The notes below the pieces were generated by a model. It saw only the letters and a program-made list of their open reading frames with translations, was not told where the DNA came from and searched no databases. Made by a program: the position numbers and the translations under genes. Below, in pieces: positions 1 to 64,000 of a stretch of DNA of 64,000 bases. This DNA comes from Candidatus Yanofskybacteria bacterium RIFCSPLOWO2_01_FULL_42_49 (GTDB lineage: Bacteria > Patescibacteriota > Minisyncoccia > 2-02-FULL-40-12 > GWA2-44-9): the NCBI GenBank assembly GCA_001795615.1, contig MGKI01000004.1, positions 22,324 through 86,323 on the forward strand, given 5' to 3'. How positions within the stretch are numbered: the stretch's first letter is position 1; the number at the start of each line of letters is the position of its first letter.

Positions 1-423
1 AATGCCAACTGGTAGCCATTGCTTAACTTCCAAATCGTCCTTATGTATCCGTTTTCTCTTTCGCTTTTCAGTGGCCCAGATTTGTTTGCTTTCCATATTC
101 CATGTTCCATATTCCATGTTCCATACAACAAATGTCCCGATATTTTTTGGTGAATAAAAATACTATATTTACCTTCGATATCTATAATGATAAATTTCGC
201 TCTCCGCTTAACATCTAAAATTTTCTTGTTCTTAATAACTTTTTTAATTAAGGGCCAGCTTGCCCCGCGACCAATGTGAGTTGGTTTTGCGGGGTCGGTC
301 CAGACATCCTTGAACCTCAAACCAACCAGCTTTTTGCGCAAGTCCCGGACTGTTGTTTCTACTTCTGGTAGTTCAGGCAATTTAGCGACTAGCGACTAGC
401 CAATAGCCACTAGGATTAGTGAT

Positions 424-990
424 TTAATTTAATTCAGAATTTACTTTCTTTAGAAAGAAAAAATACTCTTTGTTTTTTCCTTTTCCGCCAAGCAAAGGCG
501 ACTCTGTTTCTTTCAGCACTTCGACTCCGGTTTCCAGCAACTTGCTACGAACACCGCTTAAAACCTCCGGCATAAAGTCTTCCTGCAATTTACCCTTACG
601 CAACATCCCGGGTTCGGATTCATAATGAGGCTTTACTAATGCCAGTATATACCCTTCCGGCTTAATATTCTCTAAAGCATTTGGAACCACTTTATCTAAC
701 TTGGTCCACCCTGTATCTACCGTAATGAGGTCGACTTTCTCGGGCAACTCCACATGCATGGCATTCTTTTTCTCCATTACGACTACTCTCTTGTTCTGTC
801 TCAATTTATAATCCAATACCCCATAACCGGTATCTACCGCATAAACCTTGGCGGCCCCATTTTGAAGCAAACAGTCAACAAAACCGCCGGTGCTTGAACC
901 AAAATCAGCACAAATTAAATTGGCAACATTAATTTTAAATTCTTTTAACGCATACTCCAATTTTTCACCAGCTCTTGAAACATAGCTCAT
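424..990 (-). CDS. tlyA: TlyA-like rRNA 2'-O-ribose methyltransferase (FtsJ fold); the ORF extends to 1017 but the ATG at 990 avoids overlap with polA
   Basis: Translation carries an FtsJ/TlyA SAM-binding block (DFGSSTGGF...VYAVDTGYG); no S4 domain. Confidence 0.7.
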   Translation of the reverse strand: MSYVSRAGEKLEYALKEFKINVANLICADFGSSTGGFVDCLLQNGAAKVYAVDTGYGVLDYKLRQNKRVVVMEKKNAMHVELPEKVDLITVDTGWTKLDKVVPNALENIKPEGYILALVKPHYESEPGMLRKGKLQEDFMPEVLSGVRSKLLETGVEVLKETESPLLGGKGKNKEYFFFLKKVNSELN

Positions 991-3695
991 ATCTTTAACT
1001 CGTCCATCTCCGCCCAATTGTGTCCGCTCTTAACATCTACAACCAGCGGCACATCGAGTTTGTAAACATTCTCCATAATATCCTTTATTTTGTCCGCTAT
1101 GTTTTTAACCGAGTTTTCTTTTACTTCAAAAAGGAGTTCATCGTGGACTTGAAGCAGTAAAAATACTTTGTCTTGCTTGCCTGAATTATGTGTATATTCA
1201 AAGGCTTTTATCATTGCCAGTTTCACCAAATCAGCGGCAGTACCCTGAATGGGCATATTTATAGCCATGCGCTCGGCCTGGCTTACAATCTGTGGCATAC
1301 TTGACCTTATCTCGGGGAACCATCTCCTTCTGCCAAAGACCGTTGAAACATAACCGTCCTTGCGGGCTTTCATTTTCATATCGTCCATGTATCTGGCGAT
1401 CCCGGAAAACTCTTTCAGATACTTGTCGATAAATTCTCTCGCCCGCTCACGGGAAACACCGGAAGCTCTCTGAAAGCCGAGAATTCCCATTCCGTACAAA
1501 ATGCCGAAATTCATAACTTTTGCGTCACGACGCATGTTTTTATCAACCATCTCCGGTTTAACACCGAAAATTTCCGCCGCTGTGCGTGTATGAATATCCT
1601 CTCCCCTCCTAAATGCCGCCATCATTTTCTCGTCTTGGGAAATATGGGCCGCTATTCTCAACTCAAGCTGGGAATAATCAAAAGACACCAGTTTGTACCC
1701 AGGAGAGGCAATGAATGCTTTCCTAAATTCCTGCCCAAGTTCCGTGCGTATTGGTATGTTCTGGAGGTTAGGGTCCTGGCTGGCAAGCCGGCCGGTCGTA
1801 GTGCCTGTTTGGTTAAATGTAGTATGCAACCGTCCGGTTGTCTTGCTTATTAAACTCGGGAACGGATCTATGTAGGTCGTTTTTAATTTCTGAACTTCTC
1901 TATATCTTAATATCTTCTCTATTACCGGATGTTCGTCAACCAGCTTTTCCAGCTCGCCCGCAGCTGTGGAGAGAGCCCCTTTGGCTGTTTTTCTTACTTT
2001 GCCCTTTAGGTTAAGTCCGGTAGGTGCCGGACCAAAAAGCACCTCTTTTAACTGTTTCGGAGAGTTAATGTTAAATTCCGTGCCGGCTAGTTTGTATATA
2101 TCTTTTTCCAGACCGCTTATCTCGACGGCCACCAATTTAGACAACCTTGCTATCGCTTTGGAATCAATCAAAATTCCCCGCAATTCCATTTCCGCTAGAA
2201 TTCTTGCTGTTGGAGCCTCTATATTCTCAAAAAGCCATTCCAATTTTTCTTTTTTTAGCCGTTCGGATTGTCTTTCTTTTAACTTACCCACAAAAACAGG
2301 GACCTCTCTGGTGTTTTGGCTAATACTTTCTTGAAATTCATCAAAATATATTTTTTCCAGACTGTAATCTTTGCGGTCTGAATTTAAAAGATAGGCCGCA
2401 AGCTTGGTGTCAAATCCCGCACGGCCCAGCTCAATTCCGAAACTTAACAAGAGCTTGGCCGACCCCTTGAGATCGTGACCGATTTTAAAAACCCCGTCTC
2501 CCTCAAAAATATCTTTGGCAGTTTTAAACAGGTCTTTGTCTTCCACAATCATGGGCCAAACTGCGCTAAAACATCTTTTTTCAACGCAAAAATCAAAAAA
2601 TTCACTGCTTAAATTAAATGAAAATTCTCTCGCCTCTTTTATCTCATTGAAAGCCCCGGCAACATCTTTCTTTTTTCTCAACTCTTTAACGCCGGCGGAA
2701 GTTTCCGTTTTGACGGTTTCCGGTAACACCATCTGCCCCTGACTGAAAATACTGATTTCATCAAGCCTCTTGATCAAACTATAAAGTCCTAATTCTTTAA
2801 ATAACTTCTCTATTTCTGTCCTGTTTAAATTTTTAAGCCAGTCCGCTTTATCCAGACTAAAATCAATGTCTACATCCCTTATAATGGTGGCCAATTTTTT
2901 TGAAAAAAATGCCATGTCTTTGTTTTCAAGCAGTTTTTGAATTAATTTCTCTGAAAGTGGCGGTTTAATTTGGATTTTATTTTTTTTGAGATTTGTATTT
3001 TGAGATTGTTTAGAGATTAGGGTTTCGAGATTAGAGATTTCCTCATACAAAAATTCAAGGGTCTTGAATTTTTGTATGAGAGCTGCCGCCGTCTTCTCCC
3101 CCACTCCCGGAACCCCCGGTATATTATCTGACGGGTCGCCCTTGAGACCCTTAAAATCATTGAGTTGCTCCGGCTTTAAGCCATATCTTTTGAACACTTC
3201 GTTCTCGTCGTAAATGACCGTATCTGTGACACCTTTTCTCAACGTAAAAACAACCACCTTGTCTCCATCAACCAGCTGAAGAGTGTCCAGATCGCCGGTC
3301 ATTATTATTGTTTGGATATCTTTATCTTCTTTTGACCTCTCTGCCAAGGAACCTATCAAATCATCCGCTTCAAAACCGGGCTTTTCATAAATAGGAATAC
3401 CGAATGCCATCAGTATCTCTTTAATCAGCGGAGTCTGGGCATGAAGTTCGTCGGGAGCTTTCTCCCTGTGAGCCTTATACTCAGCAAACTCTTCGTGTCG
3501 GAATGTCGGCGCCGCCAAATCAAATGTCGCCGCAATATAGTCCGGCTTTATGTCCTTTATCATTTTGAGGAGAACAGCGGTGAAGCCGAAAACTGCGTTC
3601 GTCGGAACGCCCTTGGGAGAACTTAGCGTCGGCGGCAGAGCGTGAAAAGCTCTGTGGACTAACGCGTGACCGTCAATCAATACTAATTTTTTCAT
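987..3695 (-). CDS. polA: DNA polymerase I
   Basis: 902 aa; N-terminal 5'-3' exonuclease (LVLIDGHALVHRAFHA), polymerase motifs RRDAKVMNFGILYGMG and QVHDELLFE. Confidence 0.92.
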   Translation of the reverse strand: MKKLVLIDGHALVHRAFHALPPTLSSPKGVPTNAVFGFTAVLLKMIKDIKPDYIAATFDLAAPTFRHEEFAEYKAHREKAPDELHAQTPLIKEILMAFGIPIYEKPGFEADDLIGSLAERSKEDKDIQTIIMTGDLDTLQLVDGDKVVVFTLRKGVTDTVIYDENEVFKRYGLKPEQLNDFKGLKGDPSDNIPGVPGVGEKTAAALIQKFKTLEFLYEEISNLETLISKQSQNTNLKKNKIQIKPPLSEKLIQKLLENKDMAFFSKKLATIIRDVDIDFSLDKADWLKNLNRTEIEKLFKELGLYSLIKRLDEISIFSQGQMVLPETVKTETSAGVKELRKKKDVAGAFNEIKEAREFSFNLSSEFFDFCVEKRCFSAVWPMIVEDKDLFKTAKDIFEGDGVFKIGHDLKGSAKLLLSFGIELGRAGFDTKLAAYLLNSDRKDYSLEKIYFDEFQESISQNTREVPVFVGKLKERQSERLKKEKLEWLFENIEAPTARILAEMELRGILIDSKAIARLSKLVAVEISGLEKDIYKLAGTEFNINSPKQLKEVLFGPAPTGLNLKGKVRKTAKGALSTAAGELEKLVDEHPVIEKILRYREVQKLKTTYIDPFPSLISKTTGRLHTTFNQTGTTTGRLASQDPNLQNIPIRTELGQEFRKAFIASPGYKLVSFDYSQLELRIAAHISQDEKMMAAFRRGEDIHTRTAAEIFGVKPEMVDKNMRRDAKVMNFGILYGMGILGFQRASGVSRERAREFIDKYLKEFSGIARYMDDMKMKARKDGYVSTVFGRRRWFPEIRSSMPQIVSQAERMAINMPIQGTAADLVKLAMIKAFEYTHNSGKQDKVFLLLQVHDELLFEVKENSVKNIADKIKDIMENVYKLDVPLVVDVKSGHNWAEMDELKI

Positions 3696-4627
3696 TACAA
3701 TTTTAAAATTTCGTCATTAAATGCTGACCTAATATAAATTTCGCCATTCCCGTGAGTGACTTTCCCAATAACACAGGCATTATTTACGCGGGAAAGAACT
3801 TTAGAGACCTCTTGTTCAGGGACAGAAAGAACAAATCCTATGCCACAGTTGAATGTAGAATACATCACCTTATTTGAAAATATTTTTTTATATATGTCTT
3901 TAAATATTCCCTGGGGTTGCAACTTTTTAGGATGTTCAATAACCGCGTCAGCCTTGTACAAAATATCTTTCAACTTGGTAAATGCTCCGCCGGTTATGTG
4001 CATCATGCCGTGGACATCGCATTTTTCTGTCAATTTCAAAATATCGTACAAATAAATGCGTGTCGGCACTGTAAATTCTTTTCTGTACTCTTTGCCAAAA
4101 ACTTGCCTGACTTTCGTCATGCCGTTTGAATGCAAGCCGTTACTCCTTAACCCAATAAGAACATCCCCAACTTGAAACCTGTTTCTTGCTGGATTTTTGA
4201 TAAATCCGGAAACAGTCATACTGATATCAAGTCCGTCCGTGTTGTCGTGGAATGAATTTTCTCCCCCAACCATAGCTATTTTATACTTCTTGCACTCTCG
4301 CGCTATAGCCTGCACTATTTTCAAAATACGCTCATCTTCCACGGGAACTGTAATATGATTTGAGAGCTTATATGGAAAAGCTCTCACAGTGGCTAAATCG
4401 TTAAGGTTCATTGCGAGAGCATCAATAGCCGCCGCTTTAAATGTTTCTCTCTGCCAATGGTAAAAGCCTTTTGTGCCTATGCCGTCCGTATGGTCAACTT
4501 CAAGACAGGAAATTTTGCTTTTGAATATGGGGTAGGTATTAAACTTAATGCTTAAACATGGAGAATTCCAAGTCTTTCGTATCTCGTTAATAATTTTCTG
4601 TTTGTACGGCTTTGACGGTTTATACAT
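3695..4627 (-). CDS. AIR synthase-related protein (PurM-like)
   Basis: Motifs DGIGTKG, VGGENSF, SNGLHSNG typical of the PurM/ThiL/HypE superfamily. Confidence 0.55.
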   Translation of the reverse strand: MYKPSKPYKQKIINEIRKTWNSPCLSIKFNTYPIFKSKISCLEVDHTDGIGTKGFYHWQRETFKAAAIDALAMNLNDLATVRAFPYKLSNHITVPVEDERILKIVQAIARECKKYKIAMVGGENSFHDNTDGLDISMTVSGFIKNPARNRFQVGDVLIGLRSNGLHSNGMTKVRQVFGKEYRKEFTVPTRIYLYDILKLTEKCDVHGMMHITGGAFTKLKDILYKADAVIEHPKKLQPQGIFKDIYKKIFSNKVMYSTFNCGIGFVLSVPEQEVSKVLSRVNNACVIGKVTHGNGEIYIRSAFNDEILKL

Positions 4628-4628
4628 G

Positions 4629-5093
4629 TTAAACTCTTTCCCAACTTATTTTTCGCTTGCTTTCGGAAACATGATCAATATGAACTTTTATTAGTTTTTT
4701 GGGCAAGATCTTACTCACTCTTTCCGGCCACTCGATTAAAATAATACTACGCGACTCGTTGAATATAGTTTTCAGGTCAAGAGTTATGAGATCTCTATGG
4801 TCTCTGACGCGGTAGCAATCGAGGTGATATAAACAGGTTTTAGGTTTTAGGTTATAGGTTATAGGCAAAATTGGATATTTTTTCATCAAAACAAATGTTG
4901 GACTTTTTATTTTTGCTTTAATCCCCAGTGCCTTGGCAAAACCTTTGACAAAAGTCGTCTTCCCCGCCCCCAACTTCCCTTCAAGTGTGATAACACTCGC
5001 CCTGAGCCGAGTCGAAGGGTTTTTCATTATTTTAAGCGCCAAATCCCCGGCAATTTTTTGCGTCTCTTTTTCGCTTTTAGATAGATAAATCAC
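4629..5093 (-). CDS. tsaE: tRNA threonylcarbamoyladenosine biosynthesis ATPase TsaE (YjeE)
   Basis: P-loop GKLGAGKTTFVKG, then SPTF..YHLDxYR. Confidence 0.8.
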   Translation of the reverse strand: MIYLSKSEKETQKIAGDLALKIMKNPSTRLRASVITLEGKLGAGKTTFVKGFAKALGIKAKIKSPTFVLMKKYPILPITYNLKPKTCLYHLDCYRVRDHRDLITLDLKTIFNESRSIILIEWPERVSKILPKKLIKVHIDHVSESKRKISWERV

Positions 5094-5204
5094 TGTTAAA
5101 TAGTATCGTTTTTAAACTCTTTTTACAATTAAAGAACCGCATTCGCTGGATGTCCGTCGGGAGACGGACCGCGAATGCGGTTTGGACTGTTTAAGCCCTA
5201 TGGA

Positions 5205-5657
5205 CTAGTTGCACCGGCCGGCCGGTGCTTCGTGGAGTACCACAATGGAGTGGTACTCACAGTCATCGCGGGTTGGGAACCCACGGGACTGCCAGCCGGG
5301 CACCGGCGGTTGGACTGGAGTCGGCTGCTGGACCACCGGCGCCGGCGTTGCCGCCGGTACGATTGCAGCCGGTGCCGTCGGTGAAACCACTGGTGAACCT
5401 GCAAAACCGCCACCGAGCCAGACCCCAAGCACCACCATACCGACAAGCACAGAGATACTTCCGATGATGAACCCGACGAGCTTGACACGAGCCCACAGTG
5501 GGTCCTGTGCTACCTGCCTCAACAGCAACGGCTCAGAGAGCCGCCGCAATTCAAAATTCATCTCGCCCGGCCGGGGTGGCCGAGACGGTGTCGGTGTGGG
5601 CGGCGCCGGTGTTACCGGCGCCGCCGGAGTTGTTGGTGTTGCCATCGTTACCTCCAT
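5205..5657 (-). CDS. Hypothetical proline-rich membrane protein, inside the high-GC island
   Basis: 150-aa ORF with Pro/Thr/Ala-rich termini and a central TM segment. GC-rich DNA gives many spurious overlapping ORFs, so this call is tentative. Confidence 0.35.
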   Translation of the reverse strand: MEVTMATPTTPAAPVTPAPPTPTPSRPPRPGEMNFELRRLSEPLLLRQVAQDPLWARVKLVGFIIGSISVLVGMVVLGVWLGGGFAGSPVVSPTAPAAIVPAATPAPVVQQPTPVQPPVPGWQSRGFPTRDDCEYHSIVVLHEAPAGRCN

Positions 5658-6418
5658 ACCAGGACGAGACCGTCCCGGCCTTCGGGCTTTGTACGGACTG
5701 TATCCGCCGTGCCCGAGAAACCGTCAACTACCATGGAGAGCACCTCGGCCTCGTAGGAAGCGCGGGGATCCCCACATTCCGACTGACGAGGAAGAAGATC
5801 CACATACCAGGTTCCGTTCTGGTACACTTGCACGGGATTCCTGCCCTCGTTCTTGAGGGTAGCCATCCCCTGTTCTAAACAGCCGCGATGGCTGCCGAAC
5901 AAGGAACCGCCACTATTCGCCTGTTCACGCAGACGCGGATTCCAGCCGTTCTCACGGCCGGGACCGGACGACACCTGCGCCGTCTGCGGCATCGGTGGAA
6001 TCTGATCGGGCAAATCCACGACTACTTCCTTATCGTCGTCGTCACCCCTTTTGCTGAATGCCCAGGCAAGAAGTCCAGGGGCAGCACCAATACCGGCACC
6101 AATCGCGGTACCTTTCCAACCGTGGCCAGTCATGGCACCAATTGTAGCCCCGATCTCGGCCCCGGCAATCGCAATCCGAACCGGGCGAGAAAGCCGGCGA
6201 CCGAAGCGGTCATACATCCCGTAGAACTGACCTCCTCGAGTATAGCCGTACATGTCGCCATACCACATCCAGCGATCCACCATGTTCAGGTTGGACTGCA
6301 GGAGCTGGTCTGCCGGACCGTACTGGCCGGCGAAGATCTGCGCATTGGCCGGCGTGACGCCGGCAAGAAGCGCGAACACGAACGCGAGAGCGATGAACAA
6401 CGTCTTTTTCATTCTCAT
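5648..6418 (-). CDS. Secreted glycine-zipper protein, inside the high-GC island
   Basis: Signal peptide MRMKKTLFIALAFVFALLAGVTPANA and Gly-zipper AIAGAEIGATIGAMTGHGWKGTAIGAGIGAAPG; RBS GGAAGGA upstream of MRM. Confidence 0.5.
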   Translation of the reverse strand: MRMKKTLFIALAFVFALLAGVTPANAQIFAGQYGPADQLLQSNLNMVDRWMWYGDMYGYTRGGQFYGMYDRFGRRLSRPVRIAIAGAEIGATIGAMTGHGWKGTAIGAGIGAAPGLLAWAFSKRGDDDDKEVVVDLPDQIPPMPQTAQVSSGPGRENGWNPRLREQANSGGSLFGSHRGCLEQGMATLKNEGRNPVQVYQNGTWYVDLLPRQSECGDPRASYEAEVLSMVVDGFSGTADTVRTKPEGRDGLVLVWR

Positions 6419-6549
6419 TGTCTTTTCCTTCCTGCCCCCACATTGCGAGAGCATCGTTGTCAACGAAACTGATTATGCTTATATTATATCATGTCGTATT
6501 AAAAAAGTAAAGACCCCACAAAATGCGGGGCTTGGGCTGTTAATCCCTT

Positions 6550-6927
6550 TTACTTTAAAGTAAACAACCAGCCATAATGCTGGCCATCGCGAGTTTTCGC
6601 TCGCTCACTCTTTAGTTTCTTGACCTTGACACCGCTATTCGTCGGCACATTCGTTCTCGCCTCAACTTTGGTACTTCTGGCAACATAAAACGATATCCAA
6701 CGAAACGAAAAAGGCGGAACGGTCACATCAGTTACTTTGCCATCTACCCACACAAGCGCCGTACTTGGCGAATAGTTCGCAAGGAAATACTGATCTGACA
6801 CGAACGGCAGATTCAGCTCGGACAATGGCTTGGGATCCGACACAGACCACTCAACCGGCTGAGCATTTGCCGAAACGACGAATAACACCACAAAAATCAT
6901 TGAAAGAACTGCTGTCCTTGTTCTCAT
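6550..6927 (-). CDS. Small secreted protein
   Basis: Signal peptide MRTRTAVLSMIFVVLFVVSANA; RBS AAGGAGAG 6 nt upstream of the ATG. Confidence 0.45.
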   Translation of the reverse strand: MRTRTAVLSMIFVVLFVVSANAQPVEWSVSDPKPLSELNLPFVSDQYFLANYSPSTALVWVDGKVTDVTVPPFSFRWISFYVARSTKVEARTNVPTNSGVKVKKLKSERAKTRDGQHYGWLFTLK

Positions 6928-7011
6928 GAAACTCTCCTTGGCCTTGGCCAGTTTAACTGGCTTTGGCAAGCATGGGGATTATAAACAACCGTCTAAAACT
7001 GTCAAGCTTAC

Positions 7012-7386
7012 TTAAACCCCGACATTCTTGAAGTGCGTTATTTTTGCCACTCCCCTATCTTTGTTTAATTCAATCGCGATTATGTCTATCTGCCATGACC
7101 GATTGTCGAGATTATTTTGCTGGATGTATGTTTGGGCGGCGCGTTTTATTCTTTTTATTTTGTTGTCATTTACGCGCTTTTCCGGCTCAAAGCCCTTTGG
7201 AGCCGGACTGTCGCTGGCTTTAACCTCAACGAAAATAATTATTCCCTCCTTCTCGGCAATAATGTCTACTTCGCCCCAAGGTTTGCGATAGTTCCTACCG
7301 AGAATCTTATATCCCCTCTTCTTCAGAAATTCTTCCGCCAAACCCTCGGCAAAACTTCCAAAGTCAATGTAGTTGTGGTTTTTCAT
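7012..7386 (-). CDS. yraN: YraN family endonuclease (UPF0102)
   Basis: GEVDIIAEKEGIIIFVEVKA core typical of YraN/Holliday-junction-resolvase-like proteins. Confidence 0.75.
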   Translation of the reverse strand: MKNHNYIDFGSFAEGLAEEFLKKRGYKILGRNYRKPWGEVDIIAEKEGIIIFVEVKASDSPAPKGFEPEKRVNDNKIKRIKRAAQTYIQQNNLDNRSWQIDIIAIELNKDRGVAKITHFKNVGV

Positions 7387-7399
7387 TTTATTTATTTAT

Positions 7400-7640
7400 C
7401 GCATAGTCATTGTAATCTCTCAACCCCCTTTTTCTCAATCCTCGCTTCAAGACAAGTTCTTCTCAGACACGCCTCCAGTTCCCCTGCGAGGAACCTCGGC
7501 TACTTTCGCCCGACTTTTTCTTCGGCGGTGAAACGATCATACCGCCTCTGACCATGCAAAAAGTCGGGTCTCTAGTGTCTTTGAAGAACCTGCCTTGAAG
7601 CTCGTATGTACAAAGAAAGTGGTAAAAGAGAAACAAGAGG
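7400..7640 (-). repeat. Partial copy (C) of the mosaic intergenic element family; matches the middle and 3' half of copy A
   Basis: The reverse complement of 7440-7590 aligns at about 80% to 10850-10975, including gacactagagacccgac, gggcgaaagtagccgagg and ggaggcgtgtc. Confidence 0.6.
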
Positions 7641-7756
7641 ACCGCTTTAGATGTTTCCATTCCAAGCTATTGAACCATGACATGCTCTTGCGTTTTATTT
7701 GGTTTTGGTGTAATATATGTTGAATCAGTAGGCACATACAGGATAGGAGGAGCCCG

Positions 7757-7942
7757 ATGTTTGAAAATCATGCCAGCCGAGTAGCGACCCTCATTACTGA
7801 AGAAATAAAGAAAATGAGCACTGATGAGTTGCTCGCAGCTCTTGAAGATCTGCATCTTCAGTGGGATGACTATGGACTTTGTTTTGATGTTGAGAGCTAT
7901 GATCGAGAGCTCAAGGCAGAGAAATCCAGAAGAGAGCTTTAG
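7757..7942 (+). CDS. Small hypothetical protein (61 aa)
   Basis: Strong RBS AGGAGG 7 nt upstream of the ATG, inside a 1.2-kb gene-poor stretch. Confidence 0.35.
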   Translation: MFENHASRVATLITEEIKKMSTDELLAALEDLHLQWDDYGLCFDVESYDRELKAEKSRREL

Positions 7943-8327
7943 TCCCCATCATTTGCCGGTTAATCCCGGCTTTTTAAATATTCAAGGCCATATTAAACTC
8001 AAACTCCAAAGAATTTTTTAAGAAATACCCCTAAATTTTGCCCAACAAAGTTTTCCCAATAGCGACACTTGACATTCATGCCCTGTTAGGGCTTGTACGA
8101 GATATGTTAAGATCCGATGGACTGGAACATGGGCCTCGGAGGCTGTCTGTGGCACTGAATTGCTAGATCTGAGAAAGGACCAGCAATATCTCACAATTTT
8201 AATTTCAACTATCGAGGGGGGTAACGCTTCTGTCGACGAAATCAAGAATTATGCCGATTCGATACGACAGGCCCAAGATAGACGCCTGAATCGTTCATTA
8301 GAGTAAAAACGCTTTTGCTATGCCGTT

Positions 8328-8347
8328 GCCCGCCTTGCGGGCTTTTT
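8328..8347 (+). terminator. Rho-independent terminator
   Basis: GCCCGC-ctt-GCGGGC followed by TTTTT. Confidence 0.55.
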
Positions 8348-8562
8348 GATACTCCTGTGGACACTGCGGGTTGCTAAATTTGACTTAAAATGCTAACCTT
8401 GAGAGGTAATCCTCGTGCAAGAGGATTTTGATGTTTTAGGCTTGAAATAGCTCTTTTCGGCTGAAATTCTCAGTTTTAAATTTAAAAACCATTAGTACTT
8501 ACCTCAAAAAACTGGGGAAAATACTCAAACTAAAAGACTTAACCAATAGCCCCGGTTTTCAT

Positions 8563-9606
8563 TTGTATGGAACTATCGTTTTAGCTGTTACGATACTAAT
8601 AATCAAGGGTTCCGGCGGTGACGGACAAACAACTCTTTTTAATACTTTTGTTAAGAGATATATCGAAGAAACTTCGGCTTCAATCCTTTCGTCAAACAGG
8701 CCGAATACTAGCGGCTATTTGGCTGATATAAGCGGCCTAACGGCCTGGGAAAACGGATCTGCGGCAATGGCAAAGCCAGGACAAGGAGGACCGGAACCAA
8801 GCCTAGAACCAACCACAATACAAGATAATTCGGTGTTTTCTCACAATCCCGCCGCAACAGATTATATAGAAAAAACAGCCGATAAGAGAGTTCAGGTTGT
8901 TGAATACACTGTTCAACCGGGAGACAAGTTATCATTTATAGCGCTCGACTACGGGGTAAGCATAGAATCAATAATGTGGGCCAACAACTTGAGAGATTCC
9001 GACAGTATCAGACCGGAACAAGTATTAAAAATACCCCCTATTTCGGGGATAATTCACATAGTTAAAAAGGGGGACACGGTTGGTTCAATAGCTAAGAAAT
9101 ACGGCGTAGAAGTAGAAAATGTGGTTGCCTACAATGGTTTGCCACAAGACGGACAACTTCAAATTGACGACGAGATCATTGTGCCAGACGGAAAGATCAA
9201 GGGTTCATCCGGCATAGCGACTACAAGAACATCTCCCTTTTCCCATCTTCCAAGTTTGGGTGATTATTTCCTTATTCCTACGACTGGCTACAACTGGGGT
9301 CGGATTCATGGTAGAAACGGTGTTGACATTGCCAATTCTTGCGGTACAAACATTTTTGCGGCAGCCAACGGCAGTGTTGCCACATCAGATGCTGTCGGAT
9401 GGAACGGCGGTTTTGGTAAATACATAAAATTAATACATCCCAACGGAACAGAAACCCTATACGCCCACAACAGCAAACTGCTGGTTGGCGTTGGAGAAAC
9501 CGTCTCAAGGGGCCAATTGATAGCTTCAATGGGCTCAACCGGCCGTTCAACCGGCTGTCACCTCCATTTTGAAGTTCACGGAGCCAGGAATCCTCTGGTT
9601 AAGTAA
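8563..9606 (+). CDS. LysM-domain M23 family metallopeptidase
   Basis: Two LysM repeats (YTVQPGDKLSFIA.., HIVKKGDTVGSIAKKYGV) and an M23 core (HGRNGVDIA...GSTGRSTGCHLHFEV). Confidence 0.85.
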   Translation: MYGTIVLAVTILIIKGSGGDGQTTLFNTFVKRYIEETSASILSSNRPNTSGYLADISGLTAWENGSAAMAKPGQGGPEPSLEPTTIQDNSVFSHNPAATDYIEKTADKRVQVVEYTVQPGDKLSFIALDYGVSIESIMWANNLRDSDSIRPEQVLKIPPISGIIHIVKKGDTVGSIAKKYGVEVENVVAYNGLPQDGQLQIDDEIIVPDGKIKGSSGIATTRTSPFSHLPSLGDYFLIPTTGYNWGRIHGRNGVDIANSCGTNIFAAANGSVATSDAVGWNGGFGKYIKLIHPNGTETLYAHNSKLLVGVGETVSRGQLIASMGSTGRSTGCHLHFEVHGARNPLVK

Positions 9607-9680
9607 TGTTTTGACAAAAACAATGTATTGACATAATTTATAGCAGTATTAAGTATCCCAATTAACAAGCGGGAGGGGAA

Positions 9681-9869
9681 GTGAAATTTGACGACTTACC
9701 CAAGGAAATAAAGGAATTTAAAGACAAGTTCGGAGAACCAGAGTTGCTTCGTTTTTGGAGTCAACCGATGATTCACACTGGGGGATTCAGCCCGGCCCAA
9801 CTCTGTGAAAAAGGCGATAAAACCAAGATACAGGAAATAGTAACCCTACTGAATCACTATTTATCATAA
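9681..9869 (+). CDS. Small hypothetical protein (GTG start)
   Basis: RBS GGGAGGGG upstream; a strong terminator lies immediately downstream. Confidence 0.4.
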   Translation: MKFDDLPKEIKEFKDKFGEPELLRFWSQPMIHTGGFSPAQLCEKGDKTKIQEIVTLLNHYLS

Positions 9870-9873
9870 CAAA

Positions 9874-9895
9874 GGCGCTAAAACAGCGCCTTTTT
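9874..9895 (+). terminator. Rho-independent terminator
   Basis: GGCGCT-aaaac-AGCGCC followed by TTTTT. Confidence 0.7.
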
Positions 9896-10145
9896 AACGA
9901 ATCAATGGGTGAGCCGTTTAAGATTCGCCACCCCACCTAGTCAGCGATTGCTTTTCGGCATCACAGATATTCGCTGATTAGGTGTGGGGGTTTCTTACAG
10001 AACACTTCGACTAGCTCAGTGTAAATACTTTCGACAGCTCGACCAAGCTCACTTCAGACTAGCTCAATGTAAGCAAAAGTATAGTTATTTGACACTTCAA
10101 GTACATTATAATATCTTGTGGCAACAGCACTTTAACGAGGATAGA

Positions 10146-10583
10146 ATGGCAAAAAACACTGTGGTTGAGGTATCGTTTGGACTAGGAAATACGGTACGAG
10201 TTGAGGTCTCTCCGGCGGGAAATGTAGAAGTTTCGGGAGTCCGATATGTGAATGTAACCCACCAAGTTCAGCCCTCGCCAGAAAAAAGTGGAGACGCAAA
10301 AGAGGTAACTACTTTCGTAGCACCCATTATTGGCTACGGAATGTGGCAAGTAGACTACATTCAAGGAGTTGAAGTAACATTCCAGCCGATATCCGGCTCT
10401 CATTGGGCCTCTCTCGGTTTAGCCCGACCAAGTTTTGCAGCGATCTTGTCACCTAGCGACGAATCAGTTGAAGTTTCTTCAATTGACTGCTACGGAAAGG
10501 AAAAACACATCCTTGGCGTAATGCCTTCAAGAACTCATGTCGTGGCGTCACAAAGTAAGGATGAGGGGGTAGTAGAAATGTAA
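10146..10583 (+). CDS. Hypothetical protein; the ORF track starts it at 9984 but an RBS-supported ATG lies at 10146
   Basis: GAGGA RBS before MAKNTVVEV; the upstream part of the longer ORF overlaps direct repeats. Confidence 0.5.
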   Translation: MAKNTVVEVSFGLGNTVRVEVSPAGNVEVSGVRYVNVTHQVQPSPEKSGDAKEVTTFVAPIIGYGMWQVDYIQGVEVTFQPISGSHWASLGLARPSFAAILSPSDESVEVSSIDCYGKEKHILGVMPSRTHVVASQSKDEGVVEM

Positions 10584-10722
10584 AAGAAAGGTAGTAAGCA
10601 ACAACTATATCAAGATGGTTCAGATTTCTAACTTAGCGGCCAATTTGGCCGTTTTTTGATGGATACGCAACGGTTTATTATCCATGTTTCGCGCGGAACA
10701 CTGGAGGAGTGTGGGATTCTTG

Positions 10723-11002
10723 CCGTCTTTGAATCACTTTGACGAATCGAGTAAAAGGATGAGGTTGATAAGGAAAGATTCCGATAATCACAGGTCGAAC
10801 GCCAAGCAAGGTAGCTTAAGACTCTAGTCATGACGAGACACTAGAGATCCAACCTTTTGCACGGTCGAGGGCAGTATAATCGTTTAACTGCCCGAGAAAA
10901 GGTTGGGCGAAAGTAGCCGAGGTCCCTCGCGGGGGAACCGGAGGCGTGTCGAGGATGGCTAGAGTCTGAAGCGAAAGATGAGGAATTGTGATGAGAAGGC
11001 GG
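10723..11002 (+). repeat. Mosaic intergenic element copy A, possibly a structured RNA
   Basis: 5' block ccgtctttgaatcactttgacgaatcgag...ggtcgaacgcc and 3' block agatgaggaattgtgatgagaagg are shared with copy B (62166-62371); the middle is shared with copy C (7400-7640, - strand). The terminal helix shows a compensatory change and G-U pairs. Confidence 0.6.
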
Positions 11003-11017
11003 TGAGGCCGAACGACA

Positions 11018-12553
11018 CTAGGCAAGTTCCGAAAATATATTTTCGTTTACTCTAAACGCCAATGCTTCGGTAATGTGATTTTCTCTGATTATATCCGACC
11101 CCGCCAGATCCGCTATTGTGCGACCCAGCTTTTTGATTTTGTGGTAAGCCCTCATTGAAAGATTTTTATTAGTAATGGCATTTTTCAGGATTCTTTCGGC
11201 TTCCGGCTCAAGAACACAGTATTTATCTATGTTTTTAAAGTTAATCTCGGCATTGGTAAAAATGGGGGATTTAGCGAATCGGTTTTCTTGTATTTTTCTT
11301 GCCGTGACAATAGAATTCTTCATTTCGTCAATATTTACAATCTTTTTTTGTCCATTTCCGTCAACTGTTTCGCGCGAAACATTTATTTGTATATCCATTC
11401 TATCCAACAGCGGCCCCGATATTTTCTTTCGATATCTAATCACATTGATAGGGGAGCAGATGCAATTTAGTTTGTTGTCGCCATAATTACCGCATGGACA
11501 AGGATTCATGGCCGCTACAAGCATAAATTTGGCCGGTAGAGTGGCCGAACCGGCGGCTCTTGAGACAGTGACCATTCCATCCTCCAGCGGCTGTCGTAGG
11601 GCCTCTAAAACACTCCTGGGGAACTCGGGTAATTCGTCTAGAAACAGCACGCCTCTGTGCGCTAAGCTTATCTCTCCTGGTTTTGGAAATGTTCCACCAC
11701 CGATAACCGCCACAGCTGAAGTGGTATGGTGGGGATCTCTAAACGGCCTCTTAAAAGATAGGTAGGAATCCTTGATAAGTCCGGCAGAGCTGTGGATTTT
11801 GGCAACTTCCACCGACTCTTCTAGATTCATTGGGGGTATAATTTCTGACAAGGCCTTTGCCAGTATCGTTTTGCCGGAGCCAGGGGGACCAAACATCAGA
11901 ATATTATGACCGCCGGCCGCCGCTACGAAAAGAGCCCTCTTTGCGCTTTCTTGGCCTTTTATAAACGAAAGGGAATCACCACTATTAGCTTCATTTTCTG
12001 GTCTTTGTCCGCTAAAAACATAGGGGGAAATAGGGGAAAGATTAGTGATGTGGCCTATAACATCATTGATCGTGGCGGCGCCAATAATATTTATGCCGCT
12101 TATTACAGACGCTTCTTTAGCGTTAACTACTGGGACTATCAGCTCTTTAAAGCCTAACTTTTTAGCCAGGATGGCTACAGACAGTACTCCGTTTGCATGC
12201 CTAAGTGAGCCGTCCAAAGATATTTCCCCGATAATAAGCCGCTTTTCTGGGTTAAATTTTATCTGTCCGCTTTCAAGAAGACATCCGAGAGCGATGGGTA
12301 AGTCATAAGATGGGCCTTCTTTTTTAACATCAGCGGGGGCGAGATTTATTATAATTTTCTTATGTTTTCCGCTTGGGGGAGTTAATCCGCTGTTCTTTAT
12401 CGCTCCAGCCACTCTGTCTTTTGATTCTTTGACCGACTTGTCTGGTAAACCGACTATATTCAAAGAGAAAAGGCCGGGGCTTGAATCAACCTCGACCTCT
12501 ACAAGCTGCGCGTCTATTCCTACAACAGAAGCAGAGAATATTTTAACCGGCAC
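11018..12553 (-). CDS. comM: Mg-chelatase-like ATPase ComM/YifB
   Basis: 511 aa; N-terminal Lon-like domain, AAA+ Walker A GPPGSGKT, C-terminal ChlI-like domain. Confidence 0.9.
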   Translation of the reverse strand: MPVKIFSASVVGIDAQLVEVEVDSSPGLFSLNIVGLPDKSVKESKDRVAGAIKNSGLTPPSGKHKKIIINLAPADVKKEGPSYDLPIALGCLLESGQIKFNPEKRLIIGEISLDGSLRHANGVLSVAILAKKLGFKELIVPVVNAKEASVISGINIIGAATINDVIGHITNLSPISPYVFSGQRPENEANSGDSLSFIKGQESAKRALFVAAAGGHNILMFGPPGSGKTILAKALSEIIPPMNLEESVEVAKIHSSAGLIKDSYLSFKRPFRDPHHTTSAVAVIGGGTFPKPGEISLAHRGVLFLDELPEFPRSVLEALRQPLEDGMVTVSRAAGSATLPAKFMLVAAMNPCPCGNYGDNKLNCICSPINVIRYRKKISGPLLDRMDIQINVSRETVDGNGQKKIVNIDEMKNSIVTARKIQENRFAKSPIFTNAEINFKNIDKYCVLEPEAERILKNAITNKNLSMRAYHKIKKLGRTIADLAGSDIIRENHITEALAFRVNENIFSELA

Positions 12554-12604
12554 AATTTTTAGCGACTAGTGACTAGTGCTTAGCGACTAGAATTAACGAC
12601 TTCG

Positions 12605-12637
12605 CAAGTCCAACGGACTTGCGAAGTCGACTAGTGG
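12605..12637. promoter_or_regulatory. Perfect 15-bp stem hairpin between dksA-like and comM
   Basis: CGACTTCGCAAGTCC-aac-GGACTTGCGAAGTCG; flanked by agcgactag word repeats. Confidence 0.5.
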
Positions 12638-12649
12638 CTAGTAGCTAAT

Positions 12650-13003
12650 TTAGATGGCGCACGTAATACATTTATGGGCTTCCGGCATAGCTTTCAGCCG
12701 TTCCTGGGGTATTTCCGAACCGCAGTTATCACACTTGCCGTAAGTTCCCATTTTTATCTTTTCCCTTGTTTTTCTTACAGAATTCAATTTTGATTCTAGC
12801 TCTTGGGCCATCGCAAAATTTCTATCTAAATCAACGGACTCTTGAGTGTTTTCGTCGTCTTCGTCCCCGTAGCTAGGCACCCTAACCTCAAAGTCACCCT
12901 TAACTAGGGGATTTTTATTGGCAATTCTGTTGAGCTGGTCTGTTAAATTCTTTTCTTCTTGCTCAAGAGTTACATCTAGTTTTTTTAATTGATCTTTGTC
13001 CAT
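12650..13003 (-). CDS. DksA/TraR family C4-type zinc-finger protein
   Basis: C-terminal CDNCGSEI...HKCITC zinc finger preceded by a coiled coil. Confidence 0.8.
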   Translation of the reverse strand: MDKDQLKKLDVTLEQEEKNLTDQLNRIANKNPLVKGDFEVRVPSYGDEDDENTQESVDLDRNFAMAQELESKLNSVRKTREKIKMGTYGKCDNCGSEIPQERLKAMPEAHKCITCAI

Positions 13004-13204
13004 AAAAATAATCTAATCATATTCAAAAAACTTTTGCAACAAATTTAAAAGGCGCAGAGCACCCCTTTGAAAAAATGTGAAGTGTGAGTTCTGCGCCTCT
13101 TGTCCCGCCGAGGCGGAACGAAATTATTTTGCCAACAATCCACTGGTGTGTCGAACTGTCAGCTTGCCCCGACCGAAGCGTCGGGACGAAAGATCTACTT
13201 CCAT

Positions 13205-13392
13205 TATAGGTGACACGGGTGGTGACAGTCAATACAAAAATTGTGGATAACTGTGTCACCAATCCGCCAACTGGCGGAGGTGACAAGTGTCACCACTTTT
13301 TCTAGCTTTTAAGCCATTTTTACTAACAATGGTGACACCGATGTGTCACCATTTAAAATAATTGTACACAGGATGTCACTAAAATGTCACCA
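13205..13392. promoter_or_regulatory. Array of about 10 GTGACA/TGTCAC hexamers, including perfect palindromes
   Basis: ggtgacacgggtggtgaca; GGTGACAagTGTCACC; atGGTGACACcgaTGTGTCACCat; gatgtcactaaaatgtcacc. Confidence 0.55.
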
Positions 13393-13394
13393 AG

Positions 13395-14897
13395 CTATTG
13401 CGTAAGTAAAACATCTATCGCCGTATACATTGCTTCTCGAGAACCGGCGACAACCAAATAGCTTTGTCCTCCGAAATCAACAAGGGAGTAGTCCACCGTA
13501 ATATCTGGCCAAGGGAAATTTTTATACCTTATGACAGCGCCTCGGTACGCGTTATCCAGGAAATTAACGCTTGCTTCTTTGGTCGTATCGGAGATAGAAA
13601 GAAAATCGGCAAGATCATCAGCAATAGTAAACTCCCAATCTGTCATTATCGCTTGAACCGCAGCCTTATCTTTGACTCTTGCCACGAAAGAAATTTTCTT
13701 CAAGTTTTGAACACTAAGATTAACGGTGCCGTCCATGTTGAATGTCTCTGACTGGCCATAAGCCAAGACAGCAGAGTCGGCCATATTGTCCTTCAAACCA
13801 GCGGGGTACATAACCAGAGCATTATCAAACATATTTAAGAAACTTACCGGAACCAGTGTCCCTTCCACATCTTCCATCAAATTAATTCCGGTAAATTCAT
13901 TCCTTGATACAGTTAGAGCATTAACAAATATTTTGAAGTCGTTGCTTATATTATCACTTAGAGAAACTTCAAAGTTGACTGGTGTTCCTCCAGAAACAGA
14001 GAATATTTCACTTAAACTTTTAACTGACGGAGTAGCGGTTATGGTGGGTGATGGCGTTGGGGATACGGCAACTTCCGGCTCTGAAACTCGCAAAACTAAG
14101 AACCAATACATAAATCCTCCTACAACCAAAATCCCGGCTATCAGCATATAAAATGGCTGGCTCAAGAATCTCATCCCGGGGAACATCTTTTTCTCTCCCG
14201 GAACAATTATAGACGGCTGAGCTTCCTTGGGTTTTGGTATTTCCGATGTCTTGGGTGCCGGTATAAACGGCAAGGGACCAGTTTTTTCAGCTCTCCCAAG
14301 CCCGATAGCGGACGGCATTGGCCCACTGGGCGGCGTAATGATTGGTTTTTGGACTCCTGGCATCGGTGGTCTTGCCTCTGGGGTGATCTTTCTCGGTATA
14401 TCAACCCCCGACGGTTTTTGACCGGATTTAATGCTGGAAATGTCTTCACCCATTGTCCTGATTGACGATTTATACTCTTGGAAAAATTGCCTCCCTGCTG
14501 GCTGGGGCGGTTGTGGTTGTAGTTGTGGAGATTGAGACGAAGTGGCTGGTTTTGGCGGCAAAAATGGCTGCGGTCTTGCTAAATTAGGAAGTGGCCGATT
14601 TGGCACCCCCGTGCCGACATTGCCTTCCCGTTGAGGCAAGGGGACTGGTCCCTGCGGCTTAACGCTCCTATCAATTTCGGTAACGGGAATCTTAACTCCC
14701 GGCAAGTTAGGAGGCGGTCCGATTGGCCTGCTGGGCGTACTCTGGTTCATCGCGGGTTTGTCTGAAAAGGCGGGACTTGAATTACTTTTTGATAGTTCTT
14801 TAACCAGCTCGTCTATGGTTGTTGAGGGCTTATTGTCCTGACTTGTCCCGAGCTTAGTCGAGGGAGTTGTGTCGAATGGTTTGTTGTCGTCAGCCAT
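13395..14897 (-). CDS. Hypothetical membrane-anchored protein with a long proline-rich N-terminal region
   Basis: 500 aa: Pro-rich low-complexity N-terminus, a single TM (YMLIAGILVVGGFMYWFLVL), then a C-terminal globular domain. Confidence 0.6.
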   Translation of the reverse strand: MADDNKPFDTTPSTKLGTSQDNKPSTTIDELVKELSKSNSSPAFSDKPAMNQSTPSRPIGPPPNLPGVKIPVTEIDRSVKPQGPVPLPQREGNVGTGVPNRPLPNLARPQPFLPPKPATSSQSPQLQPQPPQPAGRQFFQEYKSSIRTMGEDISSIKSGQKPSGVDIPRKITPEARPPMPGVQKPIITPPSGPMPSAIGLGRAEKTGPLPFIPAPKTSEIPKPKEAQPSIIVPGEKKMFPGMRFLSQPFYMLIAGILVVGGFMYWFLVLRVSEPEVAVSPTPSPTITATPSVKSLSEIFSVSGGTPVNFEVSLSDNISNDFKIFVNALTVSRNEFTGINLMEDVEGTLVPVSFLNMFDNALVMYPAGLKDNMADSAVLAYGQSETFNMDGTVNLSVQNLKKISFVARVKDKAAVQAIMTDWEFTIADDLADFLSISDTTKEASVNFLDNAYRGAVIRYKNFPWPDITVDYSLVDFGGQSYLVVAGSREAMYTAIDVLLTQ

Positions 14898-15033
14898 GTT
14901 TTAATGTTAAGTATTTAGAATTAAGTATTTAAGTATTAATCTTAAAAACCTAAAATCTAAAAAATTAGGCTAAATTAAATTCACTATTATTCTAACACAG
15001 CTGGCAAAAATAAGTTGTGAACAACAAGAAAAA

Positions 15034-15414
15034 TTGGTACGCTGTGGCTTTATGAACAGATACATTATGAACAGATACATTTTGCGTTTTAACACGACCA
15101 ACAAGAATAGCCGTAGCAATTTTCTGGATATCAAGTCCGGCAAGAAAAAGATTGAGACCCGAGCGGCGACAACAAAATACAGAGACATAAAAAAGGGGAG
15201 CCTGTTGGTTTTTGTCTGCGGAAAGGAAAAATTTGAGAAGACAGTCAAAAAAGCGAAGATATTCAAAACCATCTCATCTATGGTCAAGGTTTATCCGCCG
15301 AACAAAATAATGCCTGATATTTCTTCGGTAAGAGAGTTGAGAAAGGCCTATTTCAGTTACCCTCGTTACAAGGAAAAGATAAAAAAGTTCGGTTTGGTAG
15401 CTTTGGAGTTGTAA
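15034..15414 (+). CDS. ASCH (PUA-like) domain protein
   Basis: LDIKSGKKKIETR..KKGSLLVF pattern of ASCH domains; the start may be the ATG at 15061. Confidence 0.5.
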   Translation: MVRCGFMNRYIMNRYILRFNTTNKNSRSNFLDIKSGKKKIETRAATTKYRDIKKGSLLVFVCGKEKFEKTVKKAKIFKTISSMVKVYPPNKIMPDISSVRELRKAYFSYPRYKEKIKKFGLVALEL

Positions 15415-15444
15415 AAGTCGGCCCAAGCGGCCGATTTTTACAAC

Positions 15445-17571
15445 TTATCTCCTTGGTGGTTTCATTGTGAGAGAAATCTTCCCCGATGTGTCGTCCACTG
15501 ATTTTACCCAGACATGGACTTTTTGGCCCATTTTGAGAATGTCGGTAACCCTGTTCACGCGCTGATCGCTCATTTCGGAGATGTGGACCATTCCGTCTTT
15601 ACCAGGCATTATTTCCACGAATGCGCCGAAATCTTTAATAGCCACGACCGTGCCGTCAAATTCATCTCCGGCTTTTGGCTCATAGGTGACCTCCTGAATC
15701 AGCGCCAGGGCTTTTTTCATTCCCTCAGGAGTAACCGAAGTGACGAATACCGAACCGTCGTCTTCAATATCTATTTCCGCTCCCGTCTTTTCAATAATTT
15801 CATTTATTATCTTGCCGCCGGGTCCGATAAGGGCTCCGATTTTGGCGGGGTTTATTTTTATCGTTTCTACGCGCGGAGCGTACTGGGATAGTTCGGATCG
15901 GGGAGAATCAATCGCTTTTTCTATAACCTCAAGTATTTCAAGACGAGCTTTTCTTGCTTGCTGAAGCGCCTTCTCTACTATCTCGGGAGAAATGCCTTCA
16001 ACTTTTACATCCATCTGCATTCCGGTTATGCCTTCTTTTGTTCCCGCAACTTTCAAATCCATGTCGCCATGATGATCTTCTGGGCCTTGGATATCGGTTA
16101 GAATTTTGTATTTTTCTCCCTTTTCATCAAACATCAAACCCATAGCAATACCGGCGGCAGGGGATTTGATTGGCACTCCTCCATCCATAAGCGCCAACGA
16201 AGAACCGCACACTGAAGCCATTGATGAAGAGCCGTTGGATGAGAGTATTTCCGAAACCAACCGTATCGTATACGGGAACGTGTCTTTCGGTGGAATAATC
16301 GGCTCAAGCGACCTTTCCGCTAATGCTCCGTGGCCTATTTCTCTCCTTCCACCTCCGCCCATGCGGCCCACTTCTCCAACGCTGAAAGGCGGGAAAACAT
16401 AATGATGCATAAACCTTTTCTTGGTCAAATTTATTTCCATTGTTTCCACCCATTGTTCAAGTCCGGGAGCAGCCAGGGTTAAAATAGATAAAGCCTGGGT
16501 AGTTCCGCGATTAAAAAGTCCCGTTCCGTGTGAATGAGGAAGTATTCCCACTTCGGCGCTTAAGTCCCGCAATTGATCAAGTTTTCTTCCGTCCGGCCTT
16601 TTTTCTCCGCCAGCCGGCTGATCAACGATGTTCCTGTGAACGATTCTGTCTATCTCCTCCTCAAAGATTAAACTGGCTTCATTAAGTTTTTTGTCTAGTT
16701 CATGGCTTTCTTTGTACTGTTCTTTTAAGTACTCCATCAGCTCGTCTTTAATCTGGCCTATCCCGTCATAAAATTCCGACTTGTTTTTTCCGGGAGCGTA
16801 CAACGCTTTCTCAAGTTTTGGTCCGCTAAAACCGCTTATAACCTTGATAAGGTCTTTATCCAGAGTAGCTATGGCCAGTTCTTTCTTTGTTCGGCCTATT
16901 TCCGACGCAATATCGCGTTGAAATTTTATTAAGTTTTGAAATTCATTAAAACCGGCGTTTATTGCCTCGGCCATTTCTTTTTCCGGAACTATTTTAGCTC
17001 CGGCTTCTATCATGTTTATCCTGTTCGCGGTGCCGGCCACGACTATGTCGAAGTCGCTTTCAGCTCTTTCTTGGTAGGTCGGGTTAAACACCAGCTTCCC
17101 CCCAACCCTGCCGATCCTTGCACCGGCAATAGGTCCGTCAAATGGAATATCGGAAGTCATCAAGGCCAGAGATGCGCCAAAAAGAGCCGGCATATCCGGA
17201 TCATTTACTCCGTCAAAAGACAGCACCGTGGCCACCACTTGTATTTCATTTCTTATATTGTGGTTAAACCGCGGACGGATAGCACGGTCAATAACACGAC
17301 CAGAGAGAATCGCTTCATCTGACGGCCTTGTTTCTCGTTTTATCCACTTAGAGCCCTTTATTTTGCCGGCAGCATAATATTTCTCTTCATAGTCCACCGA
17401 GAGAGGCATGTAATCAACGCTCTTCTGGTGGGCCGACATCGTGGCGTTAATGAGAACCGTGGTTTCGCCGTATTGAACACGGCAAGAACCGTTGGCCTGT
17501 CCACCTAAACGGCCAAACTCAATAAACAACCGCTTTCCGGCAAATTCCTTTTCGTAGGTTTTTACTGACAT
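15445..17571 (-). CDS. pnp: Polynucleotide phosphorylase
   Basis: 708 aa; two RNase PH domains, KH and S1 at the C-terminus. Confidence 0.95.
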
Positions 17572-17607
17572 TATCTAAACACCAACAAAAGAGTGAGAAG
17601 CAATTCT

Positions 17608-17683
17608 GGCCCCGTAGTAGATTTTCCAGATACCCCCGGTATTGCGCCAAAGGCGCATCTGGAAAATTCACTACGGGGCTGGC
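17608..17683 (-). promoter_or_regulatory. Long near-perfect hairpin (22-bp arms) in the pnp leader
   Basis: CCCCGTAGTAGATTTTCCAGAT...ATCTGGAAAATTCACTACGGGG, with GCGCC-aaa-GGCGC nested in the loop. Confidence 0.55.
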
Positions 17684-17837
17684 CAAAAAACTCGATTTCT
17701 ACTGCGCTACTGCACTCGAGTACTTTGGCCAATACAGCCCCATTCATAATTGGTTTTCAACTACTTTTTGTTGGTTATTAATTAACTTGGATTAAAGATA
17801 CCACGGATAATTAATAAAAACAATTCCGAGTAGCGGT

Positions 17838-17990
17838 CACGACACCCGACCCCAAGACGAACGTTCGGAGGCGGGTTCTCGGAAAAGTTTCTTGAGCGTG
17901 CTTTAGCCGCTCTAAGAATCTCTGTAGCCGAGAGAGAGCGTAAAACCCAGCAGGGTTTTGACGCGGTGAGTCGAGGGTTGGGTGTCGTGA
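17838..17990 (-). promoter_or_regulatory. Multi-hairpin structured region between the NYN gene and pnp
   Basis: Outer arms CACGACACCCGACCC / GGGTTGGGTGTCGTG enclose hairpins GAGCG..CGCTC and AAACCC..GGTTTT. Confidence 0.45.
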
Positions 17991-17993
17991 ATA

Positions 17994-18536
17994 TTACTTT
18001 AACAACACCTTCTCTTTTGCTTCTTCCAAATCATAAAATTCATTGGCGGCTTGAATCAGTTTTGACGAGGCGCTTCTCCCAAAGGCCATTACCTCAACCT
18101 TTACCCCCTTATTCGTTTTGAGGTAATCCACCAAAGGGACAAAGTCGCCGTCTCCCTCAACCAGTACGGCCACATCGATTTTGTCGGCTAAAATTACCGC
18201 ATCTATGGCAATACCGACATCCCAGTCACCTTTTTTCATTCCGCCGGGGAAAATTTGTAAATCTTTCACCTTCAACTCAAAACCGGCTTTTTGTAAAGCT
18301 TCTAAAAAAGCCTTTTCTTCGCCGCTTTCGGTTTTTATCGCATACGCAAAAGCCCTTATCAACTGTCGGTTGCCTATGGCTTGTTGCAAGATCCAGCCAA
18401 AATTAACTCTGGCCTTATATAAATTCTTGGCCGAATGATACATGTTTTGAGCATCAACAAATACACCGACTTTCTGGTGCCTTGTGAGTTCCTCAGAGGG
18501 GATATTCTTGGTTGATTTATGAGACTTTGGGGACAT
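17994..18536 (-). CDS. NYN-domain (LabA-like, PIN-like) putative ribonuclease
   Basis: VGVFVDAQNMYHS...DWDVGIAIDAV...EGDGDFVPLV pattern of NYN/LabA proteins. Confidence 0.8.
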   Translation of the reverse strand: MSPKSHKSTKNIPSEELTRHQKVGVFVDAQNMYHSAKNLYKARVNFGWILQQAIGNRQLIRAFAYAIKTESGEEKAFLEALQKAGFELKVKDLQIFPGGMKKGDWDVGIAIDAVILADKIDVAVLVEGDGDFVPLVDYLKTNKGVKVEVMAFGRSASSKLIQAANEFYDLEEAKEKVLLK

Positions 18537-18542
18537 TACTAT

Positions 18543-18812
18543 TTAATTAAGGTCCAGTTTTTTAATTAAGGTATTGTATCTTTTCGGATGTTCCCGTTTC
18601 AGATGGTCGAGCAATCTCTTCCTTTTGGAAACCATCTTCAAAAGGCCCAAACGAGAACTGTTGTCTTTCTTGTGCTTCTTGAGGTGCTTGGCTAGTTGCT
18701 CTATCTCTTCCGAAAACAAAGCAACCTGCGCTTCCGCAGATCCGGTATCTTTGTCGTGGATCCTGACCTTTTCTAAAACCTTGGTTTTTTCCTTGGGGTT
18801 TAACATGGTCAT
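18543..18812 (-). CDS. rpsO: 30S ribosomal protein S15
   Basis: 89 aa with the typical S15 sequence. Confidence 0.95.
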
Positions 18813-18954
18813 GCCTATTTCCCAGTAAGCAAGAGTCGATTGAAATATTGGCTACCGAGAAATCGCAGTTAATTAATATGCCTTTATCATATCAAAATTT
18901 ATAAAAATTGCAACACGGTTTAATAATGTCGCAAAATATATTAAAATATACTCA

Positions 18955-19866
18955 GTGGATATTAAGAAAACAAAAATTCAATATTTGGAATATCTGGAAA
19001 TAGAGAAGAATCGCTCACAGAAAACCCTTGAGAACTACGGACGGTATTTGGACAGGTTTTTTGGATTTGCCAACATTTCAAATCCCGGCCAGATAGACGA
19101 CGAACTCGTTAGGCAATATCGACTTCACCTTAATCGCCTCAAGGATGCTGATGGCAATAACTTAAAAAAAGTAACTCAAAACTACCATATCATCGCTCTG
19201 CGTAACTTTCTGAAATATCTAGCCAAAAGAAACATTCCGTCCCTGGCCGCGGAAAGAGTTGAGTTGGGAAAACAAGAACAACGAGAGGTAACATTTCTTG
19301 AGCCGGATGAATTGAACCGGTTATTAAATTCGCCGGACGGGAACGGTCTTGATGCCTTGCGCGATAAGGCGCTACTCGCCACACTATTCAGCACCGGAAT
19401 GCGCGTATCTGAATTATGCTCTCTGGACAGAGACAGAATAGACATAAACAGGGGAGAGGTGACTGTTAGGGGTAAGGGGGGCAAATTGCGGCTGGTGTTT
19501 TTATCAGACGGCACAAAAGATGCCCTCAGAAATTACCTTGGAAAAAGAGCTGATGTCGACGAAGCGCTTTTCATAAGGATTCCTAAGTCTAAAATATTTT
19601 TAAAAGACAGCAGCCTTAGACTCACACCGAGAAGCGTCCAAAGAATAGTAGGAAAATGCGCAGTCAAAGCCGGTATCTCTGGAAAAAATGTATCGCCGCA
19701 CACCTTACGCCATTCTTACGCTACTGACCTTCTCCGTAACGGCGCCGATATCCGCTCCGTCCAAGCAATGCTCGGCCACGCTTCAGTGACAACCACCCAG
19801 ATCTATACTCATGTTACAGATAAGCAGTTGCGTGAAATTCACAAGAAGTATCACAACAAGAAATAA
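18955..19866 (+). CDS. xerC: Tyrosine recombinase XerC/XerD
   Basis: C-terminal HTLRHSYAT...LGHASVTTTQIYTHV catalytic motifs; GTG start. Confidence 0.9.
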   Translation: MDIKKTKIQYLEYLEIEKNRSQKTLENYGRYLDRFFGFANISNPGQIDDELVRQYRLHLNRLKDADGNNLKKVTQNYHIIALRNFLKYLAKRNIPSLAAERVELGKQEQREVTFLEPDELNRLLNSPDGNGLDALRDKALLATLFSTGMRVSELCSLDRDRIDINRGEVTVRGKGGKLRLVFLSDGTKDALRNYLGKRADVDEALFIRIPKSKIFLKDSSLRLTPRSVQRIVGKCAVKAGISGKNVSPHTLRHSYATDLLRNGADIRSVQAMLGHASVTTTQIYTHVTDKQLREIHKKYHNKK

Positions 19867-19881
19867 CAAAACCGATGGAAC

Positions 19882-20100
19882 TCATCGGTCTTTTGAAAAA
19901 ACAGCCGTTGCATGCTTTGCCACGAAAAGCCCCGGCTGAATCTGAATCTTGGAATCGTCGGACTTTGGCGGAGACAATGTCTGAGAAGGCAGAAATCTAT
20001 ACTTTAAACCGCAAGTATTACAGTGATAATCTTCGTAAGCAATCCGGACAATTTCTCCCAGCCAGCAAACAACACAAGTCGTTCCTGTTTCTGTGGCCAT
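19882..20100 (-). CDS. Small zinc-ribbon protein (tentative)
   Basis: CVVCW...HCNTCG (CxxC-x16-CxxC); no clear RBS; an alternative + strand ORF overlaps it. Confidence 0.3.
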   Translation of the reverse strand: MATETGTTCVVCWLGEIVRIAYEDYHCNTCGLKYRFLPSQTLSPPKSDDSKIQIQPGLFVAKHATAVFSKDR

Positions 20101-20112
20101 GGTTTTATCTAC

Positions 20113-21003
20113 TTATTTAACGAGCTGATTCATCATAGCAATAAATCCGAGAGGGTCAATATAGACATCACTTTTCCCATCTTTGCTTCTTACTTTAATT
20201 GAAAAATGAAGATGAGCGCCGCCTCTTTTGGCACTGCCGGTATCGCCTGACATCGCTATAACATCGCCCCCCTTAACCGTTTGGCCGACTTTTGATACCA
20301 GAAATTTAGACAAATGCATATACACTGAAAATATTCCTGAGCCGTGATCTATAATAACCATATTGCCTTCGGTAGAATAATTCCTTGCTATCAGCGCAAC
20401 TTTGCCCGAGTTAATAGCCTTAACCGGTCTTTTGTGTTTTCCAGTTTTAGGATCCATGGTGGTCAAATCAATACCGTTATGACCCTGACCAAATGGGCTC
20501 GACTCTTCTCCTATCATCCTCTCCTCGTCAACAATTATTTCGTCAAGCGGTTTTATAAACTCACCGTCAAAATATCGTTCGGAATAGTCTCCAAGGTTGA
20601 AAGCTTGGGATATTGATTGCCGTTCGCGTCTCCATTTTGGAGTAGGAGTGAATGGACCTCTAATTCTTACTGGAAAGTCGTTTGGAACCACTTCTACTTC
20701 TTCGTAATCCCAGCTAAGTCTGACCCCTCGTCCATACTCGACGAGAGTTACAATATCTATGCCCAGTTTTGCATCTAGAGGAATCCCCACAAAAACTTCT
20801 CCATATTTATTAGGAATATAACGGTTGCCAAAGACCGAAATTGAGGGATTCGAGGTCGCGGGCGGCATCCATTGGGGCGCTATTTTTATTACCAGAACTT
20901 CTCCTTGCCCAACCTTGGGGTTTAATACCTCAAAGCTGTCATGCTGAGCACTGGCTCCCTCGGTCAGTAGCCATATCATTAATACAGTTATGGCTTTTTT
21001 CAA
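20113..21003 (-). CDS. Secreted M23 family metallopeptidase
   Basis: Signal peptide; HGSGIFSVYMH...GDTGSAKRGGAHLHFSI M23 core. Confidence 0.85.
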   Translation of the reverse strand: MKKAITVLMIWLLTEGASAQHDSFEVLNPKVGQGEVLVIKIAPQWMPPATSNPSISVFGNRYIPNKYGEVFVGIPLDAKLGIDIVTLVEYGRGVRLSWDYEEVEVVPNDFPVRIRGPFTPTPKWRRERQSISQAFNLGDYSERYFDGEFIKPLDEIIVDEERMIGEESSPFGQGHNGIDLTTMDPKTGKHKRPVKAINSGKVALIARNYSTEGNMVIIDHGSGIFSVYMHLSKFLVSKVGQTVKGGDVIAMSGDTGSAKRGGAHLHFSIKVRSKDGKSDVYIDPLGFIAMMNQLVK

Positions 21004-21064
21004 GGTACAACTCCTTTTGCTTCATTATTTTAAACAATATAACAATACGGCAATTTAGCAATTT

Positions 21065-21637
21065 CTATCTATATTTCGGATGCTGTTCTTTTTTGCCATT
21101 TGCTTCCCAACGGGCAAGAGCGAAAAACAAACTGGAGAGACGATTTATGTACGCCAGAATGCTGGCGTCAATTTCTAATTTCGAATTTCTAATTTCTAAA
21201 ATTTTTCTCTCAACATTGCGAGATTTTGCCCGCAACAAGTCCAACCAAGCAGAGGTCTGGTTTATTCCTGAAATAACAAATTTCTTCAAGGGAGGAAGTT
21301 TGCGTTCGATCTCGTCTATGATTTTCTCTGCTTCTTCAACTTTGGATCTTTCTCCGCCAGAGGCGGATCCGCCTTCGGCGGAAAACTTAGGAACTTTAAA
21401 CTTGCTTCCAAGCATCAAATTGGCCACATGAGATTGAATAATGAAAAGGTTCTCTTGAATCTCATGGAGATGTTTTTTTAAAATCCCGGAGACCTTGCCG
21501 CTCTTCAAAACCCCGACCATGCTATTCAACTCGTCTAATTGACCCAATGCTTCAACCTCAAGACAGGTTTTAGATACAACCTTCTTGCCGATGCGACTCC
21601 GGCCATCATCGCCTTTACGAGTATAGAAAATAGGCAT
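21065..21637 (-). CDS. PduO-type ATP:cob(I)alamin adenosyltransferase
   Basis: N-terminal IFYTRKGDDGRSRIGKKVVSKTCLEVEALGQLDELNS matches the PduO/MMAB family. Confidence 0.78.
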   Translation of the reverse strand: MPIFYTRKGDDGRSRIGKKVVSKTCLEVEALGQLDELNSMVGVLKSGKVSGILKKHLHEIQENLFIIQSHVANLMLGSKFKVPKFSAEGGSASGGERSKVEEAEKIIDEIERKLPPLKKFVISGINQTSAWLDLLRAKSRNVERKILEIRNSKLEIDASILAYINRLSSLFFALARWEANGKKEQHPKYR

Positions 21638-21676
21638 AACGAGTTGAATTTATCACATTTTTAGAACAAACTAAAC

Positions 21677-21694
21677 GACTCAATCGATTGAGTC
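21677..21694. promoter_or_regulatory. Perfect 18-bp palindrome upstream of the adenosyltransferase gene
   Basis: GACTCAATCGATTGAGTC, about 45 bp upstream of the start codon at 21637. Confidence 0.45.
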
Positions 21695-21809
21695 AATTTC
21701 CTACGTGGTGCAGTATTCTTGAATTAGTCCGAACGCATTTCGCCGCCTGCGGCGGCGATTTCAAATCCTCTCATAAAGTACTGATTTTTGACAAAGGGGG
21801 TGGGGAATA

Positions 21810-22715
21810 TTATGGGTGAATTTTGGTTAGGAACAGTTCGATCTCAACAGTCAGAGGATCGTTTGGTTTACCAACGTCTTTATTCATGTCACTGTGGGCT
21901 TTGCTTAAAACGCCTTTGATATTTGCGGAGTACCCGTTGGCTATGAGTTTTTCATAGAATGTTTGTGACTGGCCGGGAGAACCTTTTTCTCCCCGTTCAG
22001 CGGCAAAGAGAATTAGAAAGGGAGGGATGCTTTTCCCTAACTCAATATGGGCTATAGGTGATCCGTCCTGAAGAGAAGCCGCGTCTGTTTTAGTAAACGC
22101 CAATTCAATAAGATTACGAGTTGCCGGACCTCCGGTATAAGCGGAAACCAGATCAAATAGACCAGTGTCAAGAGCGATTACACCTTTTATAATGTTTGGA
22201 TCAATGCCTTCGTTCTGTAAATATCGGTGGTCAGTTGAAACCAAAGAGGCAAGATGGGCGCCTGCCGAATGGCCAATGAGGTATAATTGACTGCCCTTAC
22301 CGCCATATTGGGAAATGTTGGAGTAAACCCAAGAAATAGCCGCGGCTACATCCTCAACGTTGTCAGGATGATTCACACGGCTATCTTTCGTTAGTCGATA
22401 GTTGACGCTTATAAAAACAAAACCTTTATTTATAAAATATTCGGCCTTTGGCCTGACAACTCCCGAGTTGCTTTTGTCGCCTCTTTGCCATCCTCCGCCG
22501 TGAAGCATAACCATCACTGGCTTATCAGTAAAGTCGGGGGAAGTATAGATATCAAGCGATGTGAGATTGTCATCAAAACCTTCGCGATACTCATAGAGAA
22601 TATCTTTGTATATATCATATTCGTTTGGGACAAGGTCGGAATTTTTATCAGACTGGCCAAGCCAAACAAATCCGCCAATTGCCAGAACCAGAAACACAAG
22701 TATTATTTTACTCAT
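21810..22715 (-). CDS. Secreted alpha/beta hydrolase (esterase/lipase family)
   Basis: HGGGW oxyanion motif and GHSAGAHL nucleophile elbow; N-terminal signal/TM. Confidence 0.8.
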   Translation of the reverse strand: MSKIILVFLVLAIGGFVWLGQSDKNSDLVPNEYDIYKDILYEYREGFDDNLTSLDIYTSPDFTDKPVMVMLHGGGWQRGDKSNSGVVRPKAEYFINKGFVFISVNYRLTKDSRVNHPDNVEDVAAAISWVYSNISQYGGKGSQLYLIGHSAGAHLASLVSTDHRYLQNEGIDPNIIKGVIALDTGLFDLVSAYTGGPATRNLIELAFTKTDAASLQDGSPIAHIELGKSIPPFLILFAAERGEKGSPGQSQTFYEKLIANGYSANIKGVLSKAHSDMNKDVGKPNDPLTVEIELFLTKIHP

Positions 22716-22836
22716 AAATACATACTACTCCAAACCAGAAATATTGCGAGATCATTGATATTACTTATAAAATTTCCAGTGGTTTATACAATGATCGCTA
22801 ACTTTTACCATCATATATTCATTTTACATAAGCGAA

Positions 22837-23330
22837 ATGATGATAGCTGGCGAATACAAGATTAAAAAACAAAAAAATGGAAATATCCATTATTACACGT
22901 ATTATCATTGCTCAAAAAAGAATAAAGCACTCAAATGTAAAGAACCTTGTACTCGCCAGGAAGAATTAGATAAACAAATATCAAAAAGCTTCAAAAAGTT
23001 TCTTTGGAACAAGGTTGGGCAGAAAAATTAAACGAAATGATAGAAACCGATCAACAAAAATCAGAACAATCGGTGGTTGTTTTTATCCAAGAATCAGAAC
23101 AAAGAATAAAAACAATAAACACCAAACTCCAAATCCTTCTCGAGGGTTATTTAGACCAAAATATAGACAAGGAAATATACCGAGAACATAAGTCAAAACT
23201 TATTTCAGAAAAGAAAACTTTGGAAGAAAAAATTACGACTCTCACAACCAAGAAAAATGCTTGGCTCGAACCTGCTTCTTGGCGAAAAATTAGTGCGCGC
23301 AAGCGCGCCAAAAACCCTGAATTCGTTTGG
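22837..23330 (+). pseudogene. Remnant of a large serine recombinase: C-terminal zinc-ribbon and coiled-coil only, frameshifted
   Basis: YYTYYHCSKKNKALKC..C recombinase zinc beta-ribbon followed by a coiled coil, split across two frames (22837-23031 and 23004-). No catalytic resolvase domain. Abuts tRNA-Leu and tRNA-Cys. Confidence 0.5.
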
Positions 23331-23404
23331 AAAAATGGGGGGGAAATAGTGGCACGCGCTTCGCGCGGCCGAATCGGTCGGGCAAAAATCGGAAAGTTTG
23401 ATAT

Positions 23405-23491
23405 TGGTGCTCGGGGCCGGAGTCGAACCGGCACGACCTTGCGGTCAACGGATTTTAAGTCCGTAATGTCTACCAATTCCATCACCCGAGC
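23405..23491 (-). tRNA. tRNA-Leu (UAA), CCA encoded
   Basis: Cloverleaf with long variable arm; anticodon loop CUUAAAA; acceptor GCUCGGG/CCCGAGC. Confidence 0.85.
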
Positions 23492-23508
23492 ATATTTTTA
23501 AACATTTG

Positions 23509-23580
23509 AGGCGGCGGGCGGAATTGAACCGCCGTATAACTCTTTTGCAGAGAGTTGCCTTACCACTTGGCTACGCCGCC
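23509..23580 (-). tRNA. tRNA-Cys (GCA)
   Basis: Acceptor GGCGGCG/CGCCGCC, anticodon stem ACUCU/AGAGU with loop CUGCAAA, T-loop UUCAAUU. Confidence 0.85.
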
Positions 23581-23584
23581 GATT

Positions 23585-25132
23585 CTATAAACTTCCGATT
23601 GTTTTTTCTTCTCCGTACACTTCTAATATATCACCGACAGACACTTCAGCGAATGGTTGACCAGAGATAACATCAAGACGCATGCCGGCATCGAGACCTT
23701 CTTTAACTTCGGCCATGTCTTCTTTGTTATGCTGAAGTTGGCCTAGTTTGCTTTTTCCGATAACTTCACTATTTCTGACAACATCTACAACGGCCCCTCT
23801 CACAACTTTGCCGGACAAAACCTTGCCACCCACAATCTGGCTTTTAGAATCTTTTTTAAATAAAGCCAAGACTTTAAGTTTGCCCAACAGAGTTCTTTGA
23901 ATTTCCGGATCAAGCTGTTCTGCCATGTTTTTCCTTATCGCTTCTATCAGTTCATATATAACATCGAAGGTTTGGACTTTGATACTCTCTTTTTCGGTTA
24001 ACCTGACAACCGACGGCTCGATGTTAACCCTAAAACCAACAATATCTGATTTTGTGGCAATTGCTGTTTTCACATCGTTTTCAGTTATGTCACCTATATC
24101 ATAGCCGATCACATTGCATCTGACCTTGTCAGACTTAACTGCCTTTAACGAAACATCAACCGCCTCCAGAGAACTTTTAACATCGGCTTTTAAAACAAGG
24201 TTGTATATTTTTTTCTCCGGGTCCGCTGACTCGCTTATGAAAGAGAATAGGGGAGTAAGGTCTAGACTCTTGTTTTCGTCGGTAATCTTTTCTGCTTCGG
24301 TTTTTGAATCTACTGATACAAATGACGCTCCCGTATCGGGAACTTCGCTCCACCCCGTAAGTATAACCGGCTGGGACGGTTCGGCTTTTTCAATCGATTT
24401 GCCGGTAAAGTCCTCCATCATTTTTATTTTCCCGACAACTCTCCCCGCCGCAACCCAGTCGCCCAACGCAAGCACTCCTTTTTGGACCAGAGCCGTGGCA
24501 ACATAACCTTTTCTTTTGTCCAAGTGCGACTCTATTATTACCCCCTCGGCCGGCTTTGATAAATCTTCTCGAAGTTCTTCCAGTTCGGCCACGAGCAATA
24601 TCATATCTAAAAGTTCAGAAATATTTTTGCCTGCTTTTGCCGATATTTCAACAACTGGTACTTTTCCCCCCCAATCTTCAACAAGAACTTCTTCTGCAGC
24701 AAGGTCTTGTTTTACTTTCTGAACATTGGCCCCCTCTTTGTCTATTTTGTTAACAGCTACAATGAAAGGGATATTTTCCTCTTTGATTATCTTTATCGCT
24801 TCCTTCGTTTGAGGCTTAACGCTTTCATCGGCGGCCACAACAAGAACCGCAATGTCAGCAATCTTAGCGCCTCGAGATCTTATCGCCGTAAACGCCTCAT
24901 GACCCGGCGTGTCCAAAAAAGTTATTTTTTGGGATATTTCGACATTTCGAAATTTCGACATATCAATTTGGTATGCTCCCACATGCTGAGTAATACCTCC
25001 CGATTCCTTTTCCATTACATTTGTTTTCCGTATGGTGTCTAGTAATCTTGTCTTTCCGTGGTCGACATGACCCAAAACAACCACCACCGGCGGCCGTAGT
25101 CTGTTTTTTGTTGTATTGCCCGCATCTGACAT
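23585..25132 (-). CDS. infB: Translation initiation factor IF-2 (short form)
   Basis: G domain VVVLGHVDHGKTRLLD, DTPGHEAF, NKIDK; C-terminal beta-barrels. Confidence 0.95.
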   Translation of the reverse strand: MSDAGNTTKNRLRPPVVVVLGHVDHGKTRLLDTIRKTNVMEKESGGITQHVGAYQIDMSKFRNVEISQKITFLDTPGHEAFTAIRSRGAKIADIAVLVVAADESVKPQTKEAIKIIKEENIPFIVAVNKIDKEGANVQKVKQDLAAEEVLVEDWGGKVPVVEISAKAGKNISELLDMILLVAELEELREDLSKPAEGVIIESHLDKRKGYVATALVQKGVLALGDWVAAGRVVGKIKMMEDFTGKSIEKAEPSQPVILTGWSEVPDTGASFVSVDSKTEAEKITDENKSLDLTPLFSFISESADPEKKIYNLVLKADVKSSLEAVDVSLKAVKSDKVRCNVIGYDIGDITENDVKTAIATKSDIVGFRVNIEPSVVRLTEKESIKVQTFDVIYELIEAIRKNMAEQLDPEIQRTLLGKLKVLALFKKDSKSQIVGGKVLSGKVVRGAVVDVVRNSEVIGKSKLGQLQHNKEDMAEVKEGLDAGMRLDVISGQPFAEVSVGDILEVYGEEKTIGSL

Positions 25133-25216
25133 CTCAAGATTATATCATTTTTAACCAAAAATTTCAATTAAAAAGGTTGATTTTGTCTAATTTATTTGAT
25201 AAAATTTAAAAGTTAC

Positions 25217-25303
25217 GGAGGCGTGGCTGAGCGGTCGAAAGCAGCACACTGCTAATGTGTTGACCGGGAAACCGGTCCGAAGGTTCGAATCCTTCCGCCT
25301 CCG
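25217..25303 (+). tRNA. tRNA-Ser (GCU)
   Basis: Type II tRNA: acceptor GGAGGCG/CGCCUCC, anticodon stem GCACA/UGUGU, loop CUGCUAA, long variable arm GACCGG..CCGGUC, T-arm GAAGG-UUCGAAU-CCUUC. Confidence 0.85.
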
Positions 25304-25444
25304 CAGTGGATATTTTTTATCGGCAGACCCGAGTGCCTCAAAATTACCTCTGTTCAGACCCATCAGAAAGCCTTATACTGCCTTATATCCATCGGTACTT
25401 AACCCGAGTGGCCCGCCAAAAGGTCGCGAAGGAGACCTTCGCAT

Positions 25445-25681
25445 ATTAATTATTTTGTCTACATTTTAAATTGTGCCGATGGAAAACCGTATACTGGTTG
25501 TACAGAAAATTTAGAAGAGAGATTTGAGCGACATATCAACGGATATGTTCCGGCTACAAAAGATCGTCGCCCAGTCCAGCTTGTTACTCATGTAGTTTTT
25601 AGTGATAAGTATAAAGCATTTGAATTTGAAAAATATCTCAAATCTGGCTCGGGTAGGGCTTTTCTGAAAAAACATTTATGA
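25445..25681 (+). CDS. GIY-YIG nuclease superfamily protein (YhbQ-like) with no canonical start codon; possible ATT start or pseudogene
   Basis: NYFVYILNCADGKPYTGCTENLEERFERHINGY...RRPVQLVTHVVFSDKYKAFEFEKYLKSGSGRAFLKKHL matches the GIY-YIG family. The frame is open from the TAA at ~25420 with no ATG/GTG/TTG, and its stop overlaps the NUDIX ATG. Confidence 0.5.
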   Translation: MNYFVYILNCADGKPYTGCTENLEERFERHINGYVPATKDRRPVQLVTHVVFSDKYKAFEFEKYLKSGSGRAFLKKHL

Positions 25682-26082
25682 CAGAACACCCTAAAATTAA
25701 AAACGAAAAAAATGAAACCCTCAAAGCGGGCTGTGTTGTTATGAATGATCGTAATGAAGTTTTACTTGTTACCGATAAAGAAAAAGAAATTTGGACATTC
25801 CCAAAAGGCCATGCTGAACCTGGGGAAACACTTGAACAAGTAGCCTTGCGAGAAGTAAAAGAAGAAACCGGATATAAAGTTGAAATAGTAAAGAGACTTT
25901 CAGATGTTACCTATACTCATGGACAGACCGGAGAACTTATAAGAGTTGCCATGTTTGAAGCTAAGCCAGTTGGCGACCCAGATAAAGTTAAGGAGGAGAC
26001 TTATTCAGAATGGTTTCCAGTTCAGAAAGTTCGAGAAATTATTTATAAGAACCTCGTCTTTATTGTGGATGAGTTGGAATAG
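25678..26082 (+). CDS. NUDIX hydrolase
   Basis: Nudix box GHAEPGETLEQVALREVKEETGY. Confidence 0.8.
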   Translation: MTEHPKIKNEKNETLKAGCVVMNDRNEVLLVTDKEKEIWTFPKGHAEPGETLEQVALREVKEETGYKVEIVKRLSDVTYTHGQTGELIRVAMFEAKPVGDPDKVKEETYSEWFPVQKVREIIYKNLVFIVDELE

Positions 26083-26231
26083 GGTTAGTAAACCTTTCGA
26101 GCAAAATCTGGCACATCGAACAAATTGGGCTTTTCTTGATACATTCGCCTTAATTTTCGTATAATCCTATCAATATTGCTGTAATTGAGCATTATCTTCG
26201 GTTCAAAGTTCCGGAAATCGCCACCGCCAGA

Positions 26232-26960
26232 TTACCCCCTTGCGATTACAAACCCGATAACTCTTTTAGCCCCTCCGCCAGATGGCGGATTTTTTAAAAC
26301 CCTCGCACACTCGTTTAAGGTCGCGCCAGTCGTGCAAATATCGTCTACCAGAATTACGGTCCTGCCCTTTATCGCTTCGCGATTAGTCACGACAAAATTA
26401 TTTTTCACATTGCTAAAACGCTCTTCTTTCGTTTCTGCTTCGGCCTGGTGTTTTGCGTTAACGACTCTGGTTAAAACTTTCTCACCATAAGGCATGTGAT
26501 AACTATCAGCCACACTTCTTGCCAACAAATCGGCCTGATTAAATCCGCGCCAGTTGAGACGGTTCTTATGAAGCGGAACGGAGATTACCACGGGACTATC
26601 TTCAAATAAATTAAATCCCTTAGACAGCAGTTTTTTAATACACTTCTTTGCAATCACCGAAAGCGGTTTGGCCATATCGGACACAAATTTGTACTTGTAG
26701 GTTTTTAGCATCTTCTCTATTACCGAGTCGGACAATTCGGCAGCTATAAGAAGCTGGTCCAACTCACTCTCCTTTTTACAGAATACACAGGTAAGACCCA
26801 GGTGCGTCTGCCTCTTGCACCCCACGCACTCAAAAGTGTTTTTTAAACTAACCTCCCCAAAACATTTTTTACAAACATAATCAAAGTCACCGATAGCGGT
26901 GAATCGGCTACAACCCAAGCAAATCTTGGGAAATATAATATCTAACGCCCAGTTTTTCAT
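26232..26960 (-). CDS. comFC: ComF family phosphoribosyltransferase (ComFC); the ORF extends to 27182 but MKNWALDIIFPKICLGC fits the family N-terminus
   Basis: N-terminal Cys cluster (CLGC...C..C) and PRTase motif VILVDDICTTGATL. Confidence 0.8.
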   Translation of the reverse strand: MKNWALDIIFPKICLGCSRFTAIGDFDYVCKKCFGEVSLKNTFECVGCKRQTHLGLTCVFCKKESELDQLLIAAELSDSVIEKMLKTYKYKFVSDMAKPLSVIAKKCIKKLLSKGFNLFEDSPVVISVPLHKNRLNWRGFNQADLLARSVADSYHMPYGEKVLTRVVNAKHQAEAETKEERFSNVKNNFVVTNREAIKGRTVILVDDICTTGATLNECARVLKNPPSGGGAKRVIGFVIARG

Positions 26961-27120
26961 GTGTTGGGCCCCGCACCAGAGCGAAGCACGGTGCGGGACT
27001 AGTCCAGAACCGTGATTCGACTTTTTCAAGGCCTTTTTAAAGGAAGGTTTGTCGAATCTCTGGTTCTGGGGATAATTAAACATAATCTCTAGATAGTTGT
27101 GTGGTATACTAACTTTATAT

Positions 27121-28197
27121 ATGGCATTCAATCTATTCAAGTCAAAGGGAAAACTGGGCATAGATATCGGCACCTCGGCCATAAAAATAGTCGAACTTGA
27201 AAAAGAAGGGGGGCGGTTTGCTCTAAAAAATTACGGCCTCTTTGAGTTTAAGGGATCCAATAATACGCAACAAGCGGGGGGAGAGTCAAAACAGGTTCAG
27301 AACATTCTTAAACTTCCCGACGGAGAAATAATCTGGGGGATTAAAGAAGTTCTTAAGAAGGCAAAAATTAAAGCAACCAATGTTGTGGCTTCAATACCGT
27401 CTTTTTCGACATTTGCCACCGTCATCGAAATGCCCTATCTGTCGGAACAAGACCTTGCCAAGTCGTTGCCCTTTGAGGCGCGCAAGTACATCCCCGTTCC
27501 ACTTAACGAGGTTGTCCTTGATTGGTCAATTATAGATGTGCCACCTGTTCAGGCCAATAAATCCACGATGGTAGAGATATTCTTGGCAGCAGTGCCAAGA
27601 GACGAGACATTAAGATACCAGAGAATAATGCAGGGAGCAGGTTTGCACCTTCGCGCCCTTGAACTAGAGAATTCAGCCCTTATAAGAGCTCTGCTTGGGA
27701 ACGACTTGAGCCCGACAGTAATAGTGAACATCGGCGGAAGAAGCACTTCCGTAGTGATAGTAAATAGGGGATACGAGAGACTAAGCCACAACTACGAAGT
27801 CGGGGGGTTTGAGATAACCAAATCAATCGCCCGCTCGCTGAATGTAAGTTTGGAAAAAGCCGAGGAACTAAAGAAAAAAATGGGGATGAAAGAAGTCGAC
27901 GAAAATGTAATTAACAGCGCCATGAAGTCGTTGATCGACATGATGGTATTTGAAACCAGAAAAACAATAACCAACTACGAGGAAGCCAAAAACCAAAAAA
28001 TATCGAGAGTACTCCTTGTCGGCGGTTTGACCAACATGCCTAGTTTCGCTAACTATTTCCAACAAAAACTTGGCAGAGAAGTTTTTACGGGCAATGCGCT
28101 TGCCAGAGTTGTCTACCCGCAAACGCTAGCTCCGGTTACGCAGGAATTAGCGAGTATTTTCTCCGTTGCGGTTGGTTTGGCGATGAGAGAAATCTAG
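27121..28197 (+). CDS. pilM: Type IV pilus assembly ATPase-like protein PilM
   Basis: Actin-like fold start GIDIGTSAIKIVEL; operon context with pilNO. Confidence 0.85.
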   Translation: MAFNLFKSKGKLGIDIGTSAIKIVELEKEGGRFALKNYGLFEFKGSNNTQQAGGESKQVQNILKLPDGEIIWGIKEVLKKAKIKATNVVASIPSFSTFATVIEMPYLSEQDLAKSLPFEARKYIPVPLNEVVLDWSIIDVPPVQANKSTMVEIFLAAVPRDETLRYQRIMQGAGLHLRALELENSALIRALLGNDLSPTVIVNIGGRSTSVVIVNRGYERLSHNYEVGGFEITKSIARSLNVSLEKAEELKKKMGMKEVDENVINSAMKSLIDMMVFETRKTITNYEEAKNQKISRVLLVGGLTNMPSFANYFQQKLGREVFTGNALARVVYPQTLAPVTQELASIFSVAVGLAMREI

Positions 28198-28363
28198 ATA
28201 AAATGACCAATACCCAATATCCAATACCCAATAAAGCTTTAAAAATGTTTAAAACATTTGAAAATTTGAAAATTGGTTATTGATTGGTTGTTGAACACTT
28301 AGTAATTGGTTAATAAATATGTGTGTATAAGTTTTGTCCAGTATTAAGATATAATTAAAAAGT

Positions 28364-28921
28364 ATGGCCAATCAAGGCGGATTACAACTACTTCCTGAAA
28401 CAAGGAAGAAGATAGAAATTATAACCCCCGGAGAAAACAGACTGATTATCGCCGGAGGTATCGTATTTGTAATTGCGGCGATTTTAGCCGGGGGATTTTC
28501 TTTCTACGCTAACTCTTTAGAAGATAAGCTAACCGCCTTAGATACAGAGATAATCGCGCTTGAGCAGAAAAGAGACAAACAAGCCGAACAAAATATCCTT
28601 GTTTTTAACAAACAGGTATCTATGCTTTCGGGTTTATTGGCCAATCATGCGTATTGGACTACGGCTTTTTCAAAAATAGAAGGGCTTCTACAAAACCAGG
28701 TCCAACTAAACAGCATGACCACATCCTTATCAGACAGCAAAATTGACTTTGGGGCAACGGCTTTAAATTATACTACTATAGCCCGCCAAATCGCAGCTTT
28801 TCTTTCTGACGAATCGATAGAAGATATCGCCCTTAACCGGGTCAGTACCCTTACTAACGGCCGGCTTGAATTCAACATGCAAATTGTTTTTGACAAAAGT
28901 AAGTTTTTGAAATCAAGATGA
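28364..28921 (+). CDS. pilN: Type IV pilus assembly protein PilN
   Basis: Single N-terminal TM followed by a coiled-coil; position after pilM. Confidence 0.65.
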   Translation: MANQGGLQLLPETRKKIEIITPGENRLIIAGGIVFVIAAILAGGFSFYANSLEDKLTALDTEIIALEQKRDKQAEQNILVFNKQVSMLSGLLANHAYWTTAFSKIEGLLQNQVQLNSMTTSLSDSKIDFGATALNYTTIARQIAAFLSDESIEDIALNRVSTLTNGRLEFNMQIVFDKSKFLKSR

Positions 28922-29460
28922 CACCAGCAAATAAAAATTACATGGGAATCGGTTTGGCTGGTTTGGCCATAATTGCATTTTGGATTTTTGGAATGCCAGC
29001 ATGGGACAGATCCTCTCTACTCAAAGATGCAATAGCGGAAAGAGAGGACATATTGTCCGCAAGAGAAGAAGTCCTGAAAAAAATAGAGGATTTAAATGAA
29101 CAGTACAGGAACAGAGCCAATGATGTTGCCAGAATATCATCTATCGTTCCCGGCACTAAAGGCGTCGCAGAACTAGTTTCAACCATTGAAGCGATAACCC
29201 AGCAAACCGGCATTCAGCTTACTGAGATAACAATGGGCGGCGACAACAAGAAACAGCAAGAAGAATTGCAAATTATATCAATAGAACTCGGCCTAACTGG
29301 AAGTTATCTGTCTCTAACATTGTTCCTCGACCTTATAGAAAAAAACTTGAGAATGATAGATGTCTTTGAAATAAACATCAGCCGAACAGCAGCATCGGAA
29401 ACGCAGACAGCCCTGAATTTTAGAGTTAAGGCAAATGCCTATTACTTAACTGTGAAGTAA
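28918..29460 (+). CDS. pilO: Type IV pilus assembly protein PilO
   Basis: N-terminal TM, coiled-coil; overlaps the pilN stop. Confidence 0.6.
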   Translation: MTPANKNYMGIGLAGLAIIAFWIFGMPAWDRSSLLKDAIAEREDILSAREEVLKKIEDLNEQYRNRANDVARISSIVPGTKGVAELVSTIEAITQQTGIQLTEITMGGDNKKQQEELQIISIELGLTGSYLSLTLFLDLIEKNLRMIDVFEINISRTAASETQTALNFRVKANAYYLTVK

Positions 29461-29528
29461 CCAACGACTGACAACTAACGACCAGCGACAAAATTGTCGT
29501 AAGTCGTAAGTCGTAGGTCGTAGATCAG

Positions 29529-29810
29529 TTGATGGCCAATCAACCAACCACAAACAAGTCTTTAATGCTATTAATGCTCGTCGCGGCTTTTGCTGTCGGT
29601 TATTTATATTACTCCCAGTCAATACAACCGGCTCAACTGCCGATAAACCCGCCGCCACTAACCGCAAAAGACGATCTTACGATGTTTAAAAACCTAACAA
29701 TTGATTTTTCTATACTTGATAACAAGAGCTTTAAATCTTTAAAAACATTCGGTGAATCGCCGGTTAAGCCCGGAGTTACTGGTAAAAGAGATATATTCGC
29801 CCCCTTTTAA
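29529..29810 (+). CDS. Small membrane protein in the pilus operon (possibly PilP-like)
   Basis: 93 aa with a single TM; location between pilO and pilB. Confidence 0.4.
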   Translation: MMANQPTTNKSLMLLMLVAAFAVGYLYYSQSIQPAQLPINPPPLTAKDDLTMFKNLTIDFSILDNKSFKSLKTFGESPVKPGVTGKRDIFAPF

Positions 29811-29874
29811 TAGCCAACAAGCTAGTAAGCTAACAAGCTAGTAAGCTAAAGTTTAAAAATGCTTACAAGCTTAC

Positions 29875-31656
29875 ATGCTTACCAGCTTACATGCTGAATT
29901 GGTTAAAATTCCTCAAACATTAGTAGAAGAATTTATAAAACAAGGCCTTATCTCCGAAGAGGACATTAAATACCTTGAAGATCTGGCTCAGACCCAAAAT
30001 AAAGATCTTGGCCAAATGATAATTGACCAGGGAATTATGTCCGAGAACGATCTTTTAAATTTCAAATCCAGAGTATATCAGCTTCCGATCGTAAAGCTTG
30101 AAGAAATAGAACTGGATAAAGAGGCGCTAAAAGAACTCCCGGAGGACATAGTCGCATTCTACAAAATTATTCCTTTTGCCAAAGAAAGCGGAGTCTTGAG
30201 GATCGGTATAGTTGACCCAGAGGATATAAATGCTCTCGAAGCACTTAAATTCCTTTCCGGCCAAAAAGGACTGACAATAGAAAAATATCTAATAGGATAC
30301 AAGGACTTTGCCAATATAACCAGATCATACAGAACCCTGACCGGCGAGGTAGGGGAGGCTCTTGAATCGCTAGCTGAAGAACTAGAAAAAAAAGTAGTAA
30401 AAGAGGGGCCGGCAAAAATAAAACTTGAGGAGCTAAGCGCAGAGGCGCCTGTTACCAGAATTGTAGCCGTCATTGTAAGGCACGCCGTTGAATCTAGAGC
30501 ATCAGATATACACATAGAGCCCTTCGACGACCGAGTAAGGGTTAGATTCAGAATAGACGGCGTTTTGATAACTTCCCTGACCTTGCCTAAAAATCTCCAT
30601 TCTGCCGTTGTAACCCGCATTAAAATCCTTTCCGATTTGAAAATCGACGAAACACGGCTGGCTCAAGACGGAAGATTCGCCACCAAACTCGGGGAAAGAA
30701 AAATTGATTTTCGCGTATCCACTTTTCCAACCAAAAACGGAGAAAAAGTAGTAATGCGTATATTAGACCCCTTGGCAGGCGTTGTTACCTTGGGAGATCT
30801 TGGTCTTGAAGGCAGATCCCTTGATATTCTTCAACGGGGAATGACCAAGCCCTTTGGCAGTATTTTGATAACCGGACCGACCGGTTCAGGAAAATCAACG
30901 ACTCTCGCGGCCATGTTAAGAGTAATGAATACCGAGGACATCAACATCGTAACGCTGGAAGATCCGATAGAATATTTCGTGGATGGAGTTAATCAGTCAC
31001 AAGTACACGAAGAGATTGGTTATACTTTTGCCAACGGATTGAGACATATCCTTAGGCAAGACCCCGATGTGATAATGGTTGGCGAGATCAGAGACAAAGA
31101 GACAGCCGGTCTTGCCACTCAAGCCGCTTTAACCGGCCACATTGTCCTTTCTACTCTCCACACCAATGACTCAATGGGAGTAGTGCCTCGACTAATTGAC
31201 ATGGGTGTTGAAAAATATTTAATCCCGCCGACAGTAAATGTTGCCGCCGCGCAACGACTTTTGCGTCGCCTCTGTCCTGATTGCAAAGTTAAAGCAAAAG
31301 CAAACAGCGGAGAAGAAAAAATTATAAATGACGCCATTAAAGACATGCCATCCGAATACTATAAAAGTTTATTCTCAGAAAAAGGATACACAATTTATAA
31401 GCCCAATACCGATAATCCCTGTAAAACATGTGGGGGGAAAGCTTTTAAGGGCAGGCTAGGCATATTTGAAATGATGGAGATGACGGATGAATTTGAAAAA
31501 ATAATATTAGGCACCCTATCGGAGGCAGCGATGAGAGAAGAAGCAAAAAGACAAAACATGATTACCATGTTCCAGGACGGAATTTTGAAGGTCTTAAATG
31601 GGATGGTATCATTGGAAGAGCTGCTTGAAGTAGCACAAGCCAATGAATCGGCGTAG
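29875..31656 (+). CDS. pilB: Type IV pilus assembly ATPase PilB (GspE family)
   Basis: N-terminal GSPII_E repeats, Walker A GPTGSGKSTT, tetra-Cys motif CPDC...CKTCGG. Confidence 0.9.
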   Translation: MLTSLHAELVKIPQTLVEEFIKQGLISEEDIKYLEDLAQTQNKDLGQMIIDQGIMSENDLLNFKSRVYQLPIVKLEEIELDKEALKELPEDIVAFYKIIPFAKESGVLRIGIVDPEDINALEALKFLSGQKGLTIEKYLIGYKDFANITRSYRTLTGEVGEALESLAEELEKKVVKEGPAKIKLEELSAEAPVTRIVAVIVRHAVESRASDIHIEPFDDRVRVRFRIDGVLITSLTLPKNLHSAVVTRIKILSDLKIDETRLAQDGRFATKLGERKIDFRVSTFPTKNGEKVVMRILDPLAGVVTLGDLGLEGRSLDILQRGMTKPFGSILITGPTGSGKSTTLAAMLRVMNTEDINIVTLEDPIEYFVDGVNQSQVHEEIGYTFANGLRHILRQDPDVIMVGEIRDKETAGLATQAALTGHIVLSTLHTNDSMGVVPRLIDMGVEKYLIPPTVNVAAAQRLLRRLCPDCKVKAKANSGEEKIINDAIKDMPSEYYKSLFSEKGYTIYKPNTDNPCKTCGGKAFKGRLGIFEMMEMTDEFEKIILGTLSEAAMREEAKRQNMITMFQDGILKVLNGMVSLEELLEVAQANESA

Positions 31657-31799
31657 TGCCTAGCGACTAGTGCCTAGCGACTAAAAATTAGTGTCTAACA
31701 ATTTAGTGCCTAGCGATTAGTAATTTCTTACTAGTGGCTAGTGGCTAAATCCTAATGGCTAACTTTAGTGGCTAGTGGCTAGTGGCTAGTGGCTAATCG

Positions 31800-32864
31800 G
31801 TGGATTACAAACAATACCTAGACGAGCTTCTATTCACAACAGCTGAAAACGGAGCTTCAGATTTGCACATTTCTCCAGGCCACTATCCGTCAATAAGAAT
31901 AGACGGCCGGCTTATTCAAGTCGCGGATAAGCAGATACTAGATAAGGAAATTTCTGAAGGAATTGTTTTAGAGTTGGTCGGATCGGAAAGAAAAGATCGT
32001 TTTATATCCGAAAAAGAGCTCGATTTTTCATACGAGTATGCTCAAAAATATAGATTCAGAGTAAATACATACAACACTCGGGGCGGAATGGCAGCGTCTC
32101 TGCGTTTAATCCCTAATAAAATACGGACAATAGAAGAATTGGGGTTGCCCCCCATAATCAAGATATTCAGTCGACTTTCCCAAGGATTTGTTTTGGTGGT
32201 CGGTCCCAATGGCCACGGCAAATCAACCACATTATCCGCAATTATAGATCTCGTAAACAAAGAACGAGCTGAAAAAATAGTCACCATCGAAGATCCTATC
32301 GAATATATTTTCACTCCCGACAAAAGTATTATTGATCAGAGGGAAATATATCAAGACACATTCTCGTTTCATAAAGCCCTCCGTTCAACATTCAGACAGA
32401 ACGTCAATATCATTATGGTGGGAGAGATGCGAGACTACGAAACAATGAGCGCAGCAGTAACAGCCGCCGAAACCGGCCATCTTGTTTTGGCGTCACTTCA
32501 TACAAACAGCGCTTCTCAAACTATCGAACGCATCATTGATAGTTTTCCTCCAAATCAGCAGACTCAAATAAGAAACCAGCTAGCCAACACTATCTCCGGG
32601 ATAATTTCACAAAGATTAATACAACGAATAAAGGGTGGCCTTGTGCCAGCCACAGAAGTAATGATCGCGACAACAGCCGTAAGGACGCTGATCAGAGACA
32701 ACCGGCCGAGACAACTGGATCTTGTAATAGAGACCAGCCAAGATGTCGGAATGATGCCGCTGGATAGATCGCTTGCTGACTTGGTTAGAAGAAAGGAAAT
32801 ATCTATAGACAGAGCTGAATTTTATTCGACCAATTCGCTAGAGTTAAGAAATCAGTTAAAATAA
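31800..32864 (+). CDS. pilT: Twitching motility ATPase PilT
   Basis: Walker A GPNGHGKSTT, PilT-type Asp/His boxes. Confidence 0.9.
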   Translation: MDYKQYLDELLFTTAENGASDLHISPGHYPSIRIDGRLIQVADKQILDKEISEGIVLELVGSERKDRFISEKELDFSYEYAQKYRFRVNTYNTRGGMAASLRLIPNKIRTIEELGLPPIIKIFSRLSQGFVLVVGPNGHGKSTTLSAIIDLVNKERAEKIVTIEDPIEYIFTPDKSIIDQREIYQDTFSFHKALRSTFRQNVNIIMVGEMRDYETMSAAVTAAETGHLVLASLHTNSASQTIERIIDSFPPNQQTQIRNQLANTISGIISQRLIQRIKGGLVPATEVMIATTAVRTLIRDNRPRQLDLVIETSQDVGMMPLDRSLADLVRRKEISIDRAEFYSTNSLELRNQLK

Positions 32865-32974
32865 TGCGGACCTACGAACAAGTTACGCGAACGCTACGAA
32901 CAAGAGGCGGACCGATGTGGGCTGTTCGGTTCGCAATGTTCGCATAGTAGTTCGCATCGTTCGCATTATATTTT

Positions 32975-34183
32975 ATGGATTTTTCTTACAAAGTTAAAAC
33001 CAAAACCGGAGAAATAGCAGAGGGAACAGTGGACGCCCCTGAAGAAAACACAGCCGTTAGCATTCTCCACAGCAAGGGCTATGTAGTTTTGTCTCTAACA
33101 CCCCTAAAGAAGGGGGTTTTAACATCTGACATGGGCCAAATTATTTCAAGGCCCAACATTAAAGACATCGTAATTTTTACAAGACAATTATCTACTTTAG
33201 TAGATGCTGACATGCCGATCAGCGAGGGACTGAGAACACTAGCTAAACAAAGCGAGAAACCAATGTTCAAGAAAATAATTACAGAGGTTTCTGAATCTGT
33301 AGAAGCGGGGTCTTCTCTGTCAAATGCCCTGACGGCTTATCCTAAACTATTCTCCACATTTTACATAAAACTGGTGCAATCAGGCGAAATTTCAGGAAAA
33401 CTTCAGGAGTCGCTTCTTTATCTTGCTGAGTATCTTGAAAGAAGCAGGGGCATTAATTCTAAGATACGCGGAGCACTTGCTTATCCGGCTTTTGTTGTTT
33501 TCGCATTGGGCGTGGTCACATTAATTATGGTGATATATGTGCTCCCTCAATTACTATCAATCTTTGAGGAAGCCGGGGTAGCAGATCTGCCCATGACAAC
33601 CAGAATTCTTATTTGGGTTACAACTTTTGTTAATAAATATCTGTATTTTTTGATGACGGGCGTCTTAGTCTTGGTATATGTTGGCTGGACATATATTAAA
33701 ACCCCGGCCGGCAAAGAAAGGCTAGATGATCTTAAAATAAAATTTCCTTCGCTGGGAGTAGTAATAAGAAATCTTTACCTTGCCCGTATTTCTGAGAGTT
33801 TATCTACTCTGATAAAATCCGGAATACCAATATTAGAGGGGATAAAGATAACATCCGAATTGGTTGGTAATGAAAATTATAAAAAAATAATGCTGGCCGC
33901 CGAAGAAAATGTAAGAAACGGGGGCACGATATCAGAAGTATTGGTGAAATATAAAGAGGTGCCACCATTGTTTTCATCAATGGTTGCTATCGGGGAGAAG
34001 ACCGGAAAATTAGACTCCATGCTAGAACACATATCCAAGTTCTATAAATCCGAATCAGATAATACCATCGATAACATTTCTCAATTGATAGAGCCTATTC
34101 TTGTTCTTGTTCTTGGTTTTGCTGTTGCCATATTGGTATCAAGCATTTTGTTACCAATATATAACTTGGTTGGAATAGCATAA
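32975..34183 (+). CDS. pilC: Type IV pilus platform protein PilC (GspF family)
   Basis: Two T2SS-F domains, three TM segments. Confidence 0.9.
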   Translation: MDFSYKVKTKTGEIAEGTVDAPEENTAVSILHSKGYVVLSLTPLKKGVLTSDMGQIISRPNIKDIVIFTRQLSTLVDADMPISEGLRTLAKQSEKPMFKKIITEVSESVEAGSSLSNALTAYPKLFSTFYIKLVQSGEISGKLQESLLYLAEYLERSRGINSKIRGALAYPAFVVFALGVVTLIMVIYVLPQLLSIFEEAGVADLPMTTRILIWVTTFVNKYLYFLMTGVLVLVYVGWTYIKTPAGKERLDDLKIKFPSLGVVIRNLYLARISESLSTLIKSGIPILEGIKITSELVGNENYKKIMLAAEENVRNGGTISEVLVKYKEVPPLFSSMVAIGEKTGKLDSMLEHISKFYKSESDNTIDNISQLIEPILVLVLGFAVAILVSSILLPIYNLVGIA

Positions 34184-34367
34184 ACTAAATCTCTAAATCC
34201 TAAACTCCAATCTCTAAACAATCTCAAAATTCAAAATATTTTTGATATTTGGATTTTGCCTGTCTGCCAGTAGTCAGAAATTTATTTAGAAATCAGAGAT
34301 TAGAGATTTCAACTACTGTGGATATCTTGCGTTGTACTATTAAAAATGCTTTAACTATAATAAAGAC

Positions 34368-34871
34368 ATGATAAACACAGGGAATAAGTCACAAAAAGGT
34401 TTTACCTTGGTCGAGCTATTGGTGGTCATAGCCATCATTGGAATTTTAGCAACTTTATTATTGCTTCAATTGGGAGTAGCCCGTCAGCGTGCCAGAGACG
34501 CAAAACGCATAGCAGATATAAACCAAACCCGAACCGCTATTGAGCTTTATTTCGACGATAACGGCCAATATCCTCAACAAGCAACATTTGCAGGACTGGG
34601 TGCGCTTTTTGTCCCCAAATACCTTACGCTTTTACCAGTAGATCCTCTAAATGTAGCGCCAAATACTTATAATTATAACTACAACGGCAACACTAAATAT
34701 CAAGTCTGGGGAGAGTTAGAACAATGGGCGCAAGCTCTGGCTAGCGACGCCGACATAAACTCTACAGCCGGCGGATGGACGGGACAGACAGTTAACGGTG
34801 CAACTGACGCAAAAACAAACTGCACCACTGCGGCGGCTGACTGCGTGTACGATCAGGGCCAATCACAGTAG
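34368..34871 (+). CDS. pilA: Type IV major pilin (prepilin)
   Basis: Class III signal KGFTLVELLVVIAIIGILA. Confidence 0.85.
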   Translation: MINTGNKSQKGFTLVELLVVIAIIGILATLLLLQLGVARQRARDAKRIADINQTRTAIELYFDDNGQYPQQATFAGLGALFVPKYLTLLPVDPLNVAPNTYNYNYNGNTKYQVWGELEQWAQALASDADINSTAGGWTGQTVNGATDAKTNCTTAAADCVYDQGQSQ

Positions 34872-34975
34872 TAATTAGCCACTAGCAATTAGTCGCTAGT
34901 TATTAGTAACTAAATCAAAATCTCGCCACTAGGCGAGATTTTGATAACGACAGATAAATACATTATTATTAGATC

Positions 34976-35734
34976 GTGGGAATTTATTTTTATGTCTTTA
35001 TATTTTTGATAGGCCTTTCAATGGGGAGTTTTTTTAACGTTGTCTTGTTTAGGTTTAATACTGGCCGTAGCATAATAAGGGGAAGGTCTAAGTGCGTCAT
35101 CTGCCAGTCAACAATTAGATGGTTCGATTTACTACCTGTCCTTAGCCACTTTATCCTCGAAGGACGGTGCAGAAACTGCAAAAAGAAGATATCCTCCGCA
35201 TATCCGATTATGGAGATCTCTACTGCCACTGCTTTGCTGTTGTTATTCTTAAACGCACCAGACACCTCATTCCCAACGGTACTAAATGCCTCAATTGTCT
35301 TACTTTTTGTGCTGATAGTTTTTTTTGATATTCGTTACTTTATAATTCCGGACAAAATATTGATTGCAGCGGCAATACCAACAACGGCTATCATGCTAAC
35401 CAGCCCAAATGCCGTCTTGCCTAATCTGTTGATTTCCGGATTAGGCCTGGCGACATTTTTTGCTATACTATTTATAGTGTCGCGTGGAAAATGGATAGGG
35501 TTTGGTGATGTTAAACTCATATTGATTATGGGTCTACTATTAGGATATCCTCTCGGTTTTTTTGCTGTTATGTCCTCGATATGGGCCGCAGCAATATTCT
35601 CAATTCTGTTGTTGGTAACAGGAAGAGCCAACCTAAAGACCCAAATTCCTTTCGGATCGTTTTTGGCAATAACAACTATAATTTTCGTAATTTTTAACCA
35701 TGAACTCCAAGAAATATCCAGATACTTTTATTAG
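34976..35734 (+). CDS. pilD: Prepilin peptidase (A24 family)
   Basis: Zinc-binding CVIC...CRNC N-terminal domain and a multi-TM peptidase domain. Confidence 0.85.
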   Translation: MGIYFYVFIFLIGLSMGSFFNVVLFRFNTGRSIIRGRSKCVICQSTIRWFDLLPVLSHFILEGRCRNCKKKISSAYPIMEISTATALLLLFLNAPDTSFPTVLNASIVLLFVLIVFFDIRYFIIPDKILIAAAIPTTAIMLTSPNAVLPNLLISGLGLATFFAILFIVSRGKWIGFGDVKLILIMGLLLGYPLGFFAVMSSIWAAAIFSILLLVTGRANLKTQIPFGSFLAITTIIFVIFNHELQEISRYFY

Positions 35735-36137
35735 CGAGACCCTACTCGTTCAGGTTATTCTTGTCGTTGTAGTCGTCGGGATAGTAGTGTTTTTTGACAA
35801 ACTGTCCAACGGAGAGTGGTTTTCTGTGGATGACGGATCTAAAAGAGAGGCGACGCTGATAATTGACTTTGATAACATGAGAAGGACATTCGAGGGAGAG
35901 GTGATTGAAGAAATGACTATTTTAGACGCCCTTAACGCATCGGTTACCGCCGGACAGATAAAATTGACCTATACCGTGGACGACAACAACCATACTTCTG
36001 TTGCTGAGATTGACGGACATTCTGCCGTTTTTGGTAAAAACTTCTTTTTCTATTTGAACGAAAAAAAGATCCACACAAAAGACCTCAATAGGACCTTCGT
36101 TGATCCGGGGGATAAGATAACAATCAAGTTGGAATAA
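35700..36137 (+). CDS. Hypothetical membrane protein
   Basis: N-terminal TM (LLVQVILVVVVVGIVVFF). Confidence 0.45.
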   Translation: MNSKKYPDTFISETLLVQVILVVVVVGIVVFFDKLSNGEWFSVDDGSKREATLIIDFDNMRRTFEGEVIEEMTILDALNASVTAGQIKLTYTVDDNNHTSVAEIDGHSAVFGKNFFFYLNEKKIHTKDLNRTFVDPGDKITIKLE

Positions 36138-36274
36138 ATTATTCTAATTTCTAATTAACCTAATTATTCTAAAGAAGCCCTAATTCCAAAATATCTAATG
36201 CCTAAATTTTTAGTCATTTAGTCATTGGGATTTATTTAGGTCAATTAGAATAATTAGAGCAATTAGGTTAATTT

Positions 36275-36820
36275 GTGAGTAAAGGTTTTACATTAATTGA
36301 GGTAGTGGTAGTGGCTGGAATAACCGGTTTTATAACAACCATGTTTCTTATTAATTTCTCGAGATCAAGAATTAACTTTATAGAAGAGGTTAATACATTT
36401 AAATCCAAAATCAGAATAGCTCAAACAAAAGCCACATCAAGCACTCAGCTCAATAACACCATAAGATGCGGATATGGCGTCAGGTACATAAACAATCAGT
36501 CCTATGCGATATATGCGGGAGAAAGCACAAGCACATATGACTGTTCCGCCCAAAATAAAGATTACGACCCTACTGGCAGCCTAAATAACGACACTAGCGT
36601 TGAAACGATAAATTTTGCTGACGCCAAAGTAGAGTTCAAGTCAGTTTTCCGAGCAATCTATTTTGAGCCGCCTGACCCAAAGACATTTATAATTGACTCC
36701 GGGGGTTCGGTCCACAATGAACCGAATTACGCTTTGTCTGTTACATTAGGGAAAATAGGGGGCACTTGCCCACAGGACTGTAAAACAATAAATGTATTTA
36801 CATCAGGAAAAATCGAATAG
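36275..36820 (+). CDS. Minor pilin/pseudopilin (prepilin-type N-terminus)
   Basis: KGFTLIEVVVVAGITGF; GTG start. Confidence 0.7.
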   Translation: MSKGFTLIEVVVVAGITGFITTMFLINFSRSRINFIEEVNTFKSKIRIAQTKATSSTQLNNTIRCGYGVRYINNQSYAIYAGESTSTYDCSAQNKDYDPTGSLNNDTSVETINFADAKVEFKSVFRAIYFEPPDPKTFIIDSGGSVHNEPNYALSVTLGKIGGTCPQDCKTINVFTSGKIE

Positions 36821-37286
36821 CGGTTTTACTCTCATAGAAGCGATGGTCGCTTTAGTTTTGTTTACCATAGCAATGGGGCCAGTTTTTATATTAGCCACAT
36901 CTTCCATCAATGTTGCTTCTCGGATTGAGAACAATTTAATTGCCGCTAATCTTGCCCAGGAAGGGATCGAGATTGTAAGAAACATCAGGGACACGAACTG
37001 GATAAACGGATCAGAGTTTGATAATAATCTTCAAACAGGAGCTTGGCGCGTCGAATGGAATACCGTGAACGGCGGTCTTGTGGCGATTGGATCAAATCCT
37101 GCTTTAAAGAAAAATAACGGCTTATATAATTATGCGTCGGGAACAGATACTATCTTCCGAAGAACTGTAACCATATCAAAACCAAACAATGGCGAGTTGG
37201 TTCTAACCAGCTCAGTAACTTGGGTGGAAAGAGGAAATGCCAACAGAAGTATCAGCGCCGAATCACATTTATTCAATTGGAAATGA
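36792..37286 (+). CDS. Minor pilin/pseudopilin
   Basis: SGFTLIEAMVALVLFTIAMGP. Confidence 0.7.
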   Translation: MYLHQEKSNSGFTLIEAMVALVLFTIAMGPVFILATSSINVASRIENNLIAANLAQEGIEIVRNIRDTNWINGSEFDNNLQTGAWRVEWNTVNGGLVAIGSNPALKKNNGLYNYASGTDTIFRRTVTISKPNNGELVLTSSVTWVERGNANRSISAESHLFNWK

Positions 37287-37343
37287 TGCAATTAGCCATC
37301 AATAGTTAGCCACTAGAACTTAGAACTAGTGACTACTAGCTAA

Positions 37344-37859
37344 ATGAACAAAATGAATAATCAAAAAGGTTTCAGTATAGTCGAGGTTGTCGTTACCACT
37401 TTTGTGTTCTCAATAATTTCGATAATCGTTGTCACCAACTTTGTTGGCATACTCGACCTGCAAAGAAGAGGTTCTGCTGCTCAAGTTATCCAGGAAGAGG
37501 CTCTGTTTGCCGTAGAATCGATGGCCAGAGAAATAAGGGTAAGCCAAATTCAAAGCCCCAATGACCCGAATTGTACCCTTACTAGTTTAACCATTGATCA
37601 TCCCATAAACGGTCCGACTATCTATTCAGTCGGTAACGGAGTAATAAACAAGACTGTTGGCGGAAACACTTTCTCGATTACCTCTACCAAAGTTAACTTC
37701 TCCAGACTAAATTTTTGTGTAAAGGGAGCGGGCATTGACAATGAACAACCAAGAATAACTATAGTTGCTTCAATACAGCCAACAAACGGAGAAGATCTTC
37801 AATTCGACATACAAACAAGCATTTCTTCCAGAGATTTAAGGGAAGAACTACTTAACTAG
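37344..37859 (+). CDS. Minor pilin/pseudopilin
   Basis: QKGFSIVEVVVTTFVFSIIS. Confidence 0.7.
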   Translation: MNKMNNQKGFSIVEVVVTTFVFSIISIIVVTNFVGILDLQRRGSAAQVIQEEALFAVESMAREIRVSQIQSPNDPNCTLTSLTIDHPINGPTIYSVGNGVINKTVGGNTFSITSTKVNFSRLNFCVKGAGIDNEQPRITIVASIQPTNGEDLQFDIQTSISSRDLREELLN

Positions 37860-37927
37860 CGACTAGCGATTAGCGACTAGCGACTAGTTAAAGTTGCTAA
37901 TGGCTAATGGCTAATGGCTAATGGCTA

Positions 37928-38272
37928 ATGCAGAAGGGTTCAATAATTGTTTTTACTGTATTAATACTCACAATGATTTTGACGATAACTTTAACTTTGA
38001 CCAGAATATTTATTCCCCGGATACGAACCATTACAGAAGCCGCAAATTCAGTCAGCGCTATATACGCAGCTGACAGCGCCATAGAGTGGTGCCTTTATAC
38101 TAACCGTGGGAAAACTCCTTCTTTAGCTCAGCCGGCAATGGGCAACAGCGCTACATACCAAATATATAACAATGGTAATCCGTCTATCTGCCCCAATGGT
38201 GAAGCACTCAACTACCGCACCGTAGGCACATTCAGGGGAGTGAGCCGGTCATTTGAAGTATCGGAAATATAA
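37928..38272 (+). CDS. PilX-like small membrane protein (minor pilin-like)
   Basis: N-terminal hydrophobic helix QKGSIIVFTVLILTMILTITL. Confidence 0.45.
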   Translation: MQKGSIIVFTVLILTMILTITLTLTRIFIPRIRTITEAANSVSAIYAADSAIEWCLYTNRGKTPSLAQPAMGNSATYQIYNNGNPSICPNGEALNYRTVGTFRGVSRSFEVSEI

Positions 38273-38308
38273 TTGAATTTAACCGGATTAGGTTGTATAT
38301 TTAACCCG

Positions 38309-40339
38309 ATGAAAATAATCCGAGCCCGAGAAAGGATCCTTAAACTTCGAGAAATTATAAACCACCATCGGTATCTTTATCATGTCCTGGACAAGCAGGA
38401 GATATCGGACGAAGCGCTGGACTCCCTTAAAAAGGAGCTTTTTGATTTGGAACAGCAATTCCCGGAGCTAATCACCCCTGACTCACCGACACAAAGAGTT
38501 GGCGGCAAACCGCTTAAAGAATTTGCCAAAGTCAAACATCCTAAGCCGATGTTGTCGTTCAACGACGCTTTTGACAATAAAGATATGGGGGACTGGAAAG
38601 CGCGCTTTGAAAAAATACACCCCGGAGCAAGCAAGCACGGCTATTACTGTGAACTTAAAATCGATGGTTTGGCTATTGAGTTGACATACAAAAATGGATT
38701 TCTAAAAATCGGCTCAACCCGAGGAGACGGCCTGATAGGGGAGGATGTGACAACCAACTTGAGAACAATTGAAGCAATTCCTCTCAAGTTGGAAATTCCA
38801 AATTCCCTGCCTATCGGACAAACAGGTAAATTCCAAATTCCAAAAGAACTTGTTATAAGGGGGGAAACTTTTATAACAAAAAATGTTTTTGAAAATATAA
38901 ACAAAGAACAAAGAAAGGCTGGCCTTAAGTCATATGCTAATCCTCGCAATCTTGCCGCCGGTTCTGTCAGACAACTCGACCCGAAGATAACCGCCTCTCG
39001 CAATATGGACTCATTCGCTTACTCTCTCGTTACTGACCTAGGTCAGAAAACACACGAAGAGGAGCATCAGATATTAAAATCACTGGGATTCAAAACAAAT
39101 CCCCATAATAAATTCGCCAAAGACCTGGACGAAGTTCAAAAATTCAGAGACTACTGGGAAAAGCATCGCGACAAGTTAGACTACGAGATAGACGGCATCG
39201 TTGTCATCCTCAACGACGAGAAATCGTTCCAGCAGACAGGGGTAGTCGGCAAAGCTCCGCGAGGAGCAATAGCGTATAAATTCTCTCCTAAAGAATCCGA
39301 GACTGTGGTTGAAGATATAGTGGTACAAGTTGGACGGACCGGAGTGCTAACCCCTGTTGCAAAATTAAGGCCCGTGAATATAGGCGGAACAACTGTTTCC
39401 AGAGCAACCCTACACAATATAGACGAAATAAATCGACTGGAGCTGAAAATAGGGGATACGGTAATAGTTGGGAGGGCGGGCGATGTGATACCCGACATTA
39501 AAAAGGTCCTAAAAGAGCTCCGAACAGGAAAAGAAAAAGATTTTCATATGCCTTCAAAATGTCCTGCTTGCGGAGAATTAATTAGACAGACTCAGGATCA
39601 GGTCGCTTACAAGTGCGTTAATAAAAACTGCCCGGCCATAAAAAGAGAAGCAATATACCACTTTATTTCTAAAAAAGCTTTTGACATCGATGGCGTCGGA
39701 CCTAAGACAATAGACCAGTTGATGGATGCGGCCCTAATACACGATGCCGCAGACCTTTTCACCCTAAAGAAAGGAGACCTGCTAAATCTTGATAGATTTG
39801 CCGAGAAGTCCGCAGAGAACACCATAAAAGCTTTGCAGAACAAAAAGAATGTGTCTCTTGATAAATTCGTCTACTCGCTGGGCATTGATCATGTCGGCGA
39901 AGAAACAGCATTTACGCTGGCAAAAAAATTTAAAAAATTGGGCAATATTAAAAATGCACTGCTAGAAGAGTTCCAATCGGTGCCCGATGTAGGTCCAATA
40001 GTTGCCGAGAGTATCTACGGCTGGTTCCAAAAAAAATATAATCAGAATCTTATAGATAAATTTGAAAAATCAGGCGTTAGAATTCTGGAAGAAAAAACAT
40101 CGGCAAAATCTGAAAAACTTGCCGGCAAAACATTCGTCCTGACAGGTACGCTCGAAACACTAGGTCGAGACGAAGCGAAAGACAAAATACGAGAACTAGG
40201 CGGAGATGTATCTTCTTCTGTCTCTAAAAATACCGACTATGTCGTCGCCGGAACCGAACCCGGCTCTAAGTACAACCAAGCAAAAAACCTTGGAGTTAAG
40301 ATCGTGCATGAAAAAGAATTTTTAAAAATGTTAAAATAG
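38309..40339 (+). CDS. ligA: NAD-dependent DNA ligase
   Basis: Adenylation motif CELKIDG, OB fold, Zn finger CPACG..C..C, HhH, C-terminal BRCT; the ORF opens at 38273 but MKIIRARERI is the likely start. Confidence 0.9.
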   Translation: MKIIRARERILKLREIINHHRYLYHVLDKQEISDEALDSLKKELFDLEQQFPELITPDSPTQRVGGKPLKEFAKVKHPKPMLSFNDAFDNKDMGDWKARFEKIHPGASKHGYYCELKIDGLAIELTYKNGFLKIGSTRGDGLIGEDVTTNLRTIEAIPLKLEIPNSLPIGQTGKFQIPKELVIRGETFITKNVFENINKEQRKAGLKSYANPRNLAAGSVRQLDPKITASRNMDSFAYSLVTDLGQKTHEEEHQILKSLGFKTNPHNKFAKDLDEVQKFRDYWEKHRDKLDYEIDGIVVILNDEKSFQQTGVVGKAPRGAIAYKFSPKESETVVEDIVVQVGRTGVLTPVAKLRPVNIGGTTVSRATLHNIDEINRLELKIGDTVIVGRAGDVIPDIKKVLKELRTGKEKDFHMPSKCPACGELIRQTQDQVAYKCVNKNCPAIKREAIYHFISKKAFDIDGVGPKTIDQLMDAALIHDAADLFTLKKGDLLNLDRFAEKSAENTIKALQNKKNVSLDKFVYSLGIDHVGEETAFTLAKKFKKLGNIKNALLEEFQSVPDVGPIVAESIYGWFQKKYNQNLIDKFEKSGVRILEEKTSAKSEKLAGKTFVLTGTLETLGRDEAKDKIRELGGDVSSSVSKNTDYVVAGTEPGSKYNQAKNLGVKIVHEKEFLKMLK

Positions 40340-40358
40340 ATACAGACTATAGCTCACC

Positions 40359-40695
40359 ATGTTAACCAACAAGGAAGTACAACACATAGCCCAACTCGCT
40401 CGAATTAAGCTGACTGAAAAAGAGGAGGAGAAATTCAAAAATGAACTCTCTTCAATTTTAGATTACATCAAAAAACTAAACGAATTGAACACGGAAGATG
40501 TTAAGCCACTATATCAAACAACGGGCATAATTAACGCTTTAAGACCAGACGAACATCGTAGGGACTTTGAGACGGACGAAAACTTGAACGAAAAGCTTGT
40601 TGGCCAAGCACCACACACTCAAAACAGATTTGTTAAAGTCAAATCTGTTTTGAGTAAATCTCAAATCACAAATACCAAATCCCAAACAAATTCCA

Positions 40696-40703
<8 letters not shown>
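40359..40703 (+). CDS. gatC: Asp/Glu-tRNA(Asn/Gln) amidotransferase subunit C
   Basis: VQHIAQLARIKLTEKEEEKF...LDYIKKL. Confidence 0.8.
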
Positions 40704-42141
<1,438 letters not shown>

Positions 42142-42146
42142 AACTT

Positions 42147-42731
42147 ATGAACGAAGAGGTTGTGTCAAATACTTTAGCATCAATATATAACTTATCCGAA
42201 TTTCATATCGGTTCTTTTACTTTGGATAGTTTTTACGCCTACTTTTCCGGTTCAGCGACGATCGGTTTATTCAGTAATTTAAAAGTCCTCGGCGGGTTCT
42301 TGTCTTTAGTGTTATTTATATTGTTTTTAATAAACTTCATAAAAACGGACAAGCTTGTCAGAACAAGAATTAACTTCCTAAAGTCGCTGGCTCCGCCAAA
42401 ACCGACAGAAGAAAGTCCGCTTGGCTCAAGGTGGGAAGAAATACAAAAACACCTTAATTCCACCAAAGAAGCGGAGTGGAAGTTTGCCGTTATTGAAGCC
42501 GATGCTTTAGTGGATAGTTTACTTAAAGCCAGCGGTTACCCGGGAGATACGATGGGCGACCGGTTAAAAAACATAAATAAAGCTCAAATTGTAACCTTAG
42601 ACGGGTTGTGGGAAGCTCATAAAATAAGGAATCGGCTGGCTCATGACCTCAATTACTTCCTTCGCTACGGCGAAGCCAAACGCGCCATTCAACTCTACGA
42701 AAAAACCCTCAAGGAATTAAATGCTCTCTAA
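42147..42731 (+). CDS. Hypothetical membrane protein
   Basis: 194 aa, one TM (FLSLVLFILFLINFI). Confidence 0.5.
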   Translation: MNEEVVSNTLASIYNLSEFHIGSFTLDSFYAYFSGSATIGLFSNLKVLGGFLSLVLFILFLINFIKTDKLVRTRINFLKSLAPPKPTEESPLGSRWEEIQKHLNSTKEAEWKFAVIEADALVDSLLKASGYPGDTMGDRLKNINKAQIVTLDGLWEAHKIRNRLAHDLNYFLRYGEAKRAIQLYEKTLKELNAL

Positions 42732-42767
42732 AACTTCAAAACCTCCCATATGGGAGGTTTTGAGTTG

Positions 42768-42838
42768 TGGACCTACGGGGAGTCGAACCCCGTCCTGATC
42801 CATGCCATGGATCCGTCATACCGGTAGACTATAGGCCC
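42768..42838 (-). tRNA. tRNA-Ala (GGC)
   Basis: G3-U70 in acceptor GGGCCUA/UAGGUCC; anticodon stem GAUCC/GGAUC with loop AUGGCAU; T-arm CGGGG-UUCGACU-CCCCG. Confidence 0.8.
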
Positions 42839-42898
42839 TTAATTATTTGAAAAAATACCACGAAAATGATAGAATTTCAAGGTTATTATTTATATAAT

Positions 42899-42970
42899 GC
42901 CCTCGTAGTTCAATGGATAGAACGGAGGTTTCCTAAACCTTAAATCCATGTTCGACTCATGGCGAGGGCA
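42899..42970 (+). tRNA. tRNA-Arg (CCU)
   Basis: Acceptor GCCCUCG/CGAGGGC; anticodon loop UUCCUAA; T-arm CCAUG-UUCGACU-CAUGG. Confidence 0.85.
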
Positions 42971-43009
42971 CCTTCTTCGCTAAAGCTACGAAGTGCAAGC
43001 TAAAAAATA

Positions 43010-44443
43010 ATGCAATTACCACAAGAAGTAAAAAATATTTTAGAAAAGTTGTCTGAAGACGGTTATGAGGCCTACATCGTGGGCGGATGCGTGCGTGATT
43101 TGTTGTTAGGTAAAGAACCGAAGGATTGGGATATTACAACTAACGCCAAGCCGGAAGAGATACAAAAGGTATTTTCAGATACTGTTTACGAGAATAGCTT
43201 CGGGACTGTTGCAGTTAAAACAGATTCCGAAAATCCGGCCTTGGCGATAGTAGAGATAACGCCTTACCGTATCGAGGGAAAATATACGGACAAGAGACAT
43301 CCGGACGAGATTAGATTTGCGGATAAACTTGAAAACGACCTCTCTCGCAGGGATTTCACAATAAACGCACTGGCCATGAATGTTGATGGAAAAATTATTG
43401 ATAATTTTAACGGACAGAAAGACATAAAAAATAAAGTGATAAGAACCGTTGGAATTCCAAAAGAAAGATTTAGCGAGGATGCCTTGCGTTTGTTTCGAGC
43501 TGTTCGTTTTGCCACAATATTCGGCTTTAGCATAGAAGAAGGCACTTTGGCCGCCGTAAAAGAAAATGCCGAGTGGCTTCGTGCTATTTCAAAAGAAAGG
43601 ATAAGAGATGAATTTGTTAAAATAATCGAGGCTGATAACGCTTACGAAGGAATACTGTTGCTTGAAGAAACAGGTCTTCTGCAATACATACTCCCGGAAT
43701 TAAGAGAGGGTATCGGCGTGGGACAAAATTTACACCATATTTATACCGTATGGGAGCACAATATCCTGGCATTGAAATATGCCGCCAGGAAAAAATACTC
43801 TCTGGAAATCCGGCTCGGATCTTTGTTCCACGACATAGGCAAACCTAGAACAAAAAGAGGAGAAGGTAAATATTCAACCTTTTACGGACACGATGTTGTG
43901 GGCGCCAGAATAACGGCAGAAATAATGGAGCGGCTGCGGTTTTCTAAAGAGATTTCAGAAAAAGTCATTAAGTTGGTACGATACCACCTCTTTTACTATA
44001 ATGTCGGCGAAGTTACAGAATCGTCAGTAAGAAGATTGCTGACAAATGTCGGACCGGAAAATATTGAAGACTTGATCAGAGTAAGGGAGGGAGACAGAAT
44101 CGGTTCCGGAAGGCCAAAAGCAGTGCCATATAAACTTCGCCATTTGAAATATGTGATAGACAAAGTTTCTAATGATCCCATATCGGTCAAAATGCTCGAA
44201 ATCGATGGCAACGAGTTAATGAAAGAGCTAGGAGTAAAACCTGGACCAAAAGTCGGTCTTATATTAAACTACCTCCTTGCTGAAGTGCTGAGTGACCCCG
44301 CTAAAAATAAGAAAAATAGCCTTAAACAAAGAATTCATGAATTAGATAAAAAAACACCGGGGGAACTGAAAAAGGCGCTTGAACAAATAGAGAAAGCTAT
44401 CGAGGAGGAAGAAAAGGAAAGGATGAAAAAATATTATGTATAG
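43010..44443 (+). CDS. cca: CCA-adding tRNA nucleotidyltransferase with HD domain
   Basis: Pol-beta NTase head GGCVRDLLLG..DWD, C-terminal HD (HD..H...D). Confidence 0.85.
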   Translation: MQLPQEVKNILEKLSEDGYEAYIVGGCVRDLLLGKEPKDWDITTNAKPEEIQKVFSDTVYENSFGTVAVKTDSENPALAIVEITPYRIEGKYTDKRHPDEIRFADKLENDLSRRDFTINALAMNVDGKIIDNFNGQKDIKNKVIRTVGIPKERFSEDALRLFRAVRFATIFGFSIEEGTLAAVKENAEWLRAISKERIRDEFVKIIEADNAYEGILLLEETGLLQYILPELREGIGVGQNLHHIYTVWEHNILALKYAARKKYSLEIRLGSLFHDIGKPRTKRGEGKYSTFYGHDVVGARITAEIMERLRFSKEISEKVIKLVRYHLFYYNVGEVTESSVRRLLTNVGPENIEDLIRVREGDRIGSGRPKAVPYKLRHLKYVIDKVSNDPISVKMLEIDGNELMKELGVKPGPKVGLILNYLLAEVLSDPAKNKKNSLKQRIHELDKKTPGELKKALEQIEKAIEEEEKERMKKYYV

Positions 44444-44870
44444 AATAAAAATCAAAAGATTTGATAAAAACTTTCCCTTACCGGAATACAAGACAAAAGG
44501 AGCGGCCGGTGTGGATTTTTCAACTCGGGAAACCATAACCGTCAAGCCCGGAAAGATTGGCGTCATACCGCTCAATCTGGCAGTAGCAATACCCAAAGGC
44601 CACTTCATGCTGTTATGCGCCCGCAGTTCTACTTACAAGCTTGGCCTCACGATGATAAACGGTGTCGGCGTCATTGATTCTGACTTTTGCGGAGATGGGG
44701 ATGAATTTAAATTTGCGGTTCAAAATTTCACCAAAAAGACCGTAACCGTTGAAAGGGGGACTCGCATCGCCCAAGGGATATTTGTAAAATTCACTCGTGC
44801 TACATGGCAAGAGGTGGGAAAAATGAAAGCCAAAACACGCGGGGGATTTGGAAGTACGGGAAATAAGTAA
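44436..44870 (+). CDS. dut: dUTP diphosphatase
   Basis: dUTPase beta-barrel motifs (KGAAGVDFS, GVIDSDF, RIAQ). Confidence 0.75.
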   Translation: MYRIKIKRFDKNFPLPEYKTKGAAGVDFSTRETITVKPGKIGVIPLNLAVAIPKGHFMLLCARSSTYKLGLTMINGVGVIDSDFCGDGDEFKFAVQNFTKKTVTVERGTRIAQGIFVKFTRATWQEVGKMKAKTRGGFGSTGNK

Positions 44871-44923
44871 ATACTAGTAAAGTCGTTGAAAATCTGCTAA
44901 GATAGGGCCGGATTTTCAGTTTT

Positions 44924-44995
44924 CAGGCCGTAGTGTACCGGCAACACGCTATCCTCGGGCGATAGAGATAGAGGGTTCGATTCCCTCCGGCCTGA
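44924..44995 (+). tRNA. tRNA-Pro (CGG)
   Basis: Acceptor CAGGCCG/CGGCCUG, D-stem GUGU/ACAC, anticodon stem CUAUC/GAUAG with loop CUCGGGC, T-arm GAGGG-UUCGAUU-CCCUC. Confidence 0.8.
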
Positions 44996-45037
44996 CTTGG
45001 TGTTTATAACTTTAAGTTCAAAAACTTCCATGCTGAC

Positions 45038-45940
45038 TTGTTCTTTGATATAATGACAGAGATGTTATCGACGGTAAAAGTTAGGTGTCATTTTTGTCGT
45101 AAACCATTCCTGACAAAAAAGGCTTATTTTGTTTTTAATAAAGAGGTCGGTTATCATTCATTTTGTTCCAAGGAGTGCGGATACAACCATAGAAAAACCG
45201 GTAAATGGCTCATCTGCGGAAACCCTAATTGCGAGAAAAAAATTTATAGAAACTTGGCTGGCATCTCTCCGTTCAACTATTGTTCCAAGTCTTGTGCCGC
45301 AATAGTTAACAATCAAAAATATCCCAAACATCCTCCGAGATATTGTGCATATTCTGGATGCAAGAACATGGTAAAAAGAGTCGGGTCTCCTTTTTGCTCT
45401 ATAAAATGCGGCAAACTAAGCAAGTTTAAATACACCAAAGAAGAAATCGTCACCTTAATTAAAGAACATGTCGCTAAAACAAATAGGGTACCCCCAAAAA
45501 GGGAGGTTCCTGAAATATCACACAAAGCCATACATTTATTTGGTTCGTGGAACAATGCTCTTACCATTGCCGGTTTAATACCCAACCGTTCTCACAACAA
45601 TAGAATGTATAAACGTCTGAATGGAAAAGCAGCAGATGGGCATCTCTGCGATTCTGTTTCAGAAATACTTATTGATAACTGGCTGCACAAGAATAAAGTT
45701 AAGCACTCAAGAAATGTACCGTATCCAAAAACTAATCATGTTGCGGACTGGGCAGTAAACAACGACAAGGTTTTTGTTGAATACTTTGGACTTGCTAACG
45801 ACAGTCCAAGATATGACCGCACAATAAAAGAAAAGAAATTGCTGTGCAGAAATAACCGAATCAAACTAATTGAAATATATCCAAAAGATCTGTATCCTAA
45901 AAACTTACTCGACAAAAGATTGTTTCCCGTTTTAAAATAG
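45038..45940 (+). CDS. Multi-zinc-ribbon protein with a homing-endonuclease-associated repeat and a C-terminal Vsr/DUF559-like PD-(D/E)xK nuclease domain
   Basis: Four CxxC...CSKxC units; FGSWNNALTIAGL (HE-associated repeat); C-terminal ADWAV..VFVEYFG..YDRTIKEKKLLCRNNRIKLIEI (DUF559-like). Confidence 0.6.
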   Translation: MFFDIMTEMLSTVKVRCHFCRKPFLTKKAYFVFNKEVGYHSFCSKECGYNHRKTGKWLICGNPNCEKKIYRNLAGISPFNYCSKSCAAIVNNQKYPKHPPRYCAYSGCKNMVKRVGSPFCSIKCGKLSKFKYTKEEIVTLIKEHVAKTNRVPPKREVPEISHKAIHLFGSWNNALTIAGLIPNRSHNNRMYKRLNGKAADGHLCDSVSEILIDNWLHKNKVKHSRNVPYPKTNHVADWAVNNDKVFVEYFGLANDSPRYDRTIKEKKLLCRNNRIKLIEIYPKDLYPKNLLDKRLFPVLK

Positions 45941-46010
45941 GGCCCGTCGTATAGTGGCAATACGTAGCATTCGCATTGCTAAAACGCGGTTTCGATTACC
46001 GCCGGGTCCA
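45940..46010 (+). tRNA. tRNA-Ala (CGC)
   Basis: G3-U70 in acceptor GGGCCCG/CGGGUCC; anticodon stem UAGCA/UGCUA with loop UUCGCAU; T-arm GCGGU-UUCGAUU-ACCGC. Confidence 0.8.
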
Positions 46011-46149
46011 CAACGTGTGATAAATCAGCAGACGACTGCTCATCTATCGAGTAAATAAGCCCTAATTTGGCGGTTCCAAATCCGCTAATTTTCAGTTTTA
46101 AAAAACTGGTAAGAAATAGGCCTTTTGGAACCATAAAATTTCAACTCTG

Positions 46150-47121
46150 TTGTTTTTTTCAACAGCTAGTATAGATTTATACATCGTTAGTATTTTGAAA
46201 ATTGGAGGAATATTGAAAAATAGAACAGCTATTATCGTGCATGGCGGTGCTATCAAGGGAGCATTTGCCGCTGGTGTAATGTATTATTTATCTAGGATCG
46301 GAATACAAGCCGCGGATATTATTGTAGGTACATCTTCATGTGTTCCAACTGCAGCGTATTTTACCAGCAGACAATTTGAGTTTATAAAGAATATCTGGCT
46401 TCGCGAGGTTGGTTCTAAAGATTTTATTAACCGCTTCAATCTATTGGCAGGCAAACCAATTTTCAATTTACCCCACCTCATTAACACTGTTTTTCAACAG
46501 AGATATCCCTTAAATGTAGGGGATATTGTCGGATCAGAGTCATTATTTCTAGTTCCACTTTATAACTATCGGGAGGGGCGAGTAGAATTTATTAATAATC
46601 GCCAGGAGCAGTTTAAAAAGGACTCCTGGAAAGTTCTCCAGGCAGCACTAACTGTTCACGACCAAGATATTGTACGAGAAGAGGGGCTGGAACAATTTGT
46701 AGATGCTGATCTCGACCCATTTGCTTTGTACCGACAACAAGTCATCCCGAATGGACATAACGTTCTAGTAGTCATTAATCACAAAGACTTAGATTATACC
46801 CTAAAACGGTGGCTGGGTGTGCGAATTTATCGTCTTCTGCAATCAAAACACTTCCCAGATGGAGTAAAAGATAAGTTAAAAGATCGAGGTGAACTAATCA
46901 AAAGTGGATTGAAACTTTTTCAAAAATTTGAAGAAGACTATCGACCTATCCTCATCAGCCCACCAGAAACGATGAACTTAAATACGAGCACATTAATTAC
47001 TAGAAATAAAGATAGGCTTAATTACTTATTCGAGATGGGGGTAAGATCGGTTATGGATATAGACAAGCAAGTTTTGTCAGATTTTGTTTCTAGGTCACAA
47101 GAATTGCTAAATACTTCTTAA
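46150..47121 (+). CDS. Patatin-like phospholipase family protein (degenerate serine elbow); likely TTG start near 46213 after GGAGG
   Basis: HGGAIKGAF (GGxK/RG oxyanion motif), GTSSC in place of GxSxG, later Asp-rich DADLD. Confidence 0.5.
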   Translation: MFFSTASIDLYIVSILKIGGILKNRTAIIVHGGAIKGAFAAGVMYYLSRIGIQAADIIVGTSSCVPTAAYFTSRQFEFIKNIWLREVGSKDFINRFNLLAGKPIFNLPHLINTVFQQRYPLNVGDIVGSESLFLVPLYNYREGRVEFINNRQEQFKKDSWKVLQAALTVHDQDIVREEGLEQFVDADLDPFALYRQQVIPNGHNVLVVINHKDLDYTLKRWLGVRIYRLLQSKHFPDGVKDKLKDRGELIKSGLKLFQKFEEDYRPILISPPETMNLNTSTLITRNKDRLNYLFEMGVRSVMDIDKQVLSDFVSRSQELLNTS

Positions 47122-47228
47122 ATACCCAATGTGGGTATTTTTGTTTTATAAGATATAGTGAGTGGCGGGGTAGGGTAAGAACTTACAACAACATTGTAAA
47201 TCCGAGTTTAATTTGCTATGATTGCTCT

Positions 47229-47453
47229 ATGAAGAGAATCATTCAATTCCACATCTCCAAGGGTGATAAATACTATACTGCCGAAGGGGTTGATTTACCT
47301 GTAGTTACCCAGGGTAAAACCTTAGATGAATTAGCGGTAAATATTCAGGAGGCAGTTGACCTGCATTTAGAGGGCGAGAATCCTGCTGATTTTGACATTG
47401 CTCCGAATCCCTCTGTTTTGATGAATTTTGAACTTCCTCAGATTCATGCCTAG
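47229..47453 (+). CDS. hicB: HicB family antitoxin (UPF0150)
   Basis: 74 aa RNase-H-like fold typical of small HicB; overlaps hicA. Confidence 0.6.
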   Translation: MKRIIQFHISKGDKYYTAEGVDLPVVTQGKTLDELAVNIQEAVDLHLEGENPADFDIAPNPSVLMNFELPQIHA

Positions 47454-47688
47454 ACTCAAGGTCTTATCAGGTGAAAATGTGATAAAGATTCTTGAGTCTT
47501 TTAATTTTGCCATAATTTCCCAGAAGGGCAGTCATGTTAAACTTCGTAGAACCATAAAGAAAAATAATCAAACACTTACTATCCCCAATCACAAAGAGTT
47601 AGATAGGGGAACTCTTCGGGCCATTTTTAATCAGGCTTCAAAATACATCTCCGAATCAGAACTCATGCCCCATTTTTATAATGAGTAA
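47446..47688 (+). CDS. hicA: HicA family mRNA interferase toxin
   Basis: GSHVKLRR...TIPNHKELDRGTLRAIFNQA (HicA/YcfA motif). Confidence 0.7.
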   Translation: MPRLKVLSGENVIKILESFNFAIISQKGSHVKLRRTIKKNNQTLTIPNHKELDRGTLRAIFNQASKYISESELMPHFYNE

Positions 47689-47759
47689 AGTTTGAATTTG
47701 TTGCCAGACTTTCAATTCTTCGATAAGCTGGTTCCAGTTGAGTCTCACGAAGTCCACCA

Positions 47760-50700
47760 ATGGATAAAATTTTCTACGACTTAAACGACAAGCAAGCCGA
47801 GGCCGTCAAAATAATTGACGGCCCGGTTTTAGTTATTTCTGGTCCAGGTTCGGGAAAGACCAAATGTCTTACTCACAGAGTCGCGCACCTAATTTCTACG
47901 GGCGTAAAACCCGAAAACATTCTTTGCCTGACCTTCACCAACAAGGCGGCCGGTGAGATGCGAGAACGAGTTTCTCGCTTACTTGAGGTTAAACCTCAAT
48001 TTAGCAGGGGACTAATTTTTGCGACTCCACTTATTGGGACATTCCACTCCATCGGCCTCAAAATTTTACGGCGAGAAATTCACCATCTCAATTACAGAAG
48101 CAACTTCACTATTTTTGATGCTGACGACCAGAAAAGTTTAGTCAAAAGAATAATCGCCGAGCTAGAGTTAGATAGTAAAAAAACCAACCCTAGCGCCGTA
48201 CTTTCCAGAATATCACGCCTAAAAACAGAATTTATTGAACCTAAAGACGCGCCTTCAGAAGAATTTTTTGAGAAAGTGGTGGGCAATATCTATAAGCGCT
48301 ACCAAGAAGAGTTAAAAAATCTTAACGCCGTTGATTTTGACGACCTCATTGTTCTTTGTGTGAAGATCTTTCAACAAAATTCGGAAACACTGAAAAAATA
48401 TCAGAATCTATGGAAATATATGCTCGTTGACGAGTATCAAGACACGAGCCGAGACCAATATGAATTTATATCCCTCCTAGCCAAGGCCAATCGCAATCTT
48501 TTTTGTATTGGAGACGACGCCCAGTGTTTACCGCCAAAGACCGAAGTTAAAACGGAAAAAGGGTTTAAAAATATTGAAGATATAGGGGTTGGGGAGACCA
48601 TATTGTCGCCAGCTGGCCTTGGGAATACATGCTATGCAATGGTTACAGGAACAAAAAAACGTTACTACAAGGGCCCTTTGCTGGAAATACAAACAAAACT
48701 TGGTTACAAACTAAGAAGTACACCCAACCATGTCACTTTCGGTAAGTTATTGCCGTCAAAAAACTTTTTCATTACTTATCTTATGTTCTCTGAAAAAATT
48801 GGCTACAGAATCGGCATAACTGTCGGTGAACGACATCCAAAAAGCAGTAAGCCGGCACTGGGACTGAATGTCAGAGCAAATCAGGAAAAGTCGGACAAAA
48901 TGTGGATACTTAAAATATCTCCCAGCCGCGCAGACGCTCAATATTGGGAAGCATACTATGCTTATAAATATGGCATCCCAACCACCATATTTTTCGCGGA
49001 TCGGGGCAAGGGAGTAAGTAACAAGATGATTTTAACGCAGAAACATATAGATAATTTGTATAAAGCGATACCCTCCGCGGAAAGAGCGGCAAACTTAATG
49101 CTGGACGAATATATTTATCACGAATATCCTCACCACAGACCCCAAGCAACCGTGAGATATCAAACAAGAAGAATAGCGGTTAACTTAAACTACTTTGGAG
49201 CAGCCCCCGGACCACATATAAAAAACTCCTTATTCAGAGGTGCCAGGGTAAGCATTAACAATAGAAACGAAGATATTAAAAAACTACTAATCAAAGAAGG
49301 GTTTAATACCAGAAAAGGTAAGGCAAGCACGTGGCGCGTGGAAACTTCCAGGAGAGACAATGGCGACGCTGAATTATTGGCGCAAAAATTAAGTTCACTG
49401 TGCAACGTAGAAATATCTAAAAATGCGCTAATTACTGACTTAAGATTTAGCTTTCTGCCGACCTCTCAAATACATCCTCACATGACAATCCCCGTATTTA
49501 ACGGAAATAAAATAATTAACGATGAGGTAGTGGGAGTTAAAAAAACAAATTACAGCGGTTTTGTATACGACTTAAATATTAAAAGAACCCACACCTTTAT
49601 TGCTGACAACTTTCCTGTTCATAATTCGATTTACCAGTTTCGTCGAGCTGACATAAGAAACATACTTAACTTTCAAAAGGATTATCCTGACGCGAAGGTC
49701 GTAATGCTGGAACAAAACTACCGTTCAACCAAAAGCATCATCACCGCCGCTAGCCACTTGATAGCTAATAATAAAAATCAAGTATCCAAAGAGTTGTGGA
49801 CCGATAACAACGAGGGAGAGAAAATATTGGCCAAAGAACTTCTGAATGAACGGCAAGAAGCAGGTTTTATTGTATCCACAGTTAGAGACATGGTCAAAAA
49901 GGGGCGCAAACCAAATGACTTCGTGGTCTTATATCGCACCCATGCCCAATCCAGAGCTGTGGAGGAAGCACTCATATCAGCAGGATTTCCTTATCATATA
50001 GTCGGGGGCATCAAGTTCTATGAAAGAAAGGAAATTAAAGACATTCTTGCTTATCTTAAATTTCTAACAAACCCGGCTGATATCATCAGCTTTGAGAGAA
50101 TATATAATGTCCCTCCGCGGGGGATAGGAGCTGCTCTGCTAGAGAAAATCACAAAACGCCCCAGTACCAGAGCAGAGAACGGTACGGGGCACAGCAAATC
50201 ACAAAACACAAATAAAAACTCAAACGTTGACTTAAGAAAAAACCTAAAAGAAATGACGAGCAGTAAAGAACTCTCAAAAAGACAGCATGAGGCTATTAAA
50301 AGTTTTCACATCCTGTTAGAAGAAATAGCTAAGGAGGCCGACAAAAGCAAACTGACAAACTTAATAAAACATGTCATCAAATCAACCGATTACGAGAAAT
50401 ACTTAAAAGAAACATGGGCACCGGAAAACGCTGAAGAACGGCTGGAAAACCTTAAAGAACTTCTCACTGTCGCCAGAAAATACGATCCGCCGGCTGGCGG
50501 ACGCGAATCATGTTATGAAGGAATGGTTAGATTTCTTGAAGAGATTGCTTTGCTTCAAGATATGGACCGCGTTAAAAATACCGATAACAAAATAACTTTG
50601 ATGACCACCCACGCTTCCAAGGGCCTTGAATTCCCGGTTGTCTTTATCATTGGTCTTGAAGAAGGGTTGTTCCCTCACTCGAGAACGCTTTTTTATCCTG

Positions 50701-50909
50701 ACGAACTTGAAGAAGAAAGACGGCTTTGCTATGTAGCTATCACAAGAGCAAAAGAAAAACTAATCCTAACTTTTACGAAATATAGAAATATATTCGGCTC
50801 AACTCAAACTAATCTCCCGTCCAGGTTTCTAGGAGAGATACCGGCGCACCTTGCGTTATTTGAAACGGGCGGAGTCGATTTTAACGACGAAGATAAAATT
50901 TACTACTAA
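47760..50909 (+). CDS. uvrD: UvrD/PcrA family ATP-dependent DNA helicase with an in-frame intein
   Basis: Motif I GPGSGKT, motif II LVDEYQDT, motif III split as GDDAQ|intein|SIYQFRRAD, motif V/VI TTHASKGLEF...VAITRAK. Confidence 0.9.
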   Translation: MDKIFYDLNDKQAEAVKIIDGPVLVISGPGSGKTKCLTHRVAHLISTGVKPENILCLTFTNKAAGEMRERVSRLLEVKPQFSRGLIFATPLIGTFHSIGLKILRREIHHLNYRSNFTIFDADDQKSLVKRIIAELELDSKKTNPSAVLSRISRLKTEFIEPKDAPSEEFFEKVVGNIYKRYQEELKNLNAVDFDDLIVLCVKIFQQNSETLKKYQNLWKYMLVDEYQDTSRDQYEFISLLAKANRNLFCIGDDAQCLPPKTEVKTEKGFKNIEDIGVGETILSPAGLGNTCYAMVTGTKKRYYKGPLLEIQTKLGYKLRSTPNHVTFGKLLPSKNFFITYLMFSEKIGYRIGITVGERHPKSSKPALGLNVRANQEKSDKMWILKISPSRADAQYWEAYYAYKYGIPTTIFFADRGKGVSNKMILTQKHIDNLYKAIPSAERAANLMLDEYIYHEYPHHRPQATVRYQTRRIAVNLNYFGAAPGPHIKNSLFRGARVSINNRNEDIKKLLIKEGFNTRKGKASTWRVETSRRDNGDAELLAQKLSSLCNVEISKNALITDLRFSFLPTSQIHPHMTIPVFNGNKIINDEVVGVKKTNYSGFVYDLNIKRTHTFIADNFPVHNSIYQFRRADIRNILNFQKDYPDAKVVMLEQNYRSTKSIITAASHLIANNKNQVSKELWTDNNEGEKILAKELLNERQEAGFIVSTVRDMVKKGRKPNDFVVLYRTHAQSRAVEEALISAGFPYHIVGGIKFYERKEIKDILAYLKFLTNPADIISFERIYNVPPRGIGAALLEKITKRPSTRAENGTGHSKSQNTNKNSNVDLRKNLKEMTSSKELSKRQHEAIKSFHILLEEIAKEADKSKLTNLIKHVIKSTDYEKYLKETWAPENAEERLENLKELLTVARKYDPPAGGRESCYEGMVRFLEEIALLQDMDRVKNTDNKITLMTTHASKGLEFPVVFIIGLEEGLFPHSRTLFYPDELEEERRLCYVAITRAKEKLILTFTKYRNIFGSTQTNLPSRFLGEIPAHLALFETGGVDFNDEDKIYY
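48525..49625 (+). mobile_element. Intein (367 aa) inserted in helicase motif III of uvrD
   Basis: Starts at the Cys after GDDAQ (CLPPKTEV); block B TPNHVTF; ends ...FPVHN followed by Ser of the extein; the length is a multiple of 3. Confidence 0.8.
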
Positions 50910-50912
50910 CCT

Positions 50913-50960
50913 CTATTAACCTGTGGATAAACGACTTGCGAAGTCGTTTATCCACAGGTT
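50913..50960 (+). terminator. uvrD terminator: perfect 18-bp stem hairpin plus T-rich tail
   Basis: CCTGTGGATAAACGACTT-gcg-AAGTCGTTTATCCACAGG then ttgttttgt. Confidence 0.7.
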
Positions 50961-50967
50961 GTTTTGT

Positions 50968-51720
50968 ATGTTTAGAGCCAAAAAGTCGCTAGGACAGAAC
51001 TTCCTTGTTAATCAGGGGATTTTAGACAAAATAATAAATGCGGCTGATCTAAACAAAAAAGATATCGTCCTTGAGATAGGGTCAGGAACAGGCGTGCTAA
51101 CGAAAAAGCTGACAGAAAACGCCGGCCGGATTGTCGCCGTTGAAAAAGACCGTCGGCTTATTGAAGAACTCAGGGAGAAGTTCAGAAACACAAACATTGA
51201 GATCGTTGAGGGAGACATTTTAAAATTCCAACCAACAATCTACAACCTAAAACCGACAACTTATAAGGTCGTCGGAAATATTCCTTACTATTTAACGTCT
51301 AATCTATTGAGAAAAATATTCGAGGATTGGCCGCAACCAAAACTTATTATACTAACAATGCAAAAAGAAGTTGCGCAAAGAATAATTGCAAAACCCCCGC
51401 GCATGAATCTCCTTGCTCTCTCGATTCAATTTTATACTGAACCGAAAATTATAAGTTATGTATCGAGGGGCAGTTTCCGACCGATGCCTAAGGTTGACTC
51501 GGCGATTATTCGGCTAACGCCTTACCAAGAATCAAGAATTATGAATTATGAATTAAGGGAAAAGTTTTTCAAACTCACTAAAACTGCTTTTGCGGGGAAA
51601 AGAAAACAACTCAAAAATACTATCGGCGCCGAAATTCTTGAAAAAACTGGGCTCAGACCGGAATCACGACCCGAAGAGTTGTCTTTGGAAGATTGGCTAC
51701 AAATTACATCTCAGGTATAA
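50968..51720 (+). CDS. rsmA: 16S rRNA (adenine1518/1519-N6)-dimethyltransferase
   Basis: KKSLGQNFLVNQGILDKII, SAM motif LEIGSGTGVLT. Confidence 0.85.
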   Translation: MFRAKKSLGQNFLVNQGILDKIINAADLNKKDIVLEIGSGTGVLTKKLTENAGRIVAVEKDRRLIEELREKFRNTNIEIVEGDILKFQPTIYNLKPTTYKVVGNIPYYLTSNLLRKIFEDWPQPKLIILTMQKEVAQRIIAKPPRMNLLALSIQFYTEPKIISYVSRGSFRPMPKVDSAIIRLTPYQESRIMNYELREKFFKLTKTAFAGKRKQLKNTIGAEILEKTGLRPESRPEELSLEDWLQITSQV

Positions 51721-51727
51721 TTAACCT

Positions 51728-52090
51728 ATGAGAGTAACCATTATTCTGTTTACGGTCCTACTATTAGCAACCGTTCCCTTGAGTGTTTTCGCTGTGGTCT
51801 TAAATCCGTTGGGAACTTCTTTCGGAGGAAGAGTAACTTCTATCATACCCTGTACCTGCAGCATCCCCCCGACAATGCTAAAAATAACTGTCGGCCCACC
51901 AAAGGGCGGTAGTTTTCTTTACATTCCGGGCATAAGCACCCTTTATATGTTCTACAATTTATTGCCCCCAAGCTGGGTTTTGGGCTTATCCATCGGCAGA
52001 CGCGAGTGCTTGGTTGGTATTCCCCCCGCCTGCACTTCTGCCGGACTTGGCGGAACCATAATCAGGATAATCGGAACATCGATATTTTAG
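51728..52090 (+). CDS. Small secreted Gly/Pro/Cys-rich protein (first gene of the T4SS-like cluster)
   Basis: Signal peptide MRVTIILFTVLLLATVPLSVFA. Confidence 0.4.
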   Translation: MRVTIILFTVLLLATVPLSVFAVVLNPLGTSFGGRVTSIIPCTCSIPPTMLKITVGPPKGGSFLYIPGISTLYMFYNLLPPSWVLGLSIGRRECLVGIPPACTSAGLGGTIIRIIGTSIF

Positions 52091-52150
52091 CCTCTCAATA
52101 TCAACAGCCGGTATGGAAATCCGGCTGTTTTTGCGTGGTATAATTAAGGG

Positions 52151-53065
52151 GTGATAAACAGATACCATGTTGTGTCTAGTTTAATGGCACTCGCTGCTGT
52201 GTTTTTGGTTATAATTGGATTTAATTACTTGAAAGTTGATCTAAATCTAAAGCCGGGCCAGGCAAATATCAACGCACCCCTTGAAAGTAACGCTGATTGG
52301 GATAACGACGGACTTAATAATAGGGATGAGTCGTACTGGAACACCGACTCAAATAATCCTGACTCTGACGGTGACGGCTATCTTGACGGAGAAGAAATTG
52401 CTTCCGGCCACGATCCGCTCATTCCGTCGCCGGATGACCTTCTCCCCACAGACGACAATTTGACGATGAAAATGTCTCAATTGGCTCTGGCCGGTTTAGT
52501 CGAGGGTTCTCTGAAATCCGGCAGTCCTAATTACGAACAATCGCTGAGCAGCTTAGCCGACGTGATAGCAGATGACGCAATAAGCAGTTTGGAAGCAGAT
52601 CTTTCAAAAGTTGACCTTGCAATTGTTGCGTCCGGCAAGGTCTCTCAACAAAAATACATCGAGGAGTTGTCTCCAGTCTATGAAGAACTCTTGAAAATAT
52701 TCATAGAACAAATGTCCGAACTGGAAAACAATCTTAACAACATTGGGGTATTTGGAATGGCTTACGGAGGCGTCCAAAAAAGTTTTGGAGGAGCCTCTTC
52801 ACATTACGAAAACATATTCGGAAAATTGATAAAACTTAATGTCCCGAAAAATTGGAAAAGTAACCACCTCGGTATAGTCAAGCTTGTTGAGGAATTATCT
52901 CAAGCAAGTCGATCAGTTGTGTCCGGTTCAAACGACCCCATAAAAGCAGTCGTGGGTTTAAACAAGATAGTGCAACTCTGGGAAATCTTGCCTGAAATAA
53001 CCAAAGCATACTCCCAAAAAATACAACTCAACGGATTAAATTCAGAATCAACCATATTCAAATAA
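52151..53065 (+). CDS. Membrane-anchored protein with thrombospondin-type-3-like Ca-binding Asp repeats
   Basis: N-terminal TM; DWDNDGLNNRDE...NPDSDGDGYLDGEE. Confidence 0.5.
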   Translation: MINRYHVVSSLMALAAVFLVIIGFNYLKVDLNLKPGQANINAPLESNADWDNDGLNNRDESYWNTDSNNPDSDGDGYLDGEEIASGHDPLIPSPDDLLPTDDNLTMKMSQLALAGLVEGSLKSGSPNYEQSLSSLADVIADDAISSLEADLSKVDLAIVASGKVSQQKYIEELSPVYEELLKIFIEQMSELENNLNNIGVFGMAYGGVQKSFGGASSHYENIFGKLIKLNVPKNWKSNHLGIVKLVEELSQASRSVVSGSNDPIKAVVGLNKIVQLWEILPEITKAYSQKIQLNGLNSESTIFK

Positions 53066-54556
53066 ATGTTCAAAAAACTGCTCCCAATTATAATAGTTCT
53101 GTCTCTCGTATTTCCGTCGTTTGTTCAGATTGCTCAAGCTGGAGTTTTAGACTCTACGATTGGTTTCAGTTCATGCGCAGCAGCTGGATTTATTAATAAC
53201 TTAATTGCGGATGGTCTAAAAGACCTAGAGGATTGGGCAGCAGAAAAACTTAAAGGCTGGATTGGTATAGGAAGCGTCGTTGGGGGGAAGACCAAAGTTC
53301 CAGTTGACGACAGCGATACTCAAGACAAGGTAGATGATTTTAAGGGTGCGTATGGAGGAAAGGAGGGCGCTCAAGATATTATTGCCAGATGTTCGGCCAG
53401 AGAAATACTTTCGGCAATGGGCCAAAATATAACCAATGTCGCCCGTACCGGAGGCAGAGACGGCGGACCGGCGTGGGTTAGGAACTGGCGCAATTTCCAG
53501 CTGGACGCCCAATACCGAGGCGAGGGAATATTCAGGGGAGTGTTGGCATCAACAAATCTCTGCAACTATTTTGGTAGTGATCTGAAAAATTTGTTCGGGG
53601 CAAATCAAAGGATAGACCTTACAAAAATAAGAACAAGGATAAACGACTTTGACTCATTCCAGGTGAAAGCCGGCTGCACTCTTCCAAGTGGATTTGATAT
53701 TGAAAAATACAAGCAGGACTTCTCCGGTAACGGCGGCTGGGAAGCGTGGTCACGGCTTCTTGAACCGCAAAACAACTTCTACGGAGCGTTGTTCCAGTCG
53801 CTTGATGAAGCAGGCAAACAAAGAGCGGCGGAAGAAGCGGCTGATATCGCTGAAGCTGCGCCAACAGGATTCACCGCTGTACGAGGCCGAAACGCAGCCG
53901 AGAGTTGCGCTATAAAAAGTCCCGCGGACGGAAGGTGTTTGGTATATAAAGACATCCTGACGCCGTCAGGAATTTTGAGCGGCAGCGTAGTGGCGGGAAT
54001 TGAAACAGAATTACAATGGGTAGCCACCACAGACGAGTTAAATGAACTTATCGCCACCGGCATTAATGTTTTGGTAAACAGGCTATGGGATTTGAGCAAT
54101 CCCGACGAGGGTGACTATATCGTACCGGGAGATCTTGATGTATCAATTTCTCCGTTTCCATCACCCGCACCTCCGCCATCCGGAGGCGGCGGGACTTGTG
54201 TTGACTCGGGTAACACTGCCGCAAACTACGACGGAGATCTTCAATCGGCAATTGACGCCGTCATTGCCAACAACCCCAACGGCATAGCCGACGCATCAAA
54301 CACAACAGACAATTCTTTTGCGTTTCTAGATTTTGTGGTTCAAGAACTTCAATCTGCCGGATTTAACGCCACGACAAATGTTCTCAACGGAAATGACAAT
54401 CCCAATACCGGGGACCTCATAGCTATTTGGCGCAATACGGACTCAACCATTGAGCGATACGATGCAGTAAGCAACGCGGGGGCGGGGGATATGTCTATGC
54501 GAAATGCGGCAACCGTCCAATATACAGGAGACATTCCATTAAGCTGCTCACAATAA
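53066..54556 (+). CDS. Secreted hypothetical protein (496 aa)
   Basis: Signal peptide MFKKLLPIIIVLSLVFPSFVQIAQA. Confidence 0.5.
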   Translation: MFKKLLPIIIVLSLVFPSFVQIAQAGVLDSTIGFSSCAAAGFINNLIADGLKDLEDWAAEKLKGWIGIGSVVGGKTKVPVDDSDTQDKVDDFKGAYGGKEGAQDIIARCSAREILSAMGQNITNVARTGGRDGGPAWVRNWRNFQLDAQYRGEGIFRGVLASTNLCNYFGSDLKNLFGANQRIDLTKIRTRINDFDSFQVKAGCTLPSGFDIEKYKQDFSGNGGWEAWSRLLEPQNNFYGALFQSLDEAGKQRAAEEAADIAEAAPTGFTAVRGRNAAESCAIKSPADGRCLVYKDILTPSGILSGSVVAGIETELQWVATTDELNELIATGINVLVNRLWDLSNPDEGDYIVPGDLDVSISPFPSPAPPPSGGGGTCVDSGNTAANYDGDLQSAIDAVIANNPNGIADASNTTDNSFAFLDFVVQELQSAGFNATTNVLNGNDNPNTGDLIAIWRNTDSTIERYDAVSNAGAGDMSMRNAATVQYTGDIPLSCSQ

Positions 54557-54561
54557 AATAA

Positions 54562-56916
54562 ATGAAGAATAACTATAGAAAATTAATACCGATAATTCTC
54601 TTGCTTGGTTTGTTTTTGCCGGTTTTTAGCGCTCACGCTGGCGTAAGCGACTGGTTTAGCATAGGCGACTGGACTTACTGGGCGGTAAGCCGTCTTTTTG
54701 CCGGTGTTCTTTTGATAATGTTCACACTGCTAGGGAAACTTATAATCGCCATGACGGTAATGCTGGATTGGGTGCTTAAGATACGGATTTACACCGATGT
54801 TCCCATCATTCAGGAGAGTTGGAAAATTATGCGCGACTTCGCCAACATGCTCTTCATCATCGCGCTGATCGTTATGGCTTATGGCACGATATTCAACATA
54901 CAAGGCTATAACTTTAAGTCTTTGATTCCAAAGTTCTTAATAGCCGCCTTGCTTATAAACTTCAGCCTGGCAATAGGGGGGCTGATAATTGACGCCACGC
55001 AGGTTCTGAATAACACATTCCTCACCGCAATGGGTGACATATCGGGTCGTTTGGGACAGGGGCTTAATCCGGCAAACCTGTTTCCTGATGCGGCTACATT
55101 ATCATCAGAAAACCAGGCAAGCGCTATAGCGAACATGGTTGTCTCCGGCAATCTGACAATAGTCGTTGGGATATTTTTGCTATTCGCATTTTTGATAAGC
55201 ACAGCTGTTCCTTTGGCTATCGCATTTGTCAGAATACCAATCTTGTGGGCGCTACTCATCATATCGCCGATGGCTTGGCTGTTGAGCATCTTGCCGGCGA
55301 CAAAAGGAGCATACAGCAAGTGGTGGCACCACTTTTTAGCCTGGAATCTATTTTTGCCTTATTATTTATTCTTCATGTACTTTGCTCTGTATTTTTTGAG
55401 CAAGCAGGATGAAGTCATCAAGGGTTTGGGACAAAAATTTGTTTACGAAAAACCATTCGAAGGATTTCCTTTTACTTTTGAGCTGATGTTTTTTTACGCC
55501 ATGGTTGCCATTTTCCTAATCGGCGGTACCAAAGTAGCCATGAGCGCCGGTACATTTTCCGGAACGGGGATAGTTAGCGTAGCAAAATGGGGGAGAGATA
55601 GGGTAGCCAACAGAGTCGGCTGGACTGCGGCCGGCAGGGCTATAAAAGGAAGGCTCGATGAAGTCGGAGAGAAGGAGGAGGCAAGAATAGCCCGACAAAC
55701 AGGGTATATGAGAGAGGGTTTGGCGCGTATTACTGGTGGAAAACGCGGATTTATAGAAGAACAACAAGCCAAAGATATCGGAGAAATCAAGAAGAGGTTT
55801 GAAAGAATTACCGACCCCGCAGAACTTGCAAAACTGATGAACCAAGGTCCGCTTAGAAACCAGCTGGCTGCCAGAGAAGTAATGAAAGACAGGGGATTGT
55901 TAACCAGCGATGATTATAAGAAAACACTCGAAATGTACGGTGGTAATAATACATTGGCCGGCAAACAATTCGCTAAAAGCATAGACTACGACAAACTTTC
56001 AAGTACAGACAGAGAGAACTGGTATAGAAATTTGACCGACGTAGAGTCCAAACGAAAAGTTGCCGAAGTCATGGCAAATAAGGGTGAGTTTGACACGATC
56101 GCTTCTATCCAAAGTGCTCAATCTTTATACGCCTTGCCCGGAGAAAAGGCTAACTTTCTTAAAAAAGCTGCCAGGCGCATTACTGACAACACGACCCTGC
56201 GTGGCCTCATGACTACGGGAAGCGACCAAGAACAGCTGGCTGTCAGAGAAATTTTGGCGGAAAGAGGGGCTTTGAACGGCTCTGATATGTTTGACACCTA
56301 TAGTATGTACAGGGCTGGGTCTAAAGAAGCAGTCGACTTTGGTACAAAAGTTGATTTCGGAAATCTATCACAAGCAGATAGACAAACATGGTACAACAAT
56401 GCTCCTGATAATGAGGTGAGGAGAAAATCGGCTGAAGTAATGGCCGAAAAAGGAGACCCGACCATGATGAACGCACCAGCGCTTGCGGCGGCTGCTAACT
56501 TGTATACTAATGATGCTGAAAAAATCAAGTTCTTAGAAAAAGCCGAGAAAAAGAACTTTATGGTTACTATCGACGCCAAGGCTGGTCTTGGAATAGTACG
56601 AAATGCCGCTAACGTCCAGCTAACAACCCCAGACGCAGTTCTTAAAAACAAAGTAACGAAGATGAAGGCCGACGCTTTGGCGGAAATAGGTTACGATGGC
56701 GGCTGGGCAAACCCTGACTTTGTTAACGCGGTTCAGGCAAAAATAGATGCACTTCAAAGATCTGAACCCTCTACCCCCGGCGGACCGCCTACAACTCCGG
56801 GAGGGCCACCCATAATGCCTAAACCAGGAGGCGGAGAAAGATTCAAGAAAGGACTACAAGACAACGCAACGGACACAAGAAGTTTGGCACAGATTTTTGC
56901 TTTAACAATCCCTTAA
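54562..56916 (+). CDS. VirB6/TrbL-like polytopic membrane protein with a C-terminal triplicated soluble repeat
   Basis: Signal peptide, then at least 6 TM helices over ~330 aa; three repeats at the C-terminus (EVMKDRGLL.., EILAERGAL.., EVMAEKGDP..). Confidence 0.5.
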   Translation: MKNNYRKLIPIILLLGLFLPVFSAHAGVSDWFSIGDWTYWAVSRLFAGVLLIMFTLLGKLIIAMTVMLDWVLKIRIYTDVPIIQESWKIMRDFANMLFIIALIVMAYGTIFNIQGYNFKSLIPKFLIAALLINFSLAIGGLIIDATQVLNNTFLTAMGDISGRLGQGLNPANLFPDAATLSSENQASAIANMVVSGNLTIVVGIFLLFAFLISTAVPLAIAFVRIPILWALLIISPMAWLLSILPATKGAYSKWWHHFLAWNLFLPYYLFFMYFALYFLSKQDEVIKGLGQKFVYEKPFEGFPFTFELMFFYAMVAIFLIGGTKVAMSAGTFSGTGIVSVAKWGRDRVANRVGWTAAGRAIKGRLDEVGEKEEARIARQTGYMREGLARITGGKRGFIEEQQAKDIGEIKKRFERITDPAELAKLMNQGPLRNQLAAREVMKDRGLLTSDDYKKTLEMYGGNNTLAGKQFAKSIDYDKLSSTDRENWYRNLTDVESKRKVAEVMANKGEFDTIASIQSAQSLYALPGEKANFLKKAARRITDNTTLRGLMTTGSDQEQLAVREILAERGALNGSDMFDTYSMYRAGSKEAVDFGTKVDFGNLSQADRQTWYNNAPDNEVRRKSAEVMAEKGDPTMMNAPALAAAANLYTNDAEKIKFLEKAEKKNFMVTIDAKAGLGIVRNAANVQLTTPDAVLKNKVTKMKADALAEIGYDGGWANPDFVNAVQAKIDALQRSEPSTPGGPPTTPGGPPIMPKPGGGERFKKGLQDNATDTRSLAQIFALTIP

Positions 56917-56928
56917 AATCCCCTAAAG

Positions 56929-57396
56929 ATGAACATATATAATCCTTCCCAAGTGGACCTAGAGGAATTACTACTAGTCAAAAAGAACTGGGATGTTTTC
57001 GCAAACAAATTTATAAAACTACCGATTAGTATAAAAGGTGTTATAACTTCTGCCACAACTGCTTATTATTTAGAGTTTCTTTCTAAAAAAACTAACTTGA
57101 ACCAAAGCCAATCATCCGATTTGTCACGGATAGTAAGAGACATTCTTCTTACTGATATCTTCTTGGGCGACTTTCCGGTATTAATATCTTCAAAACTGGG
57201 AGTTGATATGAATATCGCAAATCAAATAGCACATAAAATAGTTAGCGAGTTATTCGCGCCGGCAATAGAGGATATTAAAAACATGCAAAGGGAAAAATTC
57301 AGAGATAGAATAGCCCAAGTCAAGAATAAACAGACACAACAACCCCCGCCAAACACCGAACAAGGTAATGTGATAAACTTAAGAGATAGAACATAA
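56929..57396 (+). CDS. Hypothetical protein
   Basis: 155-aa ORF in the cluster, no recognisable motif. Confidence 0.4.
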   Translation: MNIYNPSQVDLEELLLVKKNWDVFANKFIKLPISIKGVITSATTAYYLEFLSKKTNLNQSQSSDLSRIVRDILLTDIFLGDFPVLISSKLGVDMNIANQIAHKIVSELFAPAIEDIKNMQREKFRDRIAQVKNKQTQQPPPNTEQGNVINLRDRT

Positions 57397-57400
57397 CACA

Positions 57401-57522
57401 AATCCACAAATGTACACGAATACCACAAATAGTTAAGAACCCGCCACGAAAAAGACACACGAATATATTTGTGTGAAGCCATTCGTGGCATTCGCATGTC
57501 ATTCGTAGATTAGTGTTACATT
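57401..57522 (+). promoter_or_regulatory. Conserved upstream module, copy 1 (shared with 58547-58701)
   Basis: Shares cacgaataccacaaatagt, gaatatatttgtgtgaagccattcgt and attcgtagattagtgttaYattatg with the region upstream of the VirB4 ATPase ORF. Confidence 0.55.
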
Positions 57523-57843
57523 ATGCGCTTCCAACTACCACAATTTATAGAGACGGAGACGAAATTAGTCGGGCCCTTGACCCTGAGACAGTTCCTATGG
57601 GTGGCCGGGGGAGTGGCCATACTTTTCTTATTGTTTATGACTATCGGCCTTAGTTTTGCGTTTTTTGTGGCTGGGATACCAGTGGCCGCGATTTTTACGG
57701 CTCTTGCTTTTTTCAAAATGGAAGGAATGCCGTTGATAAACTACATCGCTTATTTGCTTTCGTACTTGCTTAACCCTAAAAGATACATTTTTAGAAAATC
57801 AGAGGAAGATAATTTAAAATTTAAAAATCAAAGTGCAAAATGA
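57523..57843 (+). CDS. VirB3/PrgI-like small two-TM membrane protein
   Basis: 106 aa with two hydrophobic helices; position immediately upstream of VirB4. Confidence 0.45.
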   Translation: MRFQLPQFIETETKLVGPLTLRQFLWVAGGVAILFLLFMTIGLSFAFFVAGIPVAAIFTALAFFKMEGMPLINYIAYLLSYLLNPKRYIFRKSEEDNLKFKNQSAK

Positions 57844-57933
57844 CAATGCAAAATGTTAAAATTTTAAATCTAAATCATTTTGAATTTTAAACTGTAATTT
57901 TTAATTTTGATATTTACATTTTACATTTGAAAC

Positions 57934-58545
57934 ATGCCCAATCAATCCACCGAACAATTAGTCCCCGTTGCTGATATTCGAGAGGGTGTTGTGATATTGA
58001 AAAACGGTTCTCTCCGGATGATTCTTGAGGTTTCCGCCATCAACTTTGAACTAAGATCCGCAAATGAACAGACGGCAATACTCCAAAGCTTCCAGAGATT
58101 TCTTAATTCTGTCGACTTTCCGGTTCAGATAGTCATCAGCTCCAGAGAGTTAAACATTTCCATTTATTTAAAAACCGTCGACGGGGTTGTAGAGTCTACA
58201 GAAAATGAACTTTTAAAAATACAGGCTTCGGAATATTCACGGTTTATAAAAGAGTTGTCCGGTTTATCGAATATCATGTCCAAAAAGTTTTTCGTGGTAA
58301 TACCGTTTTACATATTCGAAACACCGGAAGTAACAGGTTTAATCCAAAGCCTGAAAGGACTGCTGAAACCCAAGGAGACCGCTAAAGAACTTACCGATGA
58401 ACAATTTAGTACTTACAGAAACCAGCTTCTGCAAAGAGCTGAATTGGTTTATGGCGGCCTTGTCGGTTTGGGCCTTAGGATAAGACCGCTTGAAGACGAA
58501 GAGATCAAAAAACTTTATTATGAGCTGTATAATCCAAGTAAGTAA
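57934..58545 (+). CDS. VirB4/TraE N-terminal domain encoded as a separate ORF
   Basis: LVPVADIREGVVILKNGSLRMILEVSAINFELRSANEQTAILQSFQRFLNSVDFPVQIV resembles the N-terminal region of Gram-positive-type VirB4 ATPases. Confidence 0.5.
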   Translation: MPNQSTEQLVPVADIREGVVILKNGSLRMILEVSAINFELRSANEQTAILQSFQRFLNSVDFPVQIVISSRELNISIYLKTVDGVVESTENELLKIQASEYSRFIKELSGLSNIMSKKFFVVIPFYIFETPEVTGLIQSLKGLLKPKETAKELTDEQFSTYRNQLLQRAELVYGGLVGLGLRIRPLEDEEIKKLYYELYNPSK

Positions 58546-58546
58546 C

Positions 58547-58701
58547 GCAAATCTACGAATGACGCACGAATACCACAAATAGTACACAAATAGCGCGCTA
58601 CAAATGCGCTCACATGAATATATTTGTGTGAAGCCATTCGTAGTCGGCGATTTGTAGAACATTCGTAGTATTCGTTAAGATTTGTAGATTAGTGTTATAT
58701 T
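58547..58701 (+). promoter_or_regulatory. Conserved upstream module, copy 2, separating the two VirB4 ORFs
   Basis: Same blocks as 57401-57522. Confidence 0.55.
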
Positions 58702-60450
58702 ATGAGCGAAGCGAATAACAAAAATAGTTTATCCGAGTACCTGGCTCCCGGGGCTTTTAATGTGTCCCCGTCCCATATTCAAATGGGGGATAAATTCGTC
58801 AGAACAGTCTTTATCGCCACCTATCCGAGATATTTGCAGACCAACTGGTTCTCTCCGATTGTTAACCTCGATCGAGTTCTTGATATTTCCATATTTATAC
58901 TGCCAAAAAATACGGCAACCGTTTTAAAACAGCTGCGAGATCAACTTACGCGGCTTGAGGCTCAAACGATGGAGGAATCCTCCAAGGGAAAAGTAAGGGA
59001 TCCTATTTTAGAAACGGCCATTAACGACATAGAAAACTTGCGGGATCGACTTCAGCAGGGCACGGACAAATTTTTTGAGTTAGGCGTATATATAACAATC
59101 TACGAAAACAGTTTAAAAGAGCTGGACGAAACAGAAAACAAACTGCGGGGCATGATGGAATACCAACTCGTCTTTCCTAAAGTATCTACATTCAGAATGC
59201 TTGAAGGATTTACTTCAACCTTGCCCCTAAACGACGACCGCCTGAACATTCACACTTCCCTCAACACTGAACCGCTTTCGTCTATATTTCCTTTTGTTTC
59301 GTTCGATTTAACTTCAGATAGCGGTATACTCTATGGCATCAACACACACAATAATTCTCTTGTTCTTTTTGACAGATTTCAGCTCGAAAATTACAACGCG
59401 GTGGTATTTGGAAAGTCCGGAGGCGGAAAAAGTTACACCGTAAAGCTCGAGATACTGAGAAGCCTGATCTTCGGCGCTCAAGTTCTGATAATTGACCCTG
59501 AGGATGAGTACAAGTATCTTGCCGAAACGGTTGGAGGTACTTCCGTAAAAATATCCATCACTTCGGACCAGCACATAAACCCCTTCGACCTGCCAGATCC
59601 CAAACCGGATGAGTCCCCGGCAGATGTTTTTAAATCTCATATTTTAGACCTGACCGGCCTTTTGAGGTTGGTACTCGGTGAGTTGACTCCCGAAGAAAGC
59701 GCCATATTGGACGAAGCATTAATACAAACATACGCCATCAAAGACATTACTCCAGATTCTAACTTTACCAATATCGAGCCTCCGGTTTTATCTGACCTTC
59801 AAAACATACTTGAGGGATTAACTGGCGCCGAATCAATGGCGGTACGAATTAAAAAATATACGCAAGGCACCTTCGCTGGGTTCTTAAATATGCCGACAAA
59901 TGTTTCTTTGAACAATAATTTAGTCGTATTCAGCATACGAGATCTGGAAGAAGAACTTAGACCGATAGCAATGTATTCTATTCTCAATCATATCTGGACA
60001 TCCGTGAGAAGAACCCAGAAAAAGCGTCTTCTGATCGTGGACGAAGCCTGGTGGCTCATGAAATACGAAATTGGAGCCGCCTTTTTGTCCAATATCGCAA
60101 AGAGGGCCAGGAAATATTATCTGGGTTTAACTACGATATCGCAAGACATTGCAGATATGCTTTCTACCGACAGGGGCAAGAGTATTGTAACTAATTCGTC
60201 TATACAGATTCTTACCAAGCAGTCGCCGGCCGCCATAGATATAATTCAAAAAACATTCAACCTTACGGACGCCGAAAAATATTATCTCCTGGAAGCAAGG
60301 GTTGGTTTTGGGTTGTTCTTCGTGGGACAAGACCACATAGGTATCAGGGTTGTGGCATCATATGCGGAGGACCAGATTATAACCTCCGACCCCAAGCAGA
60401 TACTTGAGATAGAGAAGGCAAAAGAAGAGTGGGCAAAGTTAAGAAGCTAG
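58702..60450 (+). CDS. VirB4/TraE-family T4SS ATPase (C-terminal ATPase portion)
   Basis: Walker A VVFGKSGGGKSYT, Walker B LLIVDEAWWLM; the conserved YPRYL..GWF region follows the start. Confidence 0.75.
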   Translation: MSEANNKNSLSEYLAPGAFNVSPSHIQMGDKFVRTVFIATYPRYLQTNWFSPIVNLDRVLDISIFILPKNTATVLKQLRDQLTRLEAQTMEESSKGKVRDPILETAINDIENLRDRLQQGTDKFFELGVYITIYENSLKELDETENKLRGMMEYQLVFPKVSTFRMLEGFTSTLPLNDDRLNIHTSLNTEPLSSIFPFVSFDLTSDSGILYGINTHNNSLVLFDRFQLENYNAVVFGKSGGGKSYTVKLEILRSLIFGAQVLIIDPEDEYKYLAETVGGTSVKISITSDQHINPFDLPDPKPDESPADVFKSHILDLTGLLRLVLGELTPEESAILDEALIQTYAIKDITPDSNFTNIEPPVLSDLQNILEGLTGAESMAVRIKKYTQGTFAGFLNMPTNVSLNNNLVVFSIRDLEEELRPIAMYSILNHIWTSVRRTQKKRLLIVDEAWWLMKYEIGAAFLSNIAKRARKYYLGLTTISQDIADMLSTDRGKSIVTNSSIQILTKQSPAAIDIIQKTFNLTDAEKYYLLEARVGFGLFFVGQDHIGIRVVASYAEDQIITSDPKQILEIEKAKEEWAKLRS

Positions 60451-60528
60451 GTTTTAGGGGTTAGGTTTTAGGGGTTAGGTTTTAGAAAAACTCCTAAAAG
60501 CTAAAAGCTAAAAGCTAAAAGCTGGAAA

Positions 60529-61254
60529 TTGGCACAACTTGCAGAAAACCAAAATAATTATACCAACTCGGACGACAGTGAGAAACTAGACGAGCTCGAC
60601 GAAGAAGAACAGAATTCCACTGAACTCGAAGCAGATCAGGAGCTTTATACTGCCCAATCATCGGCAGTAGAGTTGTATAACCAGGGCCAAGAATTCCGCC
60701 ATCCTTCGTATTTTAAATATTTTGTTTTACTGGCTCCCCTGGGGTTCATCGTTGACAGCCTGGATATTTTTGCCCACATCTCCGGCGCCGGTATTCCTTT
60801 CGGGTCGCTTATTTCTTTCGCTGCCACCGTAGTCATGCTTCTCATTTTCTGGTTTACCAACACAAAACAAAAACGAGCTAATGAATATATCGAAAACATA
60901 GAAAAAAACATAGAGGTGATTACCCAACGGATAGCAAACGCCGAAAGGAACATTGTCAGAGTAGCCCGCCTAAGCCGCAAAGTGCCGGGGGTGAAACAGG
61001 TTTACCGTAAACTTCACTTGAGAACTGTCCGACGGGGAAGAGTGGCGCTAAGAGGGGTCATTAAATCCTCAAAAAGCCCGATTTTAAGATATGCGGCCAT
61101 GGGAACCTTAAACCTGATCCCGTTTTTGGCTATTTTGCCGTGGCAACTGATAGGAGTTTATTTAAGTTACAGAGCAGAGAAAGAGGGTTACAAAAACGCA
61201 CAAGACGCCTCGGACTCGGTTCTGGAAACAGTAGGAGAAACAGCTGTGTCTTAA
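60529..61254 (+). CDS. Hypothetical membrane protein with an acidic N-terminus
   Basis: 241 aa, two to three TM helices. Confidence 0.5.
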   Translation: MAQLAENQNNYTNSDDSEKLDELDEEEQNSTELEADQELYTAQSSAVELYNQGQEFRHPSYFKYFVLLAPLGFIVDSLDIFAHISGAGIPFGSLISFAATVVMLLIFWFTNTKQKRANEYIENIEKNIEVITQRIANAERNIVRVARLSRKVPGVKQVYRKLHLRTVRRGRVALRGVIKSSKSPILRYAAMGTLNLIPFLAILPWQLIGVYLSYRAEKEGYKNAQDASDSVLETVGETAVS

Positions 61255-61308
61255 TTTCTAATTATTCTAATTGCTCTAATTGACCTAAATAAATCCCCAC
61301 AACTGAAT

Positions 61309-61338
61309 GACTAAAAAAGCCCCGAAAATGACTGAATT
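61309..61338 (-). terminator. Rho-independent terminator for the - strand gene 61355..61744
   Basis: GCCCCGAAA...TTTCGGGGC followed on the - strand by TTTTTT. Confidence 0.7.
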
Positions 61339-61354
61339 ATTTCGGGGCAAGCGG

Positions 61355-61744
61355 CTAATTGCCGCTCATAAGACGCCACTCGCTGAATGCTTGATCTGCT
61401 TTATTTTTTAGCCAAATGTCGGCTATTACCACCATGACAGCACCAAGTAGCATCACAACCACCGTGCCAATCATTAGTGGGCCCAAATAATACAAGAAGG
61501 TGTCCCCACTGGCATATTTTAGAAGTAAGCCCCCGATAATACAATAAAAAACAAAGGGTCCGAATGCGGCTACATAAAACATCCTCTCTACTTTCTTCTG
61601 TTTAGCACTCCAGCCGCTTTCTTTCATAAAACTTTCTTTTAAATCGTCCTCAATTCTTTGCTTAGCTTCTTTTGTCTTTAAGCCGACCATATCTTCTCTA
61701 GAAAATTCCCTACGGCAATACGGACAAAGAAAGTTGTCAGACAT
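61355..61744 (-). CDS. Zinc-ribbon membrane protein
   Basis: N-terminal CPYC, two C-terminal TM helices. Confidence 0.55.
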   Translation of the reverse strand: MSDNFLCPYCRREFSREDMVGLKTKEAKQRIEDDLKESFMKESGWSAKQKKVERMFYVAAFGPFVFYCIIGGLLLKYASGDTFLYYLGPLMIGTVVVMLLGAVMVVIADIWLKNKADQAFSEWRLMSGN

Positions 61745-61745
61745 A

Positions 61746-62108
61746 CTACTCTATTCTCCACTTATATTCTGGGTCAGGTACAAATGTTAGTGCAACGCCT
61801 CTTCCTCTTGCGTCATTTATGTAGACGAGCCAACCGCCAGATATCCTAAGCCTGTACATATTATGCACAAAATCTCTTTCTACTTCTTCCCACTTGCACA
61901 CTTCTATTTTTTCAGCTCTATCAGTCCTAAGCTCAGTCCCAAACATCGCAATCTCCTTGTTCAACGAACCGACTACAATCCTAGTCTTTTTTATGACTAA
62001 GTCAAGTACATTCAAAGTGGGACTTATTAAATTAAGGACAACAAGAAGCGAAACCCTTGCTTCTCTTTTCTCACCATAATGAACGAGTCTGCGAAAAAAC
62101 CCAGCCAA
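61746..62108 (-). CDS. Hypothetical protein
   Basis: 120-aa ORF directly abutting the downstream gene; no known motif. Confidence 0.4.
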   Translation of the reverse strand: MAGFFRRLVHYGEKREARVSLLVVLNLISPTLNVLDLVIKKTRIVVGSLNKEIAMFGTELRTDRAEKIEVCKWEEVERDFVHNMYRLRISGGWLVYINDARGRGVALTFVPDPEYKWRIE

Positions 62109-62113
62109 AACAA

Positions 62114-62371
62114 GACACTAGAGACCCGGCCTAACTATTTAAACACTCCCCTAAGCGAGGCCCTACCGTCTTCGAATCACTTTGACGAATCGAGGAAGAG
62201 GACAAGGTTGGTATGAATGGATTCCAATAATCATAGGTCGAACGCCGAGCAGCGAGTCCTTGCGAGCGTAGCGAGGAGGCAAGCGAGGGTTACCTGTGAT
62301 TATTGGCTAAATCCATACATATCATACCGAGTCCGATGACAAGATGAGGAACCGTGATGAGAAGACACGGT
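62114..62371 (+). repeat. Mosaic intergenic element copy B, possibly a structured RNA
   Basis: gacactagagacccgg, then the 5' block ccgtcttcgaatcactttgacgaatcgag, a long imperfect helix ggtatgaatggattccaataatcataggt / acctgtgattattgg..aatccatacatatcatacc, and the 3' block agatgaggaaccgtgatgagaagacacgg. The terminal helix GUCUUC/GAAGAC is shared with copy A. Confidence 0.6.
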
Positions 62372-62386
62372 AAAGCCGAGCGAAAC

Positions 62387-62872
62387 CTATGGGTACGGCT
62401 TAATTATCACCCTTCTCTGCGGTTCTGCTCCAATGCTTTCTGTTGCTATATCGGGGCAAGCCGCAAGTTCCATATGAACGATTCTTCTCTCGTATGCAGA
62501 CATAGGGAACAATGCTTCGGCTTTTTGAGTATTTCTAACTCTCGTTACGGCTTGCTTGGCAACATCAACAAGATAATCTGCCCGCGATTTTCTATAATCG
62601 TTTATATCAAGAACGATTGTTCCTTCTTTGCCGTCTTTTACAAGCATAGCCCTTAGGACATGTTCCAGCGCTTTAAGATTTTGGCCGTTTTTACCTATCA
62701 AAAATCTGGCGTCATTGGGCGTTTGGATTGAAACAACAACGGCGTTTTCTTTCCGATCGTCACTAGATTCTTCCTTCGCCTCAATCTGGCAGTCGATATT
62801 CATAAAACTGGCCATCTTCTTAACGGTAGCTTCTACTTCTTCTTTATTTAATTTTTTGTTCGTTTCGTTCAC
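62387..62872 (-). CDS. jag: RNA-binding protein KhpB/Jag (KH + R3H)
   Basis: C-terminal R3H (SAYERRIVHMELA), KH domain; follows yidC. Confidence 0.85.
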   Translation of the reverse strand: MNETNKKLNKEEVEATVKKMASFMNIDCQIEAKEESSDDRKENAVVVSIQTPNDARFLIGKNGQNLKALEHVLRAMLVKDGKEGTIVLDINDYRKSRADYLVDVAKQAVTRVRNTQKAEALFPMSAYERRIVHMELAACPDIATESIGAEPQRRVIIKPYP

Positions 62873-63561
62873 TTTTTTCGTTTAATATATCCCTGTTCAA
62901 ACATCGAAAATACAGTCGTTGTCACCCAATACAAGATAAGACCAGCTGGCAGATTCCAACCAATAACTATAATCATAATTGGGAAAAAATACAACATTTG
63001 CTTGCTTAAAGCAGCCATTTCCTTGTTTCCACCGCCATCTGCTTGCAGCGCCATGCTCTGCTTTGATTGAATAAATTGAAGCCCGCCAGCAACCAAAGTT
63101 AAGAGGCGGCTTCTTGTTGTAATATCAAAAAGCCCCAGGAAATTATGGTGAACAATCTCCGGCGTAGAGACAAAACCATAGAGAAGATTCAAGCTTTCAG
63201 GGGTAATCCCCTTAATAAACACCTGATACAAAGCTATAAGTATCGGCAACTGTATCAATAGAGGCAGACATCCTGCCAAAGGATTAACATTATTTTCTTT
63301 GTAAAGTTTCATGATAGCGGCTGACTGCGCGGCTTTGTCATTCTTAAATTTTGCTTTCACTTCTTCAATCTTAGGAGACAGCTCTTTCATTGATTGTTGT
63401 GACTTGATGGTCTTCAACGACAAAGGAGAGAACAACGCTCTTATAAGCACTGTGAGAATAATAATTGTTAAACCTAAATCGCCACCGGGGATTACGCCTT
63501 GAAGATAGACCATAGCGTTAAACAGGGGACGATATAGAATTTCATTGTAGATAGAGAACAT
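62869..63561 (-). CDS. yidC: Membrane protein insertase YidC (short form)
   Basis: 230 aa, 5 TM, YidC/Oxa1 core. Confidence 0.9.
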   Translation of the reverse strand: MFSIYNEILYRPLFNAMVYLQGVIPGGDLGLTIIILTVLIRALFSPLSLKTIKSQQSMKELSPKIEEVKAKFKNDKAAQSAAIMKLYKENNVNPLAGCLPLLIQLPILIALYQVFIKGITPESLNLLYGFVSTPEIVHHNFLGLFDITTRSRLLTLVAGGLQFIQSKQSMALQADGGGNKEMAALSKQMLYFFPIMIIVIGWNLPAGLILYWVTTTVFSMFEQGYIKRKK

Positions 63562-63592
63562 GGTTTAGAAATTAAAAATTGGAAATTAGAAA

Positions 63593-63823
63593 TTATGGCG
63601 CATCTATTCCTCCTTTTGAAAAAGGGCTACATCTCAAAATACGAATAAGTGACTTGACTGATCCTTTAACATAACCGTATTTACTTATAGACTCAATGGC
63701 GTAGTCAGAACAAGATGGATAAAATTTACAATCAGTATAAACAAAAAGGGGGATTCTCGTTTCCCGGAAAACAGCTGATAACTTTTTATACATAATTATT
63801 ATCTTTAATATAAGCTTGGTCAT
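63593..63823 (-). CDS. yidD: Membrane protein insertion efficiency factor YidD
   Basis: [19 protein letters not shown] motif. Confidence 0.85.
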
Positions 63824-63837
63824 TTTTTAATAGCTTC

Positions 63838-64000
63838 GATTCTCGCCATTGTTTCTATCAACTCTTGCGCTAAAAATACAAACCGGCTTTTGTCTATTTT
63901 TTTAAATACCGAGATCACCACATCATATCCACGATTTAATAGGCGCTGATTTTTTATTATTTCCTCTGAAAATATCCTCTTTACCCGATTCCTCTCTGTG
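63838..64000 (-). CDS. rnpA: RNase P protein component (partial, truncated by the window edge)
   Basis: C-terminal ..[57 protein letters not shown]; rnpA-yidD-yidC-jag synteny. Confidence 0.7.

Follow-up and report, generated by a model that had tools for sequence, protein, structure and literature searches.

A structured RNA module absent from Rfam lies upstream of yraN in a Candidatus Yanofskybacteria genome

The yraN intergenic region and its surroundings

The DNA analyzed here, referred to as the window, is a stretch of 64 kb from a Rifle aquifer scaffold. Two homologs of its YraN protein, from MAGs named Candidatus Yanofskybacteria, share 92% and 88% identity with it. Genomes of the Candidate Phyla Radiation are tiny and tightly packed, and to our knowledge almost nothing is known of the non-coding RNA of these bacteria. 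Upstream of yraN lies a 1.2-kb stretch (7387-8562) that contains the element described below (Table 1).

An initial annotation had given this stretch one short ORF with a ribosome-binding site and a terminator near 8328-8347, and both are there. The ORF follows a GGAGG ribosome-binding site, is called in all assemblies of the organism and has homologs of 61-62 aa with 64% and 52% identity. Terminator-like hairpins lie at 8328-8342 and behind the ORF. A further ORF, 8160-8306, returned no homolog. The suggestion that the stretch might hold additional non-coding genes found no support, since 7975-8350 folds no better than shuffled sequence (z +0.28) and an Rfam covariance search of the stretch found nothing. 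In the relative L009 the segment 7682-8369 is replaced by unrelated sequence. Given this replacement, a single real gene and no further detectable structured RNA, we regard the interval as a cassette site of variable content, with the element at its border.

At the far side of this interval, 8368-8441 is a conserved block upstream of a LysM/M23 peptidase gene. It comprises 75 nt with the hairpin AATCCTCGTGCAAGAGGATT and is conserved in L009 and L031/L032; judged by eye, L046, L048 and L049 have it as well. The block may serve as promoter or leader, and has no Rfam match. The larger interval comM - M23 peptidase - yraN (7620-10700 of the window) carries small genes that differ from relative to relative, being NUDIX, corA, small ORFs or none in L028, L031, L033, L044, L046, L048 and L049, and it too has structured modules at its border.

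Table 1. Position of the element, its parts, related copies and neighboring features in the window
Feature	Position	Strand	Remarks
yraN (UPF0102)	7012..7386	minus	downstream of the element; PF02021
Promoter-like site TTGAGA-18-TACAAT	7409..7438	minus	separates the element from the yraN start codon (7386)
Copy C, complete stand-alone YZ module (C-type)	7429..7617	minus	model R1 199.4 bits, fold energy, conservation
P1a 3' strand GAAGAACUUGUCUUGAAGC	7444..7462	minus	partner of 7583-7601
Arm P3	7471..7500	minus	GCC-GA-GGUUCCUC-GCA-GGGGAACU-GGA-GGC
Junction strand CGAAAGUA	7501..7508	minus	invariant in 12 sequences
Arm P2	7509..7568	minus	11-bp helix CCCGACUUUUU/AAAAAGUCGGG, internal loop, inner hairpin GGCGGU-loop-ACCGCC
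P1b 5' strand GACAC, then junction strand UAGAGA	7569..7579	minus	invariant or nearly so in 12 sequences
P1a 5' strand GCUUCAAGGCAGGUUCUUC	7583..7601	minus	19-bp helix with 7444-7462, including two G-U pairs
Small protein gene, 61 aa	7757..7942	plus	followed by terminator-like hairpin 7955-7970
Copy A, whole	10723..11018	plus	X block 10723-10808, W block 10975-11018
YZ module nested in copy A	10799..10987	plus	model R1 177.6 bits
Orphan 17-nt fragment AGACACTAGAGACCCGG	62112..62128	plus	identical to the 5' edge of copy C; upstream of copy B
Copy B, B-type rod-shaped RNA	62140..62400	plus	X/W scaffold, long inner stem, apical GGUCGAACGCC-hairpin-GGAGGC

The window has other repeats and gene features. 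Many intergenic spots are occupied by tandem heptanucleotide repeats of the TAGCGAC, CTAGTGG and TAATGGC types (381-425, 12558-12602, 31652-31796, 34866-34912, 37291-37335 and 37855-37942), and one contig of a relative (L023) ends in the same type. An inverted repeat of 60 nt, 87% complementary and built of short TAATT/TAGTCA-type units, has its arms 25 kb apart (36207-36266 and 61258-61317). Direct repeats 1155 nt apart (57456-57528 and 58611-58707) flank ORFs of a conjugation-like module encoding a PrgI-family protein and a VirB4-like ATPase (57523-60450). A UvrD-type helicase gene at 47760-50909 contains an intein (Pfam Intein_splicing, residues 295-622), and an ORF with a homing-endonuclease-associated HNH_repeat lies between tRNA-Pro and tRNA-Ala genes (45038-45940). 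A complete type IV pilus cluster (27097-38272; PilM, PilO, two T2SSE ATPases, PilC, prepilin peptidase and several pilins) is syntenic with L023. Gene calls are uncertain in 5175-5900, where the DNA is GC-rich and long overlapping ORFs run on both strands in several frames.

Structure and composition of the modules

According to the initial annotation, part of a mosaic element recurs here for the third time, in inverted orientation. This is confirmed by blastn, in which the reverse complement of 7466-7580 aligns with 10836-10950 in copy A over 115 nt without gaps (84.3% identity, E 1.3e-31). The conserved blocks that had been listed (GACACTAGAGAYCC, TTTTGCAYGG..., GGGCGAAAGTAGCCGAGGT... and GGAGGCGTGTC) are all found in the copy, and the 5' block CCGTCTTYGAATCAC... 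is missing from it as had been noted, matching the window at 10723 and 62166 only (up to three mismatches allowed). The 14-mer GACACTAGAGAYCC occurs three times (7566-7579 minus, 10837-10850 plus, 62114-62127 plus) for a chance expectation of 0.01. The extent given, 7440-7590, was slightly too small, the conserved element spanning about 7429-7617.

The copy had also been called partial, and here we disagree. It is no degraded fragment. It is a self-contained module with a 24-bp closing helix of its own, it has orthologs on at least five other contigs (L007, L009, L017, L021 and L023), and it outscores copy A on a model of the family. That covariance model, R1, was built from an alignment of 12 sequences and finds the module at full length at 7429-7616 on the minus strand (199.4 bits, E 2.6e-49), and again within copy A at the lower score of 178 bits; the similarity is thus not mere simple-sequence composition. 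It finds exactly these two copies in the 64-kb window, with 12 bits at the best other site and 25 bits on the opposite strand of the same site. The two are 84% alike, and a third on a contig of the same organism (L020) is 81% alike. We refer to this unit as the YZ module. It is non-coding, as had been proposed, because indels in its loops between copies disrupt every reading frame.

On the minus strand the inverted flanks of the module (7444-7470 against 7575-7601) form a closing helix of 19+5 bp, in which a 3x3 internal loop separates the perfect 19-bp helix P1a from the 5-bp helix P1b, where GACAC pairs with GUGUC at 7466-7470. The closing helix is capped by a three-way junction from which a long arm P2 and a short arm P3 project. 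The inner P2 hairpin has a loop of 11 nt that starts with AUGAU in this copy; in relatives the loop has 11-13 nt, and in most other copies it starts with AUAAU. Folding of 7436-7610 gives -84.2 kcal/mol on the minus strand (z -8.2) and -65.8 kcal/mol on the plus strand, so that the minus strand is better folded by 18 kcal/mol. Copy A has a similar asymmetry between its strands (-74.1 vs -60.7).

The fold is well supported by covariation. The RNAalifold consensus of the 12 sequences has 49 pairs, and 24 of these have changes on both sides. Within the alignment 95% of cells pair. Shuffling the columns lowers this to 86% and displacing the partners by 1-3 columns to 38-52%, and none of 500 shuffles matched any of the observed measures of pairing. 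All 16 pairs of the outer helix vary, 14 of them on both sides. In P2 every cell pairs and eight pairs have compensatory changes, two of which distinguish the window copy from its ortholog in L009. These two fully compensated differences between orthologs suggest selection for the structure in place, as expected of a functional RNA gene. Several loop positions never vary in the 12 sequences, nor do the junction strands UAGAGA and CGAAAGUA, and what variation the helices have is compensated. Wobble pairs are strongly biased, with 49 G-U or U-G compared to 5 A-C or C-A, from which we deduce that the folded strand is minus at copy C and plus at copy A. A search for pseudoknots among the unpaired columns lengthened P1b by one pair and gave nothing else. 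Compensatory changes beyond controls, confined to one strand, are the generic mark of structured RNA, and the YZ module has them. We conclude that it is a real and well-supported structured RNA module.

Copies A and B are built on a different plan. Both contain an X block (CCGUCUUYGAAUCACUUUGACGAAUCGAG...) and a W block (...AGAUGAGGAAYYGUGAUGAGAAG), which pair as a closing stem containing tandem G-A/A-G. In copy B and its homologs (L004, L005, L017, L021, L023, L044 and L046) this scaffold surrounds a purine-rich internal loop, an inner stem of ~30 bp and an apical hairpin. Copy A is without the 3' half of the B-type inner stem, and in that position it has a YZ module, whose closing helix is of other sequence and equal pairing. 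Copy A is therefore a composite and copy C the module alone. The 3' end of copy A abuts the stop codon of the convergent comM, and that of copy B the stop codon of jag. C-type flanks (CUUUGUMCAYACGAGC...GCGAGGRUUGAGA) are common to copy C, L007, L009, L017, L021 and L023.

There are at least three module types (YZ, B and D), and they have small features in common, namely tandem G-A/A-G at the helix base and a GCC-hairpin-GGAGGC arm. As read from the sequences, every type has C-G / G-A / A-G at the base of its helix. B is similar in its apical part to J2/3 and P3 of the YZ module. This likeness, together with the common pairs at the helix bases, suggests that the types have a common ancestry. 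A strain variant of the window organism (L002 1580-2240, L006 5066-5680) has a copy A with a different X block, and just upstream of corA a D-type module head-to-head with it; L006 has a 17-nt deletion in the W block and L002 an extra W block.

Relatives, turnover and the search for known classes

A scan of metagenomes with the pattern GCGAAAGTAGCCGAGG-N12-30-GGAGGC returned 22 loci, of which 17 are true homologs. They come from groundwater metagenomes of Candidatus Yanofskybacteria-like bacteria. A GTDB scan with a W-block pattern found homologs of copy B in one Yanofskybacteria MAG and one Patescibacteria MAG. Copy C is conserved at 86% in L007, L017, L021 and L023 and at 87% in L009. Its neighbors vary. 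The element has yraN downstream in the window and L009, lies downstream of yraN in L007, and elsewhere adjoins def (L017) or a LOG-family gene (L021) or follows ligA (L023). Synteny between the window and L023 extends over 10 kb; in the window the ligA-gatC spacer is only 45 nt long and lacks the element.

Via the yraN loci of relatives we compared the slot upstream of this gene. It contains a C-type (YZ) module in the window and in L009, a D-type module in L028-L030 (yraN 88% identical to that of the window) and L044 (92%), a B-type module in L046 (84%), and in L048 (80%) a remnant of C fused to a B tail. In L031 (86%), L033 (70%) and L049 (81%) there is nothing. In every filled slot the module is oriented toward yraN, and a -10-like box follows immediately after its end. 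In the nusB-rnc spacer the module lies in opposite orientations in L015 and L018. Head-to-head pairs of modules, 10-40 nt apart and of varying combinations of types, occur in L002, L007, L017, L021 and L023, and several contigs terminate near a module copy. Eight contigs of the window organism from different samples are identical over 7387-8562, so copy C is stable or fixed in this population. In L044 the 9-mer CTGTATAAT, a -10-like box, is seen by eye on both sides of the D module upstream of yraN (9730-9750 and 9975-9990), a repetition that might reflect target duplication or promoter duplication.

The YZ-module family is absent from Rfam. At the gathering threshold of Rfam 15 the whole window yields tRNAs only, and at E values up to 10 there is nothing relevant for copies C, A and B, the D-type or nine related loci. 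The best result, RsmY at 23 bits for a threshold of 57, falls on a D-type relative, and YZ has no such match. The conserved strings of the module occur in no paper of the literature searched, and keyword searches gave nothing relevant. Phage and plasmid records have no blastn match to it, and a scan of viral contigs with three patterns gave 0 matches.

A number of specific assignments were considered and rejected. A MITE should have conserved terminal inverted repeats and many near-identical copies; here the arms of the closing helix differ between subfamilies while the center is conserved, and the copies are few and diverged as described above. No target-site duplication is evident in the sequences at L015, L018 or the window, read without a clean empty-versus-filled pair, and the CTGTATAAT on both sides of the L044 D module is a candidate. 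A riboswitch or 5' leader should keep a constant position and strand ahead of functionally coherent genes; here roughly half of the copies are convergent with or antisense to their neighbors, and the genes downstream have no relation to one another. Integron attC sites have RYYYAAC ... GTTRRRY boxes, which are missing at the helix base, and the only recombinase found is Xer-like and 11 kb away. For a DGR TR/VR pair the differences between copies A and C should be adenine-specific, and they include T-C, G-A and C-T; there is also no reverse transcriptase in the window. UAGAGA and CGAAAGUA do not fit the CUGAUGA/GAAA of a hammerhead, no Rfam ribozyme matches, and a hammerhead-like reading of GUGAUGAG...CGAA was rejected too. 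For copies B and C, tRNA/tmRNA, SRP, RNase P, 6S and 5S fail for want of a model match and of their conserved motifs. Reading the GUGAUGA motifs as C/D boxes or k-turns gives chance-level scores of 12-16 bits, and the tandem G-A has no 3-nt bulge. An invariant TATAAT in the P2 loop is not a promoter, because TTGCAT lies only 12 nt upstream, which is the wrong spacing, and because the region is base-paired with covariation. No conserved frame with homologs supports a coding reading. A plus-strand relic of an X block at 7655-7690 was seen by eye only and found no support from nhmmer at E 1e-3.

Possible roles and comparison with known systems

We favor, at roughly even confidence, the view that 7429-7617 belongs, as an intact copy, to a family of structured non-coding elements of ~190 nt that is restricted to this lineage and whose members are accessory and relocate. 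The module would be transcribed, its G-U pairing pointing to a single-stranded RNA form. The closing helix of ~24 bp would be a natural substrate for a double-strand RNase of the RNase III type, and the three-way-junction core may be the part that is selected or recognized. The family would then persist as accessory, relocating units and would serve neither as housekeeping RNA gene nor as yraN leader. This reading draws on the swapping of modules in one slot, the nesting, relics, orphan pieces and flips of orientation, the absence from some close relatives, and the contig breaks near copies. Several observations count against it. A consensus scan found no promoter-like site before copies A, B or C, there is no terminator consistently 3' of the element, and the window contains no transposase, reverse transcriptase or other obvious mobilizing enzyme, only an Xer-like tyrosine recombinase (18955-19866). 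Paralogs within a genome are 80-85% alike, where a recent burst would have left near-identical copies. Conservation is lowest in the arms of the closing helix, which in a MITE would form the terminal repeats. The compensated pairs between window and L009 and the stability of the copy in eight identical contigs point the same way.

A less probable but serious proposal is that the element is the gene of a stable small RNA that acts in trans and belongs to a small set of paralogs. Its junction core would bind a protein or ligand, and its long paired-end helix would protect the RNA or direct its processing. The invariant junction and loop nucleotides beside covarying stems are consistent with this, as are the compensated changes between orthologs and the age of the paralogs implied by their divergence. 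The element is also found between divergent genes, where no promoter but its own could transcribe it; a TGTATAAT -10-like box precedes the D-type module in L044 (by eye only), and a terminator-like hairpin lies 3' of the C copy in L007. Set against these are the lack of a consistent promoter or terminator, including any sigma-70 promoter between head-to-head pairs, the replacement of one module type by another at a single slot, and the nested and fragmentary copies. The element is also missing from 20, 20 and 10 kb of L031, L033 and L049 and is decayed in L048, and is therefore dispensable. No CsrA, Hfq or L7Ae-type partner was found in the DNA searched. A trans-acting small RNA and an accessory, relocating element are compatible and do not exclude one another. 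It seems rather unlikely, on present evidence, that the junction core is a new functional RNA fold, either a self-processing ribozyme or a protein- or ligand-binding domain, which CPR bacteria plug into different RNA scaffolds and move between intergenic slots as a portable module. If so, it would be a bacterial counterpart of RNA-derived mobile modules.

We consider it improbable that the element acts in cis on yraN, as a 5' leader, a riboswitch-like sensor or a transcriptional insulator. It does point to yraN, with 43 nt between its end and the start codon; the slot has a C, D or B module toward yraN wherever it is filled, and roughly one copy in two precedes a gene on the same strand. However, a promoter-like site stands between element and gene, so the element is probably outside the yraN mRNA, and by eye a TGTATAAT-type -10 box is kept at the equivalent place downstream of the element in relatives. 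Moreover, roughly half of the copies are convergent with or antisense to their neighbors (copy A, L014, L018, L023), downstream genes are as different as yraN, def, rnc, rpsA and a LOG-family gene, and relatives without the element retain yraN. Also improbable, in our estimation, is a fold that would act in single-stranded DNA as a site of recombination or transposition, like attC or the hairpin ends of IS200/IS605. Such a site would explain the cassette-like variable genes adjoining the element, and modules do lie at the border of the gene-variable comM-M23-yraN region. The strand-specific wobble bias would also suit G-T pairs in DNA, and there is a tyrosine recombinase in the window. Yet the sequences contain no GTTRRRY/RYYYAAC-type cores, both strands are in play in head-to-head pairs, a three-way junction whose strands are invariant and rich in purines is more usual in RNA, and neither an integron integrase nor a Y1 transposase was seen. 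There remains hardly any room for the idea that nothing functional lies here, the similarity being due to chance or composition, or to a frameshifted protein gene that was missed. ORFs of 52-66 aa do traverse the element on both strands. The blastn and covariance scores and the covariation controls speak against chance, and the loop indels against any frame; the translation of the ORF in copy A matches a single database protein, from a contig of 1761 bases (L016), which is itself the translation of another module copy. The tests run refute this explanation.

The covariance model is ready for use in annotating CPR genomes, where the modules explain some assembly breaks and gene-poor gaps. The family is a tractable case in which to ask whether structured RNA modules can be mobile or exchangeable units in bacteria, and should its core turn out to be catalytic or to bind protein, this would amount to a new class of RNA.

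Bacterial mosaic intergenic repeats include the pneumococcal BOX, the E. coli BIME/REP, the Rickettsia palindromic and the Neisseria Correia elements, and when transcribed such repeats are sometimes substrates of RNase III. Like them, our elements are non-coding, 100-250 nt long and strongly hairpin-forming, combine modules in different orders, and are scattered between genes of small genomes in either orientation, present or absent between close relatives. They differ in that the YZ center, a three-way junction, is conserved while the would-be terminal-repeat arms vary, and in that YZ copies are few and old instead of numerous and near-identical. In addition, YZ helices covary, head-to-head pairs are the rule and no target duplication was seen. 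With attC sites YZ has in common a conserved structure of variable sequence, strand-specific folding and a position beside variable genes; it has no R/L core boxes, is much larger, has a branched core and has no integron integrase nearby.

Among RNAs, the multi-copy small RNA families such as RsmY/RsmZ/CsrB have, like the modules, several paralogs per genome, purine-rich loops containing GGA and intergenic sites that differ between species, whereas here the GGA motifs are in internal loops and not hairpin loops, and no csrA was seen in the DNA searched. B-type modules resemble 6S RNA in being rods of 210-240 nt whose ends are paired, and in combining a closing stem and a long inner stem with a large central internal loop rich in purines. 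Unlike 6S RNA they have no Rfam 6S match even at E 10, the strands of the loop are strongly conserved in sequence, one genome (L046) has more than one B copy, and there are chimeric derivatives. In architecture alone, YZ is like 5S rRNA and the pRNA of phi29, with a core of ~115 nt in which a closing helix leads into a three-way junction with two arms, each with an internal loop; it differs from them in the lengths of the arms, in the loops, in having no Rfam match, and in its genomic context.

Follow-up and report, generated by a model that had tools for sequence, protein, structure and literature searches.

Short DNA boxes that recur within a small region have been described for several regulatory and replication systems. 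NarL and NarP recognize heptamers of the form TACYYMT, which occur as 7-2-7 sites and as scattered heptamers at the nar, nir, nrf and fdn promoters. The heptads of the Omega repressor (pSM19035) and the repeats of the ParR-parC system are contiguous and control plasmid par, copy-number and rep genes. The pho boxes (CTGTCAT in E. coli, GTTCACC in Streptomyces) and the 0A box of Spo0A (TGTCGAA) represent further examples. Iteron origins are known from P1 (oriR), pSC101 and RK2 (oriV), and V. cholerae oriCII has with rctA a non-coding transcript beside its repeats; phage P4 alpha binds TGTTCACC iterons. Dense clusters of this sort are also formed by parC/parH, omega-heptad centromeres and datA-type sinks. 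DnaA, finally, acts as a transcription factor in the autoregulation of dnaA. One report describes DnaA in this role at gidAB-parAB of P. aeruginosa, at promoters with DnaA boxes (PMC13438810).

Here we describe an array of such boxes at the promoter of a small structured RNA. The array is located in a 64-kb window (the whole stretch of DNA that was analysed), and we consider it probable that it constitutes a multi-site operator through which a box-binding protein, possibly together with DnaA, exerts tight control over the small-RNA promoter. The features of the locus are as follows.

12650 to 13003, minus strand: DksA/TraR-type zinc-finger gene, 117 aa (zf-dksA_traR, Pfam PF01258, E 1.6e-10), the neighbour on the downstream side and outside the control region
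13010 to 13039, minus strand: putative own promoter of the dksA-like gene by sequence reading, TTGCAA-N18-TAGATT, 6 nt before the ATG
13045 to 13196, minus strand: small structured RNA, previously unannotated, about 150 nt, with a predicted start at about 13195 ± 2
13047 to 13101, minus strand: terminator hairpin P4 of the small RNA, then UUUU; the loop CUCACAC is invariant
13203 to 13208, minus strand: -10 hexamer TATAAT of the small-RNA promoter, conserved in 22 loci
13209 to 13215, plus strand: box 1, GGTGACA, in the promoter spacer and abutting the -10 hexamer; it reads TGTCACC on the RNA-sense strand
13221 to 13227, plus strand: box 2, in the promoter spacer, overlapping the last base of the -35 hexamer (RNA-sense: TTGAC-TGTCACC)
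13227 to 13232, minus strand: -35 hexamer TTGACT of the small-RNA promoter
13242 to 13250, minus strand: perfect DnaA-box 9-mer TTATCCACA, 9 nt upstream of the -35 hexamer
13254 to 13260, minus strand: box 3, GGTGACA on the RNA-sense strand, at offset -28, directly 5' of the DnaA-box 9-mer
13279 to 13294: boxes 4 and 5, a 7-2-7 palindrome, GGTGACA-ag-TGTCACC (GGTGACAAGTGTCACC)
13300 to 13326: AT-rich stretch that separates the proximal boxes from the distal cluster, holding a degenerate remnant of the terminator hairpin of the upstream gene
13331 to 13350: boxes 6 and 7, a 7-6-7 palindrome, GGTGACA-ccgatg-TGTCACC, in the distal cluster
13362 to 13370, plus strand: distal degenerate DnaA-box-like 9-mer TTGTACACA, in inverse orientation to its proximal counterpart and more weakly supported
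13374 to 13391, minus strand: box 8 (AGTGACA in place of GGTGACA) and box 9, repeated directly with a period of 11 bp, right behind the stop codon of the 500-aa gene
13395 to 14897, minus strand: gene of a 500-aa membrane protein, the upstream neighbour

The identical box is found, likewise clustered, in the ori iterons of lambdoid phages (mEp043, Sf101 and SEN22; Phage_rep_O), where a protein reads half-sites of 7-8 bp. However, the phage boxes form regular inverted pairs inside the initiator coding sequence and serve replication, whereas those described here are intergenic and chromosomal, have mixed orientations and lie in an RNA promoter, with no O-like gene detected and no origin signature. 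With the NarL/NarP sites the array shares 7-bp units and the combination of a 7-2-7 pair with single and direct heptamers over a promoter region of ~200 bp; the box sequence is a different one, and NarL sites are mostly positioned upstream of the core promoter, whereas boxes are found inside the spacer here. A gene for a response regulator was not identified at this locus. The Omega and ParR-parC systems also comprise 7-10 short direct and inverted repeats that overlap a promoter, to which small dimers bind cooperatively to give tight repression. In contrast to them, the spacing is irregular here, the target is a chromosomal small RNA and neither a ribbon-helix-helix gene nor a par gene is adjacent. 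The iteron origins and oriCII likewise combine repeats with DnaA boxes at their flanks and a promoter embedded among the repeats, but here a rep- or rctB-like gene, an AT-rich unwinding element and a skew change are missing, and the transcript is conserved, structured and terminated. As in DnaA-regulated promoters, a perfect TTATCCACA just upstream of the -35 hexamer is conserved across species; unlike in those, there is one strong DnaA box and the dominant repeat has another sequence. Binding of DnaA to this dominant box is not known. The pho boxes of PhoB/PhoP and the 0A boxes of Spo0A, finally, have a TGTCA/TCACC-like core and form direct repeats of 11-12 bp that overlap core promoters. These are mostly in one orientation, however, and pho boxes replace the -35 element, whereas a consensus -35 is present here; a regulator of the PhoB/PhoP or Spo0A kind was not identified.

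On its two strands together the window holds 22 exact copies of the hexamer GTGACA, 9 of which fall within 13210-13390. In the array region (13209-13391) there are thus nine exact copies, compared to 13 in the remaining 63.8 kb; for the exact heptamer GGTGACA the numbers are 8 in the array and 6 in the rest of the window, and the AGTGACA at 13374-13380 departs from this 7-mer by one base. With the hexamer frequency in the rest of the window as background rate, 0.037 copies are expected in 181 bp, and the Poisson probability of finding at least nine is ~3e-19. This concentration of the window's hexamers in 181 bp is a first argument for the operator. The original prediction had proposed, from the sequence alone, a dense array located between the stop of the 500-aa ORF (13395) and the start of the dksA-like ORF (13003). 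The location was borne out and the array is real and over-represented, although it holds nine exact hexamers where about ten had been given. Both perfect inverted repeats it had named exist as well, with coordinates shifted by ~1 nt (13279-13294 and 13328-13353); the latter is the longer palindrome AATGGTGACAC-cgat-GTGTCACCATT, with arms at 13328-13338 and 13343-13353. Across loci the repeated unit is the 8-mer T-GGTGACA (TGGTGACA), and of 147 boxes examined 120 have this T at position -1. Elsewhere in the ~250 kb of the window and related loci, outside the arrays, box frequency is at background level (~0.08 per kb), and no second box cluster was found in these ~250 kb (the 64-kb window plus the flanks of the related loci). 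A literature search by box sequence returned only noise.

On the minus strand, positions 13200-13040 fold as four hairpins (z = -6.5) and end in a stem of at least 12 bp followed by UUUU. To find related loci, species-representative genomes were scanned with the dksA-like protein, which gave five loci in Candidatus Yanofskybacteria / Patescibacteria MAGs; the comparison of the regions upstream of the dksA-like genes, suggested with the original prediction, revealed boxes in all four of the five loci that contain this region. A scan of metagenomes with the pattern of the RNA terminator hairpin added 29 loci, among them one chance match in a coding sequence and several duplicates. Altogether the RNA was found in 33 loci from related CPR genomes and metagenomes, of which ~22 are distinct and informative. 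With an nhmmer profile the match in the window spans 13199-13045, and each locus carries exactly one copy.

From its 5' tail (GAUCUUUCG) the RNA runs through hairpins P1 (optional), P2 (conserved) and P3 (variable) to the conserved terminator hairpin P4. An alignment of 18 sequences shows that the P2 and P4 helices and the invariant CUCACAC loop are conserved and that P1 is optional, while P3 is present in 18 of 18 sequences with a wholly different sequence. RNAalifold predicts 27 pairs, 7 of which show compensatory changes, and covariation is observed in P2 and P4. On this structure 96.5% of the cells are paired, and none of 500 shuffles reached the observed covariation; when the partner columns were slid, pairing fell to 40-53%. 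Insertions and deletions of 20-230 nt occur within hairpins P1 and P3, so a coding function of the RNA is ruled out. No Rfam match at gathering threshold was obtained for the RNA (the window and four relatives gave tRNAs or nothing), and a scan of 12950-13450 at E ≤ 10 returned only noise. A promoter, an intrinsic terminator, a covarying structure and the lack of a conserved ORF are, at the sequence level, the properties of a stand-alone or trans-acting small-RNA gene, and we predict that the ~150-nt RNA represents a new small-RNA gene driven by the promoter at 13232-13203. Candidate targets were sought by comparing the RNA with 63 translation start regions using RNAduplex, which yielded uninformative long interrupted duplexes.

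This promoter, TTGACT-N18-TATAAT on the minus strand (13232-13203), is of the sigma-70 type and near-consensus; it scores 11/12 in a promoter scan, a value of at least 11/12 being attained by only five sites in the whole window. Its spacer is filled by two boxes, so that the RNA-sense strand reads TTGAC-TGTCACC-acccg-TGTCACC-TATAAT; box 3 and the DnaA-box 9-mer follow just upstream of the -35 hexamer, and beyond them another five to six boxes reach as far as ~160 bp upstream, spanning the region of the preceding gene's terminator. For comparison between genomes the loci were anchored on the -35 hexamer, with F denoting GGTGACA and R denoting TGTCACC on the RNA-sense strand. The following positions recur.

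Offset +5, R: inside the spacer, occupied (at most 1 mismatch) in 12 of 22 loci
Offset +16/17, R: inside the spacer, occupied in most relatives
Offset -28/-27, F: adjoining GTTATCCACA on its 5' side, with a box in 17 of 22 loci
Offset -42 or -53, R: upstream
Offset -50/-51 or -62, F: upstream
Offset -59/-60, F: upstream
Offsets -93 to -180: distal box cluster, past the upstream gene's stop codon and ahead of its terminator hairpin

The boxes at +5 and +16/17 are placed inside a promoter scoring 11/12, which argues for an operator. The number of exact boxes per locus ranges from 2 to 12, and the sequence between the boxes varies across loci while the box offsets recur. The ~22 loci keep the covarying RNA, the promoter, the spacer boxes and the DnaA-box 9-mer, most of them together with the upstream array, and the gene order pnp - 500-aa protein - [array + RNA] - dksA-like - comM is kept almost throughout. 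The 500-aa protein has a proline-rich N-terminal region, one predicted transmembrane helix and a conserved C-terminal domain; the protein has no Pfam match. Between array-carrying genomes it is only 31-62% identical, and the recurrence of the box offsets across genomes this far apart likewise favours the operator. A search with the C-terminal domain for more distant relatives gave only six close homologues. The terminator hairpin of the upstream gene, degenerate in the window, is a strong 14-bp hairpin in three loci (L010, L016 and L024).

In one locus (L021) the upstream array is absent, while the DnaA-box 9-mer, the promoter with its two spacer boxes and the RNA are all retained. These retained elements define the minimal conserved unit. 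Genes have been inserted on the upstream side in L016 (an HD-domain gene) and in L029 (a DNA methylase), and in both loci the array is still found beside the RNA. That the promoter boxes persist in L021 and that the array follows the RNA in L016 and L029 is further support for an operator of the small-RNA promoter. The inserted genes were also considered as regulators and rejected, as they encode the HD-domain protein and the DNA methylase.

As DnaA boxes we accepted 9-mers that match TTATNCACA at a conserved position. TTATCCACA, TTATCAACA or TTGTCCACA was found 7-10 nt upstream of the -35 hexamer in 22 of 22 loci. At the distal DnaA-box-like position the relatives carry TGTGGATAA, TGTGTATAA, TGTTAATAA and similar sequences. 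The window has just two more perfect DnaA 9-mers, and these make up the arms of a terminator hairpin.

The arrangement of the boxes provides information on how they are recognized. The orthologous inverted pair switches between 7-2-7 and 7-1-7 geometry from genome to genome, and there is a 7-6-7 pair as well. Many boxes are solitary or form direct repeats, with periods of 8, 9, 11 and 12 bp, and a tail-to-tail arrangement (TGTCA-N6-TGACA) does not occur at all. Variable pair spacing together with direct repeats suggests that each box is read as a single unit and not by a rigid dimer of the CRP/FNR type. Furthermore, the box is invariant in either orientation without compensatory changes, which speaks for its recognition at the level of DNA rather than RNA.

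Taken as an operator of the small-RNA promoter, the array may work as follows. Each 8-bp box would be read singly by a sequence-specific DNA-binding protein, probably of the winged-helix or HTH type. Binding of this putative protein to the spacer boxes would block RNA polymerase, and the upstream boxes may stabilize its occupancy cooperatively, by looping or oligomerization. The outcome would be tight on/off switching of a promoter that is very strong by itself. Through the TTATCCACA site at about -50, DnaA may act on it as a co-regulator. Repression as the direction of control, the transcription start and the ends of the RNA are all inferred from sequence.

Pfam scans of the ~70 ORFs of the window revealed no HTH-type transcription factor and no gene of a CRP/FNR-family regulator. 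As a counterpoint to the operator model, these ORFs thus include no candidate for the regulator. A second counterpoint is that a protein dedicated to one promoter would be unusual in a tiny genome, and the ~250 kb surveyed hold no second cluster.

Arrays of the same box were observed in a quite different context. When viral contigs were scanned with box-array patterns, dense arrays were found in unrelated phage-like contigs. In one of these (L037) the array is located inside a Phage_rep_O gene, which is followed by a DnaB-like helicase; in two others (L036/L038) it adjoins a DUF5906 (P4-type) primase-helicase gene and in a fourth (L040) a DUF3987/PriCT_2 primase-helicase gene. The block GGTGACAaaaagTGTCACCaaaacGGTGACAgcgcTGTCACC is also present in the annotated O genes of the E. 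coli phages mEp043, Sf101 and SEN22. Matches to the promoter pattern in viral contigs (L044-L047) were mostly chance matches in coding sequence and were discarded. In phages the box is thus an origin-iteron half-site, read by initiator winged-helix domains. This marks TGGTGACA as a bona fide protein-recognition unit, and the use of the same box as ori iteron half-site in phage O genes adds to the case for an operator.

The phage arrays also keep alive, as a minority hypothesis, an iteron-type replication platform, on which an initiator with an O- or P4-alpha-type winged helix would act together with DnaA at a chromosomal or secondary origin or at a titration site. We regard this as unlikely. 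The identical box occurs in arrays within Phage_rep_O genes and beside primase-helicase genes, and these phage arrays share mixed orientations and periods of 8-12 bp with the CPR array. Repeated boxes of the kind bound by initiators at phage and plasmid iteron origins are present (nine), the perfect proximal DnaA box is conserved and has a degenerate inverted counterpart on the distal side, and the embedded promoter can be likened to the one buried in the iterons of the P1 or pSC101 origin. On the other hand, neither the window nor the related CPR loci yielded a homologue of a phage initiator, no initiator gene lies beside the repeats, and the locus resides in conserved chromosomal synteny and not in a mobile element. 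The sign of the GC skew is unchanged across the array in most of 13 loci and the cumulative skew of the window has no extreme at 13.2 kb; pnp, the 500-aa gene, the dksA-like gene and comM run co-directionally through the array. A tblastn search with an approximate DnaA query detected no dnaA gene, either in the window or in the ~10 kb around any of the loci. The genes yidD-yidC-jag are positioned at 62.4-63.8 kb, ~50 kb away, which suggests that the classical dnaA/oriC region is to be sought past the right end of the window. An AT-rich unwinding element is not apparent, and L021 has lost its upstream boxes yet keeps those of the promoter. The array as oriC itself was rejected: it has one perfect and one degenerate DnaA box, no AT-rich element and no switch in skew or gene orientation.

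A third counterpoint to the operator model is that the variable spacing and orientation of the boxes, the DnaA-box-like flanks and the phage parallels would also fit a nucleoprotein platform of the iteron type whose role is not purely transcriptional. In its more far-reaching form, which we hold to be equally improbable, the array would be a domesticated chromosomal iteron platform, where an initiator-derived winged-helix protein on TGGTGACA and DnaA on the DnaA boxes couple the state of replication or the cell cycle to a CPR-specific small RNA. In an extreme version, that RNA might prime a secondary, non-oriC start of replication.

Still less probable is a structural or segregation site, such as a centromere-like site, a nucleoid-protein cluster or a decoy for titration, that overlaps the promoter incidentally. 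A cluster of identical boxes whose positions turn over does resemble parC/parH, the omega-heptad centromeres and datA-type sinks, and only one cluster is present per surveyed region. The partition-like or nucleoid-protein cluster that the original prediction had offered as a second option gained no positive support, however: no par genes are adjacent, the region contains no parS-like 16-mer and thus no match to the parS consensus, and L021 retains only the boxes embedded in the promoter. In addition, the most constant boxes of all are the two in the promoter spacer and the one at -28.

The first choice of the original prediction had been a multi-site operator, upstream of the dksA-like gene, for a dimeric transcription factor with a site spacing like that of CRP/FNR, which we took as a model in which such a regulator controls the dksA-like gene. 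Its general part stands, in that the array is non-random, conserved and of the kind expected for control by a bound protein. Target and dimer geometry were not supported, and in this specific form the operator is very unlikely. The 7-2-7 palindrome can be written as GGTGA-N6-TCACC and agrees with the TGTGA-N6-TCACA site at 4 of 5 positions per half-site. The spacing of orthologous pairs nevertheless varies (7-1-7, 7-2-7 and 7-6-7) and many boxes are direct repeats or solitary, so that the fixed inverted half-sites of such a dimer are not found. As for the target, the array is on the same strand as the dksA-like gene and upstream of it, but a terminated RNA gene intervenes. From the terminator of this RNA to the ATG of the dksA-like gene there are 44 nt in the window and 24-51 nt in many loci, and this stretch is AT-rich. 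A -10-like element ~6 nt before the ATG is present in many loci, including L003, L009, L010 and L021, which suggests that the dksA-like mRNA may be leaderless and start from a separate promoter. In four loci (L001, L012, L007 and L017) the RNA and the dksA-like gene are 330-570 nt apart, with other elements between them; in three more (L015, L025 and L027) array and RNA persist and no dksA homologue was detected. Given the probable separate promoter and the loci in which dksA is distant or not detected, the array is not primarily a dksA operator. Read-through of the RNA terminator is possible, and only in this case would the array affect the dksA-like gene.

An RNA-level role, in which the boxes form hairpins of the upstream transcript (terminators or 3'-UTR elements) or a TIGR-type guide-RNA array, is hardly plausible and largely refuted by the anatomy of the locus: the distal boxes do fall in the 3' untranslated region of the 500-aa gene and GGTGACAAGTGTCACC was flagged as terminator-like on the plus strand, but no plus-strand gene ends there, no U-tracts follow the palindromes on the gene strand, the proximal boxes are downstream of the terminator of the upstream gene, and the arms never co-vary, which means that the sequence is kept and not the pairing. 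Intrinsic-terminator or REP-like hairpins were rejected on the same grounds, the palindromes lacking U-tracts on the gene strand and having invariant arms. TGTCACCA begins with UG and ends with CCA, as TIGR repeats do (PMC12045711). A TIGR-Tas array consists of two alternating repeats of 8-12 nt with 9-nt spacers, in units of 36 nt and one orientation, and is accompanied by a Tas gene with a Nop domain (PMC12045711). The array described here has irregular spacing and both orientations, its 'spacers' are partly conserved between species and its neighbours show no Nop-domain match, so this possibility was dismissed as well.

For the small-RNA promoter and its putative operator, these results have several implications. 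An annotation pitfall is corrected, as the intergenic region 'upstream of dksA' holds an RNA gene. That one recognition box is common to the CPR array and to phage origin iterons was unexpected. CPR/Patescibacteria have tiny genomes with very few transcription factors, and next to nothing is known about their gene regulation and regulatory RNAs. In this setting the locus provides a testable regulatory module in fixed synteny across a whole clade, and it supplies a DNA bait for the regulator, a new RNA family and a possible link between DnaA and a small RNA.

In some relatives, an extra element lies between the small RNA, a structured RNA with hairpins P1-P4, and the dksA-like gene downstream of it (positions 2440-2650 of locus L001 and 2820-2960 of L005). 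This element has a long-range closing stem, AACCCCGCACCAAT...ATTGGTGCGGGGTT, and is followed in L001 by a 74-aa Cys-rich ORF. It is not present in the window, and Rfam gave no match for it. Some genomes (L013, 1540-1905; L002 and L014) have a much enlarged hairpin P3 in the small RNA, so that the RNA of L013 reaches up to ~360 nt. P2 and P4 are kept in the genomes with an enlarged P3. Some lineages appear to have lost the C4 zinc finger of the dksA-like protein, because the tblastn match ends at about residue 89-92 in L003, L005, L010, L017, L020, L021 and L032 and a stop codon is found at about the same residues of the ORF in L004.

GGTGACA boxes of the type found in the array were also observed in contigs from the viral scan. 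In the phage-like contig L041 (2470-2700), they lie beside the 3′ end of a tRNA and beside a tyrosine integrase gene, and this contig looks like a P4-like integrative element. Contig L042 carries two 7-2-7 palindromes upstream of a small gene, adjacent to an ORF that was judged ParB-like by eye and for which Pfam gave no match.

Downstream of comM, a GC-rich, ORF-poor segment of ~430 nt was observed at window positions 10584-11017. Parts of it are repeated at 7466-7580, 62166-62251 and 62341-62383 with 81-85% identity, one of the recurring pieces being inverted. Folding of the plus strand gave z = -3.5, and Rfam showed no match for the segment. Possible interpretations of the segment are a dispersed repeat, a MITE-like element and a structured RNA. 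The sole 12/12 promoter match in the window, TTGACA-N16-TATAAT at 7005 on the minus strand, is located upstream of a 139-aa ORF (6550-6969) without a Pfam match.

Gene orientation changes at ~27 kb from mostly minus to mostly plus. Two gene clusters, at 26-38 kb and 52-61 kb, are conspicuous. A type IV pilus/competence-like cluster comprises ComF-like, pilM, pilO, two T2SSE ATPases, T2SSF, a prepilin peptidase and several N_methyl pilins, and a T4SS-like cluster carries PrgI and a TraG-type ATPase. Further genes were assigned as follows.

47229-47688: HicA toxin gene (PF07927), overlapping a 74-aa ORF upstream
47760-50909: UvrD/REP-family helicase gene with an intein insertion (Pfam Intein_splicing, residues 295-622)
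62387-63823, minus strand: yidD, yidC and a jag/KhpB-like gene, at the right-hand end of the window

The HicA gene and the overlapping ORF are probably a HicAB toxin-antitoxin pair. Located 3′ of the UvrD-like gene is a terminator hairpin (50920-50960; CTGTGGATAAACGACTT-gcg-AAGTCGTTTATCCACAG), each arm of which is a perfect DnaA-box 9-mer. Besides these two arms and one 9-mer in the array, the window contains no perfect DnaA box. The yidD-yidC-jag cluster flanks rnpA-rpmH-dnaA/oriC in many bacteria. Because a cluster of this kind is found here, the chromosomal origin may lie just past the right edge of the window.

Follow-up and report, generated by a model that had tools for sequence, protein, structure and literature searches.

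Candidate Phyla Radiation (CPR) bacteria, or Patescibacteria, have very small and gene-dense genomes, so that spacers of 60-150 nt consisting entirely of repeats are unexpected inside their core operons. The window analysed here, a stretch of 64,000 nucleotides from a tiny groundwater CPR bacterium of the Paceibacterota, near Candidatus Yanofskybacteria, carries such spacers in its co-directional pilus operon (pilM/O/B/T/C, pilins and prepilin peptidase) and in a T4SS-like cluster (PrgI, TraG/VirB4-like). What kind of element are these spacers, how do they arise between a stop codon and the next start codon, and do they have a role there?

An earlier note on this DNA had described them as a short word repeated several times and followed, after an AT-rich centre, by its reverse complement, the word differing between loci and the architecture remaining constant. 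The presence of such spacers in the window is confirmed; the constant architecture with differing words is borne out, and so is their location in the type IV pilus operon and the T4SS-like cluster, between co-directional genes. The feature that unifies them, which that note missed, is a 7-nt period, and this makes them members of the known bacterial class of heptanucleotide simple-sequence repeats. In what follows, gene limits are longest-ORF calls, so distances to start codons are approximate, and the comparison set is 1.35 Mb of related CPR pilus loci.

Heptamer hairpins in the window

The pilB-pilT spacer (31652-31799; + strand, as are the features below unless stated) was recognised in the sequence, by TRF and by folding as a hairpin running from stop to start codon. 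Its left arm (31654-31724) is made of TAGTGCC/TAGCGAC units, the first TAG being the pilB stop codon; the loop lies at about 31725-31728, in a short AT-rich centre; and the right arm (31729-31797), made of TAGTGGC units, ends 3 nt 5' of the pilT GTG start at 31800. TRF reports arrays of period 7 or 14 at 31654-31683, 31681-31721, 31731-31747 and 31766-31795. The segment 31645-31810 folds as one hairpin, with an RNA MFE of -69.5 kcal/mol (z -6.1; 0 of 200 shuffles equally stable) and a z of -5.1 for the DNA fold, its helices of 5-6 bp being broken by 1-2 nt mismatches each 7 nt. A gapless inverted-repeat search of 31600-31850 with a 7-nt seed gave direct copies and no inverted pair; the arms there are only 5-6/7 complementary, and the palindromic core CTAG is common to all units. 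The arms are near-inverted, but with 1-2 mismatches per 7 nt they are not true reverse complements.

Twelve of the 15 examples listed in the earlier note hold as hairpins of a word and its reverse complement, whilst three (380-420, 57843-57933 and 61255-61320) are weaker. Along the pilus operon, the spacer 3' of pilM (28204-28312; TRF, folding) has CCAATAC x4, an AT-rich centre and ATTGGTT-type words, with a TATAAT box 3' of the hairpin, 8 nt before the next ATG. That 3' of pilO (29464-29521; TRF, z -6.4) has NNACGAC x4 and then GTCGTAA x4, and that 5' of pilB (29811-29896; TRF, MFE -30.5) has 16-nt (2 x 8) units, AAGCTAGTAAGCTAAC x2.4 followed by GCTTACAAGCTTACAT x2.3. The pilT-pilC hairpin (32865-32965; TRF, z -3.3/-4.2) combines TACGAAC/GCGAAC words with GTTCGCA words at an irregular spacing of 9-10 nt. 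The spacer 3' of pilC (34187-34306; TRF, folding) has CTAAATCT/AATCTCTAA words and then TTAGAGA words, and is followed by a leaderless-type promoter, a TATAAT 6 nt before the pilin gene ATG at 34368. Beginning at a pilin stop codon, the array at 34872-34945 (TAGTAAT/TAGCCAC/TAGCAAT/TAGTCGC, period 7/14; TRF, z -7.2) is followed by a perfect 14-bp hairpin, and the spacer at 36153-36273 (CTAATTNNT words, then AATTAGA words, period about 9; TRF, z -4.8) forms a hairpin ending 1 nt before a GTG start at 36275. Two pilin-like genes are separated by a short TTAGCCA ... TAGAACT ... CTAGCTAA hairpin (37292-37343; lag-7 identity 0.50). At 37857-37930 (TRF, MFE -33.5, z -5.1, reverse-complement distance 2/7), ACTAGCG x4.7 precedes GCTAATG x5; the upstream pilin-like gene stops at the first TAG, and the last unit gives the ATG start at 37928. 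All 10 spacers of the pilus operon carry elements, vs about 5 of 20 elsewhere in the window.

In the T4SS-like cluster, TAGGTTT/TAGGGGT x5.4 and then CTAAAAG x4.3 (60445-60523; TRF, MFE -27.9, reverse-complement distance 1/7) lie between a TraG/VirB4-like gene (stop TAG 60448-60450) and the next gene (start 60529). An AT-rich period-7 spacer after the PrgI-like gene, TTAAAAT ... ATTTTGA (57845-57920; lag-7 identity 0.61), folds weakly (z -0.2). Two further hairpins, at 57397-57522 and 58546-58701, are similar to each other and have a 12-nt end motif in common. On the - strand, between DksA-like and Mg-chelatase-like genes that are both on that strand, the arms at 12559-12648 (TAGCGAC/TAGTGAC x4.4 on one side, CTAGTGGCTAGTAGCTA on the other; TRF, z -7.4/-8.5) enclose a perfect 15-bp inner hairpin.

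Other arrays are direct. That at 380-425 (TAGCGAC x2 and TAGCCA(A/C) x2; strand not assigned) is essentially so and belongs to the word family of 31652-31799, and 61255-61320 is a direct 9-mer array only, followed by an ordinary terminator. AGAACTT x4.7 at 42119-42152 spans the gatA stop (TAG 42139-42141) and the next ATG (42147) as a single array without an inverted partner. Three arrays were seen in frame within coding sequence: ACTATGG x5 in gatA (40849-40883), translated TMDYGLWTMDYG; AGGTTTT/AGGTTAT x4.4 in tsaE (4835-4865, - strand), translated PITYNLKPKT; and AATCTC(T/G)AA-type arrays in polA (2969-3039, - strand), translated EISNLETLISKQSQNTNLKK, which share their word family with 34187-34306.

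The claim that identical words recur more than 30 kb apart also stands, CTAGYGRCTAG being found 9 times at four loci (389, 12566/12631, 31660-31779 and 37856/37877) vs 0.06 expected, with a single match in the loci of other genomes. The arrays are not CRISPRs, as had been stated: the unit is 7 nt (occasionally 8-16) vs repeats of about 24-48 nt in CRISPR, and units are contiguous, with no unique spacers. TIGR-Tas arrays, which are reported in CPR bacteria, have 36-nt guides, two variable spacers of 8-12 nt, box C/D-like flanks and a Nop-domain Tas gene (PMC12045711); no such period or variable spacers were found, and the arrays here are scattered between pilus and housekeeping genes.

Period, pairing and placement

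A lag scan of the window gave 345 nt covered at lag 7, vs 0 in shuffles, and no repeat coverage at lags 2-6 and 8-13. In the 1.35 Mb of CPR loci, strict arrays of period 7 number 62, vs 1, 7, 5 and 3 for periods 5, 6, 8 and 9, and TRF reports 277 rows at period 7. Adjacent heptamer arrays lie within 2/7 mismatches of being each other's reverse complement in 16 of 19 pairs (84%) vs 22% for arrays from different loci, and a direct relation between adjacent arrays is not enriched. An inverted partner within 100 nt accompanies 61% of intergenic arrays, vs 13-21% in reversed-only and complement-only controls. The possibility that inverted arms are a by-product of quasi-palindromic units was ruled out: unit self-complementarity is no higher than that of random intergenic heptamers, so inverted pairing is the rule among the arrays and does not stem from the unit itself.

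Of 160 arrays, 100 are situated mostly outside called ORFs, in DNA that is about 90% coding. A stop codon is present on at least one strand in 94 of the 100 intergenic units (null 61%) and on both strands in 49% (null 22%); palindromic heptamer arrays are thus widespread in Paceibacterota, with units filtered for stop codons. Arrays abut a stop or start codon in 40% of cases, vs 18% for random placement, and 10 genes have their own stop codon repeated at +7 and +14, the count being 0-2 for most other spacings and 7 for period 8. Heptamer-rich spacers are more common between co-directional gene pairs (64/468 vs 6/153, p = 6e-4) and nearer the pilus operon (16% vs 7%, p = 0.009, in the CPR loci). 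They cluster, that is, in an operon on which these episymbionts are thought to depend.

In a set of 41 heptamer hairpins, the stop codon and the stem are a median of 3 nt apart, and the stem and the start codon 7 nt; the hairpin takes up 86% of the spacer and fills it end to end in 54% of cases vs 25-31% in controls. The distance from hairpin base to stop and start codons was rejected as proof of coupling, since this measure discriminates weakly against controls (unstructured gaps span 67%).

Turnover and a likely origin at the DNA level

The best reading of these features is that the spacers are a multi-word variant of known heptamer repeats, with the inverted GGGAATC pairs of Xanthomonas as their nearest counterpart. 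Heptanucleotide repeats are over-represented in bacteria and ascribed to polymerase slippage (Mrazek et al. 2007, as summarised in PMC4679880 and PMC4692102). With this class (LSSR/STRR) the spacers share head-to-tail runs of about three or more 7-nt copies in excess of chance and of other unit lengths, a mostly intergenic location and copy-number variation between strains. Its members, including the cyanobacterial STRR of Calothrix PCC 7601, are also of 7 nt, mostly intergenic and patchy across lineages, and in those summaries they are described mainly as direct arrays, unlike the inverted arms here (PMC4679880, PMC4692102). Nostoc has few paired heptamer repeats (PMC4692102). X. campestris and X. 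axonopodis carry 70-75 inverted GGGAATC pairs per genome (Rehm et al. 2015, PMC4692102), likewise intergenic tandem heptamers, often as two nearby opposite-strand arrays able to form stem-loops, whose length varies between close relatives whilst position is kept, as here. Two near, opposite-strand arrays of the same heptamer are found here too. However, Xanthomonas uses one G-rich word with G-quadruplex potential, whereas here one genome has many unrelated, AT-rich, stop-containing words, and no listed unit type has a GGG run in every unit; moreover, the arms here have periodic mismatches and form stop-to-start hairpins inside operons of a CPR bacterium without Shine-Dalgarno-led genes. The TAACTGA direct repeats of marine Beggiatoaceae (MacGregor 2015, PMC4679880) are heptamers containing the stop codons TAA and TGA, as here, and lie just upstream of starts in genes without canonical ribosome-binding sites, a translational role having been proposed; they comprise one word per genome in 169 direct sets and one inverted set, with no hairpin architecture described. 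No CPR example of heptamer-repeat spacers was found in the literature searched, which is not proof of absence. Fungal mitochondria have palindromic (A)n/(T)n microsatellites, which were compared and judged different.

With a probability put at about 0.55, slightly better than even, the spacers are palindromic heptanucleotide microsatellites that are made at the DNA level, originate at tight stop/start junctions and stay palindromic through slippage and template switching. In the four steps that we infer, a 7-nt segment at a tight operon junction, probably of TAAnATG type in the ancestor, would first be duplicated by replication slippage. Duplications would be tolerated only if they spared both the stop codon upstream and the start codon downstream, which would explain why units mostly contain TAG or TAA and why arrays often start on a real stop or end on a real start. 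Fold-back or template-switch synthesis would then produce an inverted copy of the array and keep it in step, and slippage would also homogenise each arm separately. Such copying, together with separate homogenisation of the arms, would leave helices of 5-6 bp with identical 1-2 mismatches per 7 nt. Long perfect palindromes would presumably be removed. The in-frame arrays in polA, tsaE and gatA are as expected of an indiscriminate mutational process filtered by selection. In E. coli, quasipalindrome template-switch mutagenesis reportedly copies one arm of an imperfect inverted repeat into the other, as found by Lovett and colleagues, and this would be a DNA-level route for keeping arms complementary without selection, as proposed here. 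It is described for single short quasipalindromes, not for arms that are tandem arrays, and its operation here is something that we infer rather than observe. The co-directional enrichment is not obviously accounted for by purely neutral processes, which also fail to explain the pilus-operon enrichment and the more frequent end-to-end filling of spacers; nor is the choice of 7 nt as unit explained. The genome-specific word families hint at within-genome spread or selection.

Turnover shows the element to be transient in evolution: it was born repeatedly and independently at the same junction, its words are lineage-specific, and whole blocks were gained or lost between strains. At pilB-pilT and pilT-pilC, the orthologous junctions of many relatives measure 1-13 nt, and those of others hold hairpins of unrelated words, a clear natural example of non-coding DNA born repeatedly at the same gene junction. 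Length polymorphism between relatives, which the earlier note had suggested looking for, is present: the left arm at 29811-29896 is shorter by one 16-nt unit in one relative (L082), and another (L083) lacks a 50-nt block, 31654-31703, comprising most of one arm and bounded by direct repeats. The spacers were also considered as recombination junctions and rejected as such, the divergence breakpoint of L083 lying about 150 nt inside pilB, outside the spacer. Among relatives at 85-99% identity sharing a heptamer hairpin, sought in order to trace co-evolution of the arms, none was informative. Sequence 37860-37927 is identical in four assemblies and 60451-60528 in seven, and since the flanks of these two spacers differ by 0.2-0.6%, the arrays are not hypermutable on that scale.

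Most of those assemblies are from different samples, and one is an NCBI MAG, which bears on the concern, raised from the start, that the spacers might be collapsed or mis-joined repeats. Several short-read contigs end inside the 31766-31795 array, and one of them (L086) has suspicious periodic SNPs there; these fall at the contig's end and were given no weight. However, identical spacers recur across samples and projects, and dozens of unrelated MAGs show the same architecture, making artefact extremely improbable. Short-read assemblies break at the arrays, where repeats may also be collapsed, a practical point for the quality of CPR MAGs.

That the spacers represent copies of an element that is mobile or specifically recognised, whether REP/BIME- or MITE-like, uptake-signal-like or a set of protein-binding words, is very unlikely. 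Such an element would fit the genome-specific CTAGYGRCTAG family with its excess over expectation, the 2.5 times greater word sharing between distant arrays of the same locus than between those of different genomes (19% vs 7.7%), and the similar pair 57397-57522 and 58546-58701 with its common end motif. Yet most spacers of the same operon have unrelated words (CCAATAC, GTCGTAA, AAGCTAGT, TTAGAGA, CTAAAAG and others), in the sequences read no loop or flank is shared and neither terminal inverted repeats nor target duplications were seen, the tandem arrays show unit-wise indels, and no single word is frequent enough for an uptake sequence. REP/BIME elements are also intergenic hairpin-forming repeats between co-directional genes, and REPs have been proposed to act in mRNA stability and termination, among other things. 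Each family of REPs consists of copies of a single conserved palindrome of 20-40 nt, and REPs are linked to RAYT transposases (PMC3733652). Here the word changes from one spacer to its neighbour, tandem arrays make up the arms and only a loose CTAG-word family recurs, so the spacers do not fit REP/BIME. They do not fit a MITE either, the spacers read having unit-wise indels and, except for the similar pair, no dispersed full-length copies.

Possible consequences in the mRNA

As the spacers sit inside co-directional operons, the transcripts presumably contain them as long bulged hairpins, which would place the stop codon near the start codon. By our estimate, this hairpin is a tolerated consequence of a DNA-level process and not the reason for the spacers' existence. 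A less probable reading is that the hairpins are functional RNA elements in polycistronic mRNAs without Shine-Dalgarno-led initiation. In one version, the stem would bring stop and start codons together so that terminating ribosomes re-initiate, by coupling or shunting; in another, it would be a site of processing or stability, where a cut at the 3' base of the stem would give a near-leaderless mRNA downstream, while the mRNA upstream would keep a protective 3' stem. Either way, the expression ratios of pilus and T4SS components would be tuned by the number of units. Genes of the window are essentially without Shine-Dalgarno motifs, several having TATAAT 6-8 nt before the start codon, and Shine-Dalgarno-like motifs occur at 7% of 1560 ORFs. 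Besides this scarcity, a functional RNA would fit the closeness of the hairpins to stop and start codons, their 86% coverage of the spacer and their enrichment in co-directional spacers and near the pilus operon. If the hairpins act on mRNA, they would show how operon-internal genes are expressed without Shine-Dalgarno sites.

Against this, the same junctions function with spacers of 1-4 nt in relatives, most of one arm is gone in L083, end-to-end filling is modestly above controls with unstructured gaps also spanning 67%, and arrays occur in coding regions and as single arrays. Nor is one strand preferred: the sense strand is the more stable in 22 spacers and the antisense in 19, and G-U pairs number 115 sense vs 118 antisense, so that selection at the RNA level through sense-strand stability or G-U excess was not found. 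In Rfam 15, tRNAs alone reached the gathering threshold, and nothing credible at E <= 1 was found in the pilus region. The more specific idea that stop-to-start heptamer hairpins are tunable intercistronic devices in CPR bacteria without Shine-Dalgarno-led initiation is improbable. If it were true, a terminating ribosome would be held by the next start, or a cleavage site would yield a near-leaderless mRNA; gain or loss of 7-nt units would be a rheostat for stoichiometry, or for phase variation, of pilus and secretion components; and the stop codon in each unit would leave no reading frame of the spacer open.

That the hairpins are terminators or attenuators between transcription units is highly doubtful. 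Stable stems do start within a few nt of stop codons, and promoter-like TATAAT sequences follow the hairpins at 28204-28312 and 34187-34306, just before the next start. However, a scan for a stem plus T-run found none at any word spacer, with a total count near the shuffle expectation, and without a T-run read-through is plausible. Most hairpins are also separated from the next start by 0-9 nt, too little for a promoter, and hairpin-bearing spacers showed only a non-significant trend towards lacking a leaderless-type promoter of their own (12% vs 23%). Genuine terminators with a GC stem and T-run exist elsewhere in this genome, canonical ones lying at 9871-9897 and 61318-61346 in the window, so the word hairpins form a different class.

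A heptamer hairpin in the pilus operon

The spacer between pilB and pilT (31652-31799, + strand) is built almost entirely from 7-nt words, with TAGTGCC/TAGCGAC units, a short AT-rich centre and TAGTGGC units making up positions 31654-31797, as found both by reading the sequence and by TRF. It is predicted to fold into a single hairpin with ~70 nt in each arm, in which helices of 5-6 bp are broken every 7 nt. The RNA fold has an MFE of -69.5 kcal/mol (z -6.1; none of 200 shuffles was equally stable) and the DNA fold a z of -5.1. The first TAG of the left arm is the pilB stop codon, and the right arm terminates 3 nt upstream of the pilT start codon. The palindromic core CTAG is common to all of the units, which is why a gapless repeat tool called them direct repeats.

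The surrounding genes form a type IV pilus operon (pilM 27097, pilO 28918, pilB 29875-31656, pilT 31800-32864, pilC 32975-34183, then pilins and a prepilin peptidase), whose PilT shares 75-78% identity with proteins from Candidatus Yanofskybacteria MAGs. The best 80 genomic relatives are all Patescibacteria/CPR, and identical sequence is present in the assemblies of other samples, including NCBI GCA_001794105.1. The cumulative GC skew has its minimum at ~26-30 kb, where gene orientation switches from mostly - on the left to mostly + on the right, and this may mark a replication origin region.

The heptamer feature of the window is real and statistically robust. Some 29 of 79 TRF rows have period 7 and ~7 others period 14, while in a lag scan repeats covered 345 nt at lag 7, none at lags 2-6 and 8-13, and none in shuffles. 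The earlier note had listed 15 palindromic spacers with reverse-complement arms. Twelve of these are indeed hairpins of an array and its inverted array, whereas those at 380-420, 57843-57933 and 61255-61320 are so only in part, and the arms are near rather than exact complements. The 7-nt period and the lack of variable spacers uphold the view that these are not CRISPR repeats and also rule out TIGR arrays; REP and MITE families are ruled out because the words change from spacer to spacer. The word spacers had no matches to Rfam families, and a scan of the window placed stem-plus-T-run terminators at none of them, the canonical terminators lying elsewhere (9871-9897 and 61318-61346).

Distribution and word content

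Within 1.35 Mb of related CPR pilus loci, strict counts gave 62 arrays of period 7, compared with 1-7 for periods 5, 6, 8 and 9. Their occurrence is patchy, with none in the two closest MAGs and a greater density than in the window in others, including the pilus locus L017. Pairing is inverted: 16 of 19 pairs of neighbouring arrays (<=80 nt apart) are inverted partners at <=2/7 mismatches, against 22% for arrays of different loci, and an inverted partner lies no more than 100 nt away from 61% of intergenic arrays (13-21% in controls). Adjacent arrays show no enrichment of a direct relation in these loci, and the palindromicity of the units themselves is at chance level.

Heptamer-rich spacers in the CPR loci favour gaps between co-directional genes (64/468) over divergent or convergent gaps (6/153; p = 6e-4), and they thin out away from pilT, from 16% of gaps within 5 kb to 7% at 5-10 kb (p = 0.009). 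In the window, each of the ten pilus-operon spacers is a word hairpin, compared with ~5 of 20 elsewhere. The median hairpin starts 3 nt past the stop codon, ends 7 nt before the start codon and spans 86% of its spacer, though unstructured control gaps also give a span of 67%, so this last measure discriminates only modestly. Of the arrays, 40% abut a stop or start codon, as opposed to 18% for random placement, and ten genes (four in the window) have their own stop codon recurring at +7 and +14.

The words themselves are rich in stop codons, which occur on at least one strand in 94 of 100 intergenic units (null 61%) and on both strands in 49% (null 22%). Since 7 = 1 modulo 3, such a heptamer blocks every reading frame once it is present in three copies. 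Coding DNA is depleted of CTAG (O/E 0.38), spacers are enriched in it (O/E 1.49), and the word families are partly genome-specific. Among window ORFs of >=100 aa, TAA ends 33, TAG 21 and TGA 6, TAG being unusually common and TGA scarce. ACGT is strongly avoided throughout the window (O/E 0.09 coding, 0.19 intergenic), which is suggestive of a restriction-modification system directed against it. Heptamer arrays are also found within genes, as low-complexity insertions that keep the reading frame, in polA (2969-3039, translated as EISNLETLISKQSQNTNLKK), tsaE (4835-4865, PITYNLKPKT) and gatA (40849-40883, TMDYGLWTMDYG); Pfam alignments have additional residues at the insertion points of polA and tsaE.

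Turnover and origin

The hairpins are not a stable property of their junctions. Orthologous pilB-pilT and pilT-pilC junctions in many relatives are only 1-13 nt long (for example TAATATG or TAAAATG), and the hairpins found at these junctions in other relatives are built from entirely different words: TTAGTAA/ACTAATA in L097, AGGTTTT/CTAACAC in L017, TAGTCAT/CTAAAAG in L003 and CAGCG words in L087. Such hairpins therefore have several independent origins. Length polymorphism, raised in the earlier note as something to look for in related genomes, exists even among near-identical strains, as one of them (L082) is without one 16-nt unit of one arm and another (L083) is without a 50-nt block of the left arm of the pilB/pilT hairpin, with direct repeats at the borders of the block. 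Two other heptamer spacers are invariant, in four and seven assemblies respectively. The metagenome scaffold L083 (1-1171, against window 30502-31671) has ~78% identity in pilB to ~31490 and >99% downstream; either the strain is recombinant or the assembly chimeric. Its divergence breakpoint is inside pilB and not in the repeat spacer. Three independent short-read contigs (L084, L085 and L086) end inside the TAGTGGC array, at window 31760-31790, and the repeats thus fragment assemblies of this organism.

In operons that lack Shine-Dalgarno (SD) sequences, a hairpin joining a stop codon to the next start could allow translational coupling or provide a site for processing. SD motifs are essentially absent upstream of window genes (e.g. 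23585-25132 on the - strand, 28364, 34368, 51728 and 52151), and SD-like motifs precede only 7% of 1560 ORFs in related CPR loci. Several window genes have TATAAT 6-8 nt ahead of their ATG or GTG. This combination suggests leaderless mRNAs and re-initiation, and the co-directional and pilus-operon biases of the heptamer spacers fit a coupling or processing role. However, the sense strand folds better in 22 spacers and the antisense strand in 19, and G-U pairs number 115 and 118 respectively, so that no signature of selection on transcript structure is seen. That neither strand is favoured, that relatives do without the hairpin and that L083 has a truncated arm all speak against a required role; some role in SD-less operon expression is possible.

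The missing strand signature, together with the specificity for heptamers, the unit-wise insertions and deletions, the insertions in polA, tsaE and gatA and the rapid turnover, instead favours an origin at the level of DNA, and the heptamer spacers most likely arose by mutation. At a stop/start junction, a segment of 7 nt would be duplicated by slippage, the process to which heptamer excess has been attributed (Mrazek et al. 2007, as cited in PMC4679880 and PMC4692102). The inverted array may then be copied by fold-back or template switching, a step that we infer ourselves, and each arm would be homogenised internally, with purifying selection removing changes that damage the flanking genes or create a perfect palindrome.

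Known heptamer repeats and other structured regions

The closest described case is that of the Xanthomonas GGGAATC repeats, which occur mostly as inverted pairs and differ in length between species (PMC4692102). Cyanobacterial heptamer repeats have the same unit length as the window spacers (PMC4679880). The Beggiatoaceae TAACTGA repeats also share the 7-nt unit, the stop-codon content and a position just upstream of SD-less starts, but are direct, unlike the inverted arrays of the window (PMC4679880). What is new here is the CPR host lineage, the many words in one genome, the hairpins with periodic mismatches reaching from stop codon to start codon, the filtering of units for stop codons, and recurrent de novo formation at a single junction; no description of such heptamer hairpins in CPR was found in the literature searched.

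Other spacers of the window are structured in different ways. That at 62109-62386 (278 nt, between - strand genes) folds as a single hairpin, very long and imperfect (MFE -101 kcal/mol, z -7.9); it lacks the 7-nt period and has no credible counterpart in Rfam. A highly structured region of 212 nt between convergent genes (17782-17993; z -6.2) matches nothing in Rfam at E <= 1 and could be an undescribed RNA. The T4SS-like cluster at 57.5-61 kb, with PrgI and a TraG/VirB4-like ATPase, is associated with two similar hairpins (57397-57522 and 58546-58701) containing irregularly spaced ACAAAT/ACGAAT words, each of which terminates in GTAGATTAGTGTTAYATT with an ATG immediately after. Another CPR genome has a related sequence, TTGTAGATTAGT, upstream of its pilT (L012, 6630-6729).

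What the first reader, a model, noticed from the sequence alone, without database searches (positions are those of the whole stretch)
44924..47688. tRNA-punctuated accessory stretch: zinc-ribbon/HE-repeat/Vsr-like nuclease, patatin-like protein and hicBA
Between tRNA-Pro (44924-44995) and the helicase lie four elements. (i) 45038-45940 has a four-fold CxxC...CSKxC zinc-ribbon array, a homing-endonuclease-associated repeat (FGSWNNALTIAGL) and a DUF559/Vsr-like PD-(D/E)xK nuclease; its stop overlaps tRNA-Ala(CGC). (ii) A patatin-like phospholipase with a GTSSC elbow. (iii) HicB. (iv) HicA. Patatin-like lipases and PD-(D/E)xK nucleases are frequent anti-phage effectors, and tRNA genes are integration hot spots. 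The combination suggests a small defence or mobile island, or a free-standing homing endonuclease riding next to tRNAs.
Basis: partly seen in the sequence, partly recalled or inferred. Interest (0 to 1): 0.6.

Follow-up and report, generated by a model that had tools for sequence, protein, structure and literature searches.

The report
Homing-endonuclease-like gene tied to tRNA-Pro
The stretch holds two separate insertions at tRNA genes of a Candidate Phyla Radiation bacterium: a previously undescribed nuclease gene that sits beside the tRNA-Pro(CGG) gene in dozens of distant relatives yet is missing from close ones, as a selfish homing endonuclease would be, and an ordinary accessory pair (a patatin-like lipase and a HicAB toxin-antitoxin).

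Summary
All six features are at the stated coordinates. The nuclease protein has three zinc ribbons, not four. No HMM recognises its nuclease domain; only fold comparison does.

The "single island" reading is wrong. There are two independent insertions.

(1) ORF1 (45038/45062-45940) combines three zinc ribbons, an HNH_repeat and a Vsr-like nuclease fold. Its best solved-structure match is the homing endonuclease I-Bth0305I. In 54 of 56 evaluable loci from Paceibacteria and Microgenomates it lies within about 120 nt of the 3' end of tRNA-Pro(CGG), in either orientation. It is nevertheless sporadic: 1 of 6 loci in the window's closest clade, 0 of 7 in a wider sample. Exact empty sites exist where tRNA-Pro and tRNA-Ala(CGC) are 5-44 nt apart. 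Orphan tRNA-Pro halves, broken at the anticodon, flank the cassette.
- Best explanation (confidence about 0.62): a free-standing homing endonuclease that targets the tRNA-Pro(CGG) locus. This is a new variant of a known kind.

(2) The patatin-like gene and hicBA (46012-47759) are a species-specific insertion between tRNA-Ala(CGC) and uvrD. They match no known defence system.

Close relatives carry a GIY-YIG gene plus a complete tRNA-Ala inside a broken tRNA-Ala(CGC).

The parts
44924..44996 (+). tRNA-Pro(CGG), the gene that ORF1 homologues abut in nearly all loci
   Evidence: ARAGORN; Rfam tRNA, 56.6 bits; linkage shown.
44997..45037 (+). Possible decayed second copy of the tRNA-Pro 3' half (TTGGTG...AAGTTCAAAAACTTCCATGCTGAC). 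Weak in this window, clear in relatives.
   Evidence: Local alignment to the resident tRNA 3' end, 14 of 22-24 positions. nhmmer does NOT detect it. Homologous position in L001, L003 and L004. Significant remnants in other loci.
45046..45054 (+). Extended -10 box TGATATAAT, 7 nt before ATG 45062 (implies a leaderless or near-leaderless ORF1 mRNA)
   Evidence: Sequence read directly. The same TGnTATAAT-N6-8-ATG arrangement is seen in relatives L004, L035 and L042, and a TGnTATAAT box lies upstream of ORF1 in type B loci. Inference only.
45038..45940 (+). ORF1: homing-endonuclease-like protein. The maximal ORF is 300 aa; the likely start is ATG 45062, giving 292 aa. Zinc ribbons: residues 17-47, 60-86 and 103-124. 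HNH_repeat: residues 132-180. Vsr/EDxHD-like nuclease domain: residues ~193-285.
45614..45937 (+). C-terminal nuclease domain of ORF1. Invariant residues: D200 G201 H202, S206, S208 E209, D213 N214 W215, H223, D237, E248 (nearly invariant), G251, K266 (nearly invariant).
   Evidence: Domain-only AlphaFold2 model: pLDDT 86, pTM 0.79. Best Foldseek PDB hit is 3r3p_B, the I-Bth0305I catalytic domain (prob 0.99, TM 0.60/0.69), followed by TnsA, tRNA-splicing endonuclease, PspGI and Vsr. Conservation including non-CPR homologues. PADLOC PDC-S69 3e-14 and phrog_22655 1.6e-18.
45940..46011 (+). tRNA-Ala(CGC). Its first base is the last base of the ORF1 stop codon. It is the usual right-hand neighbour of the ORF1 cassette.
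   Evidence: 97% identical to the tRNA-Ala of the empty-site relative L160.
46067..46088 (+). Terminator-like hairpin followed by a T run, after tRNA-Ala
46213..47121 (+). Patatin-like phospholipase (302 aa from TTG 46213; the maximal ORF starts at 46150), followed by a terminator-like hairpin at 47120-47140
   Evidence: Pfam PF01734: E=2.4e-5, 25.1 bits, below the cut-off. Only 26 homologues. G60xS62, D185 and GGxxKG are conserved. Homologues lie in unrelated contexts. Absent from all ORF1 loci. Terminator.
47229..47453 (+). HicB-like antitoxin (74 aa)
   Evidence: Weak HMM support (Pfam HicB_lk_antitox E=0.012; phrog_497 E=0.004). It overlaps hicA by 8 nt.
47446..47688 (+). HicA toxin (80 aa from ATG 47446; the maximal ORF starts at 47428)
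   Evidence: Pfam HicA_toxin E=3e-16; phrog_353 1.3e-12.
47705..47757 (+). Possible decayed 3' half of the original tRNA-Ala(CGC), left directly before the uvrD start codon (...AAGTCCACCA|ATG). Weak.
   Evidence: In relatives L001, L160 and L164 the intact tRNA-Ala ends 0-4 nt before the uvrD ATG. Alignment of the junctions. Not significant against shuffles and not found by nhmmer.

Best explanation
ORF1 is a free-standing homing endonuclease gene whose target is the tRNA-Pro(CGG) locus of Candidate Phyla Radiation bacteria.

Proposed mechanism:
- The protein binds DNA through three zinc ribbons and an HNH_repeat helical module.
- It cuts with a C-terminal Vsr-like (EDxHD-type) nuclease domain.
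- The cut falls in genomes that lack the gene, within or just after the tRNA-Pro(CGG) gene. The break points seen in fragments lie at the anticodon, positions 34-36.
- The break is repaired from a genome that carries the cassette, which copies the ~1 kb single-gene cassette in. In many cases a whole or partial tRNA-Pro copy comes with it and keeps the essential tRNA intact. The displaced half of the old tRNA is left behind as a fragment.

Shown here: the domain make-up and fold; the linkage to tRNA-Pro(CGG) in both orientations; the sporadic distribution with exact empty sites; the fragments and their foreign origin.

Inferred: DNA cleavage, the exact target, and repair-mediated spread.

The patatin-like gene and hicBA are unrelated accessory cargo, inserted later between tRNA-Ala(CGC) and uvrD in this species.
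For: Protein
- HNH_repeat is found in 67 of 67 members, and the 12 zinc-binding cysteines are invariant.
- The AlphaFold2 models score pLDDT 87.5 (full length) and 86 (domain only).
- The best PDB match of the nuclease domain is the catalytic domain of the homing endonuclease I-Bth0305I (prob 0.99, TM 0.60/0.69). The next matches (TnsA, tRNA-splicing endonuclease, PspGI, Vsr) also have the restriction-endonuclease-like fold.
- The N-terminal DNA-binding plus C-terminal Vsr-like layout is that of the EDxHD family (PMC3239194).

Linkage
- 54 of 56 evaluable loci from 58 species have tRNA-Pro(CGG) within ~120 nt. This includes Davies- and Woesebacteria, whose neighbouring genes are otherwise different.
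- 34 loci have the tRNA upstream on the same strand. 20 are convergent, and in 12 of these the stop codon is 2-6 nt from the tRNA 3' end.

The gene is not core
- Unbiased sampling through the neighbouring cca gene gives 0 of 7 metagenome loci and 1 of 6 loci in the window's closest clade.
- In empty sites tRNA-Pro and tRNA-Ala(CGC) are 5, 5, 35, 11 and 44 nt apart (L075, L078, L076, L160, L164). L160 otherwise has the window's gene order exactly.
- Empty-site genomes nest among carriers in the cca tree.
- Filled/empty pairs give exact indel borders: L009/L071 and L026/L075.

Footprints
- Orphan tRNA-Pro fragments are strongly enriched beside ORF1: 11 within 14.5 kb against 12 in 518 kb, Poisson P~1e-13.
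- Their borders fall at tRNA positions 34-35.
- The fragments resemble the tRNA-Pro of other genomes (up to 82-90%) more than the intact gene in their own locus (50-72%).

Relatives
- Phage proteins combine an HNH_repeat with the same nuclease domain. One of them lies between two tape-measure-like ORFs.
- The nuclease domain is a C-terminal module in 2,265 protein clusters with varied N-termini, several of which again carry an HNH_repeat.
- Close relatives L159 and L163 carry a GIY-YIG gene plus a complete tRNA-Ala inside the anticodon loop of a broken tRNA-Ala(CGC). This shows the same theme next door.
Against: - There is no biochemical evidence, and the cleavage site is unknown.
- No sequence model links the nuclease domain to Vsr, DUF559 or EDxHD proteins. 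Foldseek E-values are modest (0.028). The residue-level match to the E-D-x-H-D motif was not established.
- Almost all copies are intact: only L057 is clearly truncated. The 45-77% identity with many invariant residues shows strong purifying selection, which also fits a host-beneficial gene.
- ORF1 and cca divergence correlate (r=0.54), so much of the inheritance is vertical.
- If the target is the anticodon region, it is unclear how the intact tRNA-Pro beside the gene escapes cutting.
- The arrangement in this window (tRNA, then remnant, then gene) is not produced by a single simple insertion.
- L161 has the window's tRNA-Pro allele (99% identical) without ORF1.
- tRNA-Pro is not clearly more divergent than the neighbouring tRNA-Arg.
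- The window's own remnants are not statistically supported.
Confidence: 0.62

Rival explanations
1. ORF1 is a host-beneficial nuclease, for instance an anti-phage or anti-plasmid effector or a DNA-repair enzyme. It merely sits in a tRNA-linked insertion hot spot, having been delivered there by integrases or recombination acting in trans.
For: - The nuclease domain matches the PADLOC defence candidate PDC-S69 (E=3e-14). It also occurs in ~290-aa Vibrio and Dehalogenimonas proteins with ANT/KilAC N-termini.
- Nearly all copies are intact and strongly conserved.
- The tRNA-Pro/tRNA-Ala interval also takes up unrelated cargo: a 422-aa ORF in L077, an XRE-type regulator and other genes in L012 and L014, metK in L162, and patatin/hicBA here.
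- Fragment borders in the anticodon loop are also typical of tyrosine-integrase crossover sites (own knowledge).
Against: - The cassette is usually a single gene of ~0.9 kb that exactly fills the gap between the two tRNAs, in either orientation. No integrase is nearby.
- It is tied to one isoacceptor, tRNA-Pro(CGG), across classes whose other neighbouring genes differ. Passive cargo would not keep such a link.
- The HNH_repeat is a homing-endonuclease-associated module, and the best structural match is a homing endonuclease.
Confidence: 0.2
2. ORF1 acts on RNA. It would be a tRNA-Pro(CGG)-specific binding or processing factor, co-located with its substrate gene.
For: - The top full-length Foldseek matches include mitoribosomal proteins of Toxoplasma and Tetrahymena (prob 0.99 and 0.63). 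tRNA-splicing endonuclease is among the domain hits.
- A Vsr-like protein, FASTKD4, is reported to act on mitochondrial mRNA (title of PMC11879112).
- FCS-type zinc fingers can bind RNA (own knowledge).
- The ORF1 stop codon overlaps tRNA-Ala, so the mRNA and the tRNA may share a transcript.
Against: - The gene is absent from most close relatives that keep the same tRNA-Pro(CGG), including L161, whose tRNA is 99% identical.
- In 20 loci the gene is convergent with the tRNA, so co-transcription is not conserved.
- Flanking tRNA gene fragments and exact indels point to events at the DNA level.
Confidence: 0.07
3. The whole 44924-47688 stretch is one defence or mobile island integrated at tRNA genes.
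For: - tRNA genes flank the elements.
- Patatin-like lipases, PD-(D/E)xK nucleases and toxin-antitoxin pairs are frequent in defence islands (own knowledge).
- GC content is slightly lower (0.37-0.39) than in the flanks (0.40-0.44).
Against: - ORF1 occurs in 58 species loci without patatin, hicA or hicB.
- Patatin homologues sit in unrelated contexts.
- PADLOC recognises no system.
- The two segments are separated by an intact tRNA-Ala(CGC) and a terminator.
- There is no integrase.
Confidence: 0.04

Closest known systems
I-Bth0305I and the EDxHD family of homing endonucleases (Taylor et al. 2011, PMC3239194; family first seen in 'fractured genes', PMC2677866)
   Same: - Bipartite layout: an N-terminal DNA-binding region and a C-terminal Vsr-like nuclease domain.
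- The I-Bth0305I catalytic domain is the best PDB match.
- Relatives occur in phages.
   Different: - No detectable sequence similarity.
- The DNA-binding part is three Cys4 zinc ribbons plus an HNH_repeat instead of NUMOD motifs.
- The gene is free-standing in a bacterial chromosome, next to a tRNA gene, not inside a group I intron or intein.
- The E-D-x-H-D residues were not mapped.
Free-standing homing endonucleases of T-even phages and 'intronless homing' (SegB in the T4 tRNA gene cluster, SegF, SegG, MobE; PMC2988022, PMC2790892, PMC13096335 for SegB; details from own knowledge)
   Same: - A stand-alone endonuclease gene sits in an intergenic spacer beside the conserved gene it targets.
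- Spread is by break repair with co-conversion of flanking DNA.
- SegB is associated with tRNA genes.
   Different: - The nuclease families differ (GIY-YIG, HNH).
- Those genes live in phage genomes, not cellular chromosomes.
- Duplicated or broken tRNA halves at the borders are not a described feature there.
Vsr very-short-patch repair endonuclease / DUF559 (PF04480)
   Same: Restriction-endonuclease-like fold: 1vsr is recovered by Foldseek at prob 0.63-0.69.
   Different: - No HMM match in any of 67 members.
- No sign of a repair context.
- Additional DNA-binding domains are present.
Genomic islands integrated in tRNA genes by tyrosine integrases (own knowledge)
   Same: - Insertion at a tRNA gene.
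- A direct repeat of the tRNA 3' part.
- Break points in the anticodon loop.
   Different: - No integrase.
- The unit is a single ~0.9 kb gene.
- The intact tRNA and the leftover fragment belong to different tRNA-Pro lineages over the whole gene, not just the 3' part.
Mobile endonuclease ORFs in fungal mitochondria that insert near the 3' end of a gene and bring a replacement 3' end, leaving the old one as a pseudogene (e.g. Allomyces atp6; own knowledge, not checked here)
   Same: An endonuclease gene travels with a substitute copy of the part of the essential gene that it displaces.
   Different: There the target is a protein-coding gene in an organelle, and the endonucleases are of the LAGLIDADG or GIY-YIG families.
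HicAB type II toxin-antitoxin; patatin-like phospholipases
   Same: - HicA HMM E=3e-16, with a small upstream overlapping HicB-like gene.
- Patatin Ser-Asp dyad and oxyanion motif are conserved.
   Different: - The elbow is GTSSC rather than GxSxG.
- The patatin protein scores below Pfam's cut-off.
- Neither gene is part of a recognised multi-gene defence system.

Membership tests
EDxHD (I-Bth0305I-type) homing endonucleases | C-terminal catalytic domain with the Vsr-like variant of the restriction-endonuclease fold | tested here: met
   Domain-only model: 3r3p_B ranks first (prob 0.99, TM 0.60/0.69, rmsd 3.8 over 102 columns), and 1vsr is also hit. The full-length model gives the same. The alpha-beta-beta-beta-alpha-beta order appears in the model.
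EDxHD (I-Bth0305I-type) homing endonucleases | Composite catalytic motif E...D.x.H.D conserved across the family (PMC3239194) | tested here: inconclusive
   Invariant acidic and His residues exist (D200, H202, D205, E209, D213, H223, D237, E248). No residue-level structural alignment was available, and sequence or profile searches do not align the families.
EDxHD (I-Bth0305I-type) homing endonucleases | N-terminal DNA-binding region with NUMOD-type motifs preceding the nuclease | tested here: not met
   An N-terminal DNA-binding region is present, but it is built from three Cys4 zinc ribbons (zf-FCS-like) and an HNH_repeat. No NUMOD family was reported.
Homing endonuclease genes in general | Sporadic presence/absence at one conserved genomic site, with precise empty sites in relatives | tested here: met
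Homing endonuclease genes in general | Site-specific double-strand cleavage of the empty allele and copying of the gene into it | not testable with these tools
   Needs biochemistry or genetics.
   No hit at E<=1 in the window protein or in any of 67 homologues. NCBIfam gives none.
HNH_repeat (PF18780) | Match above Pfam's gathering score | tested here: met
   34.4 bits against a cut-off of 26; present in 67 of 67 members.
Patatin-like phospholipase (PF01734) | Match above Pfam's gathering score | tested here: not met
   25.1 bits against a cut-off of 27.7, and only residues 31-114 match. Thirteen of the 26 homologues carry a precomputed PF01734 hit.
Patatin-like phospholipase (PF01734) | Catalytic Ser (G-x-S-x-G elbow), Asp of the dyad, and a Gly-rich oxyanion motif | tested here: met
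   G60 and S62 are at least 90% conserved, D185 is invariant, and HGGAIKG is conserved. The last elbow position varies (C/S/G/A).
HicAB toxin-antitoxin | HicA toxin HMM match and an adjacent small HicB antitoxin | tested here: met
   HicA: 59.7 bits against a cut-off of 27. HicB is only weak (16.1 bits against 27; phrog_497 E=0.004), but it overlaps hicA by 8 nt.
Known anti-phage defence systems (PADLOC-DB 2.0) | HMM matches to the components of a described system | tested here: not met
   The only match is ORF1's C-terminal domain to the single-gene candidates PDC-S69 and PDC-S68. Nothing matches patatin or HicB, and HicA matches at only E=0.043.
Integrase-borne tRNA-integrated genomic island | An integrase gene, and direct repeats of the tRNA 3' end at both borders | tested here: not met
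   There is no integrase between 44924 and 47760. The putative repeats in the window are not significant.

The most novel reading that the evidence does not exclude
These CPR genomes harbour a class of 'cut-and-replace' homing elements.
- A nuclease gene travels together with its own complete, presumably cleavage-resistant copy of a tRNA gene. Here the pairs are the ORF1 type with tRNA-Pro(CGG) and, in close relatives, a GIY-YIG gene with tRNA-Ala(CGC).
- The element inserts into the anticodon loop of the resident tRNA gene of the same identity. It destroys that gene and substitutes its own.
- This would be a natural counterpart of engineered cleave-and-rescue gene drives.
- It would also explain why the nuclease gene and the tRNA gene are inseparable across phylum-level distances.
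Probability: 0.3. Interest if true: 0.8.

Novelty: new variant of a known kind. Interest (0 to 1): 0.62.

Why it matters
- If ORF1 is what it appears to be, it defines an undescribed homing-endonuclease lineage: a new DNA-binding architecture on a Vsr-like nuclease that no Pfam or NCBIfam model covers.
- It lives in cellular chromosomes of the Candidate Phyla Radiation and is aimed at a single tRNA isoacceptor gene.
- It would show that selfish nucleases shape tRNA gene clusters in these reduced genomes. That would explain stray tRNA halves and local gene-order variation in metagenome-assembled genomes.
- It would also add a compact, possibly long-target nuclease to the engineering repertoire.
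- The observed pattern raises a testable idea: some homing elements preserve an essential, unspliceable target by carrying a spare copy of it. The pattern is an intact tRNA beside the nuclease gene, a broken tRNA half of a different lineage, and the parallel GIY-YIG/tRNA-Ala case.
- For annotation, the family's 460+ 'hypothetical proteins' could be named.
- The patatin/hicBA part is ordinary accessory cargo.

Tried and rejected
- A PDB sequence search with the protein and with a 67-sequence profile found only an MYM zinc finger.
- Pfam and NCBIfam gave nothing for the nuclease domain, nor for its non-CPR relatives.
- I first read 46067-46088 as a tRNA T-arm remnant. It is better explained as a terminator hairpin.
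- The window's own putative tRNA-Pro and tRNA-Ala remnants are not detected by nhmmer, and the tRNA-Ala one is not above shuffles. They are reported as weak.
- I tested whether tRNA-Pro(CGG) evolves faster than neighbouring tRNAs, as a sign of repeated replacement. It is more divergent than tRNA-Ala(CGC) and tRNA-Lys but not than tRNA-Arg, so there is no clear support.
- I tested congruence of ORF1 with cca. The correlation is moderate (r=0.54), and a few pairs have ORF1 more similar than cca. This is suggestive of transfer but not decisive.
- Rfam finds no group I intron around the phage homologue or in the interrupted tRNA-Ala of L159 and L163.
- The tape-measure gene in phage L157 could not be shown to be one split gene. 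The Pfam domain is complete in the first ORF.
- 'Core housekeeping gene' was rejected after unbiased sampling.
- 'Simple inversion' as the origin of the two orientations was rejected, because the remnant keeps the tRNA's orientation in both types.

Full report
**What is in the window**

The closest database proteins are named Candidatus Yanofskybacteria (Parcubacteria, Candidate Phyla Radiation). The order of features on the + strand is as follows:
- tRNA-Ala(GGC), on the minus strand
- tRNA-Arg(CCT)
- cca, 43010-44443
- dut, 44436-44870
- tRNA-Pro(CGG), 44924-44996
- ORF1, 45038-45940
- tRNA-Ala(CGC), 45940-46011
- a patatin-like gene
- hicB and hicA
- a UvrD-type helicase, 47760-50909, that carries an intein

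The ORF1 stop codon TAG shares its G with the first base of tRNA-Ala.

Three points need correction:
- There are three Cys4 zinc ribbons, not four.
- No HMM (Pfam, NCBIfam, or a PDB sequence profile) recognises the C-terminal domain as DUF559 or Vsr.
- The patatin and HicB assignments are below the curated cut-offs. The patatin family does keep its catalytic Gly-x-Ser, Asp and oxyanion motifs.

**ORF1, the protein**

All 67 aligned homologues carry the homing-endonuclease-associated HNH_repeat and the twelve invariant cysteines.

The AlphaFold2 models are confident: pLDDT 87.5 for the full length, and 86 with pTM 0.79 for residues 186-300. The C-terminal domain has the alpha-beta-beta-beta-alpha-beta order of restriction-endonuclease-like nucleases.

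Its best match among solved structures is the catalytic domain of the homing endonuclease I-Bth0305I (3r3p_B: prob 0.99, TM 0.60/0.69). TnsA, tRNA-splicing endonuclease, PspGI and Vsr follow.

I-Bth0305I is the prototype of the EDxHD family. That family has an N-terminal DNA-binding region, a C-terminal Vsr-like nuclease, dimerisation through the nuclease domain, and a pseudo-palindromic core target (PMC3239194). ORF1 shares the layout and the fold. It does not share detectable sequence, and its DNA-binding modules differ.

The nuclease domain is a widespread C-terminal module. It is found in 2,265 clusters at E<=1e-3, and only 15 clusters reach 1e-30. Several of these proteins again have an HNH_repeat in front of it. 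Vibrio and Dehalogenimonas versions have ANT/KilAC DNA-binding N-termini and correspond to the PADLOC candidate PDC-S69.

Phage contigs encode relatives with Myb-like, HNH_repeat and nuclease domains. One of these lies between two tape-measure-like ORFs.

**ORF1, the linkage to tRNA-Pro(CGG)**

A scan of one genome per species returned 58 CPR loci. They include Yanofsky-, Nealson-, Gribaldo- and Kaiserbacteria, Davies- and Woesebacteria, and WWE3.

- In 54 of 56 evaluable loci the gene lies within about 120 nt of the 3' end of tRNA-Pro(CGG).
- There are two arrangements.
  - In 34 loci, including this window, the tRNA lies upstream on the same strand.
  - In 20 loci the gene is convergent with the tRNA. 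In 12 of these its stop codon is only 2-6 nt from the tRNA 3' end.
- In both arrangements the gene is on the 3' side of the tRNA.
- The exceptions are L013, where a tRNA-Pro lies 323 nt away, and the WWE3 locus, which has tRNA-Pro(GGG).
- In Paceibacteria, cca precedes the tRNA and tRNA-Ala(CGC) usually follows the cassette. In Microgenomates the other neighbours differ, but tRNA-Pro(CGG) stays.

**ORF1 is not a core gene**

I sampled the locus without reference to ORF1, through the neighbouring cca gene.

- Among metagenome contigs, none of 7 loci with tRNA-Pro(CGG) after cca has ORF1. In L075, L078 and L076 the tRNA-Pro and tRNA-Ala(CGC) genes are 5, 5 and 35 nt apart.
- Six contigs have a cca 77-82% identical to the window's, which is closer than any ORF1-selected locus. 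Only L162 among them has ORF1.
- L160 has the window's order exactly, but with nothing between the tRNAs: tRNA-Ala(GGC), tRNA-Arg(CCT), cca, dut, tRNA-Pro, 11 nt, tRNA-Ala(CGC), 4 nt, uvrD. L164 is the same without dut.
- In a cca tree the empty-site genomes nest among carriers.
- Two filled/empty pairs give exact borders.
  - L026 against L075: the extra DNA lies precisely between the tRNA-Pro 3' end and the tRNA-Ala 5' end.
  - L009 against L071: similarity stops at tRNA-Pro position ~36 and resumes at the downstream gene. The extra DNA is ORF1 plus a second tRNA-Pro 3' half.

The family has 460 detected members, whereas at least 7,916 cca homologues were found in the same database. So the comparison is only rough.

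**Footprints at the borders**

- Orphan pieces of tRNA-Pro are strongly concentrated next to ORF1. There are 11 nhmmer hits of at least 7 bits within 130 nt of the gene ends (14.5 kb in all), against 12 in the remaining 518 kb. The expected number is 0.34, giving P~1e-13. Three of the 11 are real tRNAs that ARAGORN missed.
- The clear pieces are 3' halves that begin at tRNA position 34-35, in L009, L046, L015, L014, L011, L017 and L056.
- Three loci (L023, L025, L030) have 5' pieces (positions 1-26/28) just upstream of the intact tRNA.
- The 3' pieces keep the tRNA's orientation in both gene arrangements, so the two arrangements are not related by a simple inversion.
- The pieces are more similar to the tRNA-Pro(CGG) of other genomes (up to 82-90%) than to the intact tRNA in their own locus (50-72%; own-locus rank 6 to 63 of 64, and 24 or lower for 11 of the 12 remnants). 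The intact gene and the broken one therefore come from different tRNA-Pro lineages.
- In this window the corresponding 41 nt (44997-45037) are recognisable only by eye and through L001, L003 and L004. nhmmer does not find them.

**How it most likely works**

The simplest account of all this is a free-standing homing endonuclease.

- What is shown here: the domain make-up and fold, the site linkage, the sporadic distribution with exact empty sites, the fragments, and their foreign origin.
- What is inferred: that the protein cuts the tRNA-Pro(CGG) region of genomes lacking it, and that repair copies the gene in.
- The anticodon stem-loop is an inverted repeat in DNA, and EDxHD enzymes are reported to act as dimers on pseudo-palindromic cores. 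A cut in the anticodon region is therefore plausible.
- In that case the element must supply a tRNA-Pro copy that is not cut. The different-lineage intact tRNAs are compatible with this, but I could not prove it.
- Open problems are listed under evidence against. They include mostly intact copies, partly vertical inheritance (r=0.54), L161 with the same tRNA allele but no ORF1, and the tRNA-remnant-gene order in this window.

**A parallel case in close relatives**

In L159 and L163 an outer tRNA-Ala(CGC) gene is interrupted after anticodon position 35 by about 400 nt. This insert carries two things:
- an 83-aa GIY-YIG gene (Pfam E=6.6e-16), which has an internal stop in L163;
- a complete inner tRNA-Ala(CGC).

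A second insert of ~42-45 nt lies in the T loop. The joined outer pieces of L159 give a perfect tRNA-Ala like that of L164. Rfam finds no group I intron.

This is a second example of a nuclease gene with a whole tRNA copy inside the broken tRNA of the same identity. Alternatively, it is an unusual tRNA intron.

**The patatin-like gene and hicBA**

- None of the 58 ORF1 loci, nor the six close cca-sampled loci, has these genes. In relatives the tRNA-Ala(CGC) ends 0-59 nt before uvrD. The 1,748 nt at 46012-47759 are therefore an insertion in this lineage.
- The insertion is shared by a 99.3%-identical contig, L150. That contig also has a 21-nt in-frame deletion in ORF1.
- The patatin family is small (26 clusters) and sits in unrelated contexts, once beside a RelB/YafQ pair.
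- Terminator-like hairpins separate the transcription units.
- PADLOC recognises no system.
- A possible leftover of the old tRNA-Ala 3' end lies just before uvrD, but it is not statistically supported.
- This part is ordinary accessory cargo. A defence role cannot be judged from sequence.

**Comparison with what is known, and novelty**

The closest known kinds are:
- the EDxHD homing endonucleases (same fold and layout; membership unproven);
- the free-standing endonucleases of T-even phages, with intronless homing, including the tRNA-cluster gene segB.

Full-text searches for HNH_repeat/PF18780, and for homing endonucleases with Patescibacteria/CPR and tRNA, found no description of this family or of its tRNA-Pro linkage. 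The library is incomplete, so this is absence of evidence only.

I rate the finding a new variant of a known kind. Interest is 0.62. Confidence in the homing-endonuclease explanation is 0.62.

Noticed in passing
L159:3058-3565 and L163:5481-5995 (close relatives of the window; cca 82% and 79% identical): An outer tRNA-Ala(CGC) gene is interrupted after anticodon nt 35 by ~400 nt. The insert carries a GIY-YIG ORF and a complete inner tRNA-Ala(CGC) set in a long hairpin, and it is bounded by TCCCGAT...ATCGGGA. A second insert of ~42-45 nt in the T loop also ends in TATCGGGA. The joined outer pieces make a perfect tRNA-Ala. This is either a nuclease-plus-spare-tRNA element or an unusual tRNA intron. 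No group I intron is found by Rfam.
   Followed up: partly
window:47760-50909 (intein about residues 258-622, nt ~48531-49625): The UvrD/PcrA-type helicase carries an intein (Intein_splicing, Hint). The intein is absent from the orthologues of all relatives examined, where uvrD is 654-661 aa and the tblastn halves abut. This is another selfish element at the same locus.
   Followed up: partly
window:45441-45461 versus L150:~2214: A 99.3%-identical contig from another sample has a 21-nt in-frame deletion. It removes seven residues (EIVTLIK) from the first helix of the HNH_repeat of ORF1. This is a strain-level polymorphism in the DNA-binding module.
   Followed up: yes
window:45938-45940 / 45940: The ORF1 stop codon TAG overlaps base 1 of tRNA-Ala(CGC), and the only terminator-like hairpin comes after the tRNA (46067-46088). 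If the two are co-transcribed, RNase P cleavage would leave the mRNA ending in UA, without a complete stop codon.
   Followed up: no
L012:5709-5912, L014:2030-2227 and other convergent-type loci (L016, L019, L025, L028-L031): In a subset of loci a highly conserved 65-67-aa XRE-type helix-turn-helix gene is transcribed divergently from ORF1. Further variable cargo lies beyond it: a 292-aa nuclease-like ORF in L012 and a 246-aa ORF in L014. In L014 the tRNA-Pro 3' remnant lies 1.4 kb away, so the inserted unit can be larger than one gene.
   Followed up: partly
L162:6433-6463 and 8180-8211: Two orphan 5' fragments of tRNA-Ala(CGC) (positions 1-31/32) are present, one directly after the ORF1 stop. 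A 116-aa ORF and metK lie between them and the complete tRNA-Ala at 8237-8310. The tRNA-Ala(CGC) anticodon loop appears to be a second insertion hot spot.
   Followed up: partly
L157:4671-5639 (IMG/VR contig): A 322-aa phage protein (Myb-like, HNH_repeat and the same nuclease domain) sits between two long tape-measure-like ORFs. Rfam detects no intron.
   Followed up: partly
P0141 (homologue of the patatin-like protein): One 392-aa homologue, 74% identical over 54% of the query, carries a LAGLIDADG_3 domain (PF14528). This suggests an intein or endonuclease insertion in a patatin-like gene.
   Followed up: no
L162:1-1182: A tyrosine recombinase (Phage_integrase) gene is itself interrupted by an intein with a LAGLIDADG domain, about 4 kb upstream of cca in a close relative.
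   Followed up: no
window versus L151, L159, L160, L161 (tRNA genes around cca): The four tRNA genes of this cluster show mosaic similarity between close relatives. For example, window against L151 gives Ala(GGC) 99%, Arg(CCT) 88% and Pro(CGG) 67%. Window against L160 gives Ala(CGC) 97% and Pro 68%. L161 shares the window's tRNA-Pro at 99%, although its cca is only 74% identical in DNA.
   Followed up: partly
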